Source: Schmidtea polychroa (taxonomy: Eukaryota). From it: DNA of 64,000 bases. The notes under the pieces were generated by a model that did no database searches, had not been told where the DNA came from, and was given only the letters and a program-made list of their open reading frames with translations. Position numbers and translations under genes: made by a program. The stretch covers positions 100,068,001-100,132,000 of the forward strand of contig CM097885.1 of NCBI GenBank assembly GCA_044892525.1. The letters are read 5' to 3'. Position 1 is the stretch's first letter. Every line of letters starts with the position of its first letter. Shown here in pieces: positions 1 through 64,000 of the stretch.

Positions 1-1432
1 AATTTTTAAAATTTAATTTTTTCTAATTAAATGATTTGTTTTCTTTTTTATTTTTAATAAATTATGTTAGATATTTTTAGGTTTTATTATAAAAGAGGTT
101 TGACATTCAGATATTTATTTTAACATGGATAAAACTTTATATTTTTCCTTAAATGCCTTTTTTCATCATGAATTTGGGATAGATTCCTTTAATGTGTCGA
201 TAATAATTTCTCAAATTAATTTTATCTGGTTTTTGAGGTCCAATATTAACAGCTTGGCCTATTGCAAAAACTCTTATTATATTTCATTTTGCTTAATTTC
301 TGAGCTAAATAAACTTTTAATCTTTACTTAATTTTCCATTTCGAATTTGAATAAATACACATTCGAGTAAAAAAATGATTTGGCATCAAAAATAACCTTA
401 TATAATTATATTTAATTTTTTTAAATTGGAAATTTGAAGTTTTATTTTGAAGTTTAAGTTTAGCATCAAAATTCATTTTTTCAAAATTTTATAATTAAAG
501 TTTAATTAATGTCCTGGATTTTAACTAATGTCCTGGACTTTAATTAATGTCCTGGATTTTAAATAATGTCTGTATTTTTAAAATTTAATTTTTTCTAATT
601 AAATGATTTGTTTTCTTTTATATTTTTAATAAATTATGTTAGATATTTTTAGGTTTTATTATAAAAGAGGTTAGACATTCAGATATTTATTTTAACATGG
701 ATAAAACTTTACATTTTTCCTTAAATGCCTTTTTCCATCATGAATTTAGGACAGATTCATTTAATATGTCGAAATTTATTTCTCAAATTAATTTTATCTG
801 GTTTTTGAGGTCCAATATTAACAGCTTGGCCTATTGCAAAACTCTTATTATATTTCATTTTGCTTAATTTCTGAGCTTAATAAACTTTTAATCTTTACTT
901 AATTTTCCATTTCGAATTTGAATAAATACACATTCGAGTAAAAAAATGATTTGGCATCAAAAATAACCTTATATAATTATATTTAATTTTTTTAAATTTG
1001 AAATTTGAAGTTTTATTTTGAAGTTTTAGTTTAGCATCAAAATTCATTTTTTCAAAATTTTAAAATTAAAGTTTAATTAATGTCCTGGATTTTAATTAAT
1101 GTCCTGGATTTTAATTAATGTCCTTGACTTTAATTAATGTCCTGGATTTATATTAATGTCTGAATTTTTAAAATTAAATTTTTCTAATCAAATGATTTGT
1201 TTTCTTTTTTATTTTTAATAAATTTTGTTAGATATTTTTAGGTTTTATTATAAAAGAGGTTTGACATTCAGATATTTATTTTAACATGGATAAAACTTTA
1301 TATTTTTCCTTAAATGCCTTTTTTCATCATGAATTTGGGATAGATTCCTTTAATGTGTCGATAATAATTTCTCAAATTAATTTTATCTGGTTTTTGAGGT
1401 CCAATATTAACAGCTTGGCCTATTGCAAAACT
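1..1432. repeat. Tandem satellite, ~572-589 bp unit (2.5 copies visible), each unit ending in 3-4 copies of a 19-bp subrepeat TAATGTCCTGGATTTTAAT
   Basis: The same sequence recurs with ATGGATAAAAC at 125, 697 and 1286; 19-mer arrays at ~507-570 and ~1078-1160; third copy is cut at 1432 by the Penelope junction. Confidence 0.9.
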
Positions 1433-1756
1433 TATTGCGTACTTTTCATGAAGTTGACACTATCCTATAGTTTAAATTCCCTAACTGCTTTCTTATCTTC
1501 ACTTTATAATCCTTAAAACCTTCTGAGTACGGCAATACTAACACAAATTTAGGCTCATCATCCTTGCTCACCCTATTTAATTTATTTAACTCGTCAGACT
1601 CACATATCTCAACAAGATCACACCCAGATTTTCTCAAACATGGATCCTTAGGATTTTTAATAAATTTGTCAACAGTCTCTTTCACCATAATTACTAAAAA
1701 GGATTTTGAATAACCATTCTTCATTAACAATTCAGCCAATATGTCAACACTTTTTA

Positions 1757-2179
1757 TTTAAGGATTATAAAGTGAAGATAAGAAAGCAATTAGGGAATTT
1801 AAACTATAGGATAGTGTCAACTTCATGGAAAGTACGCAATATGTTTATTAATAAGTCAAAAACTCCGGTTGAATTGTGTTCCGATCTCGTTTATCAGTTT
1901 ATATGTAATGGGTGTAATGCCACATACATTGGAGAGACTTCTCGTCATCTCTGTATTCGAGCTCGAGAACATTGTAGACCGAAGGCTTTGACCCATATTG
2001 GTGAGCACAATAAGGGCTGTAAGATTAAAATAGGTATGTCTGATTTTAAAATTTTATTAAAAAATTTCGATAATTATTGGGTACGTGTTATTTGTGAGGC
2101 GTTGTTGATAAAATCATTGAATCCGAAAATTATTGTGCAGAATGCAGTAAATACTTGTGTGTTGAATGTTTTTAAATAA
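1757..2179 (+). pseudogene. GIY-YIG endonuclease domain of the Penelope ORF (5'-truncated)
   Basis: VYQFICNGCNATYIGETSRHLCIRAREH...H...EAL: GIY-YIG motifs with the PLE-typical CxxC between them. Confidence 0.9.
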
Positions 2180-2384
2180 GTTTTTAAATAGGTTTTTTAT
2201 ATTGTATGTATTGATTGTTGTATTAAATTAAATAATTAATAAAAATTTTTTTAAATTATTAAATTAAATTTTAAATGTTAAAATTTCAAAATAAATAATA
2301 TATTTTTTTTATAAAATAAATAAAAATTTTATATATAATTAATAAATTTGTTTAAAATCCTTAATTTAATGAGTTATTATATCC

Positions 2385-2423
2385 CACCTGATGATGACAG
2401 GAAAACTGTCGAAATTAATCGTG
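2385..2423 (+). ncRNA. Minimal type I hammerhead ribozyme of the Penelope pLTR
   Basis: CAC-CTGATGA-T-GACAG(GAAAA)CTGTC-GAAA-TTAA-TC-GTG: intact core, 5-bp stem II, palindromic ATTAAT stem III, 3-bp stem I CAC/GTG. Confidence 0.85.
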
Positions 2424-2462
2424 AAAAGAATGTTTGATTGGCGTTATCTTATAATTAAATCA

Positions 2463-2605
2463 NNNNNNNNNNNNNNNNNNNNNNNNNNNNNNNNNNNNNN
2501 NNNNNNNNNNNNNNNNNNNNNNNNNNNNNNNNNNNNNNNNNNNNNNNNNNNNNNNNNNNNNNNNNNNNNNNNNNNNNNNNNNNNNNNNNNNNNNNNNNNN
2601 NNNNN
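2463..2605. other. Assembly gap (N run)
   Basis: Run of N. Confidence 1.
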
Positions 2606-2852
2606 TGATACCGAGTGCAAATCCCAATAGTAGCTTTTGGCTCTCATCAGTATTATGCAGTTGGCGCGAAGATTTCTCTTCGCGCCAGGTAAGTATACAA
2701 TATAGCTGATTCAACTATATTCTATACTTTCCTGTTACACTGGAAATCACATCACAGAGACGCGGGGAATGGTAATTTATGTTTTGTCATTTTTATCGCG
2801 TCTGTGTGCGCATTGTTATTAAAATGGTCATATCGTGTTAGTGTGCGATCAG

Positions 2853-3932
2853 TAATACGATTAATGTGCGAGAATTGTGTTGAGCCATTTATACAATACA
2901 TCTTTCTGTCCAGGGAAAATAAATAGTAGTCACTGGAGTGTTCAACTCAATTGATGTTTATAACTTAAAATTTAGCCATTTCACAAATGTCACCCTATTG
3001 ATTTCGGAGAAATCAATGTTGAACATTTGTGAATTGTAACTAATTTAGTTCTTGTCATTTAATATTAATGGAATATCATCCAACAAGCATTGTTAGGGGA
3101 TGAATGTCAATTATTTAGAACCATGGTGGATGTTAGACTCGCAATGTAATATATAAGCTTCCGGTCTTTCTTGGTTGACCCATGATCCTCGCATGCTACT
3201 CAATGTGATTCGCCTCGCAGTGTTGAGGCATGAATAATTTTAAAATGAATAAAATAATTGAACGTGTGAACAATTCTTACTTTTATCGGGGTTTGTCGAA
3301 GATTGGCTTGACTCGATTTTATTATATTATGAGATCCTGACATTTGAAAATGTTATGACTGAGAACATGTCAGCTATCACGTCTTATATACCAAGTGGAT
3401 CAGTGATTGTGTGTTTTATCTTCCCCTACTCTCGTCCGGGTGTTATTATTGATTTGTGTGTTGTGTGCTGATATGCTTGTCAGGGCTTTTATTCCCAGTT
3501 ACAGCTGTTGCCATTATTTCTTTTCTACTTCAATAGCAGCTTGATCGATTTGGCCACTTATAATGTCACGACCTTGGTGACAACCGTGACGGAGTTGATT
3601 CAAATTATTTTATAAAATTAACAGTTATTTATTTTTTTGTTTTGGTTATCAAGGCTAATCATTTAGAATCCTATGCATTTTATCAAGCCAAATTAGTTTT
3701 CAATTTTTCTTGGCAACTAGAAATTATGCTATATTTGTTTTTAATAATTCTCATATGATTCTGTTTTCATTTAACATAATCTTTGTTGTGTGTGATTGTT
3801 TTGGAAGTTCCTTGTCCCAAATGCTTGGATCTAAATCATCTCTACTGACTAAGAGCGTTTGAAATGGCGTAGTACTCAACTCGATCGACTTCTAGTTTAC
3901 AACTATGACAGTCGGATTTATGGGTAGACATT
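2853..3932 (+). repeat. Dispersed ~1.08 kb non-coding repeat, copy 1 (copy 2 at 19331..20408); probably part of a retroelement
   Basis: Collinear, high-identity match from TAATACGATT... to ...GTAGACATT in the same orientation. Confidence 0.85.
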
Positions 3933-4829
3933 ACTATTACAATAGCATCATTATCAGTTCTCATTGCTAAGCTCACCTTCTTCCGACAATTACCCGCTAG
4001 ATCACCGTACCACGTCACTTGTGTCAGTTAAAATAGTTATACGCGGTTACAGATGGAGATACGAAATTATGAAAGTATTGTCGAATAAGAGCCAATGAGC
4101 GAAAGATCTCCTCACACGTAACCCACAATTATTGAATATGCAAGACATAACCTTAAAAAAGCAGTAGATAATATATGAGCTATGGACACCACTTTGATAA
4201 TCACTTAGGAGTTTGCAGGGAATGATGAAGTATTAGTACTCAAAGAACCACAGAACAGACACAGGAACGGTATGCAGTACGGAGAACCATACATAATCAT
4301 CAGATTATATCACTTCACTGAGTCGAATTCCATTTTCAAGAAGGAAAGAAAAAAGGAAGAAACGACTTGCTGAGGAAGTGGAGAAAATTTTAAGAAGGGA
4401 AGAGTCGTGATATTTAAATATTACGGACTGTTTGTACTTTTATATAAAGGGAAATTGTAATAAATAAACTTAAGGCTGTCTTTTAAAAATTAATTGGATA
4501 TAAAAATAGAAATTCCTGAATGAAACTCCTTTTGATTTAATTTTCTCTTTGCTAAATAAAGAATATTTCAAATAAAATTTATTAGCACAAATTTGTCTAA
4601 AAAACATAATAGTAAAAATAAAAATAACTTTTACCCAGCTTTTATTCCATAATGATTTGTTTTACTGAACCAAAATAAATCAATAATAATTTAACCTTTA
4701 TTCAAATATTGTGTTACTTGAAGTTTAGAAATAAATTATTAAGTACTTCTATATTTTGTTAATCGAAAACTTTTTGAATATATATTTAATAATAAATCGT
4801 TTCCATCCTAAATCTGTTTTGAACTTCAA

Positions 4830-5064
4830 ATGAATTCAACAGCTTGGGATAATGTTTCAGAATCCCCTAAAGACAATCAAGCAATGAATAGTAATAGTGA
4901 TATTGAAGATTTTGGAGACAATTTTGACGACACTGATGAAGACAAGGCTGAAGAAGATGGAGTTTGGTCGGCAGATATTGAACAGAGCTTCCAAGAAGCA
5001 TTGGCGATTTATCCTCCATGTGGAAGGCGAAAAATTATTTTGTCAGATGAAGGAAAAATGTACG
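4830..5064 (+). CDS. TEAD: TEAD exon 1 (TEA domain N-half)
   Basis: [37 protein letters not shown], donor G|GTATGT. Confidence 0.97.
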
Positions 5065-5661
5065 GTATGTAATTTAAAAAATATTATTTTATTTTTAAAT
5101 ATTTAAAAAAATTCTTAATTGGAAATTATTATTTATTTTTAATTATGAGTGACTCCAAAAACAAAGACTTTGTAATCGATTAATAGTAGAGAATTACGCA
5201 AATAATCCCCGGTAAAATATTACAGATACTGAGATTGAATGAACAAACAGTGAGTACCTCGCTTTGTGTGTGTGTGTGTATGCGCGCGGAAAGCTGTGTA
5301 GTTTCATGTCCACCTAATAGCGCTCAAGTGAATAACAACAGCAGGAATCGCGTGTGATTTTTCCTCATGTTATAGAAATTTAATTATTTCTTAAAGGCTT
5401 CAATTTCGAATCGGAGAGTTAGTGTAATATAATTGTTTAAATTAATGTTGTTGTCATCGTTTTATGTCGATGGAGCAAATGCGATTGATGGATGAACAAA
5501 ATCTGAGGCAGCGTATTAGCAAATAAGCAAAACTCTTTTTTCCCGATTAATTTTAGTTTGATTTCTGCCCAGTTTAAAGAAAGATTTTGTTTGTTAATTT
5601 TTTTTTAATGAAATGGAAAGTAAATTTTAAAAGATTTTTTAATTATATTTCTGGGATACAG

Positions 5662-5695
<34 letters not shown>

Positions 5696-8600
5696 CCGAT
5701 ATTAAAATTCTAAGATTTTTGTAAATAGGGTTTCGTCAAAAATTTGAAATCAAAAAGAGTGCCGTGGTGAAAAAAACTTTGGGAAAAGCTGCTATAGACT
5801 CTATAGTATTATTCATTGTAAGGAGTTTCAAAACTTCTATGTAAAAATAATAAAGTTTAAATTTTATAAGCCAGTTGAAATAACTATTTGTGTTTAATTT
5901 ATAAATTAAAATTGATATTAAATCAGAGGCTGAAACCGAACCCGAACCTTGTTGAACCCAAAAACTCATGCAGGTTCGGGTTCATAAATTTAAAAAATTT
6001 ATTCTGTGAATTTTTTTTTGAAAAATAGAGGACAAAAAAAGTAGTAAAGTTTTTGTATTCGTTAATGTTGCCTAGCTTATTTTCTTAAAGTAGCTTACTA
6101 CGATACAAAATACAAATAGTAAAGTTTCTCGTGTTCATTAGTGTTTCCTAGTGATTTTCTTTTTATTATTATTTGGAATTTTGACTTTCCATGATTAAAG
6201 TTTAATAATAATCATTACTAATCATTAAACGTGTTTTTTATTGTTTGTTAAATTCTTTATTAAATTTAATTGTAAAATTGTATAATATGGAAAGAAAAAT
6301 AACATTTATAATAGTTGAAAATGTTGTTCCAGATATAATATGTGGTGTAATTACAGAAAGAATTTGGAATTGAATTAAGCTATATTAAAGAGAATGAAAA
6401 AGAATATAATGAATTTATATACGAGATAGATGTTAGGTTTGGGGAAAATATTACACATAACGAGAAAAGTCAAAAAAAATAGAAATTTTAGGATTAAACG
6501 AAAATAAAAGACCGTTAGAGATTGAGAAAGACAATAAAAGTGTTTTAGTGGCTAATAACTGGAATATTGGATGCACTGATTTGATTGAACATAAAATTAT
6601 AACAAAAAAGAACTAATTATGATTAAAACCCAGAAAACAGCTTATCAAATTAGAGGAAAAAATAAATGATGCAATAAAAAATCCAGAAAATTATGATATA
6701 AGAAAATGTAATTTGCCATCGAATTCGCTGTCAGTATGTATGTGAAAAAAAGATAAAAAAGAGATCAGGCTTCGTTTAGATTTTAGGCAGTTTAATAAGA
6801 TTACCGAAAGACAAGCTTTACCCATGTCGAATGTAGAAGAAATTCTAGATACATTACATGGATCTAAATAGACCTTGGGAACGCTTATTGAAATTAGATA
6901 AAGAATCTCAAGAGTTTTTTGTACTAAAGATGGGCAGTTTTGTTTTATTAGAATGGCTTATAGCATTGTAGCGGCACTAGGTACTTTTCAAGAATTAATA
7001 ACAAAAATATTAAAAGTTTATGGAAATGAATTATGGTGTATTTAGATGATATATTAATTTTTACGAAAACAATTGAACAACATTACAAGGTTTTTGGAAA
7101 AGTTCTAGATAATGGAAGCAAAAGTAAGAATCATTTCTGAAAAGTGTCAGTTATTAAACAATTAAATAAAGCTTTTGGGGCACATAAGAAATAGTCAATG
7201 AATTTGAACTGATAAGAGTAAAATAATCTGGACTGAGGAATGTGGAAAAGCCTTCGAAGAAATGAAAATGGCATTGACCACAGCACCAATTCTATTATTT
7301 CTAGATATCATGAAAAATGCATATTAGATACAAACGCAAGCTTTGATACAATTAGAGCTGTATTATCACAAAGGAATGAATAGTGACATGAACACGTTAT
7401 TCCATATGGATTTCATGCATTAGTAAAATAATGATTTAATATGAAATTAATAAATTTTCAGTAATAAAATTAGCCGAGATCGCAGCACCTCCCACTGAGA
7501 ACCACTGCTATAATGAGTCAAAAAATATTTAAGAAACTTCATTGAGTTGTGTTTCCCAAACCTTATACAAAAATATCCTTTTCCCATATAGATATGTAAA
7601 CTTCCTAAAAAAATTGATTGTTTTTGTTTGGCTAATTTTGTATATTGTATTTGTTATAAATTGAAATTGAATGATATACTATCTGTTGAATTTTCTAAGA
7701 TAATGTGTTAAATAAAAAATTAAAGTCTTTCGTGCTCAAAAAAAAGTTTTGAAAAAACTCAAATTTCTCAAGTTCCACTTAAAAGTGTAATCCCTATGGG
7801 CGTACGCTCCGTGCTGGGAAACATTGCCGTAGAGTATAATAAATTGTTTCTATTAGTCATACTACATTTGAAGATAAAGTTAGTTGAAAGTTTGAATATG
7901 AGTGCTGAAAATAGAAATTATATAATTAATAATTTCTGCATTTTTTAAAATAAATATAAAGACTTTGATATTTATTTTGTTTTTATGATTACTGTTTAGA
8001 ACCTAATTTCCTGGCTTGGAATTTATATTTTTTTACTTACATTAAAATATTGATGATATTAATGAATATTTTTTAATTGTAGATGTGCTTCCCTTTAAAA
8101 ATGTCCCAGTACGAATGGTTTTATAAACTATGTCCTGGTAGAAATGAAAGTATTAACGATATTAAAGGGTCAGAACTTACTTAAATGTTGCCTTATCTTT
8201 TGGATAAAATATTAATTGAATAAAAAATTTGTTTAAAATATACCAGTCATTCCACTCCAAGAAATTCCTCGCCAAATATATAATTTCAATTCAAAGATAA
8301 TAGTCAATAGCTTATCTTAATAATTATGCATTATGGTGATGTAATCACTAAGTTCCATTGTTAAATAAAGATTTTTTTGACACTTTCAGGCAATACGCTT
8401 CACTTATTTTATAATTTGTGTATGAGTAAAATGAATCAATGAGAGTGAACTTTCTGCTAATAAAATCATTTATTTTATTGATCACTCTTTTAAGGTCGCA
8501 ATGAACTAATAGCCAGATACATCAAATTACGTACCGGTAAAACACGAACAAGGAAGCAGGTCTCAAGTCACATTCAAGTATTAGCCAGAAGAAGACATAA

Positions 8601-11600
8601 AGAGTCGAATGTATCTACTATTAGTGAAGACGGTCAGACTCTACCAGAAACCACACAAAATATCAATTTTAAGCTGATTGATAATGAGTACCCATTTTCT
8701 AACCCTGGGCGAGTCGCACTCAATCAAAATATGGACGCGATTGATTTAAGATGGAGTAGCGTACGTGGTTTTACAGATCCAGGTTCATAACTATTTTTAT
8801 TTTTTATGAAACAATGTTTCTTAATCTTAATAGATGTTTTTATAAATTAGAATGAAATTTAAATTGAAAATTTATTATTGTTATTTATTTTCAAAACTTT
8901 TTTCAATTTCCACCACTGATTTCTTTCCAATAGACAATGTATTTTCATTACGACTTTATTGTTTTATTTTTGCCCTGTTACACAGAGGAAAATCTTTAGA
9001 CTGTCTACAGACGCGGCTCGTAGTTTGAAATGGCGATGGTGCTGCACGTTTTATTTAGATATATAAAGAGTGATTTTTAAGACCTGGCCACCGCGTGCCC
9101 ACTTGCATAGGTAAATAATTGAAAAATGGAATAAGAACTGTGATGTGGACAGTGTCGCTTTGCTATAATCTAGTGTGCCTGATTATACGTATATATACGC
9201 CAGTATATGCAAATGTATATGCGCATTGCAATAATCAACAAAGCTAACACAGTGTGGGATTGTTCTGTCCGCAGTACCGCTTTGAGATAATCGCTTATTG
9301 TTATTTCTGGTTCATTTATTTATGGTCCTCATTATTTAATATTACTCAGTATAAAAAATATAAATAATACAATAATACAATATCGAATCATTGACATTCA
9401 GGCCTACATTACTAATATTCTGTTATACAAATTCAATGTGCAATAAAATCGTTTCGAAAAGGTATTATTTACAATAACTTTGTTCCAATGCATTTAAACA
9501 ATTTTTAAAAATGTTATTTAAAATAAATATCAACCTCATAGACTTAGAAAAAAAGTGTGGAAAGACCTTGAAAATCATGATAAATCAATAAATTTGAGTT
9601 GGCCTACATAAAAATACTTTTTTTAGAAATTTTAGAAAAATCTTCAAAAGGGGTGTTGAGCCAGTGGCTCCCTTTCATTCACTCTTCCCAATAAATATTT
9701 TTCAATTTAGAAATACATCAATAAGGAATTCAACAAACTGCATCACACAAAAAAAATGAGTTCACCCTATCCGTTTTGGAAAAAAATATTTATCGAATGT
9801 TCGATTTCGTTAGATTTATTTCACAGTTGAGATTGTCATCGCAATTGCAGCCTTGAAATGCTTGTTTTGCATAGAGCAAACAGAATTCATTTTTTCGGTA
9901 CCTTTTAACTTTAAATTCGTGGATGACTTCAGATTTTTATCTTTATAAACTTTTAAATTCAATTGAGGTAATTCTTATTAAGGTAACGAATTGTTAGATT
10001 CTTAAAAATAAGTTATCTTTTTTGATAATGACAAATGAACAACATCCCAATTTGTAAATGAAATCTAAACAGATCTATATTCCATCGGTAGAAACTATTT
10101 CTTCACTAAGACTTATCTCTTTGGCACCTGAGTTAAAATCAATAATTATTTCATTTATTTTCATTGAAAAAACACCAAATGATTCAGTTCTCAACAAATC
10201 CAGATTATTAGATTTGACATAATTAAAATAATTAACACAATGCACCAAGTTGAAATTCTCAAAAAACTTTATTATTATACATAAAACAATTAATCAATTC
10301 AAAATATACTGTTTAAAAATCTCTTAATTTACAATTTTAAAACCAAATCTTTTTTGACAAAATTTATAACATTTTATAATTTATTTAAACTATTTTTAAG
10401 AAAGTTTTGTTATTTATTTCACTGTTAAAAATATTAATTAATTTTAAGTTTAATTAATAAATTAAATTATTTCCTCAAATTTATTAAAAATAAGATGTAA
10501 AATGTTACAGATTTCACTTTACCTATTTTATATTCACTTTAAAATTAAATTTTAAATCTGAATATTTTTTTGTAATTTTTTCACTGTATTATTTAGTTAC
10601 AAGGAATCCTTTGTCCATTACCAAGGATTCAAATAATACAATATGGAATGTCGAAAATCATATGATTAATTCACCCTCCCATGGTACAAAATCAGGAAAT
10701 ATTCTCAGCCAGTCGAATGTAGTATCGAATCTTGGACCAATTTCTTATAATAAAATAGGACTTAATGAAATAATAGTTTTTCAAGTTAAAGCTCCGGTAA
10801 TAATTTTATATGTAAACTTTCATGAATAAACTTTTAAATAAATATGTTGGAAAGTTAATTGAAGTTTAATATCAAAAATAAAATTAAACTTAAAATGAAG
10901 TGAGATGGGCAAAGTATAGTTGCCTATGTACGACAATGTACCCGGACTATGTATTAACACGTTGAACACCGTGCGAATCGTATACGATGCACAATACATT
11001 TGTTTTTTAGCATTGAGGCGTTCAACTTGTTAAAGGAAGCCAACGGAAACAATATATTTTAACTTAAGAATAACAAGGGTGTATATGACTTTTTTAATGT
11101 CAGGCTTATTGTGGTCTAGATACTTCCTATAGTGATGCAAGAATTCTAAAAGACGTTTTTAAAAAAATTGTTTGAATTGGCTAATTCAATCGTAGATTGT
11201 GGTACGAAAAAGTGGTACTGAGTTCATATTTTCTAACTATTGTCATCACACAAAACAAAGAGTTTAATCACACTTGGATACTTGACAGAATATATCTTGA
11301 TTTGACAAATAAATTGAAAAATGAACTCTACCACGTCGCTATGCAGATGAATATTAAAATTAACTATATTTTTGTAACCATAGAAAATATATTATGATTT
11401 CACTAGAATATTGTTAAGTACTATTATTTTTATGTAGTAGTCCTGTTAATTATTAAACGCAGTATTTATTATGTTTTCAATGATTGTTAGATTAGAAAAA
11501 TAGCTAATAAACATGTTGACCACATCAGATTTTTATTAATATTTAACAATTGATCTTTATAAGAAATGTGGGATAAACTGAAGTATACCCCCCATATAGT

Positions 11601-12890
11601 CAGAGATTGTTTAATAAATGGATTGTTTAATAAATGTATAGGCTTGAATATGAGCAGTACCCTTGCGACCATTATCCTTGCGAGCCGTACCCATAGGGGA
11701 CAGAATATCTTGTCGGATAAACTCTGACTCAATTAAAATCCAATTTGGGGGGGGGGGGGGGTATACTTCAGTTTACCCGAAATGTGTTTTGTTATATTTG
11801 TTATATTCGTTTGAAAGATTATTTTTGGCAATTAATTTTTAAAAATCAATTTTATTTTAGTAAAATTAAAAACCTTTTGTGTTAAATTCAGTAGATTGAA
11901 TTGTAGAATCACATTCATCGGTATCATATCACTGTTGATTATTTGGCTATTTTATCAGAATCGAATGTCAACACCAGAATCCTTTTGACTATCCTTCCTG
12001 TCTATTTTTGTAAATAAAAGGACTTCTTTGTCGGGTTTGTCGATGAAATTAAATGTTACCAATTATTAATGTGACTCTAAACGTGCCTTGTTAAATAACG
12101 AGCTCCATACAGTATAAACTTTATTTATTAACACAATTAATTAACAATTTACAGCAGCACAAAAAATGTACTCCAAAAGTTGTATCTAGGAAGTTTCAAT
12201 TTTCTCTGTAATTGTTTCTAAGTTTATCGATGAATGTTGTTATATGATATATATTCCAACGATTAATGGGGTCACTAGATTATCCATAATGACGAATTCA
12301 TGTTTATGTTTGAATCCGTTTATTTTGAGAGTTCCAAAGAAACTTCCAAGAGTAGTTGATTTGAATTGGTCAGCAAAAGTAATACTGCTGTAATCTAGAT
12401 TTTTACTTTTTAATGAACAATATTGAAATATATTATAAGAATTCTTATTGAGTGATATTTGATGAGACCGTTTGTAAGTCTTTTTTCATGTTTCATTGTG
12501 GCTAAGATGCTACTAACTGTGCTATGATCTAAGCTGTCTTCATCTGAAGCATCTTGTAGTTTGGCCAGTCTAGATGTGGAAGGTTTAAAAAGACACGCTT
12601 TTCACCAGTGGCCTTTCTTTGAACATTTCTTGTAGATTGAGTTTTTTGTAAGGTATTCGATTATGTTGTGCTTTTTTCGAGCACACCATGGACATGTTGT
12701 TCCGGTTCGTTTTTCTTCTGTACGGACGCTGCCGATATTTACAGCGTTATTAATTTTGCATCTTTGATAGCCATTTCTTTAGGTATTGATCTTCAGCTGG
12801 ATCATTTGGAATTTGCTGGTGGAATATTTTTAGATTTATAGAATTTTGATTAAATAAAACTGTAATAGGACCCAATACAAAGTTTAACTT

Positions 12891-12953
<63 letters not shown>

Positions 12954-14579
12954 GAAAATGTAATTTTAATTCTATAATCAAGTTTAGTAGAAAGATCAAA
13001 GCTTTAGAATAACGTTTATTAATAACAGCATTTACCATATTCATCCTTGTTTAGTCCTGTTATTTTGTCATCAAAATTTGATTTGAATAAAATTGTTTTA
13101 ATTAATATAAAATATTTTTTAAAGAATATAGATTTATATGAATCATTTTAATTAAAGATTTTGGAGCCTTGCCATTGGAATCAACCAGGAAAAATTCATG
13201 AATTTATACACTTAGGTCCATTATCAAATCCCTCGGTTATGCTGGAAAATATTGGACCAACATTTTTAGAACCGATTAATGCCAGTCAAGTTTGGGATAA
13301 GTTTCCTCTACAGAATGGGCTTAAAGAGTTGGTTGGTAAATATAAAAGTCCTTGCTTTTTTCTGCTAAAAATATGGGTATTATTTATTTGTTTGTTTTAA
13401 TTTGTAATTTAAAATTTAGATTGATATGCATTCCGAACTTCGAGAGGACGACAGATACAGGATATCTATCAAGTTTATAATTATTTATAAAAATAATAAT
13501 AATAATAATAATAGATTTAAAACGTCAAGTCCTGGTACAATTTGTTTGAACACGAAAATTTGCACATTTACCAAAGCAATTGTAGAAGATAAACAGGTAA
13601 TTATATATATATATATATATTAAATTAACAATGTTATAAATTTAATTACCAACTATTTAAATATCATGGGCAGAAAAACATCAATAATGGACAAAATTTA
13701 AGGGAAAATAACAATTATTTCGAGTATCGTAATACGGAAATGAGGTATCATTTTAAAGAATTTTTAATGAAATTTTCCATGGTTTATGATACAAGGTATG
13801 TAATGGTAACACAGGGGTTATTTTGAAGGTTTTATGAACTGTCAGAACTAATATTTTTATGAAAATTATTTAGACTATGAAACATAATCAATTTTAAGTT
13901 TTACTAATTAATACATTCACAATGATCATCTTCACATTTCATAATTTTATCAATAATATGGTTTATACAGTCATGAAAATCTTTACGTACATGTTGCTCA
14001 TCTTTTTTAGGTTCACTATTATCAATTTCTTGAGTAATTAGAGATTCTTCATTAATTCCCGAATCATCGTTAATCTTCGAATCATCAGAATGCCACTTGG
14101 TCAATAACATCCAAGACCGTCATTAAATCTCTAATTTTGATACCCGTTATTTCCTCCAATTTATCATTATTGAAGAATGCATTTTGATTTCATTTTAAAT
14201 TTGAATTCATCTTGTTGAAAATTTCATCACTAGATTTAATTTCTATTATTGAGTGTTCCCGCAACAAATTGGAATTGAGTTTGATATAGTTTGACAGGTG
14301 TAACCAATTTCATATTGATTTCTTCTTTTAAAAAATACGTTTTATAGATTTTGAAAATTTGAACCGGTTGCACTAGTTCTTCAACAAGTTTTGATTTTTC
14401 GGAGCTCGAATTTTTCTTTGACATAATAATTAACGAAGAAACTTAAATCGTACAATGCTTTTATACCTTTGAAATGTGACAATTATCCATTCGAATTGGA
14501 GTATGTCTTTGTTTAGATTGAATCTATATTATATTCTTCATGCATTTGTATGTGATTATTATTATTATTATTATTATTA

Positions 14580-14637
<58 letters not shown>

Positions 14638-17600
14638 GATGAAGATGAAAGATTCTACAAGTTTTTATTAGAAATTTTGTTAAATTTTAAAAATATTTTT
14701 ATCGAAAAATATTTTAAAAAGAAGAATGAAATCTAGCATTTTTAAAAATATTTTTATCGGAAAATATTTTAAAAGAAAGATTGATATTTGTTTAAATAAG
14801 AAACAAAAGAAAAGACAAGTTTTTGAGTGTATAATTTATTAAATAGATATTACTGATATTATTAAACAGATAATAATGTTTTAACGGATAAGATTCCTAA
14901 TATGGTGGCAGCGGTAAACACCGACGCGATCGCCGAAAAATTGTTTTAAAGTTGTTGTCAGGGTGATGACTTGGAAACGTTCATTAGAAGATGCGAGATT
15001 TATTTTGATGCTAAAGGCATTTAGGATCATATTCTGATTTATTCGAATAGTAAAGAAAAACATTATACAATAACTCAGTGAAGTATTAAAAGCGATCGAA
15101 GAAGCAGAACTAAAAATTAACCCAGAAAAGTGTCACGTAATACAGAAAGAAATCAGATTTTTAGGACATATTATCAGCAAAGAAGGAGTACAGACCGATC
15201 CCTCTAAGATTCAGGCTATACAAAACTTTGGGAAGCCAAGTTGCGTAAAGAAGCTCCGAAGCGTTCTAGGCATTTGCAATTATTATAGAAGATTCATCAG
15301 TGAGTATGCAAAGAAAGCAAGGATTTTAGAACAATTATGTGGCGGTCCGAGTAACAAAAAACTGGAATGGACTGAAAGAACGAATAAGGTATTCGAGGGA
15401 TTGAAGTTAGCACTCACAACGGCACCGATTCCATGCTTTCCGGATCTGAGAAAGGAGTTTATTTTAGATACTGATGCCAGTTTTGATATCATTGGAGTAG
15501 TGCGTTCACAAAGAGATAAAAATGGAAAGGAGAGTAATTGCTCATGGATCACACTCGATGACGAGCCATGAAAAAGGATATTGCATTACAAGAAAGTAAC
15601 TTTTGGCGGTATATTATTTTTGTATTCATTTTAAGCACCATCTCTAAAGAAGGAGATTCACGCTAAAAAACCAAGGCTATAACAATTACAACGAAGGAAC
15701 CAGTAAAAAACTAGAATCAACCGAAATGTTCGAAATTTAATTCGTGGAATTATGTTGACCAATGCAAGAAACAAAAGGACGTAGGAAGTATATATTGGGT
15801 ATAATAGACCAGTATAGTGAGTATCAAGTCTTGACAGCTATAACAAGACAAAACAATAAAGAAAACGATTTTAGAAAAATGAATTTTAAGATTTGGATTC
15901 CCAAAGGAAATAAGAGTTGATTGTGGGAAGGCGTTTGAATCAGGAATGATGAAAGAATTCACAAAGAAACTTGATATTAAGTTATGTTTTTCGAGTCCAT
16001 ACCGTCACCAAACAAATGGACAGATAGAGAGGCAATTCAGGACATTATGAGAGCTGATAAATGCTACTTTACTAGACAGAAGGAAGACGGATTGGGCAAA
16101 GATACTACCAGATGTCGAATTTACATTAAATGCAACCAAACAAAAAACTTCAAGAAAATGCCGGCAGAGATAGTGTTTGGAAAAAAGATTAGCAGGGAAA
16201 AATGATACGGGTCAAAAAAACAGGTAAAGGAAGAACAAGAAGAAAAAACAGGAGGTAATTCAACGTAGGAGAAGATGTGTTAGTAAAATTAGAAACACGC
16301 AACGAAAGCCAGGACAGATATCATTGACCGTATAAAGTGATCGAGAAAGTTCACGACAGAATATATGTTAATATTAATGTTAATATTATGTTAATATTAA
16401 TGGTAAAAAGATTGAAAGAAATGTGGAATAACTTTAAAAATTTCTTAAGAAGGGGGATATGAGAAAGATGAAAGATTCTAAAGGTTTTTATTAGAATTTT
16501 GTTAAATTTTAAAAATATTTTTATCGAATATTTTAAAAGAAAGATTGAAATTTGTTTAAATAAGAAACAAATGAAAAGACAAGTTTTTGAGTGTTTAATA
16601 TTTCTCATTCAATTTCTCAGTCGTTGTACACACTGATTCGCAGATGGTACGTTTCGTGTAACTCCAAGAGGCTTCGGTCAGATGTATACAATACATGGCT
16701 TTTTCATGATCGCGTATTTCCTTGTGTTTGCGCTTTATTGCTTGGACGAGCCGAAGATGTTTCACTTCCTTACTCGACTAAATGCCTTGACAACTGGATT
16801 AAATCCTGTATTCATTGTTACCAATTTTGAAAGTGATGCCATCAAAGCATTTCAACATCATTTTCCTAACGTCATCGTGACAGGATAAATTTTTCACTTC
16901 GGTCAATGCATTTGGCGTCGATTACAAGCTGATGTACTTGCTGCAACTTACAACAATGATCCTGCATTTGCAACCAAAGTTAAACGTCTCTTGGCTCTGG
17001 CATTTGTGCGACAGGACAACGTAATTGAGGTGTACGAAGCACTTATTACAGAAGACGGATATCGTGATCTGGACTCTCTAATAGACTACTTTGAAGACCA
17101 CTCTATTGGTCGAACGAGAAGAAACAGACGAGCTCAGTCGAGGTTTGCCATTGCTCTCGGGAATCAATTCGATTGAGTTGTGAATATGCTTCCTCGAAGC
17201 AACAACTCAGTCGACGATTGGCATAATACATTTAATAACTCGTTTGCAATCGCACATCCTTCAACTGCTAATCTTGCAAAAAAAGCTGCAAAGGAAACAG
17301 CACAGTATACGTATAATGATCCGAACTTAGACATAATTCATCAGTCCAAAGTTACTAATGTTGCTATATATCTTTTAGTTTTACAGGACAGTAAAAATTA
17401 CCATTATACCGCAATTTTTAATTTTAAAAAATAAATGAACTGCCATTCTAACAACGAATGTAATACCAAAATAAGAGTTAATTGGTGTCCCATTGTCTAA
17501 AACAATTTTTCCCATGGTGGGGCGTAGGAAATTCATTTGTGAAAGAGTTAGTGATCATTGTCATTTCTCAGGTAAGTATCTTGATACTGCTTGTAGACGA

Positions 17601-20600
17601 ATTCAGTTACCCTAGTTATTTCTCTTACTAATCATTATATTGAGGTCCGTAAATTAAAATAAATTTAAATGAAATTTAGGTTAATAATTTAAAGAGGAAG
17701 TAAGTGAAGAAAAAAGACAAATAAAAGCGGGATCATGCACAGAATCGATAGTAAAGGAAAGTGTGATGGAAGCAGTATTAGAAAATGCCAAAAGCAATTA
17801 CGAAAGGCAAGAATCCGGAAATCCGAGAAAAATCAATAAATGGTAAAATCATCGAAATCGAATGGGGAAAACGGGACAGGTATGGAGTAGCTAATGGGCA
17901 ACAAGATGATGTTTAGGGATTTATCAGAAAATGGTTAGGAAGGGTCGAAAAGCATTCAAATGTATGAAAACAGAAAACGTTAATTAATTAATTAATTGGC
18001 TAATAGAAAACCCGAGCTAATGGGAAACATGAGCCAATGGAGAACCCGAGAGGTAAAGGAAACCCGAGCTGGGTAAACAAGAAGAAAAGCAAACAGAAGG
18101 AAGATTTGGGCCCATTAGCTTGACACAATGATTAATTGGAAAAGAGCAAGGAGAAGATAGTGCGTGTAGAAAGGCCGGAAGGGCCATTAATTATCTTGGT
18201 TCGTTGAACCATTATGGGTGACAGCCGAAGCAGATACGTGGAAGCAAATGTCAAGTGAAAGATTGACTCGGCAATAACCATTTGTCATCCCGATTTCGAG
18301 GAGTATATAAGGAAAGGGAAAATCAGAGAAAATCGGCATTTTGTCTCAGCTAGGGTTAGAAGAAATCGAGTTAAGAATAGGTAAAACGGATTAAGGAGAT
18401 TAGGGTAAAGAAGAAATAGAATAGGAATACGAAAAGGTGAAAAAGAAACAAATCAAACAGAAACAGAGGAAAACGTGGGTCAAGAGAGTCTAACGGAATA
18501 AAAGGTGAATATTATCTATTTGCAGAGCATCAACGCCGAGCGGAGAATCGGTCAAACGTAACTTTGATTATTAATTGTAAAGTGGTGAGAAAAGATTGTG
18601 AATTTGTTATTTCAATATACGTTGGGTCGTTCATTGTTTTGATTTAAAGGACACGAGGAGTCAGAGGGAACCGACTTAAATTAATTGAAAACCCAACAAC
18701 TACAATGTGTGCCGACCATATTGTTGATAACATTATGAAATGTTAAGATGATGATTGGGAATGTGTTAATTAGTAAAACTCAAAATTGATTATGTTTCAT
18801 TGTATAAATTTCATAAAAATATTAGTTTTAACAGTCCATAAAACCTTAAATTTTAAGGCTTAAAATAACGCTTTTGTTACCATTACATACCTTGGAAAAT
18901 TCCATTGAAAACCCTTTAAAATGATACATTCGCCTTATTACGATACTCGAAATAATTGTTATTTTCCCTTAAAATTTGTCCATTATTGATGTTTTCTCCA
19001 CATTTGATAAATTTTAACAAAATTACATGTATTTTCTTTAATATTTTCGAAAATTTCCTTAAATGTTGTCCTATACACATACACACACATTGGCACTTTT
19101 TTGTATTCGTTAGACTTATTTTTTACCCCAATACTTGATTGACATACTTTTAAAGTCGATTAATTAAATTATATAGAATGTATAATATATATGTATATTG
19201 TATGTGTTTAATTTAAACTATATAGTGGGTGTGTTTAATTGAACTACATTGTGTGTGTGTTTAATTGAACTACATTGTGTGTGTCTTTGACCTACTTTGA
19301 TCCAGCGAGCCTATAGGTTTAAAGTGTCTATAATACGATTATTGTGCGAGAGTTGTGGTGAGCCATTTATACATTACTCATTCTGTTGAGGAAAAATAAA
19401 TAGTAGTCACTGGAGTGTTCAACTCAATTGATGTTTATAACTTAAAATTTAGCCATTTCACAAATGTCACCCTATTGATTTCGGAGAAATCAATGTTGAA
19501 CATTTGTGAATTGTAACTAATTTAGTTCTTGTCATTTAATATTAGTGGAATATCATCCAACAAGCATTGTTAGGGGATGAATGTCAATTATTTAGAACCA
19601 TGGTGGATGTTAGACACGCAATGTAGAATATAAGCTTCCAGTCTTTCTTGGTTGACCCATGATCCTCGCATGCTACTCAATGTTAATCGCCTCGCAGTGT
19701 TGAGGCATGAATAATTTAAAAATGAATAAAATAATTGAACGTGTGAACAATTCTTACTCTTATCGGGGTTCGTCGAAGATTGGCTTGGCTCGATTTTATT
19801 GTATTATGAGATCCTGACATTTGAAAATTTTATGACTGAGAACATGTCAGCTATCACGTCTTATATACCAAGTGGATCAGTGATTGTGTTTTCTCTTCCC
19901 CTGTCCTCGTCCGGGTGTTATTATTGATTTGTGTGTTGTGTGCTGATATGCTTGTCAGGGCTTTTGCTCCCAGTCACAGCTGTTGCCATTATTTCTTTTC
20001 TACTTCAATAGCAGCTTGATCGATTTGGCCACTTATAATGTCACGACCTTGGTGACAACTGTGACGGAGTCGATTCAAATTGTTTTATAAAATTAACAGT
20101 TATTTATTTTTTTGTTTTGGTTAACAAGGCTAATCATTTAGAATCCTATGCATTTTATCAAGCCAAATTAGCTTTCAATTTTTCTTGGCAACTAGAAATT
20201 ATGCTATATTTGTTTTTAATAATTCTCATATGATTCTGTTTTCATTTAACATGATCTTTGTTGTGTGTGATTGTTTTGGAAGTTCCTTGTCCCAAATGCT
20301 TGGATTTTAAACCGTCCCTGCTGACTAAGCACGTTTGAAATGAGGTGGTACTGGACGCGATCGACTTCTAGTTTACAACTATGACAGTCGGATTTGTGGG
20401 TAGACATTGCTAATACTAGAAGCTTAATTCGCTCTATATACCACTTGACACACGAATAAAATGAACTCGATTAGTGTTGCGTGCTGGGTTTTGATTTTTC
20501 TACCGTTTACACAACAATGCTACCCTCATTTTTGAGAGTTCTAAAAAGGTTTTTTCCTGAATTGGTAAACATTGTTATTGGAAATTGTCCGCCATGATTT

Positions 20601-23600
20601 TGGCCATGGGTTTGGTTTATCTTGGTCCCTGACTACCTCACAATGATGATTAATATTAGGGCTCAATTAGGTGTCAGTTCTCATTTTAATTCTGTTGTAT
20701 ATTGACGATAATAATATACAGTGTTTGCTAACCACTTATTTGACAGGATTTGCCCTTATTTTATTCATATACTTTCTCATAGTTTACATTGATTTCTGAA
20801 AATTTTAACAGGGATCGGCTTTTATTCTTTTTATAAATGTAGTAGAATTGAAGTTACAATGAGTTTCTACCAGTTTGACATGGATCTGCCTTTATTTTAT
20901 GAATAAATTTACTAAAATTTGAAGTTAAAATGAGGTTGTTTCAAATTATTCCTTTATTTTATTTATAAATTCGCTAAAATTGATGTTAGAATGCGGTTCT
21001 TCCAAAATTAACATAGTTCTGTCCTTATTTTATTCATGTATTTCCCTAAATTGTAAGTTAAAATTGACCTTTGAAAAATTGGGTAGGGATCTACCTTTAT
21101 TGTATCCATTCAAGCCTGATGATATGACCCATGACTTCGAATTATATGATTGGTATCATTCTGCTATCCATATTGTGTCTTAGAATTGGGGTCCAGAATA
21201 GATTAAATGCTCATTACCCATAAGCTACTGGACGTTAGGGGTACGATATCTTAGTGTCTTATGTTTGTTGTGTACTCAGGGTGATTGTCATTATGCTCAG
21301 TCGTTCTCCCAAGTACCCTTCATGGTTGTGAATCATCTCCCATACGTATACCCATGGATGTTGTTCATGTTGGAACTGTATATGCAGGTCGGAACTTGCG
21401 GACAGGTGAGCCCCTATGGTAGGACTACTCTCCTTAATATTCACAGTGCGGGTTCTAGAGTGCCGATAGAAGGTCTTACCTCTTATTTTCGTTCTCACGT
21501 CTCTGGTTCAAAGAGACGGCATCCGCACCTCTCTATTTATAATAACAATTCAGACATATTCACTCCCTTGTTGACGAAATTAAATATTTTAACAAATCCT
21601 TCAGGAAATAGTCGGGACCGAGTATTATCATGACACGCAGATTGTAAGCTGATTAGGATTTTTCAGTAGTACGAAATCAGACGCCAAATCAAAAGATCGA
21701 TGGATGAAAATAAGTTCGTGTCTTACTATAGCTGATCAATTTTCCAGATTGCCCTCATCCATCTACCCAGCATCCTCTAAATCTACTATATCACTTCATT
21801 GTTATTCCACACTCGGACACTAAGATGAACATAACTATCAATATCGGTGTATTCAAACATATCAGAAAAACATAGAAAGAGTAGGGTTTTCCGCTGCCTA
21901 GCTCAGAACAGGCTCAACGATTTCTGGCAACTAAGGTCCATGTCCTGCACAACTCGACGATGTTGGGACCTCCAATTCCTCCGCTCGATGGTGAAGCGGG
22001 AATACATTTACCCCGTCCTTAATCCGGTATTCCCTGACTCGTTTCTGTAATTCCGATTCGGAGTAGATCTTGTGGAGGGCTTTGGATTGTGCTTTAATAG
22101 TCAGTCGTTGACAACGACTTTCCTCTAAGAGACTGTCACGGCAGTGCTCTAATCTGGGGATCTTCATCTTCTCCTCTTTCATTTGTGACCACGTGTGTTC
22201 TAGCGTGTCGATACGCTTTTTGAGAGCCACTATGTGCTCTTGCAGTTTCTTGATATCCATGTTTTTGTCTGAACATGAAAAGCACGGTTTTGGTCCGCGA
22301 GGAGGTAAATTTGGCTCTGACATGGTTAAATATAATAAACGATTTATAAATGTTTACCTAATCGATATTCAGGCGCGCTCGTTGGTCAGATTTCCCAAGA
22401 ATGAAAACTCTATAGTGTAATCATTTGTAGTATAAGTATCATAGACCTAGCCCGGAAATTTATGCATTCGACTAAGTGTAACGGTGGGAAGGATTGGATC
22501 GAAAATTGAATAAACTAATAATTTAATGTGTAGCAAATTATCTAGATAGTTCGTAGATTAACCGTGGGGGTATTGCGAAAGTATGTTGACATCCGATATC
22601 ATTATGAAACTCGAAATTTATGTAACTCGGAAAAGGCATACAACTGTCTATTAACGCTTGTATTTACTTGGTTGATTGGCGCTAGTATTCTAGAAATATG
22701 ATTTCTTAAAATCTCTATGTACCTAGGGTGAATTAGAATAGGCGTTATGCTGAAACCCCAATGTAATGGAGGTTGTTTGTTTTTATCGTTATTATTGTTA
22801 ATTATTGTTAATTTATGTTATTTTGGTGAAGATTTTGTAGAGCCCGAAAGAGTCACCTTTAAAACTTGTAGCGGGACAATCGGGGTGCGTGCTATGTTCA
22901 AAATATAATAATTACGAACAATATAAAGTTACGAATATAACGCAAAACAATAATAAAATGTTACATCTTTTAAACTTTATTATAACAAATCAATAAAACC
23001 TCGTGTTTATCTTGGATTTTCGTAAATTGTAGTTCCAAATATTTTCTTTGATTTTCTCTGCACTATAACCTATTTAGGAAATTTATATATCGAGAAATAT
23101 GCTTCAAGTACAAGTATAGTTCGATTAAAAACAACTGATTGATGAAACAGTATCTGCGTTTTCCGAAAACTTTTTTCTCCTTTCTTCACAATACTCACAA
23201 TCTGTTTTGCAGTAAAATTCAAAAAAGGTTTGTTAATTCTCAATATTTAATTTTCTATTTCCAACTCGACATTGATTTTTTATATGATTTTTTTTAATTT
23301 TTATTTTTGTAATTTACTATAGCGATAATTTACTATAGTAAATTATCGCTATATAGTTTTTTATTAAAAATCTGGATTTCCCAGATGGTTGTATTTTATA
23401 TCTTAGTATACACAATTCCTAATTGTGAATACTAAAATATTAACAAAAATAACTGTACATTACACCCAATAATCATAATATAGCTATATGGTTTTCAAAT
23501 TCCTAATTCGTGAGTGGCACTAAATTGCATTGATTTATTTATGTTACTAGAGTTTTATCATTTATTTACGAGAATTAAATTATGTGCTTTACGAGAATTA

Positions 23601-26600
23601 GCTTATTTATTTTACTAAATAATATTGTTTATTCTGCAAGAATTATATTATTTATATTATCTAAATGATCAGTTGAAGGTTAAATTTCCGAATTGATTTA
23701 TGGCTACTATTGTATTTATACTGGCGGTCTACATTGGCCTAGTTCATCCGGTAGTAGGTTAAGGCTATCGGTTTAATGGTGAATCTGACGATGACTTTTA
23801 AAAAACTCAACTTTGTCGTGGTCGACGCGGATCGTTTAAAGGTGATTTAAGATAATGGATATGGCAATGTCCATGAAGGATTCTTAATTTGTTTACGAAG
23901 ACTTATAAACAATCTTAATTAATTCGTAAAAGGCGGATGTGACGGTGAAGCTTATATCTACATATTGTTTGTTTTGATGAGACTGATGGAATTGTTGCGA
24001 GAATTTACGTCGGTGAATTTTCGTGAGGAAAATGATGAATTGTTGCTACTAAAATGAAAACTGGATTTATTGAAAATTCTCCCTAGTTCATATCTGTATA
24101 TGTTTGTAAATCTGATGTCGCAGAAAATGCCGTACTAAACGTGGGATAATTGTTATCAAATCGAGAATGAGATTTGTAAAGAATTAACGTGAACAGATGC
24201 TGGTTATTATTGAGACGATGTCGGCTAGCAAATCCTTATAATTAAAATAACTGATCTGCGAAAGTTCTCTCAGTGACTATTCTATTTCTGGAAAGCCTAC
24301 GAATTCAAAATTGTTGTAATTGTCTTCAATTATCGCCTGTGATGGTGCATGTGATTATATTGGATTTCTCTTACACCTCGAAGATGATACTACTACTCCT
24401 TTATGCATTTAACAAATTTTTGTCGAGATACTTTCCGTCTTACCACCTCTCATGGTTCACCCGAAAACCACCGGTACAAGTACCAACTATTATCGGACGA
24501 CCAAGCTAAACGGTTCGACACCTTATTTGAATGTTTATCATAATAAAACAAAATCAACATATATGAAATAATAATCATTAAACATAAATACTACTTACCA
24601 GCGACCACACCCTTTGCCTCTGCATATGATGCTCATCACCCCATTTGTCATTTCTGATACCGAAGCATTAAACTCAACCTACAAGTCTGCTACAAAATCT
24701 TCTTCCAAAATCCATATTATTCTCATAATTCCAACTAGTGTTGCTGATGACATTCAAATCCGTTCGAAATCTCGTAATTGTTGAAATTCATTGACATCCT
24801 GCATCGTCATTTTCGTGGTGGCATTAGCAATCATACGCAGACGTCCAGACGGTACCGTCGCTGGGCTCCGTGAAGAGAAAATTTGAACTTTTGAATAATC
24901 ATAATATTTTAATTAATACAGCTGCATTCGTGATTAAATCATGTGGATGAATGAAATAAAATAAAATAAAATAAAATCCGTTTTACTTTTGTCTTAATCG
25001 GGTTGTTCAATAGGCTAAATCAATTCGTTGAGTATTTCGGAATGAAGCTGTAATAATCGGTTTGATATCTAGAATGTTGTCCTTGGAGTTTTATCGTAAA
25101 TCACTGTGATTTTGCTAGTTCTAACTGATTAGGAGTCTGTCGTAAGAATTTAGAAATTAAAGGGACTAACTAAATGACCGCTTTATATATTAATTTTCGT
25201 CCAATCAGGACTTAGTTGTGGTGTAATTTCACTGTTTTCTTTATTTTTTAGGTTTTTATTCGTTTTCCTTAAATTATTTATTTGTTTTAATTATCTATTT
25301 TATTCGGTAATTTGATTTTTATATTTTCACATATTTTGGTGGGTTTCCGTTGATAATTCTGCGTGTGGTTTGCTACTTTAACTTTCTTTTGTGTTTATTT
25401 TATGTTTTAGGCTAAATTTTATTTATTTTTGATTCTCGGTTGTTGTTTCGTTGTCCTATTTAATTATTTTCTTTTATTTGTTTGTATGGTCACTTGATTT
25501 GTAGTTTGTCGGTCACTATTCATGATTTCCTTACTCGGATTTGTTGTTGTTTTTAATTTATTGTTTTCTTTTATTATTTAATTTTCTTACTCACTTAGCT
25601 ATTCTACTCAACTTTGTTTAATATGGTATTTAATTTTTATTTATTTGTAAAGAGGGTAGCTTTTGTTAGGGTTCAACAGGAGAGGCACAAAAATGAGGTG
25701 AACATCGATAAAAACACCAAATTCAAAATAAAATTTAAAGTACAAAATATTAATTAAAAATCAAAAAAATTTAAAAATGAATAATTTCCGGGGGAAACTG
25801 GTATGGACGGATGCTAAATAATGAGACGAGTTCAACTATAATAAAATAAAATCAATGTGGGGTCCCTAAAAGGAATAAATTACAAAAAACAAAAATTAAT
25901 TAACTAATGGAGAACCCGAGCTAATTGGAAACCCGAGACAATGGAAAACCCGAGCGATTTGAGAAAACCTGAATTAGCAATCCAATTTTGGAAAGGCAAT
26001 TCAGTTAGCTGAATAAAATAAAAGTAACGCGAGCCGTCAAAGAAAAAGGGGCAATTTCCTTAAATTGAATTAGAGCTATAATAGGAAGCCCGGGGAGAAG
26101 TTAGGCTCAAACTAATTTGCAAAAATAAAGTCAATTACCAAGTGGGTATAAAAGCAACTGGCAAGAAAACAAAACTCTCAGTTAGTCGAAGAAAAGAAAA
26201 TAGAAGTTTGGCGAGAGCGAAAAAGGAAACATTAAAGTTAGTAGAAAATAAATAATTTAAAAATCGAACGTACCAGAAAGGGACATCTCCCGTTGGAAGA
26301 TCTATCCCTGCGTGAGATTTGTTGGCAATTTGAAAAGTGCAGACAAAACCTGATTGTATCAAGTGTGAGCGAACTGATAAAAAGTGTAAAAGTGTAACTG
26401 CATCAGTGTTAAATAAAGATTTTGTGTTGGGTCGTTTATTTATTTTGAAAAGAACACAAAGGAGGCAGATCGTAGTACCGACTTACATTAAAAATCCAAC
26501 ACTTTTAACAATTCGTTCCCCTTCTAATTCTTACAACTTCATTCCGGTTTTTATAACTTTCAGCCCAATATGTTAAACAAAATGATATAGTTTGAATGTT

Positions 26601-29600
26601 GATATTGTATGTGTTGTCTTTGTGCGCTATAGGTCGATTATATTATTAATAAAAATTGCTCGTCTCACCATTTCATTGGACTCGGATATTGTGAACTCTT
26701 AGTATTATGTTGTGACCTTGGGGCTTCGCACGAACGATAAGTAGGTCGTGGTCTCAGTCGATTTAATTATTCGTATTGACACCACATGTAGACAACGCGG
26801 ATGTTGTTCATTACTCCACACGTCACTAAGAAGTTCCTGAGAAACATGTTGGTAAAACTACTCTGTATACACGGTTCAGTACAACCATCACTCCTGGTTA
26901 TATATCATTTTATTGGCTTGCATTTGTAGTTGGGTGTTGGCCCGAAAATTACGCTTTAGAGCGCAGCTGTATATAAATTAGAATTTAACTCTCGGCATCT
27001 TAGAAATATCTGAGATTTGTTAGACAAAACCGATATCTTTGCTTTAGAGTTTTACTTGCGGCATTTTTGGGGTATTAGAGTTTGCGAGTCTTTTATTATA
27101 AATTGTAGAATTCATATTTGTGTAGTTATAATTTAAATATTTTATTATCAAAAGCGAGTTATTTCATTTACTTATACGCGCTATATCTTGTGGCGTCAGA
27201 TAGTGCGAATTGTGTTTGATCGTTATCTAGCAGATCAACCTAACAGTTGTAGAAAGGAGGTTGTTAATGAAAAGCACATATTTACATTTACGCAATATAT
27301 TCAATTCATTTTAAATCAGAAAATAATAAAATTAAAAAATTAATTCATTATACTAACCTAATTGATTTGAATTAACCCATGATCCGACTCGAAGAATTGT
27401 ATTGTTATTCCGGATCCCTAAGAATGATCGCCAAACCCGAAGTCTTTGTGTCAAAATGACGGTCAGCATTTATAAAGTTAAATTTTTCATTTCTTTTAAT
27501 TATACTATGTTCGGGAAGTTCAACCACCCAAGTGACTTATCTAATTTATTACAAGAGTATTTGTGATTTTCTTAAATTTCTCATTCATTCATTACTTTAA
27601 AGAAAAATTTTCTCTTATTACAATTTTGGTGACAAAATGTTTTAATAATAAATAATTTTCATTTTCATTGAACGTAATAATTGCAGAGTCACAGTAGCTG
27701 ACATCTCATATTATTCCTTGAAACATTTCTATCGACGGTGACTAGTTTGATATATTTTTTAAAGCTATGAAGTTCGAGACTATTTGATATTTTAAAGTTT
27801 TATTCAGATCATTGACCATTCAACTGCCAATGATGAAATGGGTTTTGTCGTTGAGAATTATCCTATGTGTGATTATCTCAAAAAACTATTAATTCGATTG
27901 AAACAGTTCAAAGACAAAGAAACAATGAATTCAGTTTTAGAAAACTTCAGTGTTTTTCAAGTAAATAATTTTTGGAATTTATTTTTAGAGGATAAAGATC
28001 ATAAATTCTATATGATCAAAAGACACGGATGTCGTGTGGAAAGTAGAATTTTAAATAAAGTATTGATTTGATGAAATTTTTAAAATATACTCGATTAAAA
28101 ATTACAAAAAAAAATTACAACCATTTATTTATTATGTACGATAATATTTAATACAACATATTTCAAAACTTTGCAGTTTCTATAATCTAAAAAATCAAAA
28201 ACATTGCATTATAAGAAGCACACAAATTTAATACACCAAACACCACTGAGAACCATTTCCTATAATATAACAAAAAAATCAATAATCTTACATTATAGAA
28301 ACATACATACTTACTTTAAAAAAAAAAAAAAAAATCAAATTTTATTTTATTAAATTTCTGGGGCCTCCTGGCCAAGAAGGGGAGATCGATTCTCACCCTT
28401 ATGTAATCTGAAGCTTTTATTTGAATAAATAATGGATGCTGGAGTGTAATACTCCTACATCAAACGTTCTGTAAGAGTTCTGTCAGGTTCGGTATTAGTT
28501 GTTGATGTTAGCAATTGTTAGGAGAGGCTTGTTAAGGCTTCTATCAGGTTCAGTATTGTTAAGGCTTCTGGCAGGTTCAGTAGGAGAGGCTTGTTAAAGC
28601 TTCTGTCAGGTTCAGTAGGAGAGGCTTGTTAAGGCTTCTGTCAGGTTCAGTAGGAGATGCTTGTTAAGGCTTCTGTCAGGTTCAGTAGGAAAGGCTTGTT
28701 AAGGCTTCTGTCAGGTTCAGTAGGAGAGGCTTGTTAAGGCTTCTGTCAGGTTCAGTAGGAGAGGCTTCTATGTGGTTAGGAGCACTAGCCCTAAGCTATC
28801 TGGGGTGATTTTTCGTCTGCGGGACTCTAAAGAAATGTAATAAGTGAGAGTAGGAAGACTCCATTTGTGATTTTTATCACGCTGAAATAGTGCTACTCTA
28901 TTATAATATATATTAGAAGGATGGTGTAGACGCAGTAATACAGATATAGGTGAATGCTTATATTAAATATATGAACGACTAAAAGTTTACTATCAGTTAG
29001 GCGGAGTCCCTACAAGGACTCCTACATTGACCCACTGATAGTAATTATACACATAGGAGATATTTTCCCCTCTATTATTCTCTCAAGGCCAGGTGTGTTG
29101 GAGGGTAGTGCTATACAAATGCTGTGACCCCCTAGGGCGTCTTGGTTGGTCCAGGCGGGTTTCGATTCCCATACTCTATTGGATGTATCATATAGGCTTG
29201 TTCAGATTGGATTGGAGTCTGTTCTTGTTAGGCTAGGCTAGAGTAAAGTCCGTCATTCGTCTTAGAGTGTGTTTTCTGTGTAATCGTCATCATTTTTTTG
29301 GCGGATTTTTAGGCTAGGCTTGATTGTCGTCGATCACTCATTAGAAATTGTGCATCAGTGCTCTCATCATCTTTATTAAGAAGGTCCTGAAAATACTTGT
29401 ATGGAGCTGGAAGACTCCGGTAGTGCGATGATATACATAGACNNNNNNNNNNNNNNNNNNNNNNNNNNNNNNNNNNNNNNNNNNNNNNNNNNNNNNNNNN
29501 NNNNNNNNNNNNNNNNNNNNNNNNNNNNNNNNNNNNNNNNNNNNNNNNNNNNNNNNNNNNNNNNNNNNNNNNNNNNNNNNNNNNNNNNNNNNNNNNNNNN

Positions 29601-32600
29601 NNNNNNNNNNNNNNNNNNNNNNNNNNNNNNNNNNNNNTAGCTATTAGTTGGCTATAGTAAGTTAGTTATTTGTAGTTATTTAGTTATAGGTTTTGTAAGG
29701 TTAATCCAAAGGAGGTTAGGCTGCTTTAGTTGTGGATATAGTTATATAGTATTGCTTAGTAGTTTAAAAGAAAATATATTTATGAGCTATTTATAGTATA
29801 ATGATAATGTACAGTATATAATATGGTAATGCTTTGTTTAGGTAGGTATATATAATAGTAGAGGATTAATCCTTAAGAGTATGTTCTCTAAGTATGTGGT
29901 AGCTACTCACCACTGCGGCTGTGCAGGCTTTCTGTGACAGTCCTTTAATTTCAGATTTAGAGAGTCCTATTTTCCTAAGTATCTGGTCATTGTTAGAGTC
30001 CCAGGAGCCAAGAGTGCCAATTACAAGTGCGGAGATGGTGGTTTTGACTTTATGTGCCTTTTCAATTTGGATGGCCAGGTTGGCATATTTTGCATAGTTA
30101 TCATTGGTCACCCTTTTAAAGTTTTCTCTCTGTTCATAGGGAACTTTGATATCTAGGATGTGGTTATTGTTGTTCCTCATGGATCTTATAATGAGGTCAG
30201 GTTTGAGCAGAGTGGGTATGCCAAGAGGAGTTATTTCGATGTCTAAGTAGAAGTTGAGGTTAAGGAGAAATTCACTAACGGCATCTAAGACCCGGGAGTG
30301 TTTGTTTCTACGCGCGTTTATCTTTGCTGGACAGTGGTTAAAGATATGCGCTTGGGTTTCAGGGTGTGAGTTACATTGTCTACATTGTATAGATTTTTTG
30401 GATTTAAGTCTATGGGGCGTAAAGTTTAGTTCTAGAAGGTTGTTACGTGCTCTGATAAGGAAGAAGAATTGGGTATCAGTCAGAATATCGGTTTTTATGA
30501 GGTAGCCAGCTGTGGTGCTATTACAAATTGATTTTGCAATGTGGCCTTGGTGCGTTAGGAGGGCCCATTTTTCAGTGTGTATGAGGCTAATGATGGAATG
30601 AATTTCAGAGGAGATAGTGTTTACATTGTCACTTTGGAAGTAATTTATCCTGTCTTTGTATCGGATTTCGAGCTGATATGAGTTGTCTAGTAGGAGGATT
30701 TTAGCATGAATTCCATATTTCCGACGGAGTAGGTCAGCAGATTTTTTAAATTTTAGAAATATTGAGCGGTGCTGGAATGATTTTGAAGTATTGCCATTAA
30801 TCCAGTAGAGAGCTGCTTCAAGATTGCCCTGGCCTCTTGCTAGTGCAAGTTCTGAGAGGATAAGGTTGCGGAAGGATGTATCTGTAGAGTTTAGTGCACG
30901 AGAGAGGTGTACAATGCCTTGAGTTATATATTCATCAATGGCTGAGGTGAGACCCATCCCACCCATTTTTATCGAGGCATAGAGAAAGTTATTATTTATT
31001 TGGAGTAACCGATCTCCGAGAGCTATTTTTATTAGTTTTCTGATCTTATTGTCAAAGCCTTTTTGTGGGTTCCTATCTTTTATGATGTTGTTTTTATGGG
31101 ATTCAAGAATGTTGTGGAGTATTTCACAGTTGCGGAAAGGGAAGATAAGACGTGAGTGGATAAAGATTTTAAAGGCATTAATTTTCTGGGATGGATGAAG
31201 GTGTGATTTGAGAATTTTTTCAGTATCCGTGAGAGCACATTCGAGTGTTTCATCAATATTGTGTCGTTTTTTGAGGGAGAAGTCAACCCCTAGGTATCTG
31301 TAGAAGTTTGAGTCATCTACCTTAGGAATGATCTCGTTATAAAGTTTTATGGGGTGGTAGCTTGAGTTATGGTTAAGATGGAAGTAGCCAGATTTAGAGG
31401 GTTTAAATTTGAGGTTGGCTAGTGAAGCAAGGCGGATAGTTTCAAGTAGGGCAGAGTTGATTGAGGGGTAAGAGTCAGATATAAGTACTATGTCGTCAGC
31501 GTATGCGAGGATACCTATATTCATTTCTCCTAGGATAAAGGGGTGAGAGATTAGGATGTTTTTAATAATGAAGTCTATTGAAAGACAGAAGAGAGTCATA
31601 GATAAGGGGCATCCTTGTTTTACCCCTTTAAGAATCGGAACAGAAGGCGAGGTTTCCCCTTCACAGTCGAAGATGGTGTTAACTTGATCGTACATGCTTT
31701 TAATAAGTTGGATGGAGTTTGGGTGAAGGCCCATTTTAGATAGTGTGTACCAGATAAGGTCATGTGGTAAGGAACCAAAGGCATCAGTGATGTCTAACCA
31801 AATAATATGTAGGTCAGATTTATTGCGATTAGAGGCATCTTTGATAAGTTGAAGGATAAAGTTGTGTTCAGCGCAGCCATCAGGGGCACCAATTGCTTTT
31901 TGATTGTTAGAGATAAGATTACCTTCCTTAATCCACCCCAGGAGTCTATTGTTGAGGAGAGAGGAGAAGATACGATAGATGGTGTTCATAATGGATATGG
32001 GTCTCCATGAGCTGGCTTCATGGCTAATTTCATTTTTCCCAGCTTTGAGGATAAGTTTAGTACGGAAGGTTTTCCAAGAGGATGGACATATGGAGTTCCG
32101 TTGGATATTGTTGCATATCGATAGTATTAGTTCATGATCCGGCGATATTTTCTTCCAGTTGGCAAGGGTAATAAGGTCAAGGCCAGGGGCAGTGTTTGCA
32201 AGTTGGGATAGGATGTATTTAATATCATCAAGATCAAATGGAGTGGAGGAGTAAGTTTCAGGATATGAGCATTGAAGGTTTATGGAGAAAGTTTGGCAGG
32301 TGGCTATGCCTCCTGCAAAGAGTTTTAGAAGATTTTTCATAGTGGGTTTTTGAAAACAGGTTTCATTATTTAATATTTTGCTTATTTCTTCCTTTGGATT
32401 AAACTTATACCTATTTCTTTTGACAAATAGTAGTTCATTGGCATTTTTCCTCACTTTATGGGTGATGTCTGCAGGAATTTTATTGATGTATTTTTTAGGG
32501 TTAATGTTTTCATTAATTTTATTAATTTCGCAAAGGACTGATTCACAGTCTGTTGTATCATTATTTAGATTAATTATAAGGCTACTGATAAATGGGCGAT

Positions 32601-35600
32601 ATTTTCGCACATCATCACTAGCCATTCTGTTAATTAGTATTTTTTTAATTACAATTTTAATCCTATTAATCATATTCTGGATGTTAGGTGAGGTGATCCT
32701 ATCATTTTTCATGAGGCATTCAATCATGTGGCATATAAAGAAGGCTGATTCATTAGGAGTGCTGCATCTAGGATATTCGGGGTATTGAAGATGGATAGTG
32801 ATAGGGGAGACAATTTTCTGTAGGTCTAAGATGGTTTCAAGGATACTATTGGCAAGTGAAAGGTGGATAGAAGGACTTTCATCGGTTGTAGGGTCAATAA
32901 GTACTGCCAGCTTTCGGCGTTTGTTTAGGAAGAAGAAAAACCAATTGTCTTTAGCATGACACATTGGCATGATGATCTCGTTCCAATCAGAGAAGTCTTT
33001 GAAAGGAAAGGTTTCAAAGAAGGTCTTGTAGTTGTGTTGTATAAGAGCGTTACCTATATAGGGGTCCACGAAGATGGTGGTTGGTCTGATGGCAAAGGAA
33101 AAGATGAAGGCCTTGATAGAGTGCTGTGACCATCATGCAGCCTCCTTATCAATATTATTAGTAAATAGTATATTGTCAGGTATGTCCCTATTTATGATTT
33201 CATTATTTAGAGGTGATAGGATTGCCTCTTGCGTATCCAGAATATCATTAAAAAGGTTATTTTTAGTATTAATATTTACGTTATTACTGTAGTCATTATT
33301 CACGGGGCTATTAAAGGTCTCCTTATTGGGGTGATGATCCTCAATATGGTTTTTGGAGTCCTGATATTCTATCCACTCTCCACAGAAGCAATTAATTTTT
33401 AGATTGATGTCGAATTTTAAATTTTTATGATGTTTTATCATATGTGTATTTATTGTATCTAAAGGTGTGTCAATGTCGAAGGATTGGAAGCACTTGTTGC
33501 AGTTTTTGTTTAGATTGTGGCATAAAAAACGGTTTGTGGAAGTAATTTTCAGGGTAATAGTCTTAAGGAAGTCCTTGTTTACACTACAGTGGTGCTCAAA
33601 TTGGTCGATGTGGTTATATAGGTTTCTAAGGGTGATGGTGTTCAAGGTAGATCGGCTTCCTTCCCCTTTGGGTCTACATTGGTGGCAGTCGATCAAAGAG
33701 TCGTAGGTTATAGCGATGTTGTGAATTTCTTGGACGTGTGACCTAATCCTATCAATATCAGTGGCAGAAATTTGTCCACAAAAAGAAGTATGGTGGCATC
33801 CACGGCACTGTAATTTGCCCCGTAGATCAAAGTAGTATAATATTTCATCATTTATGTCTTTGGACATTGTATCTTTATTTATTATAGTTTTTCTCGTCTT
33901 TATGAGGTCTAAGGTGGGGGGTTTAAGAGTGTACGTTTTACCTCTAACCTCTAGGCTTTTTTGGAATTTTATGTCGTTTCTGTGGTGGATGGGAGTGGAT
34001 GTGGTTGCGTATTTTGGTGTCTCTTTAGCAGAGGGTATAGTTTCTTTCAGGTTTATAAGGTTTGGTGATTTACGTTCAGTGTTTTCGACAGGGATAAGCC
34101 TTTAGGAATAGGGTATGATCTATCAAGGTCAATGTTTTCGGAGGAATGAAAGTTGTAGGTTTTCTTTTCTTGCCTAACAGGGGTTATGGTTGCAGAGTCA
34201 TCTAGCGGTGATGGTCTAACTGAGGGATATATTTTGGGTTCCTCAATTGAGTCGGTAGGTAGGGTAAGGTTATAAGAGTTGGATTTCTCAGGCAGAGGAG
34301 GTGAGGGGTTGTTAGTAAGAAGGGCTAAGAGAGGGGCGTTTGAGGAAGGAGGTTCATTGATAGAGCTTTGGTCAGAGGCACTGCTAGAGAGTACGACGTC
34401 ATCACAGTCGGAGTTGAATAGATCGCTTGGGTATTCTGGAGGTCTAACATCCTCTCGGTCTGATATAGGGGATTCTATTGTGTCGTCAAAGTAGCAACTA
34501 TAATGTGAGGTATCTATACTAATTTTGGAGTGTTTCGAGGAGGAAGTGTCTATTTCAGAGTCATTGGGGATTGATGAGCTGTAGGTTGATGAGTTGTCCT
34601 CATCTATATTGGAAGAGACTGAATCGTATTTTGTGTTGAGAACTTTTGTTCTCTGTACTTTCTTGAGCAAGTTTTCATTAGGGCGAATTTCTTTGGGAGC
34701 AAATGGGTTTGGAATTGGTTTTGAGTAGTGTGTTCTATGCGAGGTGTTGATGTTAGTCTTTTTGCTAGTGGACTGAGTGTCAAGGTTGTAGCCTAGTTTT
34801 CTCGGTTGTCTTGGAAAATTGACAGATGTTTTAGGAGGTTCATTAATTTCATGACTATTGGTTTCAATAAGGGCAGCATATCTATTATTTATTAGTCTAT
34901 TATTCAGGTTGTTATTCTTCTTATGGGGGTAGGTGCTTTCAGGGAGAGTGGATACCATATCAGTGCTCAGGATACATTCAGGGGGTTCATTTCTGACAAC
35001 GTTCACATTAGTGTCATAAGTAATCTTTGAATTATCAAGCTTCCTTTCAACGTTGGTATTTAGTGGGATCTTGGGTAGTTCCCCCCGATTACTGTTATAA
35101 GCTTTATTTATTATATTATTATTAGATAAAATATTGGCAAATAGATATGGGGTAAATTGTTTGTAATTTATTGATAGAATGTAAAAAAAATTTTTAACAA
35201 TATAAAAATTATTATTTCTATTATTATTTTTTAAATGACAGTGTAAGTCCTTGAATAGGTTTCTAATTAAATTTTTTAGGATGTCATATGAATTTTGATT
35301 TATTTTGGTTATCGTATTATATAGGTTGGGTATTAAGTTAATATTGAATGGCGCAGTTTCTTTAGTATTATAGGTATTTAATATATCTATTAAAATGAGG
35401 TAATTCGTGTTGAGGTCAATAAAAATGGATCTATATATTTGCGGGAGCACTCTTATATTATCTTCTTTAAGGAATATGAATTGTTTAGTCAATTCTCTGA
35501 AAAAATTATCGCCTATATTTCCTAGGTATGTAAAGTTGACCTGAGTCGTGGTATTTGCTGGGTTTAGAAGGGGTTTATCGATGGGATGTGAAATAGGTTT

Positions 35601-38600
35601 AGAGCTAAGGCTGGTATTCTTATTAAGGTTTAAGATTTGGGCATACTTCATAGTTGGGACACGGTTGGGTGTACGTTTCTATGGGTCAATAGTTGGTCTA
35701 GTACTAATATTCTCTGGGAGTCGGCCTCGGGCCGACGAGCTGCGTAGCGGCATCCTTTCGTCCTCCAAAGGAGGACGAAAAATTTTTTTGCTTTCATAAT
35801 TTCTGGAATAATTTTGGTCTTTTTTAAACAAATCTTTTTTAATTAAATTATCGCCATTTTTAAATTTATTTAATTTGGTATTTATATTAATATTATTTAA
35901 GTTACTTTTTTCATTTAAAAAATATGATTTTATGTTTACGGATTTATTTTTAAGGTTTTTCTTTACTGGGTTTTTATAATTATTATTCTTAATTTTATTT
36001 TGATTAAAAATTTTATCTTTATTAAATTTCACGTGTTTATTTCTATTATAATTTAAATAATTATGTTTATCAAATAGTTCGTTTTCATAAAATGGGGATT
36101 TATTTCTGCTTTTATTTCTATTATCATATACATTTAAATAGTTAATTCTTTTATTGGTATTATTTTCATTAAATAAAGAGTTATAATTTTCATTAAAATT
36201 ATCTTTACTATATATTACATTTTCATTAGTTCTTTTATTATTATGAATTTCATTTAAGTAATCATTATTATAATGCATTATATTTTCATTAATTCTATTA
36301 TTAGTATGAGATTCACTTAAATAATTATTTCTATTATACATTACATTACTATTGAAATTAAAGTTAGAATTGTAAAGATAATTCTGATCATTAGTTACCT
36401 TCTTTTCCCATGTGTCCTTTATTCGAAATAAGGTGTTTATGAATTTATTGTGTTCATTTTGGTTGATAGGCATGCCTCTGCATTGGGGCATAACCAAGCA
36501 GTAGGCGTAATTGAATGCTTTCAGACTGGCCTGTTGAATCTTGTGTCCAATTCGGTTCCAGTATTCTAGTAGTGTATCGTCAGTTAGATATATCCTTCCT
36601 GAAAGATAGTTAACGAGTTGATTAAAAATAGTGAACTCATGGATTTCAGCCCAGTGCTGTATGAATGTTATATCTGAGGAATAAAATTTTTTTGCTTTCA
36701 TAATTTCTGGAATAAAAAAAAATTACAACCATTTATTTATTATGTACGATAATATTTAATACAACATATTTCAAAACTTTGCAGTTTCTATAATCTAAAA
36801 AATCAAAAACATTGCATTATAAGAAGCACACAAATTTAATACACCAAACACCACTGAGAACCATTTCCTATAATATAACAAAAAAATCAATAATCTTACA
36901 TTATAGAAACATACATACTTACTTTGATTTCACGTTGATGTTCTCATTTATAGCTCAATGAGATACATCTTATATTATAGAAATCTGAAAAGTGGAAGTA
37001 AAATTAAAAAATGCACACAAGCACAACACATAATAAAAAACACATACAAACTTTTGATTCGTAAAATTGTAACGATGATAATAATTCTATTTTAGACAAT
37101 TTTTAGAAAAAAAAGATCGTTGAAAATTTTTTAAATTATATTTTTAATGAAAATATCAAGAGCAGATGAATTTGGTTCAAAATCTTTTTACTCCAGATTT
37201 GATTTCCTTTAAGAATCCCCTCATATTGAGCTCAGAAAAAAAATTACAAAAATTAAAAAAATTATTCTAATCCGCGATTTTTCCCAAAATGTTTTAAAAA
37301 AATACATTGATTGATTTATTTATTTAATTAATTATAATTAAAAATATATCGGACTCACAATTTTTCGAAATAATTCCAAAATACTTTAATAAAAGACATA
37401 AAATTCCTAAAAAAGCCTGAAAATTAATTAAAAATAATTTATAATTATATTGTTGATTAAAAGTAATATTTAAGAACTTGAATAATGACCTCATATCCAT
37501 ATGGATCAAAATTCAAGTCTTAAAATTTACTTTAAATTTAATATCTTACCTGAAAACCATTTCTAAAATGGCTAAAATAAATTTCATGATGAGTAATTCA
37601 TACGTAAAAAAATTATTGACAACTTTGAAAATTCATCAGTAGTAAATTGGTGAGTGAGCAATTGCTCTACCACCACTATAGAGAATGTATCTCAGTGGTG
37701 TTGGTAATTTTACACCTGTTTGCAGGATATAATAACCTCTGTAATATAAAAAAAATAAATACTCTAACAATATGAAAACACAAACTTACCTGTGTGTTGA
37801 ATGTTAATGTTTCATGAATGACAACATAGAATTCGAGAAAGGAATAGAAAAAAACTTTGTATACACTTCTTTGAGCTTCTCCAAGATGGTGGTACTGTAA
37901 ACTCTTATCGATACACAGATTTCATTTAAAATGGGATGACGTCACTTAACATTGATGTTGTGCGAAGACACTTGATTTTTCGTATGAATGATAAAGCTAC
38001 TCCGCAAGAAGTTATTGCCACTAAATGTTGTGTCAGCCATTTTATTCCACTGGTGTGAATTTGGATGACCGGTGCATTTTCAAGAAAGTTGAATTCTTTG
38101 GAAGAAGCAAATATTTTGAAAATATCAATGAAACAGTGTCTTCTAGAGTTTAAAGCTGAGTTTTCCCTAGGGAAATTAACAAAGGAACTTCAAAAACCTG
38201 GAAAGCATTGTGAAGAATTTATTAAACAAAATGAAAGCTATACATAAACATTGTTTGCATTTGTTGTTTATGATAAATATGTTCGGTTTTATAAATGGAA
38301 ATTTTTTGGGACACCCTGTAATAATAATTAGATAATAGGGTTTTTGATATCCACATAAATAATAAATATGTTTATGATGTATTTGGAAGTCGATTTGTGG
38401 ATGTATGCAAGTTGGGCTCTAGTGGAGTAGGCACTGCCAAGGTGGTGCTAAAGTTTATTTGATTTTAAAAACAAAGTCCCGGAGAAAAATTCGCTACATT
38501 TTTTGTATCTCTACGTTGATAATCAAGCACGAGATGAAGTCTCCAAATTTGTAAAAAAAAATTATAATTTATATTTACAATTACAATTTTATGCAAATGA

Positions 38601-38745
38601 TTTTGATTTAACTTTCTAGACTGTTCAAAGAGCTGAAAGTGAAGAAATTCTTCTTTGTTTAACATATTTATTTTCTGTTGCTGAACGAGATAGTGGAAAT
38701 GGAGGTCATTGTCAATATAGAATTTATAGTATTGTTAACAATTAA
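4830..38745 (+). CDS. TEAD: TEAD/scalloped (TEF-1) transcription factor; join(4830..5064,8495..8782,10597..10796,13158..13376,13420..13472,13515..13596,27808..27960,38620..38745), 1356 nt, 451 aa
   Basis: TEA domain plus complete YAP-binding domain. All junctions are GT-AG and phase-compatible, and the total length is a multiple of 3 ending in TAA. Confidence 0.9.
6290..7420 (+). mobile_element. Heavily decayed Gypsy pol fragment (RT and start of RNase H) in TEAD intron 1
   Basis: Broken frames give [43 protein letters not shown] and [16 protein letters not shown]; boundaries approximate. Confidence 0.8.
8495..8782 (+). CDS. TEAD: TEAD exon 2 (TEA domain C-half and linker)
   Basis: TAAG|GT CGC: [34 protein letters not shown]. 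The 3' end is chosen by phase (weak donor GTTCAT). Confidence 0.9.
10597..10796 (+). CDS. TEAD: TEAD exon 3 (linker and start of the YAP-binding domain)
   Basis: TTTAG acceptor, GTAATA donor; [17 protein letters not shown] aligns to GRSIASSKLWMLEFSAF. Confidence 0.75.
10958..11029. mobile_element. 72-bp piggyBac-like MITE
   Basis: TTAA on both sides; terminal inverted repeats CACGTTGAACAC / GCGTTCAACTTG (10/12 match); internal palindrome ATCGTATACGAT. Confidence 0.55.
11571..11778. mobile_element. 208-bp MITE with 8-bp TSD (GG-starting TIRs, Merlin-like)
   Basis: TIR GG(A/G)TAAACTGAAGTATACCCCCC at both ends; TSD GAAATGTG at 11563..11570 and 11779..11786. Confidence 0.85.
12200..12850 (-). 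mobile_element. Decayed LTR-element gag/protease remnant
   Basis: Interrupted minus-strand reading [12 protein letters not shown]...[12 protein letters not shown] resembles gag knuckles; protease motif barely recognisable. Confidence 0.4.
12894..12950. repeat. (AAT)n microsatellite
   Basis: Direct observation. Confidence 0.98.
13158..13376 (+). CDS. TEAD: TEAD exon 4
   Basis: HEFIHLG...[15 protein letters not shown]...GLKEL...FFLLKIW matches HLFVHIG...IYDKFP...GLKEL...FFLVKFW. Confidence 0.92.
13420..13596 (+). CDS. TEAD: TEAD exons 5 (13420..13472) and 6 (13515..13596), separated by a 42-nt in-frame intron
   Basis: Spliced [27 protein letters not shown] aligns gap-free (27/27 positions) to [27 protein letters not shown]; donor CAG|GTAATT at 13597. 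Confidence 0.85.
14555..14640. repeat. (TAT)n microsatellite
   Basis: Direct observation. Confidence 0.98.
14643..16600 (+). mobile_element. Internally deleted Gypsy element: LTR remnants at both ends, tRNA-Leu PBS, RT/RNase H/integrase fragments
   Basis: Direct repeat 14643..14830 vs 16468..16594; PBS TGGTGGCAGCGGT at 14903..14915; [38 protein letters not shown] and [16 protein letters not shown] in broken frames. Confidence 0.8.
16600..17300 (+). mobile_element. Decayed Mutator/MULE transposase fragment
   Basis: FADGTF...QMYTIHG...[14 protein letters not shown]...FHFGQCIWR...[13 protein letters not shown] across frameshifts. Confidence 0.85.
17638..18698 (+). mobile_element. Solo LTR (~1.06 kb) of the same family as the large Gypsy at 47416..64000
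   Basis: Begins T(A)TTGAGGTCC and ends CCCAACA. The first ~780 bp match revcomp of 47416..48205; the last 75 bp match revcomp of 63926..64000 (7 differences in 75). TSD not clean (ATTA vs ACTA). Confidence 0.9.
19331..20408 (+). repeat. Dispersed ~1.08 kb repeat, copy 2
   Basis: Matches 2853..3932. Confidence 0.85.
21931..22323 (-). CDS. 130-aa ORF, CxxC followed by coiled coil, inside repeat-derived intronic DNA; function unknown
   Basis: ATG-initiated open frame in AT-rich DNA: [31 protein letters not shown]. Confidence 0.4.
   Translation of the reverse strand: MSEPNLPPRGPKPCFSCSDKNMDIKKLQEHIVALKKRIDTLEHTWSQMKEEKMKIPRLEHCRDSLLEESRCQRLTIKAQSKALHKIYSESELQKRVREYRIKDGVNVFPLHHRAEELEVPTSSSCAGHGP
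25664..27245 (+). mobile_element. LTR-like block: either one LTR (TGTTAGG...CCTAACA) or two abutting solo LTRs (25664..26570 and 26571..27245)
   Basis: Terminal inverted TGTTAGG/CCTAACA. The 25664..26570 part shares AACCCGAG repeats and a 3' TTGGGTCGTT motif with the 17638 LTR. Confidence 0.6.
27808..27960 (+). CDS. TEAD: TEAD exon 7
   Basis: TTCAG|ATC...[34 protein letters not shown]|GTAAAT matches [34 protein letters not shown]. Confidence 0.93.
28106..28317. repeat. 212-bp target-site duplication, left copy
   Basis: Identical by eye to 36714..36925 (offset 8608). Confidence 0.92.
28520..28770. repeat. 35-bp tandem array (~7 units) in the 3' UTR of the RLE element
   Basis: Unit AGGAGAGGCTTGTTAAGGCTTCTGTCAGGTTCAGT starts at 28520, 28582, 28617, 28652, 28687, 28722 and 28757, with one 27-bp unit. 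Confidence 0.95.
29443..29637. other. Assembly gap (N run)
   Basis: Run of N. Confidence 1.
29866..33069 (-). CDS. RLE element ORF2 main part: Ulp1-like domain, reverse transcriptase, CCHC knuckle, restriction-like endonuclease
   Basis: [47 protein letters not shown]; CRQC...[10 protein letters not shown]; KHSRVL...KPDLII...LDIKVPYE...KY. Confidence 0.95.
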   Translation of the reverse strand: MDPYIGNALIQHNYKTFFETFPFKDFSDWNEIIMPMCHAKDNWFFFFLNKRRKLAVLIDPTTDESPSIHLSLANSILETILDLQKIVSPITIHLQYPEYPRCSTPNESAFFICHMIECLMKNDRITSPNIQNMINRIKIVIKKILINRMASDDVRKYRPFISSLIINLNNDTTDCESVLCEINKINENINPKKYINKIPADITHKVRKNANELLFVKRNRYKFNPKEEISKILNNETCFQKPTMKNLLKLFAGGIATCQTFSINLQCSYPETYSSTPFDLDDIKYILSQLANTAPGLDLITLANWKKISPDHELILSICNNIQRNSICPSSWKTFRTKLILKAGKNEISHEASSWRPISIMNTIYRIFSSLLNNRLLGWIKEGNLISNNQKAIGAPDGCAEHNFILQLIKDASNRNKSDLHIIWLDITDAFGSLPHDLIWYTLSKMGLHPNSIQLIKSMYDQVNTIFDCEGETSPSVPILKGVKQGCPLSMTLFCLSIDFIIKNILISHPFILGEMNIGILAYADDIVLISDSYPSINSALLETIRLASLANLKFKPSKSGYFHLNHNSSYHPIKLYNEIIPKVDDSNFYRYLGVDFSLKKRHNIDETLECALTDTEKILKSHLHPSQKINAFKIFIHSRLIFPFRNCEILHNILESHKNNIIKDRNPQKGFDNKIRKLIKIALGDRLLQINNNFLYASIKMGGMGLTSAIDEYITQGIVHLSRALNSTDTSFRNLILSELALARGQGNLEAALYWINGNTSKSFQHRSIFLKFKKSADLLRRKYGIHAKILLLDNSYQLEIRYKDRINYFQSDNVNTISSEIHSIISLIHTEKWALLTHQGHIAKSICNSTTAGYLIKTDILTDTQFFFLIRARNNLLELNFTPHRLKSKKSIQCRQCNSHPETQAHIFNHCPAKINARRNKHSRVLDAVSEFLLNLNFYLDIEITPLGIPTLLKPDLIIRSMRNNNNHILDIKVPYEQRENFKRVTNDNYAKYANLAIQIEKAHKVKTTISALVIGTLGSWDSNNDQILRKIGLSKSEIKGLSQKACTAAVVSSYHILREHTLKD
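33133..34095 (-). CDS. RLE element ORF2 N-terminal part with about 4 C2H2-like zinc fingers; in frame with 29866..33069 across one TGA (33133..33135)
   Basis: CRGC...HVQEIH, CHQC...H...H, CNKC...HMIKHH, CFCG...HIEDHH; the frame stays open upstream of the annotated Met to ~34095. Confidence 0.8.
   Translation of the reverse strand: MPVENTERKSPNLINLKETIPSAKETPKYATTSTPIHHRNDIKFQKSLEVRGKTYTLKPPTLDLIKTRKTIINKDTMSKDINDEILYYFDLRGKLQCRGCHHTSFCGQISATDIDRIRSHVQEIHNIAITYDSLIDCHQCRPKGEGSRSTLNTITLRNLYNHIDQFEHHCSVNKDFLKTITLKITSTNRFLCHNLNKNCNKCFQSFDIDTPLDTINTHMIKHHKNLKFDINLKINCFCGEWIEYQDSKNHIEDHHPNKETFNSPVNNDYSNNVNINTKNNLFNDILDTQEAILSPLNNEIINRDIPDNILFTNNIDKEAA
34053..36701 (-). CDS. RLE element ORF1-like Asn/Ser-rich region (340 aa and 532 aa in one frame, separated by a single TAG at 35679..35681)
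   Basis: Long open frames inside the TSD-bounded element; no recognisable motif. Confidence 0.6.
36714..36925. repeat. 212-bp target-site duplication, right copy
   Basis: Identical by eye to 28106..28317. Confidence 0.92.
37920..38320 (+). mobile_element. Tc1/mariner remnant (transposase C-terminus and right TIR)
   Basis: RMNDKATPQ (HDNA.H-like), [15 protein letters not shown] (PYSPDLN..D-like); ends TTTTTTGGGACACCCTG-TA. Confidence 0.5.
38620..38745 (+). CDS. TEAD: TEAD terminal exon 8 (absent from the ORF track)
   Basis: TTCTAG|[41 protein letters not shown] matches VVTNRDTQETLLCIAYVFEVS...HIYRLVKE*. Confidence 0.9.
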   Translation, partial: TVQRAESEEILLCLTYLFSVAERDSGNGGHCQYRIYSIVNN

Positions 38746-38982
38746 TTTATCATTTTTGTATTATTGTAATATTTTATAATATACTTTCCAAAAATTTATT
38801 TTGGTTGTTATTTTTCATTTACTATTTCTACCGAAATTTTTCCCACTTTTCTAGAATTGTTTCACACAAATAACTATTTTAAATAATTATACAGCGAGTA
38901 CGAAGTTAAATTTAAAGGAAAAAGTTTTTTTAATAACGATTAAATACAAAATATTAAATACAATATCTTCTTGTCGTCATAT

Positions 38983-40100
38983 ACAACTAAACTCTATCAA
39001 CCAGATACCAAGTACTAACAACCAACTACTTACTAACAAATACCAACAACTATGTACTAACGAATTGATCTTTAAAAAATCTTGAACTTCAAAAAATTGG
39101 ATGAAAAATTAATTGAACTCAAGGCACTTGTAAGATTTACCAATAACTAGGTAAAAATTGATTAAATTATTGTAAAAATTTAAATTATTCAAAACATACT
39201 AAATAAATATCATAAAAATGTAATTAATGGACAAGAAAGAACTTTAAATGCTAGTCATTAATCATCCAGTAAATAAATAAATACTGATCATTCAAGTTAA
39301 TATGAATCAACTAAGGTAATAAATTAACAAGAATTTTGAAATAAGATCTAATAGATAATTGATTTAGATTGAATAAATTAATTGAAATAAATTAATTTTA
39401 ATTATTTTTTTAAAAGTAATGCATGTACTCAAATTGATTGAGTGATTGATCAAATTATTCATTTACAATTATCAAATTCAACAATATCTTAGAAATAAAT
39501 ATCAAAAGAAATTGATAACTAATGATAACATCTAATAAACCAGTAAAATCATTTAAATGACAATATTTGGGGAGTGAATTCTCCAATAAATTATGTACTC
39601 AAATTGATTTACTGAATGCTCAATATATCCTAAAAAATCAGTATAATCAAGATTAAAAACTTTATCAGAATAATTGTCTATCAATAACGTGTTATTAAAA
39701 TATTTTTATTCGTTAGAAATAATTTAAATTAAGTATCCTCCTCCCTTATATTCCCCCGATTTTCCTTTATTTAATCACTTTTAAAGTGTTTGACAATTAT
39801 TTGTTTTTTGAGGAAAATCATCATTTTTGCTAAATTTAGACATTTAGAAAATGTTTTTCTACTGATTGTAATTAAAATTATTTTTGAAAACTAATAAAAA
39901 AAATTAATTTAAAAAGCATTTCATAAAATACAATGAAGAATATTTAGTTGGTTGTAAGTAGTTAGTTGTAAGTATCTAATTGTTTGAGAGTTAGTTAGTA
40001 CTTGGTATCTGGTACCTAGTTGGTTGCTTGTTATTAGTTGTTAGTGCATGGTACCTAGTTGTAAGTATTTGGTAGCAGGTATCTGGTTATTAGTACTTGG
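38983..40100. repeat. Low-complexity inverted repeats flanking ~0.9 kb of AT-rich DNA (foldback/MITE-like)
   Basis: ACCAGATACCAAGTACTAAC at 39000..39019 is the exact reverse complement of 39994..40013; both lie in CAACTA/TAGTTG-rich tracts. Confidence 0.55.
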
Positions 40101-41523
40101 TTTTTGAATTATTATTATTATCATTAAGTGATGATTTCTTGGTAGCAGCATTAATTATTTGAAACAATAAAGTGATAATTTTAGCCTTTTGCTGCGAATG
40201 ATGTATTTAATGGAAAATCTTTCGGCTATAAGATAGTTCTTGTCAATCTCATGGAATTTAGCAATCTTCTTCTCGAAATACATTTCTATCTTTCTTTTAT
40301 TTCCTTTTTCTTAATTCTCTTTGATTATAAATATAATATATACTTTCTTTTTATGAATATTTTTTATTAAAGATTTCTAAAATTTTATTGAAAAATATAA
40401 TTAAAATTAAAATAAAATAAATACCATTCAAAATTCCAAAATGACACAAACTAAAATTTAAAAATTTTTAAAGATTCTATAATTAGCTTCTAGAAGCCTA
40501 ATAAAATATTTCAAAATATTTTAAAATAAAGCCTCCAAAAACCATTTATATACAATATTTAAATATTTCAATAAATGTGTCAATTTTGATTTTTAAATCC
40601 TATCTTTTGAAATTATATTTCCTAAAATTTTCTATACTATTTTAATTATTACTTTTTCTTAAAATATAAGTGTTATTAGATGGCCGACTCTAAAAGTGAA
40701 ACACAACTTGTATTATAACAGAAAAGTCGAGACGGACACGATAAATAGTGTTAAAACGAAACAAAAAGGTGAAGACAAATTGTATTAAGAATTATTTGAG
40801 AAAACACAGTAAAAACGGAGAAGCAATTTATTAAAGTTATTAATAGCAAGTATCGAGTATTTTCAAGTTTAAGCAATTTTTGTAATCAGAAGCAGAGTTA
40901 AGTGGTTGTAAATTCGAAGTTTTATTGAATAAGTACGTTACATTAACCCAGTAATTCCTGAAACTTTTTTTCTTATATTTGGTAATATTTCAAACGTGCT
41001 GTCGGTACAAAAGCCCAATGACAACTAATAAAAAAATATGCATTGTCATTTCCATAATACCTAGTGTCCCCATAATCAAAAATTGTATCAAAAATGTTAT
41101 CATATGATAAAATATTTTAATTTGTAATATATTACCTACTGTCCTTTAAAATAGCCACAGTTGTAATATCGAATCATTTTGTGTCGTTGTAAATTGGTAA
41201 TCAATCAAAATTTATATTGTCTGTAATTTGTAATTGTCAACTAAGGAATACTTTGGAGCCAGGTCAATAATTGTAAATTTCATATTTCACCGACAACCCC
41301 AACATATAGTTTTAAAAATGAAGTCATATGGTGTTTCCTTATCAAAACTTTTCCCTATTTTACCAGGGAAATTCTGTCCTTCAATTTTCATATGATTATA
41401 TATGTGTAGTATCAATATTATGTCTTTCACAAAGATAAATAAATTTAATTTCTTTAATCAGGTAATTTACTTATGGCGATTATAGAAATGACTAATTTGT
41501 AGTGAGTACTCTTAGTAACATTG

Positions 41524-42401
41524 TTTATATGTATTTAGTATAGAGCGTGATACTTAATCATGTATACTATACATTGTATACTATAGATTAGTTTTTAAAA
41601 GTCCATTACAAGTTAGCTCGTCATGCGGGTTTAATGGAGAATTTTTCTTTAATGAATTTATTTGTCATTCCCAGTTTAAAATTACTACATAAAATTTTTA
41701 TTCAATCGATAAATATTAGGTCACAGTGGGAATGAGGTATTTAATGAAAAATTTTAATTGGGTATTATTTAACATGAACTGATAGTTCCCTCGTGTTATT
41801 TTATTTTTTCGATTCAATATTTCACCGAATTATGTAAAAACCTGATTTAATAGGGTTTCGATTTATATGTATTTAGTATAGAGCGTGATACTTAATCATG
41901 TATACTATACATTGTATACTATAGCAGTGTTTCTCAAACTATGGGTCGCGAAAGAATTTTTGGTGGGTCGCGATGACTTATGGAAAGATCTACAAATATA
42001 AATTTTGGAAGTTTAAGCCTTTTAAATTTATTTAATCTTTGTCATGTGGGTCGCAATAAAATTTTTGGCATGAAATGTCAAAAATTTGGGTCGTGATCAA
42101 AAAAGTTTGAGAACCACTGTACTATAGATTAGTTTTTAAAAGTCCATTACAAGTTAGCTCGTCATGCGGGTTTAATGGAGAATTTTTCTTTAATGAATTT
42201 ATTTGTCATTCCCAGTTTAAAATTACTACATAAAATTTTTATTCAATCGATAAATATTAGGTCACAGTGGGAATGAGGTATTTAATGAAAAATTTTAATT
42301 GGGTATTATTTAACATGAACTGATAGTTCCCTCGTGTTATTTTATTTTCTCGATTCAATATTTCACCGAATTATGTAAAAACCTGATTTAATAGGGTTTC
42401 G
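41524..42401. repeat. 338-bp tandem duplication; the second copy carries a MITE
   Basis: Copy 1 41524..41861, copy 2 41862..42401, near-identical apart from the insertion. Confidence 0.92.
41925..42119. mobile_element. 195-bp hAT MITE
   Basis: TIR CAGTG(T/G)TTCTCAAACT; 8-bp TSD TACTATAG; empty site visible in the upstream copy. Confidence 0.95.
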
Positions 42402-42796
42402 GGAAATTTTTACTGGCTTGTTTGTAAAATTGATTCAAACATGATTCCAAGTTCTCGTGACCGTAGAATACTTGAAGCTAGTTTAAACATAAACCCAATA
42501 GAGATATTCATGGCCCAATTTGATTTCAATGAAAACTTAATTCGCTAATAATGCTTTTCCCCCAGTCACTTAGAAATATCGCTATGGCGAAAATAACCAA
42601 TTAAAACAATGCATATAATTAATGAATTTGTTGAATAAAGAATTTGTAAAACCTTTTTCTAAGGTTATCTTTGAACTATTGATATTGAAACTCAATAAAG
42701 AAACATTTGTATGCTTGGATAAAAGATTTAATAATAAACTCACAACCCAAATCATTAATTTATTTTATTAGATATCAACAAAATATTGACCAATAA

Positions 42797-44041
42797 CTAA
42801 ACTGGGGGATCAGATTTCAATTTTCGAAGATCTTCAATTATAATTTTGAAATTGTTTTGCCACATTTGTAAATCTTTGTATAATTTTGTCCATTGATCTG
42901 GACCAAATGAACGCGGCACAGCTCCAGAAATTAAAACCTTTTCATTTTGTTGATCTAATTTGCATGTAACCGCTTGTTGTCGCACAGCTTCAATGACAAA
43001 TGCTTCAAATTCCTCCCTTTCCAATTGTAATTCTTTTTGAATGGTACCATAAGACAATTCAGTTGTATCTCCGGCAGCCAATGTCATTAAGGAAAGTATT
43101 CGGATTTTTGTCATACATGCTTCTTTATCCAATCCATATTTATCCATGAAATCCGGATGGGTATCAAGAAATTTTCTATAGTCGTTAATTGTTCCACTGA
43201 CAAATATTGTTAATAGATCATGGATTGGTTCACCAGTTAAACATTGGACAGGCTTTAATTCGAGAATTTGATCCATGGTCAATGCATTAGGATCTTGCAA
43301 AGCTGCAACAATACATCTAATGGCATCATCCCGAGCATTTGCTGCTCGGTCATCAGTAAATGAACTTAACAACATCATCATACTCTCTGTTGCATATCTT
43401 TCTTCGTGACGCTCAATAAAAATTCTATTAAGTTTGCTTAAAATGTTTTGAATTTGTTCTTGATTACATTGCCATTCTTTCAACCATCCTGATATTTCCT
43501 TTAGATTGATGTTAATTAAATGTTTTTTATCGCTATTAATTTCAGCGTTTAACAAACTTTCATAAGTTTTTATTTTTGTTTCATTTTTTGTTAAACCAAG
43601 AAACAATGAATTAAGTACAAATCTTTTAATTCTTTCTTTTTTCTCATTGTTGCACATTTTCTTTTCAAGAACTTTGCAAAATGGTTCTACAAAGTCAGTT
43701 TGAATATCAGGTTGCATTAACAAAATTAAGGATACAACTGAATTAATAATTCCACCCATATCTAAATCAATTTAGTATTAGTACTTTCATTTCTAACAAT
43801 TCATATCTAAACCTGTATCAGATATCTTATCTTCGAACAAAAGATCGATATTGTTGATAATATGATTCAATGCATCGTGCCATTCTTCCCCCTGCATTAC
43901 GACATCTAGGCACTTCTCATTATCATGGAAGTATTGAAGAATTTCAGATACCTTTAAGAGAATGAATATAATGCATATTAATTTATCACTGTAATTTACT
44001 TGAATAAAATCAGAAGTTTCAGTAAAAATAGACACACTCAT
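42797..44041 (-). CDS. eIF3m: Eukaryotic translation initiation factor 3 subunit M; join(44041..44000,43951..43813,43761..42797), 381 aa
   Basis: INSVVSLILL, ARDDAIRCIVAALQDPN, LKPVQCLTGEPIHDLLTIFVS, KIRILSLM, EAFVIEAVR and SFGPDQW match eIF3m along its length; 48- and 51-nt GT-AG introns, phases consistent. Confidence 0.95.
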
Positions 44042-47000
44042 GTTTTTCAATTAGAGCAATATTAAAACAAAAAGCAATAAAATGTGTACAAAATATGTAG
44101 AACGAATTAAATTTATATGAGAATTTAAATAAATAAAAAAAAATTAATTTTATATAAATTGAATTTCCTAAGTCTAAATTGCAAAACCACTCTGATAATT
44201 AAGAAAAATAAAATTTTCAGGCATAAACTGTTGATCAGGAAATTTTGGTTATATAGTACAAAAACAAATGAATAATTTAAATTTATTAACTTTTATTAAC
44301 CCTTTCTAAGGCAAAGGAAACTAAAAGTGATGTAAAACTCAAAGTTTATTAATAATAATTATATAGTTACAAATGATCATAAAAAAATAAAAACGTAGAA
44401 AAAAACAAAAGAGGCTTTTAGGGAGAAGGGGTGGCAATATGATTGTTGTATCAAAAGTAAAAATGATTACCGACAGCGTTACACTTAGATATTTTTATTA
44501 GTTTAAAATGGTGTACAGTATATTGCCACCACCTTAGAAAGGGTTAAAATTCGAATCAAAATTACATTAAATTGTACATTGTTTGCTACATCTGGCTTAA
44601 AATAGGTAGCTTCTATCGTCTGGTATCTGAGTTTTAACCGTAATTCTCAAAAAAACGATCGTCTTTTTCTATTTGAAGCTGAGTATATAGGTTTTTAATC
44701 TTTCTAAAATTGTGTGCACTTCAGTTAACAGTAAATGTTTTTTTGCGGTTGATCATATATTTTAGTCATTCGATATATCAGTTAGAAATGGTTGATTATA
44801 TGTGTGGAACATCTTTCACTTCCAGACTCTTGTCAATATTTTGATTATATTCTAGTTCCCATAGTAATTGCGCATAATTATTTTAATTGACCACTAAACA
44901 CCCGCCGCAAGGGACGTTGATACTGCCATTTTGCGGTGGCTGTCTGCAACGACTATCATAAAGACACGATGAGCCTCTGGGTGCCTGGGCTACCGTAGAA
45001 GGTGTTGTTTCACATGTTCTCATTTTTTTATAATTTACTCAATCTATCAGTTGTTAACGTCTACCTCTGAAACTTCTCGATGGTTTAACTTGCGCACATG
45101 TGCTGGTCGGTGATTCTCCAGCATTTCCTGACTGTTGGTGTTTACGGAACCGACGATTCGAAGGTGGTAGGAAAGAAATATTAGGGAGAGTAGAGTCCTA
45201 TGTCGTGATGAGTACGATTCCCCGAAAGCTACCACGTGACTACTTCAAAACGACTAAGCACCCATGATCGTAACCATTATAGAATTACGCTAAGTCGATG
45301 AAAGCTACAGAGCTGGTAAGCTCTTATGTTAGGACTACTCTGCAGACCTTCTCTACTGGTTCGCGACTAAAGAAGGTCTTATGTCGATGATTCTACAAAG
45401 TGTGATCCTTCCAATTCCGACTTAGTCCGAATCATGAAATATAGTGTGAGATTGGTGGGATTGATGTGATATTCGGTGATGAATTAATTACTCGTCTTAA
45501 AGGATAGGTTAACAGATGAGAAAACAACTTAATAAGACTATATATATATATATATATTGCAACAGTAAATACACTCAATAGAATAGTAACGTTCAAATGG
45601 TTAAGAAAATCATTTCTAGAAGGTTTCGTCTTCAGCCCCAGCTAGGAGTTCGTCGAGATTGAACTCATTTTCTGGATTCAGTATCCATGGCTTGCCTCTC
45701 AGAATTTAGTGGTGCAACGCAATTGAGCCCTTGAGCGATTTTGTACCATGAATCGTTTGGAAGTCTAGAATGGTTGAAAGCCTGTCAATGTTCGGAATTC
45801 GAGTGGAATAGAATGGAGAGATCTGTTCATCTGAGGCCCGAACAATGAAGTTGGAAAACCCGCGAAGATAGAAAACCTGAAGGAAACCCTGCGAATAATC
45901 TATTCTAGAACTTTTGAGTCACGAGTGTGATCTGAGTCCTAGAAAATGATATGGATTTAGTATAATTAAAATAGTGCCAGATAGGTTAAACGTCAGTCCA
46001 AGGAAAGTCTGTCTCGAGAAAGATCAGCTAGGATAGGAAATTGGTGGTTAGCTCAATGTAGACCAAAAAATATCAGGATGATGATAGGTAAAAGAGCACA
46101 ATAATTCATGTAATTATGGTCCTCATTTCTGGGTGTTTTTCCAATGTTATCTCCAAAACCTTTGCACAGGGATCCCTCTTATTTCTCAGTTAATAAATGT
46201 TGTTCTATTTATGTCATGTTTCTATCAAAATCATGATACCAGTGACTAACTCGTCGGAGGCCCTCCAAACGAAATTCCATCAACTGTGTGCTGACTCATT
46301 GACAACCAACACTATACAATTACGCGAGGTATCTTCATACAGCGAACATACTCAGGTCTTGTGACACTGTTCAATAAATCCAAACAATGATGATAATTCC
46401 ACCGTATCTATTAAAAGTGCTCATACATAAAAATTAAAACGGAAAACCAACGATTAAAAACAAAACTAAATTGAATATAAAAATTTATTAATTTAAAACA
46501 TTACTACATACATAAAATTACTAGATACAAAGCAAACTTACCATAATGGTATAGACCGAAAACTGAGAGCAGGTTACACAGAAAAATTGTGTTTAGACTT
46601 TCGTCAAAATAAAATGTCTAAGTCTAAACAAGTTCTTGTTAAAATCAAGTTTTGTTTAATCAAATAACAAGTTGTTGAACTGAATTTGCAATCAGTATTT
46701 ATACTGATTTTGATTGCATTCCTTTAGATCCAATCAGAATGCAGTACAGTTGAATTACGTTGCACACACATAGATGAGTGTGTGCAATTTTTTATATTTA
46801 ATTTAATTGATTTAATTAATCAAATTATTTAATTTTTATTAATTCTAAAGATTTCATTTTATAAATTTATAAATTTAAATAATTTTAAATAATTGTTATT
46901 TTAATTTTTATTATTTTATCAATTGTAATGGAGATTTTTAGTTTTAATTTTTTAAATTTATTTATTTAGAACATTTTTCCTATTCCTTCTCTTAACGTAT

Positions 47001-47415
47001 GTACTTATTGCTATAGCTTCTTCGTGTGTAAATACGAGCTATAACATCACTAATTAAGCCAGTAGTAGGATATGTCACCTCCAGGACAGTGATACCCTTT
47101 ACTCCCTAAAACATTTTTTTAACGTCAAATTTTTTAATTTGAATTTTAACAGTTCCCACCAATGGATTTTATTGAACCGTAGCTCATTAGAAAGGTATTT
47201 GACGGGGGAGTATGATGTTCATACCCTCGAAGGCTTGTGGTGAATCTTCAAAGTGTTAAAAACCTTTTAATTTTTTCAAACCTTTTAATATGTATATCAA
47301 ACAAAAGGTAATTTATAGATCAGTAGGATGGGCATACCCTTGAAGTTTCAAAGTTTTAAAACTATATATCAAACTAATTGAGCGTGTTTTTTACTACCCC
47401 AATTTAAACAATGAC

Positions 47416-48205
47416 ATTCTATTTCTTCTTTTCCCTACTTTCCCTAATTCGTTTACCAACTTTTCCTACGCTCTGATTCTTCGAACCCTAGCTGAGGCAA
47501 AATGCCGATTTTCTCTGATTTTCCCTTTGCTTATATACTCCTCGAAATCAGGATGACAAATGGTTATTGCCGAGCCAATCTTTCGTTTGACATTTGCTCC
47601 TACGTATTTGCTTCGGCTGTCACCCATAATGGTCCAACGAATCCAGATAATTAATGGCCCTACCGGTCTTCTTACGCGCGCTATCTTCTCCTTACTCTTT
47701 TCCCATTAATCATTGTGTCAAGCTAATGGGCCCAAATCTTCCTTCTGTTTGCTTTTCTTCTTGTTTACCCAGCTCGGGTTTCCTTTATCTCTCGGGTTCT
47801 CCATTGGCTCGGGTTTCCCATTAGCTCGGGTTTTCCATTAGCCAATTAATTAATTAATTAACGTTTTCTGTTTTCATACATTTGAATGTTTTTCGACCCT
47901 TCCTAACCATTTTCTGATAAATCCCTAATCATCATCTTGTTGACCATTAGCTAATCTATACCTGTCCCGTTTTTCCCATTCGATTTCGATGATTTTTCCA
48001 TTTATTGATTTTTCTCGGATTTCCGGATTCTTGCCTTTCGTAATTGCTTTTGGCATTTTCTAATACTGTTTCCATCACACTTTCCTTTACTATTGATTCT
48101 GTGCGCGATCCCGCTTTTATTTGTCTTTTTTCTTCGCTTACTTTCTATTTGAATTATTATTCTAAATTTCATTTAAATTTTAATTTTAATTTACGGACCT
48201 CAACA
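47416..48205 (-). repeat. 3' LTR of the large Gypsy, missing its last ~280 bp
   Basis: Starts TGTTGAGGTCC right after the PPT; matches solo LTR 17638..~18421, then diverges abruptly. Confidence 0.9.
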
Positions 48206-48220
48206 TATCTCCCCCCTTAA
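48206..48220 (-). other. Polypurine tract
   Basis: TTAAGGGGGGAGATA immediately 5' of the LTR TG. Confidence 0.9.
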
Positions 48221-49592
48221 AAAAATTTTTTTCGTCCTCGAAATATGTTTTGATGTGTTTTTGGTATTATTATTATTATTTATTTATTTTTGTTTTTGCT
48301 GTTGTTCTTTTCGTTGTTCTTATCATCTAATAAAAATTTCACTTAATTATTTAACTTTAATAAATATTTTCTTTCATTTATATAGACTTTATATATAATT
48401 ATTTTAAAATGGATTAGTCGCAATATAATTTACAGAATATACGTAAAAGGCATTCATCAAAAATTCCATAACTCTAATTTGAAAATGGTATTTCTATTAT
48501 TTTTCTACAAATAAAGATTAATTAATTTTCCATGATGTGACAAGAAATCAATGATATCACTAGTGGAGAAATCGTTTCAAGAGCTCAATTGATTGGTTAA
48601 ATAATTATCTCAATTTTACATAAATTTTTCATTTTGAATTTTAAAAGTCTAATGAATTTTTTTTTTAAAAAACTAAAACTTGATATTTATAAAATATTGC
48701 TTAGGTATTAAGTATTGTTAACATTGAATTAACTCGAAATGATCTAATGTAAGTTTTGTTGATTAAATTTAAATCTTTTTTATTTTAGATATTATTGGTT
48801 TTTTTTTAAAACTCGTTTCAATGAATATATGACGTCTTTTGTTTGATAAAATTTTTTATACGAAACATTTATTTTTCAATGAATTTCATAAAACATTGTA
48901 AAAATATTTTGTCAATTTATATTTGGATTAAAATTATCAATGTATAATCAATCTTGAAATTGTTACTAGATGATAACAAATAATTTTATATGATGATTAG
49001 GAATATTATTATTAGTAGTAGCATTATTACCATTAATTTTTTATCACCCTTATTTTTATTGCTATTACCGTCATTATTATTATGTCATTAAAATAATTAT
49101 CTTTATCCTCTATCAATATTCACTTTTTATTTATTGTATTGCCGCCAAGAAAAGTCAAGCTGTTTGTTTATAACCTATCAATGTCAAAGTGTTGCTCTAA
49201 TGTTTGGAAACCCTTGCTGATAATAAAATTATCCCGATTTTGTTTCCATGATAACAATTGAATTATTAATGATCATTATATTGTGTCATCACTGAAATAA
49301 TTTGGCAATTATTATTTATTTATTTTTTTTTCATTGATTTATTTTATTTTGAACTTTGTTTTATTGATGTGCTATAATTAATTCACTACAGCCTTTTCCA
49401 CAGCATGGTAAAAAGTTCAACCACTTTTTAATCTATTCGTTAAGTCTCCTACCGCACCGACCGACTCATAATATCACTTTGTTTACTCCCCATGATAAGC
49501 ACTAGCGGTGTCACCAATTGTCGGTATTCCATTTTTATCTTTCCGCCTGATAAAAAATCTGCGATGAACATTAATATTCCGAATATCTAGAT

Positions 49593-49943
49593 CAGTGTTT
49601 CCCAACCTTTTTTAGCTCATGTCCCCCCTAGCTGAATTATTTTTTCTTTTGCCCCCCCCCTATGCAAAACATTTTACAGAAAAACATTTTAATGAAACAT
49701 TTTAATGAAAAGAATAATTTTTCGATCTATAATAAAAAGACATAAATCTAAATAAGAATTGGATATTAAAATTTCGTAGACTATTCTCGAATTTTACTGA
49801 AGAAAATAAAGAAAACGTAACCCAAACCTAAAATTAACATATAATCCCTAAAATTGAAATTGCCCCCCTGGAAATACAAATTGCCCTCCTGGAAATCGAA
49901 ATTGCCCCCAAGTGGGGCGTGGGCCCCACGTTGGGAAACACTG
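49593..49943. mobile_element. 351-bp hAT MITE nested in the Gypsy 3' region
   Basis: TIR CAGTGTTTCCCAAC; 8-bp TSD ATCTAGAT. Confidence 0.95.
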
Positions 49944-51471
49944 ATCTAGATGAATATTTAATTATCCTGCGGTTAATTAACTACCATAATTAACTACCCT
50001 GTGGTTTCTTAACGTAGCCTATACTGATAAGCTTTCTAATTAATTACCCTGTGGTTTGTTAACGTAGCCTGTACTGATAAGCGTCCTATATAAGTTTCTG
50101 CTTTACCAGTTCTCATTAGTTTTGTCTTACCAATCTTTAAGTAAGCATTTTATATTTTATTTCTTTTTCATATTTTTTTTTGCTTTTTAGTAACACCATC
50201 CCTCAAATAATATGGACGTAAGTGATTGCTTGTTTTTTTTTATTTATTGTGATTTTTTACCATGCTGTCCTCAACTATTAGTAATGCGTTCCCTCATAGC
50301 AACCGAACATTTGCAATCGCTGTCCAGGGTAGCCAAACCCCGGTGATTGCAAGTGCTCATGTTGCTTATTAAATTAACTTATTTACTTTTTAATTTTAGT
50401 TCATTAATTTGTTTATGCAACTACCTATACCACACTCATGTTTTGGGCAATATATTTTTCATTTTCATTTTGTATTCACAATAAAAGCAAACCTCTAATT
50501 ACACCTACTCGTATTTACTAATGATTGCGTTTGCATTTTCATAACAATTTTAGCCGTATTTATACTTATTTATTTATTACGTAATTCTTAAAAATCAATT
50601 ACTTCTCTGCACTAACTATTTATCGAGGGCGCCATGGTACGGAATTTTACATAGTATTTGTTTCATTTTTTTTCAGCTATTACTATTTTAGGCTGTCACA
50701 GAACCTAAGTTTGAACATTTCGATGTTATGGAATGGTTATTTGACTGACATGCTAACAGGTTTTTTAATTTCTTTTTCAGGGTCCCTTTACCACCGCGTC
50801 GAAAGGGATTGAAACGTACCTTTGACTGTGTGGATACAGGCAGTAGGCTCGAAAGACGCCCGCCTTGCAATATACGCAAGGAATGGGACTGCGGCATCCA
50901 AAGTCCCGTTCTGCTGGACTCCGATGATGAATAGAACTTTGTGAATAAATGTTCAGCATACATTTGTTTTTATTTTTTTTTGGACAGTATATCTATTGAG
51001 ATATCCGATCTACCTCTCTTAATTTATGCTAGAAAGGGTGGGGTAATTGTGTCCCTCTTCGTGATTAGTCTTTGTTCCTACTAATATGAAATTATTCCTT
51101 ACTTACTAATATTTATTGGTTATAATTTTGTTCTCTCGCCCCAGTAGGTTACCCATGGCTATTCAGTTATGCTAGTTCATTAATTACTAATCAGCCATTT
51201 AATGTTATTTATTTATAGTATTTATTTAAGGTAGTCGTTTCTTTATTTCCAACGTTTATTTAAGTTATTTGTTCTCTATTTGCTCGTTTTACTTTGTTTA
51301 TTTTTATCTATTATTTATTTATTCAATTTATCACTTGCTAATTATTTATTTATATCAATTTGTTAATTGTTTATTCATTTGATTATTTATTTGTTAATTT
51401 ACTTATATTTATTTAAACTTTTTTCGAGGACGAAAGAAACACAAACAGGGTCCGTTTAAATAATTTATTTT

Positions 51472-51717
51472 TTAGTATAATTGATCTATCTCACCCTCAT
51501 CTTCCGATTCCTCTATTTCTTCTACTCTCATCCGAAACATCGCGAAATCAGCTTCGTGTTGAAACAATAAGATTTCCATACGATCCAACCGCCTTTTCAG
51601 ACGGAAGTTTTCTTCCTCCAAATCTGTTATTCTGCCCTGCATACTACGAAACTTCTGCTTCAGTTCTTGCGTATTTGTTTTACACTCTTTGCATGACATC
51701 TCCGAGGCTTCTTGCAT
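51472..51717 (-). CDS. 81-aa accessory ORF of the Gypsy: CxxC, coiled coil, acidic tail
   Basis: MSCKECKTNTQELKQKFRSMQGRITDLEEENFRLKRRLDRME; sense to the element. Confidence 0.5.
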   Translation of the reverse strand: MQEASEMSCKECKTNTQELKQKFRSMQGRITDLEEENFRLKRRLDRMEILLFQHEADFAMFRMRVEEIEESEDEGEIDQLY

Positions 51718-51898
51718 TTTCTGAAATTAAATGATAGTCATTTTTTTATGTATCACTCTATTCGCAAAGGATCAACACCTCGCTTTGAATCCTATCAAAC
51801 AAATTACACAGTTCATCCTATGGTACTTATAAAACATGCACATTGTTGATATAATGTAATATATTTTTATACACTATTTATAGCATGCAGATCACAAT

Positions 51899-53064
51899 TT
51901 ATAGTCTTGTTTCATAATATGAATATGATGGTGGTTGAACGATAGTTAGTTGTCTCTCTTTTACACATATCAAGATGGTGATGGTTATGAATGTTATTGA
52001 TAAGATGAGAAAATCTGTTATTAAAATGTAAATGAGATATTCACAATAGTTGACTGTCAAATCCGAATTTGTCATCATTAGTTTATTTGAGTTAGGTTTT
52101 GTCGTCTCTTGGGTTGGTAATTGGAAAGGTGATGTGGTTGTATATGATTTTCGTTTCGATTCATTGATTGTCTTGACTTCCACGAAAACTGTTTGCCATC
52201 TGCCTGGTTCGGTTATCCATCGCTGATATTTAACTGTTAATTCCCATGCCGTCTCTAAATCAGAAGTGTAAAGTGTAAAAAAATGATTACCGGCATCTAA
52301 TATAGTCAGTGTTTTTTGTTTGTAGATATTAACAACTCTTTCATCATTTCCTGATTTTCTATATATCGTTACCGGTCCATTTCCAACACTCAGGGTTATA
52401 CGATTTGACTCGTCTCTGAGATAGATAGACTGGGTCTAACTCTTAAATCGTGACCATTGGTTCCTCACTACCGTTCCATTTTCGAGGCATATGTTCTCGT
52501 AGTAGTTTGCATTAATTGAATAATTTTGATTCATTTTCAGTTTCTCAAAGCGGACAAATGATTTTCGCGAGTTAAGGGTGTCGACATTTAACCCTTGAAA
52601 TGTGATTCGCACTTTCACCAAGTCCACTGGCTTCCAATATATATATTGATTCCGTTTATCTCTGGCTCTATTTCGATCAAGTTTCGCATCTCTTTTGTGT
52701 GGACTTCTATCGGAATTTGCGTGTACCACTTTGACATGTTCTGTCTCAACAGCCATTGGTATTTGAAATTTGGCTTTAACTTTCGTACCGCAAAAATATC
52801 TTTATCATAATTCAGTTCTACCACTGGTGCCTTATTGTCTAGTAAATTAATAATTTCTATTTGGTCTGCGATCTCGCATTTACAGCTCCATACTATATTT
52901 GTTAGAGTGGAATATATATGTATTTTCTCCATTCCTCGGATTTTGTTTACCGCATATGGTAAGTCGATCTTTTTGCCGCTCGCGACTGTTACTAACATCA
53001 GCGTTATTGCTACATATAATATCTTATTGATGTAGCTGACTGGTGTTGGATTTTTCGTGCATTT
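51899..53064 (-). pseudogene. Type I membrane protein: signal peptide, FN3-like repeats, S/T stalk, TM, PPxY + PDZ tail (one frameshift at ~52645, one TAG at 52436..52438)
   Basis: KILYVAITLMLVTVASG; NIVW...RKLKPNFKYQWLLRQN; MRNL...INIY/WKP...EKLKMNQNYSINA; YLIYILITDFLILSITFITITILICV; QPPSYSYYETRL*. Confidence 0.7.
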
Positions 53065-54024
53065 CTATTTCAATTTTGTTTGACCCGTTACTTTATTCTG
53101 CTTGGATCTTAAGGGGTATCTAGATTCATCTTCCTCTAGCACTAGTTTACATCGATTTGCATGCACAATCATCGGGTTAGCCTTTTTACTCCTGAATGAT
53201 AATAACTTCAAATTGGTTTCGGTGGTGTCGCACACTTTATAGGATCCTTTAAATGGTCTTTGCAATTTAGGCGATAAACCTTTGAGAGGTTCCGGTCTGT
53301 TAAGATATACTAGATCTCCAATCTTTATGCCATGCGCATGTGCTTTTTTATCGTAGGTTTCTTTATATTTCTCCTGGTTGTGCTTTATTGTCAAACCGGC
53401 TTTAGTCCATACTGACTGCATTCTTTCTTGCATCATTGCTTTATAATCGGGTATCTCCATATATTGTGAAATTGGTGGTTGGAATTTGAGATCAATCGGC
53501 ATATTATTTTTCCTTAAATACATCAAATAAAAAGGGGTCTCTCCTGTACTTTGATTTACTGCATTTCTGTAGGCAAATAGACACGGCTTTATGAAGTCGT
53601 CCCAATCTTTCTGTTTTCGGTTCACATATGATGAGATCATATTTATCAGTGTCCCATTAAATCGTTCCACTAATCCATCCGTTTGTGGATGATATGGTGA
53701 CGTATTCAATTTCCAAATTCCAAATAGGTCTGTGATTGATTTGAACATTTCGCTTTGAAAGTTCTTTCCTTGATCAGTTAACAATTTCTTTGGAGTACCA
53801 TAGCGAAATATTATGTTTTCCACAAATATTCTAGCAATCGTGTCGGCTTTTTGGTTTGGAATAGCGTATGCTTCTGGCCATTTGGTAAAGTAGTCACAAA
53901 AAACAACAATGTATTTGTTTCCTTTTGTTGTTTCCGGTAATGGTCCCAGAATATCCATTGCCGTCATCTCCATCGGTGCTGCAGGTACTGGCATCGGTTT
54001 TAATGGTACTTTAATCTTTTTTTT
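53065..54024 (-). CDS. Gypsy integrase core and GPY/F region
   Basis: AMDILGPLP, LLTDQGKNF, DGLVERFNGTL (D,D-35-E), KLQRPFKGSYKV. Confidence 0.95.
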   Translation of the reverse strand, partial: KKKIKVPLKPMPVPAAPMEMTAMDILGPLPETTKGNKYIVVFCDYFTKWPEAYAIPNQKADTIARIFVENIIFRYGTPKKLLTDQGKNFQSEMFKSITDLFGIWKLNTSPYHPQTDGLVERFNGTLINMISSYVNRKQKDWDDFIKPCLFAYRNAVNQSTGETPFYLMYLRKNNMPIDLKFQPPISQYMEIPDYKAMMQERMQSVWTKAGLTIKHNQEKYKETYDKKAHAHGIKIGDLVYLNRPEPLKGLSPKLQRPFKGSYKVCDTTETNLKLLSFRSKKANPMIVHANRCKLVLEEDESRYPLRSKQNKVTGQTKLK

Positions 54025-55595
54025 TTAACTTTTACACCAATTTTTCACGTCTTGTTCCATTGTTGGCCAAAAGTATTTCAATTTTAATCTTGATAGCGTC
54101 TTGCGCGTTGACAAATGACCTCCCAACGCTCCATCATGATACTGCATCAGTAATGCGTCTCTGTGCTTGGCTGGTATAATAATTAATGCTTCCCCATTTT
54201 TCCAACATTTAAGTATTCCATTATGAATTACATATTTGCTGTTTGCATCTGTGAGTCGTTTCCAGTCTTGTTCTTTTCTTATTTTGACCGCTTGTTCCAT
54301 AAATTGTTTTAATTCACTATCGTTTTCCTGATCATTTTGAAGTTCAGACATATCATTAACTGCTTTGATTGCAGCGAATATAGTGCCTTCCAAATTTTCA
54401 GGTGTCCCTTCACTATCATTTTCTGGGATTCTTGACATTGCATCTGCATTCGCGTTAGCTTTACCTGTCAGATATTTAATCTCAAAGTCGTATTCTTGGA
54501 GGGCAATCGACCATCGTATTAACTTACTGGCTGAATGTCTGTGTTTCATTATGATCTGTATAAACAGTAAATTTTCTGCCCAATAAATATTGTCTAAAAG
54601 TAGTAATTCCATACACTAACGCTAACGTTTCCTTTTCAATCGTTGAGTAGTTTTTCTCGTGAGGCCTCAGTGATCGGCTTGCGTATGCTATTACGTGGTC
54701 CTTTTCACCTTCAAATTTTTGTCCCAACACCGCACCCAATGCAACGTTGCTTGCATCCGTCATCAAGATAAATTGTTTTGTAAAATCTGGACATCTTAAT
54801 ATAGGAGTTGTCACTAATTTCTCTTTTAATGTATTGAAAGCGTTTTGTTGCATTTGTCCCCAAATAAATTTATTGTTTTTCTTTAGTAACGTATTCAATG
54901 GTTGTGCGATATGAGAGAAATCTTTTATAAATTTCCTGTAATAGCTCGCCAAACCAAAAAATTGTCTAACCTCATCGGCATCTTTTGGTACTGGGTACTC
55001 TTCCACTTTTTTGATGTTATCTGGGTTAGTTTGTAACTCTCGCCGTGATATTATATGTCCTACATAAATCACTTCTGCTTTGCCCCATTCACATTTCGAT
55101 GGTTTGATTTTTAATTTTGCACTTTTGAGCCGTTTAAATACAGTTTCTACATCTTTCAGGTGTTCTTCAAAATCATTTGAAAATATTATTATATCGTCGA
55201 TATATACCAATGCATGTCGAATACCTCGTAGCACATAATTCATTCCTCGTTGGAATGTAGCTGGGGCTCCTGTTAATCCAAATGGTAACACATTGAACTC
55301 ATACAGTCCTTTGCCATCCGAGAACGCCGTCTTTCCTCTATCTTCCTCTTTTACTCTAAATTGATTGTACCCTTTGTTTAAATCAATAACAGTGAAATAT
55401 CGTGCCTCTCCCATTTGATTGAACATTTCTTGGGGTACCGGAATTGGATAAGTGTCTTTCCTCGTAACTTGATTTAGCTTCCAATAATCTACGCAAAATC
55501 GTAAGTCTCCATCTTTTTTCTTAACTATCACTATTGATGAGGAGAATGGTGACGCACTATCTCGAATTATTCCAAATTCCTTCATTGCTGTAATC
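54025..55595 (-). pseudogene. Gypsy RT, RNase H and integrase zinc-finger region (small deletions at ~54545 and ~54025)
   Basis: LRFCVDY, VIDLNKGYNQ, PFGLTGAPATFQR, VYIDDIIIF, LMTDAS...GAVLGQ, YSTIEKETLA, YTDH, KLIRWSIALQEY, YHDGALGGH. Confidence 0.95.
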
Positions 55596-58114
55596 CAATG
55601 GTTCCCAACCCGTGGCCCGCCGGGCAACAAAAAAATGCCCTCTCCTCAACAAAGAAAACTAAGAAAAAATTCACATTCACACCTTCTTTGGGAAAGGTTT
55701 GTCTTGAACTTCGTTTAAAACCATGATAAAACCATGATAAAACCAGATGCCAATTTAATAATAAAAGAACTGTGTATCGATTAATTTTGCTTGGTTTTCA
55801 TCAATAATCTGATTTTATTTCAATCTTCTGATTTTTTTTATAAATTCTTTTAATTATCTAATTTGGTTAAAAAACGAGCTCGGAATTTAAAATCATGGAT
55901 AAAAGAAAGTTTGAACAAAATAAAAACTTAGCATGTCGTGAATTTAATGACGAGTGGAAAGATAGGTATATGTTTGCTCTTTGTCGTAACGGAAAGCCGG
56001 TCTGCTTGGTTTGTGGATTTAGCGTTTCAGTTGTAAAGAAATATAATATGGAAAGACATTTCAACAGTAGCCATGCAGATTTGGTCGATAAATATCCAAT
56101 GGCCTCTGATTTACGAAGGGAATTTATCGCCAAGAAGGAGAAAGGAATGAATGTCCAACAATCCTTATTTACTGCTATACTACAGCAAAACAAAAGTATT
56201 GTAATTGCATCGTATGAAGTGGCACTTCTTTTGGCAAAGAAGAAGAAACCCTTTACTGATGGAGAAGAGATTGTGAAGCCAGTTCTTGAAATAGCCGCCA
56301 GAATGCTAGGAGAAAAAAACATTGAAGCCAAGTTTAAAGATATTCCACTATCGAACAATACAATGAAAAGACGGGTTGAGGAACTTTCTAATAACGTTAG
56401 TGAGCAAATTGCATTTCACGCATCAAACTGCAAGTTTTTCTCACTTGCAATGGACGAGTCAACTGACATTAGCGATACCGCACAGGTAACAATTTTTATT
56501 CGCGCGGTGAGTAATACTTTCGAGGTTATCGAAGAGCTGCTTGGACTTGAGTCCATACAAGGGACAACCAAAGGCACAGATTTGTTTGAGGTTTTAAAAT
56601 CATGCGCAGAAAAAAATAAATTGGATTGGAAAAGGTTGGATAGCATTTGCACAGATGGTGCATCAGCTCTAACAGGCAGGCATATAGGATGTTTGTCTTT
56701 GCTCGAAAAATTTCTTGCTCGTCCACTTTTAAATTATCACTGCATTATTCACCAGGAGTCGCTTTGTGGGAAATCCATGAATATGAAGCACGTTATGGAT
56801 GTAGTAGTGAAGTGTGTGAACAAAATCCGTGCAAAATCATTGCATAGGCGAGAATTTAGACAGTTTATTTCAGAATTAGATGCTGAATATGGTGAACTTC
56901 TTCTGCACTGTGAGGTCAGATGGTTGTCAAAAGGTAAAGTTCTGTCGCGATTCTGGGATTTAAAAGGAAGTATTTTGGAATTTTTGGCGGAAATTAATGA
57001 GTTGCCTATAGAACGTGAATATCTTTCAAATAATGAATGGCTGAATGATTTAGCATTCTTGGTGGACATTACAGGGCATCTCAACAATCTAAATTTGAAG
57101 TTGCAAGCAAGTAACAATCTGTTTGCAAATCTGTGTAACTGTATTGCTTCTTTCAAAATGAAATTACAATTATTTGCCAATCAGTTATCCAAAAAAAATT
57201 GGACAATTTTCAACACATGAAAGAAAGGATGACAGGTAATGACTTTGATGAAGACAAATATAGGTGTATGGTTGTCGAACTTTTGACAGCTTTTCAGTCA
57301 CGATTCAGTGAATTTGCAGATCAGTCTGAAAATATGGCTCTTTTTACCAATCCTTTCAACTTTCCAGACAAAAGGATCAACTGCCTAGATGAGAATTTGC
57401 AACTTGAAATTATAGATCTGAAGTGTAACTCAGTTTTGAAAAGTCGATTCGCGAGCTTCCGGTTATTCCAACTGCAGATGATATGATATCATTTTGGAAC
57501 CTGCTCCCAGAGAGTGACTTTGAACATATGCGATTTTTTGCACAACGTTATGTTTGTCGTTTTGGTAGCACATACAGATGCGAGCAGTCATTTTCTGCAA
57601 TGAAATTGATTAAAAGCAAGAATCGTTCACGCCTTACTGATTCGAACTTGAATGGACTTATGATTCTGGCAACAACTAAACTTCAACCTGACATTGAAAA
57701 ACTGGCTTCTAGTATTCAGCCACAAAATTCACATTAAATCCAAATGCCTGTGAATATTTTTATTGAAATTATAAATATATTTTAACTATGATAATGATTT
57801 ATTTCGAAAATCACTATCTCTGGACTTTATTGGTGTTTTATTTAATTCACAATTTCTTTATAAAAGTTAAAAACCAATATTTATCTCTGTAAATTAATTT
57901 ACTAAACTAAAGTTACTAATCAGTAATTTGCCAATTGTAAAATATTATTGTAAATTATGTCATATAAAAAAAGTATCTTGGTTTTTTTCATCTAGGGTAT
58001 TAACTCACAATAAGGTTTCTTTTTCGCCGTTTTTTGTTGTTTTAAAAATTTTGGCCCTTCGTGTCCTCCACCTAAACAAAGTGGCCCTAGGCCAAAATAG
58101 GTTGGGAACCACTG
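55596..58114 (+). mobile_element. hAT DNA transposon (SPIN/Buster/GTF2IRD2-like), 2519 bp, inserted in the Gypsy RT
   Basis: TIR CA(A/G)TGGTTCCCAACC; 8-bp TSD CTGTAATC at 55588..55595 and 58115..58122. Confidence 0.97.
55895..57737 (+). pseudogene. hAT transposase with two frameshifts (~57210, ~57485)
   Basis: BED-like CLVC...RHFNSSH; FSLAMDESTD, TDGA, HCIIHQESLC, CEVRWLS, GSTYRCEQSFS. Confidence 0.93.
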
Positions 58115-61100
58115 CTGTAATCTGTCTATCACTTTCGTCTTGATGAACGTAGGGGGTTCTGTATGGCTTTATTTTTATTGGAGTTTCGTCTAATAACTGT
58201 ATTTCATGCTCAATTACATTGGTTAAACCTAAATCATATTCGTGTTTGGCAAAGATATCCCGGTATTTTCTCAACAGTTTTGTGAATTCCTTTTTCTGCA
58301 TCTCATTTAAATCATTGCTTACCACTTCAGGCTCCTTATACACCTTGACGTTTCTTGGTATTTTACAATTTGTTTCAATAGACATTTTTGATAATTTTCC
58401 CAATTTTGTTTTTGGGTGTAGCTGAACCGGTTTCTTACTGCTATTCGTTATATGGACTGGTACTATCTGATTTTCCACTTGGACAATTTCGTCACATATC
58501 GGTAAATCATATTTTTCGACTAGCGTTTGATTTGGTTCGAATATAAAATCACCATTATCCACACTCATGGTATTTGCACAATATACCATCTCCGATTGTG
58601 GTGGTATTGTCAATGTCTGATTCACAAACACTTCACCTGCCCTGTGAATTATTTCTCCTGTTTCTCCTGCTATCAAATTACCTGTCTTTAAATCAAGTGA
58701 GACTCCGTCCAACTGCTCTAATATATCCATGCCGATCAGACATCGTACTGGACTTCCCTTCATTATGAGCGCATCGTGCGCTATTATTCGATCTCCAATA
58801 TGGAATATGACGTTAAGTTGTCCAATTATGTTTAATTCATTTTTTGATAATGACCTCACTATTTCGTCGGTAGGCTTTATTCGCATTTTTCCCTTCGCGT
58901 TTAGTACATTTTCCGATATTATTGTGTGACTAGATCCCGAATCAACCAAAGCTTCCACTTTATGTTTGTTCATTTGTATAAATATTCGGGGTTGCTTTCC
59001 TCTTTTTGTTAATGTCATCAATGAGTAGTTGCATGGTAAGTCTAACATATTTTTTCTCTCGATCTCTGCGCTAGAAGGCTCGATTCTCTCTCCTACCATT
59101 CCTTCACATTGTAATGCGATATTTTCCACTGGTTTCATCTCTCGTAATCGATCAACTGGATACACTGGTGCTGGTTGCATAAATGATTTTGGTATACACA
59201 ATTTTGTAAACGTGTCTACGCTACTCGCATTCAACAGTGGCTCTTTTAAGATTTGATAGGTTCTTAACGCTTCTTTATTCATTCCACTTAGTTCTTGACT
59301 GTCAACATATAACGGTGCACTATCACCCTCGTTGTCATTGTCATTATTCTCGTCCCTTGAAGGGGTTGTACTAGCGTAGCTCACCTTTTTCTTCTTTAAT
59401 ATTCGAGCCTTGAGTATCTCCAACTCCTGATATTGATGATGAGTAATGAAGAATCTAGCCAATAATGGTACGCAACCAATTACTAGTTTCCACGACCAAC
59501 CTGTGATCGCGTATAATCTGTGTGTTGACAGGACCTGCGATATTATCACTTTGATTACAACACATATTACATAAATTCCAATCAATCCGGCACACGCTTG
59601 TCCAATGAACATAAACTTTCCCCAGATCTTTTTCATTGTATTATACGTCGCTTTCTTGTAATGATCTGGAGTTAACAAATACTCGTAATTCACCTTCCCA
59701 CTTCCGCTTGGGAGAATTGTATCTACCATTTCCATTATTACTCTTTCTTTCTTTGATGGAAATAACAAGTTTCTGCGAGCTTCCCCAATGTCTTCGCTCG
59801 AGTAAATTCCACTTTGCGACAATTTTTCTAACGACGTAAAATTTACCAGATATTGTAATTCTGTCAATTCTAAGTTTTCCGGTGTCTTTACTTCTCGATG
59901 ATCTGGTAATGCAATCCAAGATTCTGGTGTTAGTCTGTATAGTGGTGCCAACAATCTATTGCACTGTAATACTTTCGGTTTCACGTCCTCTTCCAGTAAG
60001 ATTCGTGTTACAGGCTCCATAAATCGCAACTTTCCATTTAAATTCACTGGTAACTCGTTGGTGCATTGGTCATACTTTGTCAGTTTAACTGGTACCGCTT
60101 TACATTTATAGCTATATAGTACTTCACCGAAAATTTTGGCAAACACCCCATTTTCTGTAATTAACATTGGTGCTACCAAATTAGGATTGGTTATAGCCAT
60201 TGCCATCCGATTTCGGAGTATTTCTTTGTTGAGATTGCAATCATTTATAATAACTTCTCGGTACACATTTTCAACAGTATTTTGACCAAAGTGAAATAAA
60301 TAATCTATTTTGTTATTAAAGTAATTTGTCAACTTGATATCTCCGGCATGTATGTTTGTTTGGGCCTCTGTAATCATTTTCTGAGATACATATATACCTT
60401 TATAATTTGTCTCATAGACATTTTGTCCACACTTTGTTTAAGTTTCTTTTCTCAGGAATCGCATCCCATCTTCCTCCGAGGTTGACATTAACACTGTTGG
60501 AGTATCTTTCATCCGTAGAGGTGTGATTCTTGTTGTTGTACTCGTTGCTGGATCCATTCTTATTTTCTCAGGCTTTTCCCTGATCTGTTCTCCCGTTATT
60601 TCTTTAAAACTCATTGACTTCAATTGCACTAAATTGCACTTTTTGGTATCGACATCGTACACCAAGATTGATTCTCCTGTCTGACAGCTAGATTGTTTTA
60701 TGTTGCAGAATGGATGTGTTTGTAGTTTACCAGTATCATCATCAAATGATCCATCAAATTCTCTTAATTCTGACATGTACTCTTCCACAACCACGGCTTT
60801 GTCAATTATAGCATCGTCTACTTTGTATGGCTCTCCTTCGCAATCACCATTCGACTTTATTATCCCTCGCACGGTTACAGTCTCGCGGATTTTGTGGTTA
60901 AGCTTTGCTTGTAGTTTAATATCTGCATTGATTTTCAACTGTCCTGTTTGAAAGGCTGCCAAACAATTCTCTGGAATTATTTCTATCGGTCTAGGTATCG
61001 ATTGCATTTTCACCATCGATGAGTGGCTCCATTTTCCACAATAAAATACAAAAGTAGTTCGTTTCACTGTACACTCTCTCACCTTTGCTCGTCGAAACCC

Positions 61101-61286
61101 CGATTCTTGATATACATGATATTTTACTGAATTTGTCACTTTAAATGTTACTGTGTATGCATCTGAACACTCTGCTACGTTTACCAACGAATATACTCTT
61201 CCCATTTCGGTTTGGGAGCAGTCGTATGCTACCAATGAATTCGTCGTGTTTATTATTCCCAATAACATAATAATAGAAATCATCAA
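58115..61286 (-). pseudogene. Env-like chuvirus/gB-type glycoprotein fused in frame to aspartic protease and the start of RT (one TAA at 60438..60440)
   Basis: Signal peptide then LVAYDC...YQ...C...YCG..SH; GEVLYSYKC..V.V...CTNELPV...FMEPVTRIL...CN.LLAPLY; GIYS.ED; TM ~59615..59538; ALVDSGSSHT and CLIGMDIL. Confidence 0.85.
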
Positions 61287-61349
61287 TCATGGAAATGCGA
61301 GTTTTCCCTTTTTCTTCACTGTCTCTGTTTTTGGGCTCTCATCCTTTTG

Positions 61350-61643
61350 TATCAACTTTTCCCATCCGCCATTGTTTGCGATCCACTTAGTCAAATATTT
61401 ATTCGTCATTTCAGTAGCTTTCTTTATCAATGATTTTTAATTGTCACTTTCCAGACAACCATAAATACCAATCTCCAATATTATATAGGCTAATACTGTC
61501 AATATTACATCTCGATCCAACTCGGTTCGTGTTAGGTCCTCAATTACTGCTTCCTCACAAAATTCCTTTTCTTCATAATTTCTTTTAATTTCTTTTAATC
61601 TCCTCTTTAATTCCGTTGCCAATCTTTTTACAACTCTTTTCTC
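61350..61643 (-). pseudogene. Bcl-2-like domain (one TAA at 61437..61439), same frame as the glycoprotein
   Basis: EKRVVKRLATELKRRLKEIKRNYEE...DRDVILTVLAYIILEI...*KSLIKKATEMTNKYLTKWIANNGGWEKLI: BH2 W-I-x3-GGW motif and Bcl-2 helix spacing. Confidence 0.65.
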
Positions 61644-62110
61644 CCCTCCGAAGTATCATCTTCTGTTTCAGTTTCATCTAACAAGTACAATTCCGTAACT
61701 AAACTTTTTAACATTCGCTCAGTCTTGCTTGATTCATCTAAACGCTCAGTTTTGCTTGATTCATCAAAACTCAACGATTCAATTTCCGCATCATTCTGTT
61801 TTTTCCGACATATCGCAATGTCATTTTTCGTTTCAACGAAGTTCTCTTCACTTTTCATCTCATCTGTGCTCGGTAGTACCCTATTATCAGTGCTCATTTC
61901 CTCGATATCCTTTGTAACTTCATTTTCCGATCCCATTTCCTCATTTTCCATTGTTTCTAATCTCTGCAATTCATTAATTTCTTGATCAATTTCTCCTGGG
62001 TCATCTACAACTTCAGTTTTAATCTCTACATTATCATTATCCGTTTCCTCATACGGAGGCCAAAACGGTACTATTACTGCATCTTTTTCCATTTCATCAC
62101 TTTGTTTTGT

Positions 62111-62771
62111 TGCGTACACATTATTAATACAATTTGGGTTACATCCGTAGTTTAACAAATATTCGTCATCATCCAATTCTCGTCCTTTGAACGTCAACAC
62201 GATAATTCCTTCATTACCTAATATCTCCGCTGCTTTTTGTCGTATTTTCTTTGCTGTTAATATTCAATCCTTTGATCCGCAATATTTAACGCTATTATCA
62301 AAGACTTCGCACTATCGTCTGCCGCCTCATAATCATGTCCTAGTTTTCGGATTACCTCTTTTAACTTTGCCTGATAACTTGTCGGTTTATTCGTATGCAT
62401 TCAAACAACCCTTCTTTCATGTCTCGATCCATTTCGATGCTCATTATGAAGTCGATACTCGCATTAATTTTTTCTCTATTCCCTGCATACAGGGTATCTT
62501 GTAAATCTGCTAGAATCTTTTCCCAATTTTGTCTGTCTGAATTCAAAGTATTAACAGCATTAACCACATTTACTTTATTTTTCCAGCCTGGTATCAGACC
62601 GCAATCTACCAAGTACTCCTCGTCTTCCAGACATCGATTCTCAAATTTTAGTTGCACTTGCCATCCACTGTATTGACGCAGTATTCGCTCCTTAAGCTCC
62701 CTGATTTGTCCGTATGCATTTACACGGAATTGGCACTTCACATTATCAAGCCCCGTCATTTCCACTATGAT
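62111..62771 (-). pseudogene. Two ubiquitin-like domains (62771..62562 and 62307..62111)
   Basis: QIRELKERIL...VQLKFENRCLEDEEYLVDCGL and AKKIRQKAAEILG...VLTFKGRELDDDEYLLNYG vs ubiquitin IENVKAKI...[20 protein letters not shown]. Confidence 0.65.
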
Positions 62772-63269
62772 ATCAGCTAAATCCCTTGTTGACCGTAAAG
62801 CCTTTTTTTGCATTTGCTTAAGTATCTCATCGTCTCTGTTTCCTTTGAATAACTTTGCACATAAATTTATGGCTCTCTTTAGTTCGCTTTGGGTTAGTGA
62901 CATCACACTGAGTTCTGCGATCCATCGTTTCAACTGGGAGTTGTCAGTTTCCATTTTCTCAAGCCATTTTTCAACTCGGGCTAACAGTGCAGTCGGATTC
63001 TCATCTGATGCGATCTTTCGCACTTTCGTGGCAGGTTTTCCCTCACCTTCTGACACGGTTCCAATTATCATATGAGATTCAGTTTCCTCATCTGATTCAA
63101 ATTTAGCCACTAATTTTTTCAGCTTCTGTCGCATTTCTCGAAATTCCTTTTCCATTTTGTCTTGAAATTCCTCTCTCTGAGCATATGTCATATTACTAGT
63201 GTTTGGCATATCTTCTTGGAATCTGATCGATTTCTTTAATATAGGTCTGCTGAATCTCTCGGAGTTCCT

Positions 63270-63685
63270 TGGGCATGATCGCGCCATGTGGCCGTATCCC
63301 TTGCACGAATGACATTGGATCTGTCCATTTGTATTCACTTTGTCCCTTTGTGGTGAAGGTGACGTTGACGATGATCTTGATCTAGTGAAACAGTTTCTGC
63401 TAATATGCCCTTTCTTTCCACATCGATAGCATTCGACATCACTGCTGATCCGTTTGTTTTCTGTGAATCTCTTGTTAGGGCTGGGATTTTTCTCATATTT
63501 GAACCAACATTGATTTGAATAGTGTTTGATTTGAAATCTGCAAATTCAACAGGGTCTCTTCCATATTGATTGACGGGTAATTTCTGGAAACTTGCGAAAT
63601 CAATCATCTCTCTATTGAGAGGCATAACAGCATTATCATTTGCCATTTTGACTTGTTTCTGACTTCTGAGGTTGTATCGGTTCAC
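63270..63685 (-). pseudogene. Gag remnant: short N-terminus joined to zinc knuckles, capsid domain apparently missing
   Basis: CYRCGKKGHISRNC and CHSCKGYGHMARSC (CCHC x2) plus a degenerate C*IC...HYSNQC knuckle, only ~150 nt after the first ATG. Confidence 0.8.
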
Positions 63686-63900
63686 TTTGAGCTAAACTTC
63701 AAACGTTAAACAATAATTTAAAATTACTTTTCAACTTCTTTTAAATCTCCCAATAATAGCCTTTAATAATCTCGTTAGCACTATTTTCACAAATTTTTCA
63801 CTACTTTCAATGATTCTCAGCCGACTTTCGATCACGTCGGTACTATTTTTTTCAATAATTATTTTTCCACTAACTTTCAGTAATTTTCCACCGACTTGCA

Positions 63901-63918
63901 ATCACGTCGGGCTAACCA
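63901..63918 (-). other. Primer-binding site, tRNA-Trp
   Basis: TGGTTAGCCCGACGTGAT vs the recalled vertebrate tRNA-Trp PBS TGGTGACCCCGACGTGAT (15/18); 7 nt from the LTR end. Confidence 0.85.
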
Positions 63919-63925
63919 AAATATA

Positions 63926-64000
63926 TGTTGGGTTTTGGATTACTTTAAGTCGGCTCTCTCTGACTCCTAGTGTTCTTTAAATCAAAACAATGAACGACCC
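63926..64000 (-). repeat. 3' end of the 5' LTR of the large Gypsy
   Basis: Ends ...AAAACCCAACA; ~91% identical to the end of solo LTR 17638..18698. Confidence 0.9.

Follow-up and report, generated by a model that had tools for sequence, protein, structure and literature searches.

How non-LTR retrotransposons break and copy the second strand of their target is still considered open outside R2 (discussion of PMC13486585), and several systems are known in which long target-site duplications (TSDs) arise. Avian R2 variants that are unable to nick the second strand produce, inside the transcribed region, duplications of ~1,000 bp (PMC13486585). R9 of Adineta vaga has a 126-bp TSD (as cited in PMC6895275 and PMC13486585), Dualen-4b_cRei of Chlamydomonas makes long and variable duplications with a median of 900 bp (PMC9977147), and up to 10% of L1 events in HeLa cells carry TSDs of more than 100 bp, which were attributed to a distal, unrelated nick (PMC5223499). 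Given the Dualen-4b, R2-variant and L1 duplications, the ~126 bp of R9 cannot be regarded as the longest TSD, as the first-pass annotation of the locus described here had stated. Direct repeats of ~200 bp reportedly surround RTE-1 in C. elegans, and our literature search did not confirm them. One scan for TSDs was limited to ~50 bp (PMC13295347), and long TSDs may escape scans of this kind.

In Schmidtea mediterranea, LIN24_SM and LIN26_SM (R5/LIN lineage, NeSL clade) are shown in S6 Fig of PMC4640811 with 3' junctions at which variable T tails are typical, with a 28S nick site whose core is GAAATC^A, and with many copies also outside rDNA. Parts 1-2 of that figure draw LIN24, LIN25 and LIN26 without 5' boundaries or a long TSD. 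The same figure gives blunt junctions for LIN9_SM, while LIN15_SM implies a TSD of ~41 bp when its separate 5' and 3' boundaries are read together. Here we describe an element resembling LIN24 and LIN26 in a 64,000-nt stretch of the Schmidtea polychroa genome (hereafter, the window).

A 212-nt duplication brackets an RLE-type element

Positions 28106-28317 and 36714-36925 are identical at 212 of 212 nt in direct comparison, in agreement with the first-pass annotation, and the identity stops at both ends. An exact repeat of this length has a chance expectation of ~1e-110, and a BLASTN search of 27501-37500 against the window returned no third copy. The left copy, on the 3'-tail side, directly adjoins an A17 run (28318-28334), which is poly(T) on the sense strand of the element. 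The right copy, on the 5'-end side, adjoins element-derived sequence. On the minus strand it shows a T9 run at this junction; it begins 3 nt ahead of a donor-like GTAAGT. Because the source of a templated insert described below also contains the last two T of the duplication, the 5' boundary, where the repeat had been said to abut the element exactly, is uncertain by ~2 nt. With no differences in 2x212 nt, divergence per copy is at most 0.7% (95% upper bound), which supports a fairly young insertion of the element, as had been proposed.

The bracketed element is 8.4 kb long, lies on the minus strand and is an RLE non-LTR retrotransposon. Its ORF2 (29866..34101, minus strand) contains zinc-finger-like motifs, which were read by eye from the translation, followed by a Ulp1-like domain, a reverse transcriptase (RT) with a YADD motif, a CCHC knuckle and an RLE. 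The RT matched RVT_1 (E=1.3e-28), and the knuckle residues C917, C920, H929 and C934, as well as D979, D994 and K996 of the PD..D.K motif, are invariant among 14 aligned sequences. Among relatives of solved structure, R2 proteins rank best (E=2.9e-51, compared with 7.9e-20 for L1 ORF2p), and none of the 4 ORF pieces matched an APE domain family in Pfam at E<=0.1. The predicted protein thus has an RT followed by a CCHC knuckle and PD..D.K, with no APE, which bears out the RLE class given in the first-pass annotation.

A Ulp1-like protease domain upstream of the RT has been described for NeSL and Utopia-1_TSP. The closest relatives of our element carry PF02902, and the Ulp1-like region of ORF2 aligns with theirs; in the window copy this region has no Pfam match and the catalytic His and Cys are missing. 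The best protein matches to the element are 30-34% identical. Under table 1, the frame that holds the RT stays open over 1,088 codons, which gave no cause to assume a non-standard genetic code. Because of two in-frame stops, a TGA in ORF2 (33133-33135) and a TAG in the ORF1 frame (35679-35681), the copy is not pristine. The ORF1 frame (34053..36722, minus strand) overlaps ORF2 by 49 nt and is Asn-rich, then Ser/Pro-rich. Its upstream 290 codons are open, compared with at most 174 in 2,000 shuffles, and neither Pfam, Atlas nor BLASTP against 158 related proteins revealed a homolog.

The 3' end, the nick site and the 5' leader

The tail (28318..28334, minus strand) consists of 17 T on the sense strand and follows a AAAATAAAATTT-type 3' end, as in LIN24/LIN26-type elements. 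A LIN26-like terminal motif runs into it (28327..28348, minus strand) and is the sole match to the LIN26_SM end in the window at <=2 mismatches, where 0.01 was expected. The inferred 3' UTR (28335..29865, minus strand) has no frame longer than 64 codons and includes a tandem array (35-bp unit, 6.1 copies, 28556-28767) and a 195-N gap. At the tail junction, all 7 nt of the core GAAATC^A are matched, which places the inferred first-strand nick at 36925..36931 on the minus strand, with the core of the LIN24/LIN26 28S site; the flanking bases differ from 28S. GAAATCA occurs 26 times in 128,000 strand positions, corresponding to ~2e-4 for a given junction. Rfam revealed no rRNA family in the window, and the insertion is thus outside the 28S rRNA gene. 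The first-pass annotation had set this site apart from the 28S target; it is indeed outside rDNA, but it shares its core with the LIN24/LIN26 28S site.

Near the 5' end, a leader (36642..36682, minus strand) resembles the 28S rDNA just upstream of the LIN24/LIN26 nick and ends at the nick position. Within it, 36642-36658 matches 28S sequence at 16 of 17 nt, which none of 100 shuffles equalled, and the last 27 nt match at 23 positions in a comparison by eye with the 28S sequence drawn in S6 Fig of PMC4640811. A search of the leader end against 28S at <=3 mismatches gave no match, as expected with 4 mismatches, and Rfam did not call the leader rRNA. Because the leader stops at the nick position, the 5' junction of an on-target ancestor probably lay at the first nick or close to it, suggesting that this ancestor made little or no TSD on target. 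With 4 of 27 positions mismatched, however, the leader is diverged and so reflects an old state, after which the cleavage geometry of the family may have changed.

Together, the poly(T) tail with a LIN26-like end, the GAAATC^A junction and the 28S-like leader point to the 28S-targeting LIN24/LIN26 type of the R5/LIN lineage, an assignment made from terminal motifs and not from an RT tree with named references. These features occur on both sides of the N gap, and they mark the copy as an apparent off-target insertion of a 28S-type element. The poly(T) tail and the GAAATC^A nick are shared with LIN24_SM and LIN26_SM as they appear in S6 Fig of PMC4640811, and the 3'-terminal motif is within 2 mismatches of LIN26_SM. 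However, upstream of this motif the 3' UTR is dissimilar, by eye, to the LIN24/LIN26 ends shown there, so the element probably belongs to a different family.

A templated insert at the 5' junction

Between the leader and the right copy of the duplication lies a 31-nt insert (36683..36713, minus strand) that is an exact copy of 35779-35809. The identity extends to 33 of 33 nt between the internal source (35779..35811, minus strand) and 36683-36715. The 5' junction shows microhomology, and the 7-mer TTATTCC is found on the minus strand of the element only at 35811 and 36684. The source reaches 2 nt into the foot of the largest (35756-35780) of three GC-rich hairpins with 3-nt loops (35720..35780), whose folding z is -3.4 to -4.0 as RNA and DNA. 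The hairpin cluster matched no Rfam family. A ribozyme in the cluster or at the 5' end was also considered and rejected, with no convincing Rfam match and no hammerhead core by eye. Reading 35812-36682 as a nested insertion with a 33-bp TSD was rated lower, since this segment has no tail, begins with a target-like leader and is in frame with ORF1.

The first-pass annotation had the element itself cleave the second strand ~212 nt from the first nick. This is one of several routes that lead to such a sequence, and it is not the likeliest. One form of it is a programmed, R9-like second nick ~210 nt from the first, leaving a long, near-fixed TSD in every copy. R9, cited with 126 bp in PMC6895275 and PMC13486585, is a precedent; the ~41 bp implied for the sister family LIN15_SM indicates that the lineage can stagger its cuts, and the display of LIN24 and LIN26 without 5' boundaries in S6 Fig of PMC4640811 could hide long TSDs. 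A family with long TSDs would, however, be expected to gain target sequence downstream of the nick, whereas the leader matches sequence upstream of it and ends there. In addition, a templated junction as untidy as this one is more in keeping with host repair than with a protected second nick, and the 5' junction site has no target-like motif. We therefore regard a programmed distal nick as quite unlikely.

One end of the repeat coincides with the tail and a family-type nick motif, and the other with the 5' junction, which supports tying the repeat to the insertion event. The window also holds another near-identical duplication, a 338-bp tandem with 2 mismatches (41524-42402). Because it arose without a retroelement, near-identical local duplications are formed in this region by other means too. 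The 212-nt repeat could then be real DNA but not a one-step TSD, produced by unequal recombination between allelic insertions 212 nt apart or by a local tandem duplication before or after insertion. Such an origin would have to explain why the ends of the repeat coincide exactly with the nick motif and tail on one side and with the 5' junction on the other. If the duplication came first, the element would have had to insert precisely at its seam, and no second target motif lies near the 5' junction (no GAAATCA between 25529 and 33195). We consider this origin improbable.

Continuity across the assembly gap

The caveat of the first-pass annotation that an N gap separates the left copy from the ORFs is well founded. 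The gap (29443-29637, 195 N) is separated from the left copy by 1,125 nt and from the right copy by 7,076 nt, and it is one of 2 N runs in the window. TBLASTN of the segment left of the gap with 158 proteins gave no match to relatives, and the case for continuity is built from terminal motifs, orientation and composition. The GC content is 0.41 left of the gap, 0.38 in the ORFs and 0.28-0.31 in the flanks; the plus-strand GC skew is 0.22, 0.32 and 0.04-0.07, respectively. Among 36 background windows, 1 has a higher skew than the 0.22 seen here (0.17 when the tandem array is left out); on its own, the skew is weak evidence of continuity.

Two contigs that both carry the 212 nt, from haplotypes or paralogous loci, might have been scaffolded across the gap, or the assembler might have made the repeat. 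The gap between the junctions and the gapped state of the assembly are compatible with this, as is the finding of two stops in the ORFs despite 100% identity of the copies (a simple neutral model gives a joint probability of <=~0.04). An overlap would nevertheless place the duplicate against the gap, not at the distances observed. Each junction is inside contiguous sequence with its own biological signature, both halves indicate the same LIN24/LIN26 type and orientation, and a chimera would require two distinct insertions on the same strand, spaced by 212 nt. Thus, an assembly artefact is unlikely.

Host context of the insertion site

The site had been placed in a host intron, a reading that we could not uphold for a protein-coding gene: no such intron was found, and the candidate exons beside the site were rejected because they have stops in all three frames. 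A host intron is only weakly supported. Near the site, the minus strand carries three donor-like motifs and a hairpin (37467..37527) similar to mir-753, which we take to be a planarian microRNA family. The hairpin scored 58.3 bits against Rfam RF04089 (E=6.8e-12, below the gathering score of 62) and 37.5 bits on the plus strand, with a fold z of -7.0; our literature search found no paper on mir-753 in planarians. The hairpin would fit a planarian host, and these motifs suggest a non-coding minus-strand transcript through the insertion site. The better mir-753 score and the donor-like motifs both fall on the second strand. A neighbouring eIF3m gene is at most 49% identical to any named match.

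Proposed mechanism of insertion

We consider it somewhat more probable than not that the second nick of the element failed, that a distant end made by host breakage or repair was joined instead, and that the duplication is a one-off repair scar at an off-target site. A one-off scar of a known type is the most likely explanation, ahead of a new insertion mechanism. We infer the following order of events. A full-length LIN24/LIN26-like element would have nicked an off-target look-alike at GAAATC^A and primed its cDNA there, leaving the poly(T) tail of its lineage. At such a site, homology between the cDNA end and the upstream target would have been limited to ~7 nt, with the nearby second nick of the element either not made or not used. 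The other target end would then have formed at the T9 run, at a distance of 212 nt. Its origin would be a break made by the host in the minus strand, which is probably transcribed, or repair synthesis that continued for 212 nt beyond the nick. This end would have been joined to the cDNA by microhomology-mediated end joining: after priming briefly at the internal site, it would have copied 31 nt as far as the stable hairpin before switching to the cDNA end. Fill-in would have duplicated the 212 nt. The LIN26-like end and tail at the nick core argue for this scenario, as does the templated insert with microhomology ending at the foot of a hairpin, whereas the single copy and the position of the junctions on opposite sides of the N gap argue against it. 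Transcription of the site would follow from motifs only.

Comparison with known systems

Seen in one copy only and across an assembly gap, the case is anecdotal, and long TSDs in themselves are already known. A wider reading, which we think rather doubtful, is that this R5/LIN family routinely makes duplications hundreds of bases long. It would do so either by a programmed nick ~210 nt away, farther than the 126 bp of R9, or whenever it inserts off target. In the latter case, the 28S-derived leader could not anneal and the second nick of the element would fail. In planarian genomes, a natural series of insertions would then show TSD length switching according to how well the target matches, and would amount to a direct in vivo test of second-strand completion by wild-type RLE elements. 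Because the locus retains both a target-derived leader and a templated repair scar, the prediction is clear: on-target copies should have short TSDs or none, and off-target copies long, variable ones. This would also bear on the off-target scars of R2-type gene-insertion tools.

Among the systems with long duplications, R9, as cited in PMC6895275 and PMC13486585, is likewise RLE-only with a TSD of more than 100 bp, but it is R2-derived and rDNA-specific with a characteristic length, whereas we describe one off-target, Ulp1-bearing copy. Dualen-4b_cRei resembles the locus in the very long duplications flanking a non-LTR insertion; Dualen encodes both APE and RLE, whereas no APE domain was found here. 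L1 also shows occasional TSDs of more than 100 bp (PMC5223499), and its distal nicks may serve as a further precedent, although L1 is of the APE type and its large TSDs were seen in cell culture and were strongly raised in NER-deficient cells. The avian R2 nicking variants (PMC13486585) would be the direct precedent, from an RLE enzyme, for a long duplication without a second nick. They are alike in being RLE-only, in joining the 5' end downstream of the first nick with a large duplication, and in that the second strand is probably the transcribed sense strand. The analogy is weakened in that their duplications are ~5 times longer than 212 bp and come from human cells: the variants are engineered and insert on target in human rDNA with ~1,000 bp, whereas our element is natural, has intact RLE motifs and lies off target with 212 bp. 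With these differences, the outcome of a failed second nick in engineered R2 appears to have a natural counterpart in this locus.

The duplication flanking the element

The first-pass annotation described a 212-bp identical repeat around an RLE retrotransposon, and the repeat was confirmed. Positions 28106-28317, beside the 3' tail of this minus-strand element, and 36714-36925, beside its 5' end, are identical over 212 nt, allow no extension and bracket the element with 8,396 nt between them. The computed probability of a chance origin is negligible, and no third copy was found within the window. The 195-N gap inside the element (29443-29637) is separated from the left copy by 1,125 nt and from the right copy by 7,076 nt, which rules out a contig-end overlap; an assembly chimera is considered unlikely, and the repeat is probably a real duplication linked to the insertion.

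The proposal of a recent insertion also held, and the element copy is fairly young: zero differences in 2x212 nt limit per-copy divergence to ≤0.7% (95% bound). Each long frame of the element nevertheless contains one in-frame stop (TAG 35679-35681; TGA 33133-33135). Two stops in ~6.9 kb of coding sequence together with identical repeats are jointly most probable near 0.3% divergence, and their joint probability is only about 0.04. The stops may reflect slight decay, mobilisation from a defective source or sequence errors.

Proteins of the element

The two long minus-strand frames, ORF1 (34053-36722) and ORF2 (29866-34101), overlap by 49 nt, and no APE domain was found in them; R5 has a two-ORF layout. 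ORF2 encodes zinc-finger-like motifs (identified by eye), a Ulp1-like region, an RT (RVT_1, E=1.3e-28), a CCHC knuckle and a PD..D.K endonuclease, the residues of the last two being invariant in an alignment of 14 sequences. R2 proteins are its best solved relatives, and its closest database relatives, with Peptidase_C48, show 30-34% identity. In the same alignment, the catalytic His and Cys of the Ulp1-like domain (32653-33132, minus) are replaced in the window copy and at the aligned position of three more distant relatives, and are kept in the seven closest aligned relatives covering the domain. Within the open ORF1 frame, three GC-rich hairpins, each with a loop of 3 nt, occupy 35720-35780, ~40 nt upstream of the TAG, and had no Rfam match.

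A probable 28S-type element at an off-target site

In S6 Fig of Kojima and Jurka (PMC4640811), the planarian families LIN24_SM and LIN26_SM are inserted in 28S rDNA, with variable poly(T) tails and with copies off rDNA too; the LIN26_SM junctions published there show poly(T) in most copies and poly(A) in some. In our element, 17 T on the sense strand (28318-28334) follow a motif that is the only match in the window to the LIN26_SM 3' end at ≤2 mismatches (0.01 expected). The tail is joined at GAAATC^A, identical in all seven bases to the published 28S nick site. With 26 occurrences of GAAATCA among 128,000 strand positions, coincidence at a given junction has a probability of about 2e-4, or about 1e-3 once the handful of compared targets is allowed for. 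At the 5' end, the element carries a 28S-like leader (36642-36682, minus), in which 16 of the 17 bases at 36642-36658 agree with 28S just upstream of the LIN24/LIN26 nick, a match seen in none of 100 shuffles. By eye, 23 of its last 27 bases agree and it stops at the nick position; Rfam did not call it rRNA.

Because the 3' end, nick site and leader all point to the LIN24/LIN26 type, we infer that a 28S-type element was inserted off target. The matches stand on both sides of the gap, the LIN26-like 3' end to its left and the nick motif and leader to its right. The site had been contrasted with 28S targets; it is indeed off target, but the GAAATC^A core and the leader speak against an element unrelated to the 28S type. 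At 5559-5573 (minus), an unoccupied site resembles the LIN24/26 28S target more closely than the occupied one does, agreeing with that target over 15 bases in a row that span the nick (0.08 matches expected at ≤3 mismatches).

The 5' junction and the route of insertion

Read on the minus strand, the T9 run that closes the duplication leads into a 31-nt insert and then the 41-nt leader. The insert is an exact copy of 35779-35809, a source that has two T in common with this run. The 7-mer TTATTCC has just two occurrences on the element's minus strand, one at this source and the other where the leader begins. The sequence copied reaches 2 nt into the foot of a hairpin of 11 pairs that is predicted by folding to form in single-stranded DNA. 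This pattern is as expected from microhomology priming, stalling and template switching, and argues for a biological junction completed by repair; RT template jumping would yield the identical sequence.

The route that we favour as the likeliest, at somewhat better than even odds, starts at the 28S look-alike site, where the first strand would be nicked and reverse transcription primed. The element would have no usable second nick close by, and its leader too little homology to anneal. At the T9 run, 212 nt off, a distal end would arise from a host break or repair synthesis and be joined by microhomology with the templated insert, followed by fill-in. The earlier proposal of second-strand cleavage ~212 nt off is one possible route to this sequence, but a less likely one. 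A long stagger programmed by the element, as in R9, is quite unlikely, chiefly on account of the leader, which ends at the nick position and would record an ancestor whose 5' junction lay at the first nick. Against our reading, the leader is old, the available parts of S6 Fig hold no LIN24/26 5' boundaries, and a single copy is concerned. In that figure, LIN9_SM junctions are blunt, and about 41 bp is implied for LIN15_SM, read from separate contigs. Recombination or independent duplication appears very unlikely; a 338-bp tandem duplication at 41524-42402 (2 mismatches) did arise without a retroelement, but such an origin leaves unexplained the exact fit of the 212-nt repeat to both junctions. 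The second copy of that tandem duplication carries a 195-bp hAT-like MITE with an 8-bp TSD.

Host site and other features

The insertion had been placed in a host intron. Candidate exons on both sides are interrupted by stops in all frames, which counts against a protein-coding host gene, and a putative spliced non-coding host transcript across the site is plausible. Donor-like motifs lie at 37789, 37549 and 36922 (minus); the nick falls 3 nt before a donor-like GT, so that motif was copied by the duplication. Between two donor-like sites, 540 nt past the right copy, is a mir-753-like hairpin (37467-37527, minus; 58.3 bits, E=6.8e-12, just under the gathering score of 62). It suggests a planarian host, mir-753 being planarian, and may be a mir-753 paralogue not yet annotated, carried in a non-coding host transcript.

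Elsewhere, an eIF3m gene (42797-44020, minus) has one database protein 96% identical and named full-length matches of about 40%. Broken, rearranged LTR retroelement sequence (51899-63545, minus) comprises a zinc-knuckle gag-like frame, protease, RT/RNase H, integrase and, upstream of the protease, a Monjiviricetes-type fusion glycoprotein frame split by a stop (PF24664, E=2.5e-65 and 3.9e-27); a Spin-doc/DUF4371 hAT-type gene (55871-57220, plus) interrupts it. The window opens with a ~580-bp tandem repeat (1-1430) and has dispersed repeat pairs at 2901-3940 and 19378-20416 (86-97%) and at 17661-18364 and 47477-48180 (94%). A GIY-YIG-like (Penelope-like) fragment (1691-2179) adjoins the first N gap of the window.

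Comparison with long target-site duplications

Long TSDs as such are already established. The 126 bp of R9 (as cited in PMC6895275, PMC13486585 and PMC9977147), named in the first-pass annotation as the longest, is exceeded in passages of PMC9977147 by Dualen-4b (median 900 bp). In PMC5223499, up to 10% of L1 insertions in HeLa cells have TSDs >100 bp, as do most of those in NER-deficient cells, and PMC1291365 mentions L1 TSDs of several hundred nt. The available portions of PMC5035012, PMC13580325, PMC13295347, PMC11702581 and PMC7650587 give no TSD lengths for LIN families. In the literature covered, we found no R5/LIN or NeSL-clade element with a reported TSD >100 bp, a weak negative, as most subscription papers and the Repbase Reports with the LIN descriptions were outside the search. 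That long TSDs are the rule in this element's family, or are tied to off-target insertion, is rather unlikely. The closest precedent is provided by R2 variants that have lost second-strand nicking, for which PMC13486585 describes duplications of ~1,000 bp, also beyond the R9 value, in the transcribed region. The 212-nt duplication is shorter than theirs. Our best reading is that it represents a natural case of this known failure, for which we found no description in the element's lineage.

Follow-up and report, generated by a model that had tools for sequence, protein, structure and literature searches.

Giant Gypsy elements of the Burro/GYPSM1 kind were described in planarians by Arkhipova and Yushenova (2019; PMC6431247), who cite Grohme 2018 and Jurka 2007. 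According to the sections of that paper available to us, planarian Burro elements carry env in frame between gag and pol. Chary and Hayashi (eLife 2026; PMC13524379) reported GAG-ENV-POL elements with a gB-type env in Nematoda, Bryozoa and Platyhelminthes, and the accessible part of their paper lists 215 copies of one of them, Smed_errantivirus_2. The same part states that herpesvirus gB requires partner glycoproteins, and that there is so far no explanation of how these elements enter. As far as the available excerpt goes, a chuvirus-derived glycoprotein sits in the LTR retroelement Anakin (Dezordi 2020; PMC7642597) as it does here, whereas Anakin is a BEL/Pao element and ours is Gypsy. Burro transcripts go up on smedwi-2 knock-down, as an extract of PMC8532177 reports. 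Literature searches for particles and for other in-frame env cases, which drew on partial texts, gave nothing relevant beyond these four papers.

Here, we analyze a 64,000-nucleotide stretch of Schmidtea polychroa DNA (the window), in which an earlier note had seen a fusion glycoprotein joined in frame to the protease of a Gypsy element. The in-frame env is already published for planarians and for this family (in the available parts of PMC6431247 and PMC13524379), and it is not new.

The element and its single reading frame

The env finding lies inside an LTR retroelement on the minus strand, which runs from past the window end to about 47416. The LTR-to-LTR span is about 17.5 kb, counting in a 2.5-kb insertion. 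It belongs to the published Burro/Smed_errantivirus kind of planarian Gypsy elements; the family is present in many copies, and the one in the window is damaged. LTRs, a primer-binding site, a polypurine tract and the order PR-RT-RH-IN are all found (Pfam and sequence), confirming the Gypsy host named earlier. The polyprotein of about 3,300 aa occupies one frame and contains Gag, ubiquitin-like, Bcl-2-like, Env, PR, RT, RH and IN parts and a second membrane protein. The features are as follows.

63926..64000, minus: inner end of the 5' LTR (about 1,060 bp, extending past the window; TG...CA ends)
63901..63918, minus: primer-binding site just inside the LTR, from sequence; we take it to be tRNA-Trp-like
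62766..63691, minus: gag with CCHC knuckles; about 670 nt near 63530, present in other copies, are missing
62588..62765, minus: ubiquitin-like domain (Pfam, under the cut-off; E 0.055 here and 3.6e-5 in one natural copy)
61350..61600, minus: Bcl-2-like domain with NGGW motif, directly upstream of the env signal
61236..61316, minus: internal signal sequence after a basic cluster; private stop at 61289
59625..61235, minus: ectodomain of a predicted class III glycoprotein (chuvirus/gB-type), with a private stop at 60440
59541..59597, minus: transmembrane helix, likely the sole pass after the ectodomain (hydropathy)
59445..59507, minus: second, weaker hydrophobic segment (W, K, P, R), likely a helix on the cytosolic membrane face
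58998..59444, minus: open linker from the Env tail to PR, kept open across copies
58704..58997, minus: retroviral-type aspartic protease (DSG; Pfam E 2e-8)
55596..58114, plus: hAT/SPIN-like DNA transposon (terminal inverted repeats, 8-bp target duplication) inserted secondarily into pol
53065..55595, minus: RT, RNase H and integrase; interrupted here by frameshift or stop
51899..53064, minus: post-integrase membrane protein, in three pieces here and in frame with IN in other copies
47416..48206, minus: 3' LTR, preceded by the polypurine tract (791 bp compared with the 5' LTR, 2 mismatches)

Copies that retain the roughly 670 nt of gag match Retrotrans_gag in Pfam. The Bcl-2-like domain matches Pfam Bcl-2 at E 0.003, 6.4e-4 and 1.5e-5 in three families, all under the cut-off, and Atlas leads point the same way (0.89). 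Near 62250-62120, a possible second ubiquitin-like stretch is recognized by eye alone and has no ubiquitin match. The hAT-like insertion is missing in all 19 other copies fetched.

We notice that the LTR pair differs at only 2 of 791 nt, though the interior has many stops, indels and the insertion. The window copy may have been mobilized in trans when already defective, or its LTRs may have been homogenized. Elsewhere in the window, a further LTR of the same family lies at 17626-18698 (90% identical, opposite orientation). Two identical 212-nt direct repeats (28106-28317 and 36714-36925), 8.6 kb apart around a GC-skewed region, are possibly another LTR element.

Read with X at the stops, the window env runs through PR in one minus-strand frame. 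The internal signal after KKKGK, the Cys-patterned ectodomain and the two hydrophobic segments, all proposed before, are located in this frame. The ectodomain, put at about 520 aa in the earlier note, measures about 545 aa from signal end to TM. The stops at 61439 (in the Bcl-2-like domain, which also has small indels near 61590-61660), 61289 (a TGA inside the signal) and 60440 (in the ectodomain) each occur in 1 of 20 copies, namely the window copy itself.

An in-frame env-PR fusion predicts a junction without a conserved stop, and this is what the copies contain. From TM to the PR active site, 20 of 20 copies have no stop or indel. The linker of about 150 aa noted before is 148 aa without a stop, counted from the KKKK cluster to DSGSS. 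A protein search with the stretch from segment 2 to PR as the query gave 1,249 candidates; of the best 150, 141 have an open junction, a count biased towards open copies because the ranking follows likeness to an open query. The other 9 have stops, of more than one codon type. With 793 candidates, of which 40 were scored, the family is abundant.

The frame does not open with Env: in other copies, it enters from gag. Within 10-kb stretches, a single frame of 2,699-2,947 codons leads from gag into IN in 3 of 19 copies, and full frames of about 3,330 codons recur among copies. The single-frame layout is also found in two more families in the genome, whose env is at about 70% amino acid identity. 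The KKKK basic cluster after segment 2 is not retained in the second family. One slippery-type heptamer is present, at 59055.

The glycoprotein and a proposed path of the polyprotein through the membrane

On the basis of profile, sequence and structure comparisons, Env is a predicted fusogen of class III, a Monjiviricetes/Jingchuvirales G-type glycoprotein, which agrees with the chuvirus/gB-type assignment made at the outset. Both env pieces score above the Pfam cut-off for PF24664 Monjiviricetes_fusion (E 3.9e-27 and 2.3e-65). In an alignment of 114 sequences, 11 cysteines are at least 90% conserved. The AlphaFold model built on this alignment (pLDDT 88.7, pTM 0.64) shows long beta-strands and a 48-residue central helix. 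Searching a library of predicted viral structures by Foldseek ranked chu-like virus G proteins first (E 4e-39, 19-21% identity), and herpes gB (E 5e-14) and rhabdovirus and bornavirus G were found too. In a sequence search against PDB, all 31 matches at E<=1 were herpes gB and fell on the central helix; these are weak, the best having E 0.036. Four env homologues from a word-based search turned out to be chimeric fragments.

Env is under purifying selection. Between families, pN is 0.18 and pS is saturated at about 0.75. The membrane region is better conserved than the ectodomain, with 80% identity in the TM region. The gag rows were misaligned and were left out of this analysis. A furin-type RFLR was considered as a kept cleavage site and rejected, as it is missing from the second family.

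We consider it likely that the element makes a membrane-threaded single polyprotein, with Env lumenal and with PR and the enzymes cytosolic and tethered to the membrane until they are cut. Gag and the ubiquitin-like and Bcl-2-like domains would be made in the cytosol, and the internal signal after KKKGK would send Env to the ER lumen. Once signal peptidase had cut this signal, the Gag/Bcl-2-like part would be tail-anchored. A single TM would then stop transfer: segment 2 would stay on the cytosolic face, and PR-RT-RH-IN would be cytosolic and attached to the Env tail until PR cuts the enzymes free. After IN, the second signal would export the FN3-like domain of the last protein, and its TM would return the PDZ-type tail to the cytosol. 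In these four passes (in-out, out-in, in-out, out-in), Gag, Pol and the tail would be cytosolic and both ectodomains lumenal. The gathering of Env and Gag on one membrane would pair the PR monomers. Pol would be packaged without a frameshift and an enveloped particle would form, its infectivity being hypothetical. Gag, Env and Pol from one frame is an unusual arrangement; flaviviruses, to which we liken it, thread their polyprotein.

It is a different matter whether this fused frame is the source of working Pol. Pol could instead come from a splice that skips env or from internal initiation in the linker, in which case the fusion would not set the ratios. Other errantiviruses express env by splicing, the linker holds several Met codons, and the RNA coverage is shallow. 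In one single-cell RNA run (about 2% read), 5,074 reads lie across all 30 bins of a natural copy; they are mostly from a single strand, and poly-A-type ends fall in the LTR. Among the 5,074 reads no canonical splice joint was found, nor in the 3' part; at this low depth, rare spliced mRNAs could have been missed. A joint of 4 reads skipping 4,098 nt was rejected as a splice, its ends being non-canonical. These reads are weak evidence that the element is expressed unspliced. A separate env ORF is present in other errantiviruses (in the available sections of PMC6431247), which also speaks for Pol from another message. The linker, however, has been kept open in the three families as well as in distant relatives, and it would not need to be if the junction were bypassed. 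We regard this explanation as unlikely.

The earlier note held that the number of true passes decides whether PR is cytosolic. We addressed this through hydropathy and parity, together with a rough insertion score. Segment 1 (about 59597-59541) has a Kyte-Doolittle (KD) value of 2.64 and segment 2 (59507-59445) one of 1.39. Among fused proteins, segment 1 reaches KD>=1.6 in 8 of 8 and segment 2 in 1 of 8; among other homologues, the figures are 82 and 12 of 98 (8 of the 114 rows were skipped as too short, and the fused/other grouping is our own). Segment 1 alone is the likely membrane pass after the ectodomain. In the model, the TM lies within one long helix (522-577), which blurs its ends. 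The signal cleavage site, before LVAYDC, was assigned by eye, and the basic cluster KKKGK precedes the signal. With one Env pass, PR would therefore likely be cytosolic.

The opposite case, in which segment 2 is a second true pass, places PR and Pol in the lumen, so that cytosolic Pol arises only from failed insertion and mixed topology serves as ratio control. Segment 2 is well conserved, lies near the threshold (KD 1.1-1.7) and reaches KD 1.58-1.71 in two relatives. Its median KD, however, is 1.38, with 1-2 charged residues, and stand-alone viral-type G proteins share the weak segment (median 1.28). A second pass would also invert the post-integrase protein. By parity (signal, TM, signal, TM), its C-terminal ET-x-V/L is cytosolic only if segment 2 does not cross; otherwise, the PDZ-type tail would be lumenal. 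We regard a second pass as unlikely. Against the proposed threading, the Bcl-2-like domain holds a hydrophobic helix of its own (KD 2.25, but under 1.3 in one family) that could interact with the membrane at an early stage.

Relatives and age of the capture

The earlier note proposed an independent env capture. Outside this genome, we scanned 16 long homologues. PR follows env in the same protein in 10 of them, 3 stop within env or shortly beyond it (one of these has just a protease motif), and 3 are without PR. The PR-fused relatives are 28-44% identical. As a side observation, in the distant env-pol polyproteins P0007, P0008, P0010, P0013 and P0018, env is followed by at least two aspartic protease motifs in tandem.

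A quick tree of 60 rows places the window env in a clade of 15 (13 PR-fused proteins and 2 fragments; SH-aLRT 99), separate from the stand-alone glycoproteins; the rows are top hits, so the clustering is partly built in, and one out-of-frame row was ignored. The single homologue with DUF5641, a domain we take to be BEL/Pao-associated, carries it ahead of env and lies outside the fused clade. Judged from these sequences, the capture is separate from that of BEL/Pao; it also appears to be old and shared, because the window env sits in a PR-fused clade apart from stand-alone glycoproteins. It is not special to the window element. A recent and independent capture from a chuvirus by this element is very improbable: chu-like virus G proteins are the closest named folds, but they are just 19-21% identical against 28-44% for the PR-fused relatives, the fused envs form one clade in the quick tree, and an ancient acquisition is argued for in the accessible part of PMC13524379.

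The post-integrase protein, the Pol-less subfamily and known systems

In the window, the post-integrase protein consists of a second signal, a beta-rich FN3-like ectodomain, a TM and a short tail ending in ETRL. The C-terminal motif ET-x-L/V, presumably a class I PDZ-binding motif, is present in 3 of 3 families, and the protein is under purifying selection (dN/dS about 0.3). The FN3-like ectodomain is an Atlas lead (0.87); no FN3 match came out of profile searches of Pfam and PDB, and the model built from 4 sequences has a pLDDT of 43.7, at which the fold is unreliable. Our search for longer homologues found none. The profile of this protein has no significant match in the tails of the distant polyproteins (best domain E 0.07). 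With it, the tails of P0007 and P0011 have in common only the signal/TM layout and an FN3-like motif. This membrane protein is a candidate for filling the partner-glycoprotein gap in the entry of gB-type elements.

In a Pol-less subfamily, the sequence downstream of PR is fused to the second signal without loss of frame, with microhomology at the joint. The deletion, equivalent to window 58417-53044, is present in 6 of 19 fetched copies; its junction gave 27 matches, the full-length form 154. Another in-frame deletion of Pol, different from this one, was seen in one copy of the second family. A retrotransposed splice product was rejected as the origin, as the junction has microhomology instead. 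The position of env had been thought to force Env and Pol to be made 1:1. This is so for a single transcript, with Gag included; within a cell, the Pol-less subfamily could shift the Env:Pol ratio.

We tentatively speculate that these elements are enveloped retroviruses with two glycoproteins from one four-pass polyprotein. A gB-type fusogen would be joined by a post-IN FN3-like attachment or trigger protein, whose PDZ tail would steer budding to cell junctions. Pol-less derivatives, keeping both membrane proteins in frame, would give extra Gag and Env in trans and so correct the forced 1:1:1. In the literature available to us, we found no mention of the post-integrase membrane protein or of an in-frame Pol-less subfamily; the supplements to planarian element papers may hold more. 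The accessible part of PMC13524379 gave no treatment of topology, the post-integrase protein or the Pol-less subfamily, and its main text never uses the words "polyprotein", "fused", "Bcl" or "ubiquitin". What is added here is modest: copy-level proof of the open junction, a topology argument for a cytosolic PR, and two side features that we did not find described.

The nearest described element is Smed_errantivirus_2, which the available part of PMC13524379 gives as GAG-ENV-POL with an HSV/gB-type env of cysteine group C1a, in the same gene order as the window. Comparing its env (PMC13524379, supplementary file 3, row 206) with the window translation by eye revealed 246 of 251 matching residues. 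The paper, as far as available, describes three ORFs, whereas the window family has a single frame. The Burro/GYPSM1 polyprotein, in the sections of PMC6431247 we used, has env in frame between a BCL2-like domain and PR, and so does ours, with Bcl-2 and ubiquitin matches under the curated cut-offs. Burro is given there as longer than 30 kb, with an ORF of 4,873 aa and MATH, BIR and ankyrin domains; in contrast, the family here is compact, at about 3,300 aa. No Pfam match to MATH, BIR or ankyrin was found in the parts of the window family scanned, and Pfam gave no confirmation of a dUTPase-like domain in it. The window element is a compact relative of Burro1, and not Burro1 itself.

Follow-up and report, generated by a model that had tools for sequence, protein, structure and literature searches.

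Two related ubiquitin-like domains in the probable accessory region of a decayed, compact Burro-like retroelement of Schmidtea polychroa

Planarian genomes contain giant LTR retrotransposons of gypsy-like type, the Burro (GYPSM1) elements (Arkhipova and Yushenova 2019, PMC6431247). According to the passages of that paper on their coding capacity, the Gag has two or three zinc knuckles, a Ubi2/SUMO-like motif (PF11976) is situated between a MATH domain and BCL-2, and an Env related to the glycoproteins of mononegaviruses follows in frame between BCL-2 and the protease; a dUTPase-like domain lies between the protease and the RT, and RNase H and integrase come last (PMC6431247). ORF1 measures 4,873-5,140 aa in an element of more than 30 kb, and the cargo includes MATH, BIR and ankyrin domains (PMC6431247). 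In the same passages it is proposed that Burro interferes with host apoptosis and ubiquitination, and giant elements are said to be hard to study (PMC6431247). Within the literature we covered, the cargo is described only in PMC6431247; passages in PMC8532177 and PMC11410931 mention Burro without its cargo.

Here we describe an element on the minus strand of an AT-rich 64-kb stretch of the Schmidtea polychroa genome, which is the whole stretch of DNA analysed and is called the window below. Its parts follow one polyprotein path in the order Gag knuckles, helical stretch H1, ubiquitin-like domain UBL1, helical linker H2, UBL2, acidic linker, Bcl-2-like domain, Env, protease, RT, RNase H and integrase (Table 1), and the order from protease to integrase fits Ty3/gypsy LTR elements. 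The region with the two UBLs is probably the accessory part of a gypsy LTR element that is compact, Burro-like and decayed. With Burro the element shares two CCHC knuckles (two or three in Burro), a UBL upstream of a BCL-2-like domain (the Bcl-2 evidence being weak, E 0.02-0.04), and an Env between this domain and the protease, followed by RT, RNase H and integrase. As this domain order is the same, the element would be expected to work like Burro, and its UBL cargo is not new in print. The first-pass annotation, made from the letters of the window, had called ubiquitin inserts unusual in LTR elements. This holds in general but not for Burro, where the published text places a Ubi2/SUMO-like motif before BCL-2, so that an env-bearing LTR element with a UBL placed between its Gag and Bcl-2 parts has been described before (PMC6431247).

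The differences from Burro concern size and cargo. Without an inserted transposon, the element measures about 8.1 kb, or about 2,700 codons, from the start of Gag to the stop of integrase; the 5′ LTR extends off the window, and no 3′ LTR or second LTR copy was found at 48500-52000. The Pfam scan of the frames of the element returned no MATH, BIR or ankyrin domain, which could lie in accessory frames elsewhere, and this copy has no room for them between the knuckles and Env. The element has two UBLs and a helical linker, whereas the Burro passages name one motif and give no count. The term "Ubi2" in those passages resembles a family name in Pfam, "Ubiquitin-2 like Rad60 SUMO-like"; PF11976 itself was not matched in our Pfam scan of the element frames. 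Because of its size and the lack of MATH, BIR and ankyrin domains we filed the element as compact Burro-like and not as Burro1. It is set apart from Burro here by the published description and may be one of the named families Burro1-4. Its identity as the accessory region of a compact Burro-like element with two related UBLs is very likely. What we add to the published picture is modest, namely the tandem arrangement of the UBLs, the loss of the Ile44 patch and the compact host element; Figure 2A of PMC6431247 or the domain maps of Grohme 2018 may already show two UBLs or this family.

Table 1. Features of the element, listed in the direction of the minus strand
Feature	Position	Strand	Evidence and remarks
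Probable 3′ end of 5′ LTR	63926..64000	-	91 % match to 18624-18698; presumed LTR; runs off the window
Primer-binding-site-like motif, starts TGG	63901..63918	-	Sequence
Two Gag CCHC zinc knuckles	63270..63434	-	Pfam zf-CCHC E 1.4e-8, 2 stretches
Helical stretch H1, four predicted helices	62799..62996	-	AlphaFold2 single-sequence model, block pLDDT 58-79
UBL1, predicted beta-grasp, without di-Gly	62559..62780	-	Pfam, profile, model, VIA
Helical linker H2, frameshift near 62395	62330..62534	-	Collinear tblastn chain with P0001, two frames
UBL2, frameshift near 62260, without di-Gly	about 62108..62304	-	Sequence; N-terminal strands predicted from the middle frame
Acidic low-complexity linker	61640..62101	-	49 Asp+Glu in 154 residues; no Pfam family
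Bcl-2-like domain, broken (frameshift near 61640, stop near 61437)	61340..61650	-	BH2-like end
Env, Monjiviricetes fusion type	59346..61286	-	Pfam PF24664 E 3.9e-27 and 2.5e-65
Aspartic protease	58713..58979	-	Pfam gag-asp_proteas E 2.1e-8
DNA transposon inside pol, between protease and RT	55596..58114	+	Terminal inverted repeats, 8-bp target duplication; Pfam zf-C2H2_12, DUF4371
RT, RNase H, integrase, gypsy order	53065..55595	-	Pfam RVT_1 1.4e-32, RT_RNaseH_2 6.3e-37, Integrase_H2C2 7.6e-17, rve 2.7e-12

The copy is decayed, with frameshifts and stops along its whole length. Its LTR-like end, as matched at 18624-18698, terminates at CA directly before the primer-site-like motif, which we take to resemble a tRNA-Trp primer site. 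In the leader (63794-63910), a second copy of this motif, 81 % identical, lies about 70 bases downstream, and elsewhere in the window 18624-18995 and 13675-13962 are probable solo-LTR pieces of the same family, 81 % identical to each other. Near 63530, upstream of the knuckles, several hundred bases of other copies are missing here, and no capsid part of Gag was detected in this copy, which lacks the stretch that other copies have there. The BH2-like end of the Bcl-2-like domain matched Pfam Bcl-2 with an E-value of 0.038, below the cut-off, and its best PDB sequence matches were Bcl-2 chains (E 0.023); this evidence is weak on its own. This end shares one frame, broken by stops, with Env and protease. 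About 190 residues separate protease and RT, and no dUTPase family was found there by Pfam at E <= 0.1. The transposon inserted in this interval is presumably of hAT type, judged by its features, and its transposase frame is broken near 57220. Downstream of integrase, at 51475-53064 on the minus strand, there are four stop-free frames of 84-178 codons, three without a Pfam match and one coiled-coil-like, which may be 3′ accessory genes. The family is abundant: parts of the element are present in 20 of the 24 listed sequencing runs, from 11 studies, and in one of them (X1) as many as 3,249 contigs map to 2.6 kb of it.

The window contains other features as well. At 42797-43771 on the minus strand, an unbroken frame of 324 codons resembles eIF3 subunit M (Pfam PCI 6.4e-11, eIF3m C-helix 6.2e-5) and would be an exon of a host gene or a retrocopy. 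At 29866-36722, also on the minus strand, RT and C-terminal motifs point by eye to a long non-LTR-type retrotransposon in four consecutive pieces of the same frame, with single stops between them. A perfect repeat of 212 nt occurs at 28106 and 36714, and 28521-28800 is a tandem array of 35-nt units.

Reading the two UBLs depends on the path through the frames. In the three-frame translation UBL1 lies within the knuckle-bearing frame, and the frame shifts near 62395, within H2, and near 62260, within UBL2. The first-pass annotation had assumed a single 1-nt repair at about 62265. We found instead that both breaks are places where other copies carry more than one extra base, which suggests that the present copy has suffered a deletion at each. 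The extra length near 62395 was seen in three of four runs, in few contigs, and that near 62255 in one of four, together with a gapped contig of run X2 that crosses the break. In run X1, either length difference is nearly absent from the depth, perhaps because the contigs are short or because copies there carry the same lesions. The stops near 61437 and 61288 are not common to nearly all mapped depth in any of the four runs.

A protein search among 1.84 billion representatives resulted in two hits. One of them (P0002) was rejected as a tandem-repeat protein with no UBL pattern by inspection, which leaves P0001 as the only outside homologue kept from this set. P0001 is a natural protein of 411 residues, encoded on a JGI contig of 1,734 nt, and it contains in a single frame the end of a UBL, a helical linker and a second UBL. 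In a tblastn search against the window, it matched 62621-62415, 62370-62338 and 62251-62084, in this order and in three frames. The summed E-value of this collinear chain was 1.6e-7, under permissive settings with the filters off, and the middle piece alone was matched by 12 of 2000 shuffles. Other copies had been proposed as a check on the frame, and on this point the one-frame match to P0001 and the extra length in other copies support the path, though not with one 1-nt repair. As a whole, P0001 had no Pfam match and no useful PDB match; word-based protein searches for relatives gave nothing beyond it, and of the 149, 1 and 69 pattern matches in scans of metagenome and viral contigs none was confirmed as a locus. 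Beyond its second UBL, P0001 has a linker rich in Asn and acidic residues and then a C-terminal part, about 100 residues long, without a Pfam match. No BH2-like motif was seen by eye in this part, so tandem UBLs may also be combined with a different cargo downstream.

The two UBLs are real, as sequence, profile and, for UBL1, predicted fold agree, though each single test is not strong. Two segments with a ubiquitin pattern, both on the minus strand between the Gag knuckles and the Bcl-2-like domain, were recovered as first described. Against Pfam ubiquitin, UBL1 scored an E-value of 0.0035 and the C-terminal half of UBL2 0.035, both below the curated cut-off of 25.4 bits. Single-sequence searches of PDB gave ISG15 and ubiquilins as best matches of UBL1 and UBL2 (E 0.02-0.5), the C-terminal half of UBL2 matching ISG15 with an E-value of 0.022. 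A profile built from three rows (UBL1, the UBL of P0001 and the C-terminal half of UBL2) retrieved 55 PDB sequences at E <= 10. Nine of these were at E <= 0.001, namely eight ISG15 chains and ubiquilin-2, with E-values from 2e-5, for ISG15, to 5e-4. The identity of the UBLs to the solved ubiquitin-family chains that they matched is 16-27 %.

The structure of UBL1 predicted by AlphaFold2 from the three-row alignment has the order beta-beta-alpha-beta-alpha-beta (pLDDT 78.6, pTM 0.66), with strands at residues 8-15, 20-27, 49-53 and 74-81 and a helix at 33-43. When this model was compared with 48,161 chains by VIA, ubiquitin, SUMO or UBL proteins made up 46 of the 50 best rows (Z 7.1-5.8); the best match, with an rmsd of 3.2 over 76 aligned residues, stays at Z 7.1 under the caution line of Z 8. 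Foldseek gave no match at E <= 0.001, and ISG15 and ubiquilin-3 rank first in its output; its weak viral matches were ubiquitin-like proteins of giant viruses and fragments of the BVDV polyprotein. The beta-grasp fold that had been proposed as a check was thus predicted for UBL1, and on this model UBL1 belongs to the ubiquitin superfamily. UBL2 appears to be ubiquitin-like by comparison of residues; its C-terminal half matches UBL1, the UBL of P0001 and ISG15. Other approaches were less informative. An AlphaFold2 single-sequence model of 228 residues (62364-63047) had a pLDDT of 52.4 and formed no beta-grasp, and the top VIA match of its UBL1 part was an unrelated DNA-binding protein. In the ESM Atlas, the three best-scoring clusters for UBL1 alone were unnamed (0.90-0.91); clusters named for ubiquitin and Rad60-SLD (0.88-0.89), as well as a cluster with PF11976 in 22 % of its members (0.89), are leads only; the 228-residue piece gave no usable match there.

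An internal duplication of a unit of helical stretch plus UBL had been suggested, and our tests divide this proposal. The relation between the UBLs stood: none of 5000 shuffles and none of 235 control windows aligned as well as UBL1 with the C-terminal half of UBL2, and the same half aligned with the UBL of P0001 better than all 5000 shuffles. Mutual identity of the UBLs is 23-31 %. The three-row alignment has 11 invariant columns, 10 of them in the C-terminal half, and UBL1, UBL2 and P0001 have in common the pattern L.F....L...EYL...G..P...N.V. These comparisons make a common origin of UBL1 and UBL2 likely. A helical stretch of about 65-70 residues ahead of each UBL, as first noted, is also predicted, for H1 by a low-confidence model and for H2 from the translation. 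The H1 model had only generic helical-repeat matches in VIA (Z at most 8.1), among which the TFIIS N-terminal domain (Z 6.6) is unremarkable, and H2, with X at the break, aligned with the linker of P0001 in a way that 14 of 5000 shuffles equalled.

For the helical parts, in turn, the duplication found no support better than chance. H1 aligned with H2 no better than 1245 of 5000 shuffles and 91 of 236 control windows, in a control test that also missed the H2-P0001 pair (65 of 245), and 3516 of 5000 shuffles were as good as H1 with the P0001 linker. No tandem repeat over the modules exists at the DNA level, so any duplication must be old. One captured UBL may have been duplicated long ago and retained as an integral domain. 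As to origin only, we give a close to even chance to the tandem duplication of a whole module of four helices and UBL, with helical halves that have since diverged past detection. Both helical stretches are of about the same length, are predicted helical and stand immediately ahead of a UBL, and the UBLs themselves are related, all of which would fit; the failure of H1 to align with either H2 or the P0001 linker, in a test that also overlooked the known linker homologue, and the lack of a DNA-level repeat speak against it.

Gly-Gly was not found after the last strand in any of four UBL ends, i.e. UBL1, UBL2 and both ends in P0001, in line with the first description of both UBLs as lacking a terminal di-Gly. 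Lacking di-Gly, the UBLs are unfit for conjugation and should escape cleavage behind them by host deubiquitinases, which would leave any release from Gag to the own protease of the element; by-eye inspection of the domain borders for a protease-site motif gave nothing firm. The view of the UBLs as integral (type II), non-conjugatable domains in the polyprotein of an LTR element holds. The position aligned with the Ile of LIFAGK in ubiquilin-3, which we take to be Ile44 of ubiquitin, is occupied by Lys (UBL1), Thr (UBL2) and Glu (P0001). Ubiquitin binds its partners most often through the Ile44/Val70 patch (PMC7056813). With Lys, Thr or Glu at the position of the most used patch, the usual docking on proteasome receptors is unlikely. 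UBX domains carry an R...FPR signature loop. The alignment has FENR, FKGR and FQNY and no FPR, and no UBX family was among the Pfam matches at E <= 1. The recruitment of proteasome or p97 receptors, as first proposed, thus lacks the usual surfaces. Conserved beyond the core, in three sequences only, are an acidic D/E-E-Y-L loop that precedes the short helix and the residues G, P and N that follow it.

Upstream of the Bcl-2-like domain no 15-residue segment reaches a hydropathy of 1.8. The start of Env is hydrophobic (15-residue hydropathy 2.11) and follows a lysine cluster, and a strong membrane segment is found near 59585. From the lack of a membrane segment before the Bcl-2-like domain and the hydrophobic start of Env, we infer that the precursor would be on the cytosolic face of the ER. 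At 61286-61340 (minus strand), the signal-like hydrophobic stretch of Env comes after the BH2-like motif, separated from it by about 20 residues and the lysine cluster; the stretch could double as a tail anchor of the Bcl-2-like domain.

We propose tentatively, as the most likely of the roles considered though with a somewhat less than even chance, that the UBLs are integral cytosolic interaction modules. The Gag-UBL-UBL-Bcl-2 precursor would be held on the cytosolic face of the ER, anchored by the signal sequence of Env, and the UBLs would bind proteins through the face conserved among them, with the acidic D/E-E-Y-L loop and the G, P and N residues. They might pack on the adjacent helical bundles, or engage a factor of the host ubiquitin system or of cell death beside the Bcl-2-like domain.

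It is less probable, and in our view unlikely, that the UBLs have no host partner and act as structural spacers or as aids to folding, being compact units, quick to fold, which separate Gag, the Bcl-2-like domain and Env in a very long precursor. About half of the invariant positions of the three-row alignment are likely residues of the fold core, as presumed from the core of ubiquitin, the canonical binding patch has decayed, and the UBLs are little alike among themselves, which is what spacers would show. The invariant E-Y pair ahead of the short helix and the invariant G, P and N, however, partly differ from ubiquilin-3 and ISG15 and should be on the surface, and a UBL before BCL-2 is retained in Burro elements, which suggests selection beyond spacing.

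Integral (type II) UBLs are well represented by those of ubiquilin, Rad23, BAG6, parkin and UBL4A, which resemble the UBLs of the element as a beta-grasp within a larger protein and without di-Gly. The element UBLs differ from these in being internal and in tandem, without an Ile44-type patch and inside a retroelement polyprotein. That they dock the precursor, or a piece released from it, on proteasome receptors or p97 in the manner of Rad23, ubiquilin or UBX proteins, to clear an excess or extract it from the ER, is quite unlikely. The closest solved sequences and folds include those of ubiquilins, BAG6 and Rad23, two UBLs could increase avidity, and a single in-frame Gag-Env-Pol polyprotein presumably needs some control of ratio. 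Docking is opposed by Lys, Thr and Glu at the Ile44 position of the three UBLs, by the missing UBX-type FPR loop, and by the best sequence matches, since these are to the C-domain of ISG15, likewise polar at this position. Tandem UBLs also occur in ISG15, FAT10 and OASL, and the ISG15 C-domain is the nearest of all in sequence (E 2e-5) and is also polar at the Ile44 position. In contrast to these three, the UBLs of the element are about 75 helical residues apart and without di-Gly, and their resemblance to ISG15 does not have to reflect descent from it.

The ubiquitin inserts of cytopathic pestiviruses are recent captures that act as cleavage signals for a host protease. The element resembles them in holding ubiquitin-fold units in a polyprotein, as pestiviruses have one or two such copies at the NS2/NS3 junction (PMC13517609), and in the weak fold matches of UBL1 to BVDV; its UBLs differ in being old, divergent, common to a high-copy family and without di-Gly. 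That a host protease cuts behind the UBLs as processing signals of this kind, freeing the downstream proteins, is very improbable given the absence of Gly-Gly at all four UBL ends, the low identity to solved ubiquitin-family chains and the protease encoded by the element itself.

Returning to the UBLs as cytosolic interaction modules, a broader version can be put forward, which we regard as speculative and unlikely to hold in full. Burro-like elements of all sizes would share, in conserved form, a core cassette of helix-UBL-helix-UBL-acidic-Bcl-2, tethered to the ER through the Env signal sequence. Its UBLs would be ubiquitin decoys encoded by the retroelement, with an acidic surface peculiar to the family in place of the Ile44 patch, binding one host factor of the ubiquitin system or of apoptosis. 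Together with the viral Bcl-2 they would help the host stem cell to survive during particle formation.

Our analysis sharpens the anatomy of this part of the element: its two UBLs have diverged, are not fit for conjugation and lack the usual binding patch, and they belong to a family of high copy number that is about half as large as Burro1. It also narrows the candidate mechanisms, as a modifier, a cleavage signal and a canonical proteasome shuttle all look unlikely. UBL1 is an unbroken domain of 74 residues that can be tested alone. If the reading of the UBLs as decoys in a core cassette is true, the compact family would be a minimal, testable version of the giant elements.
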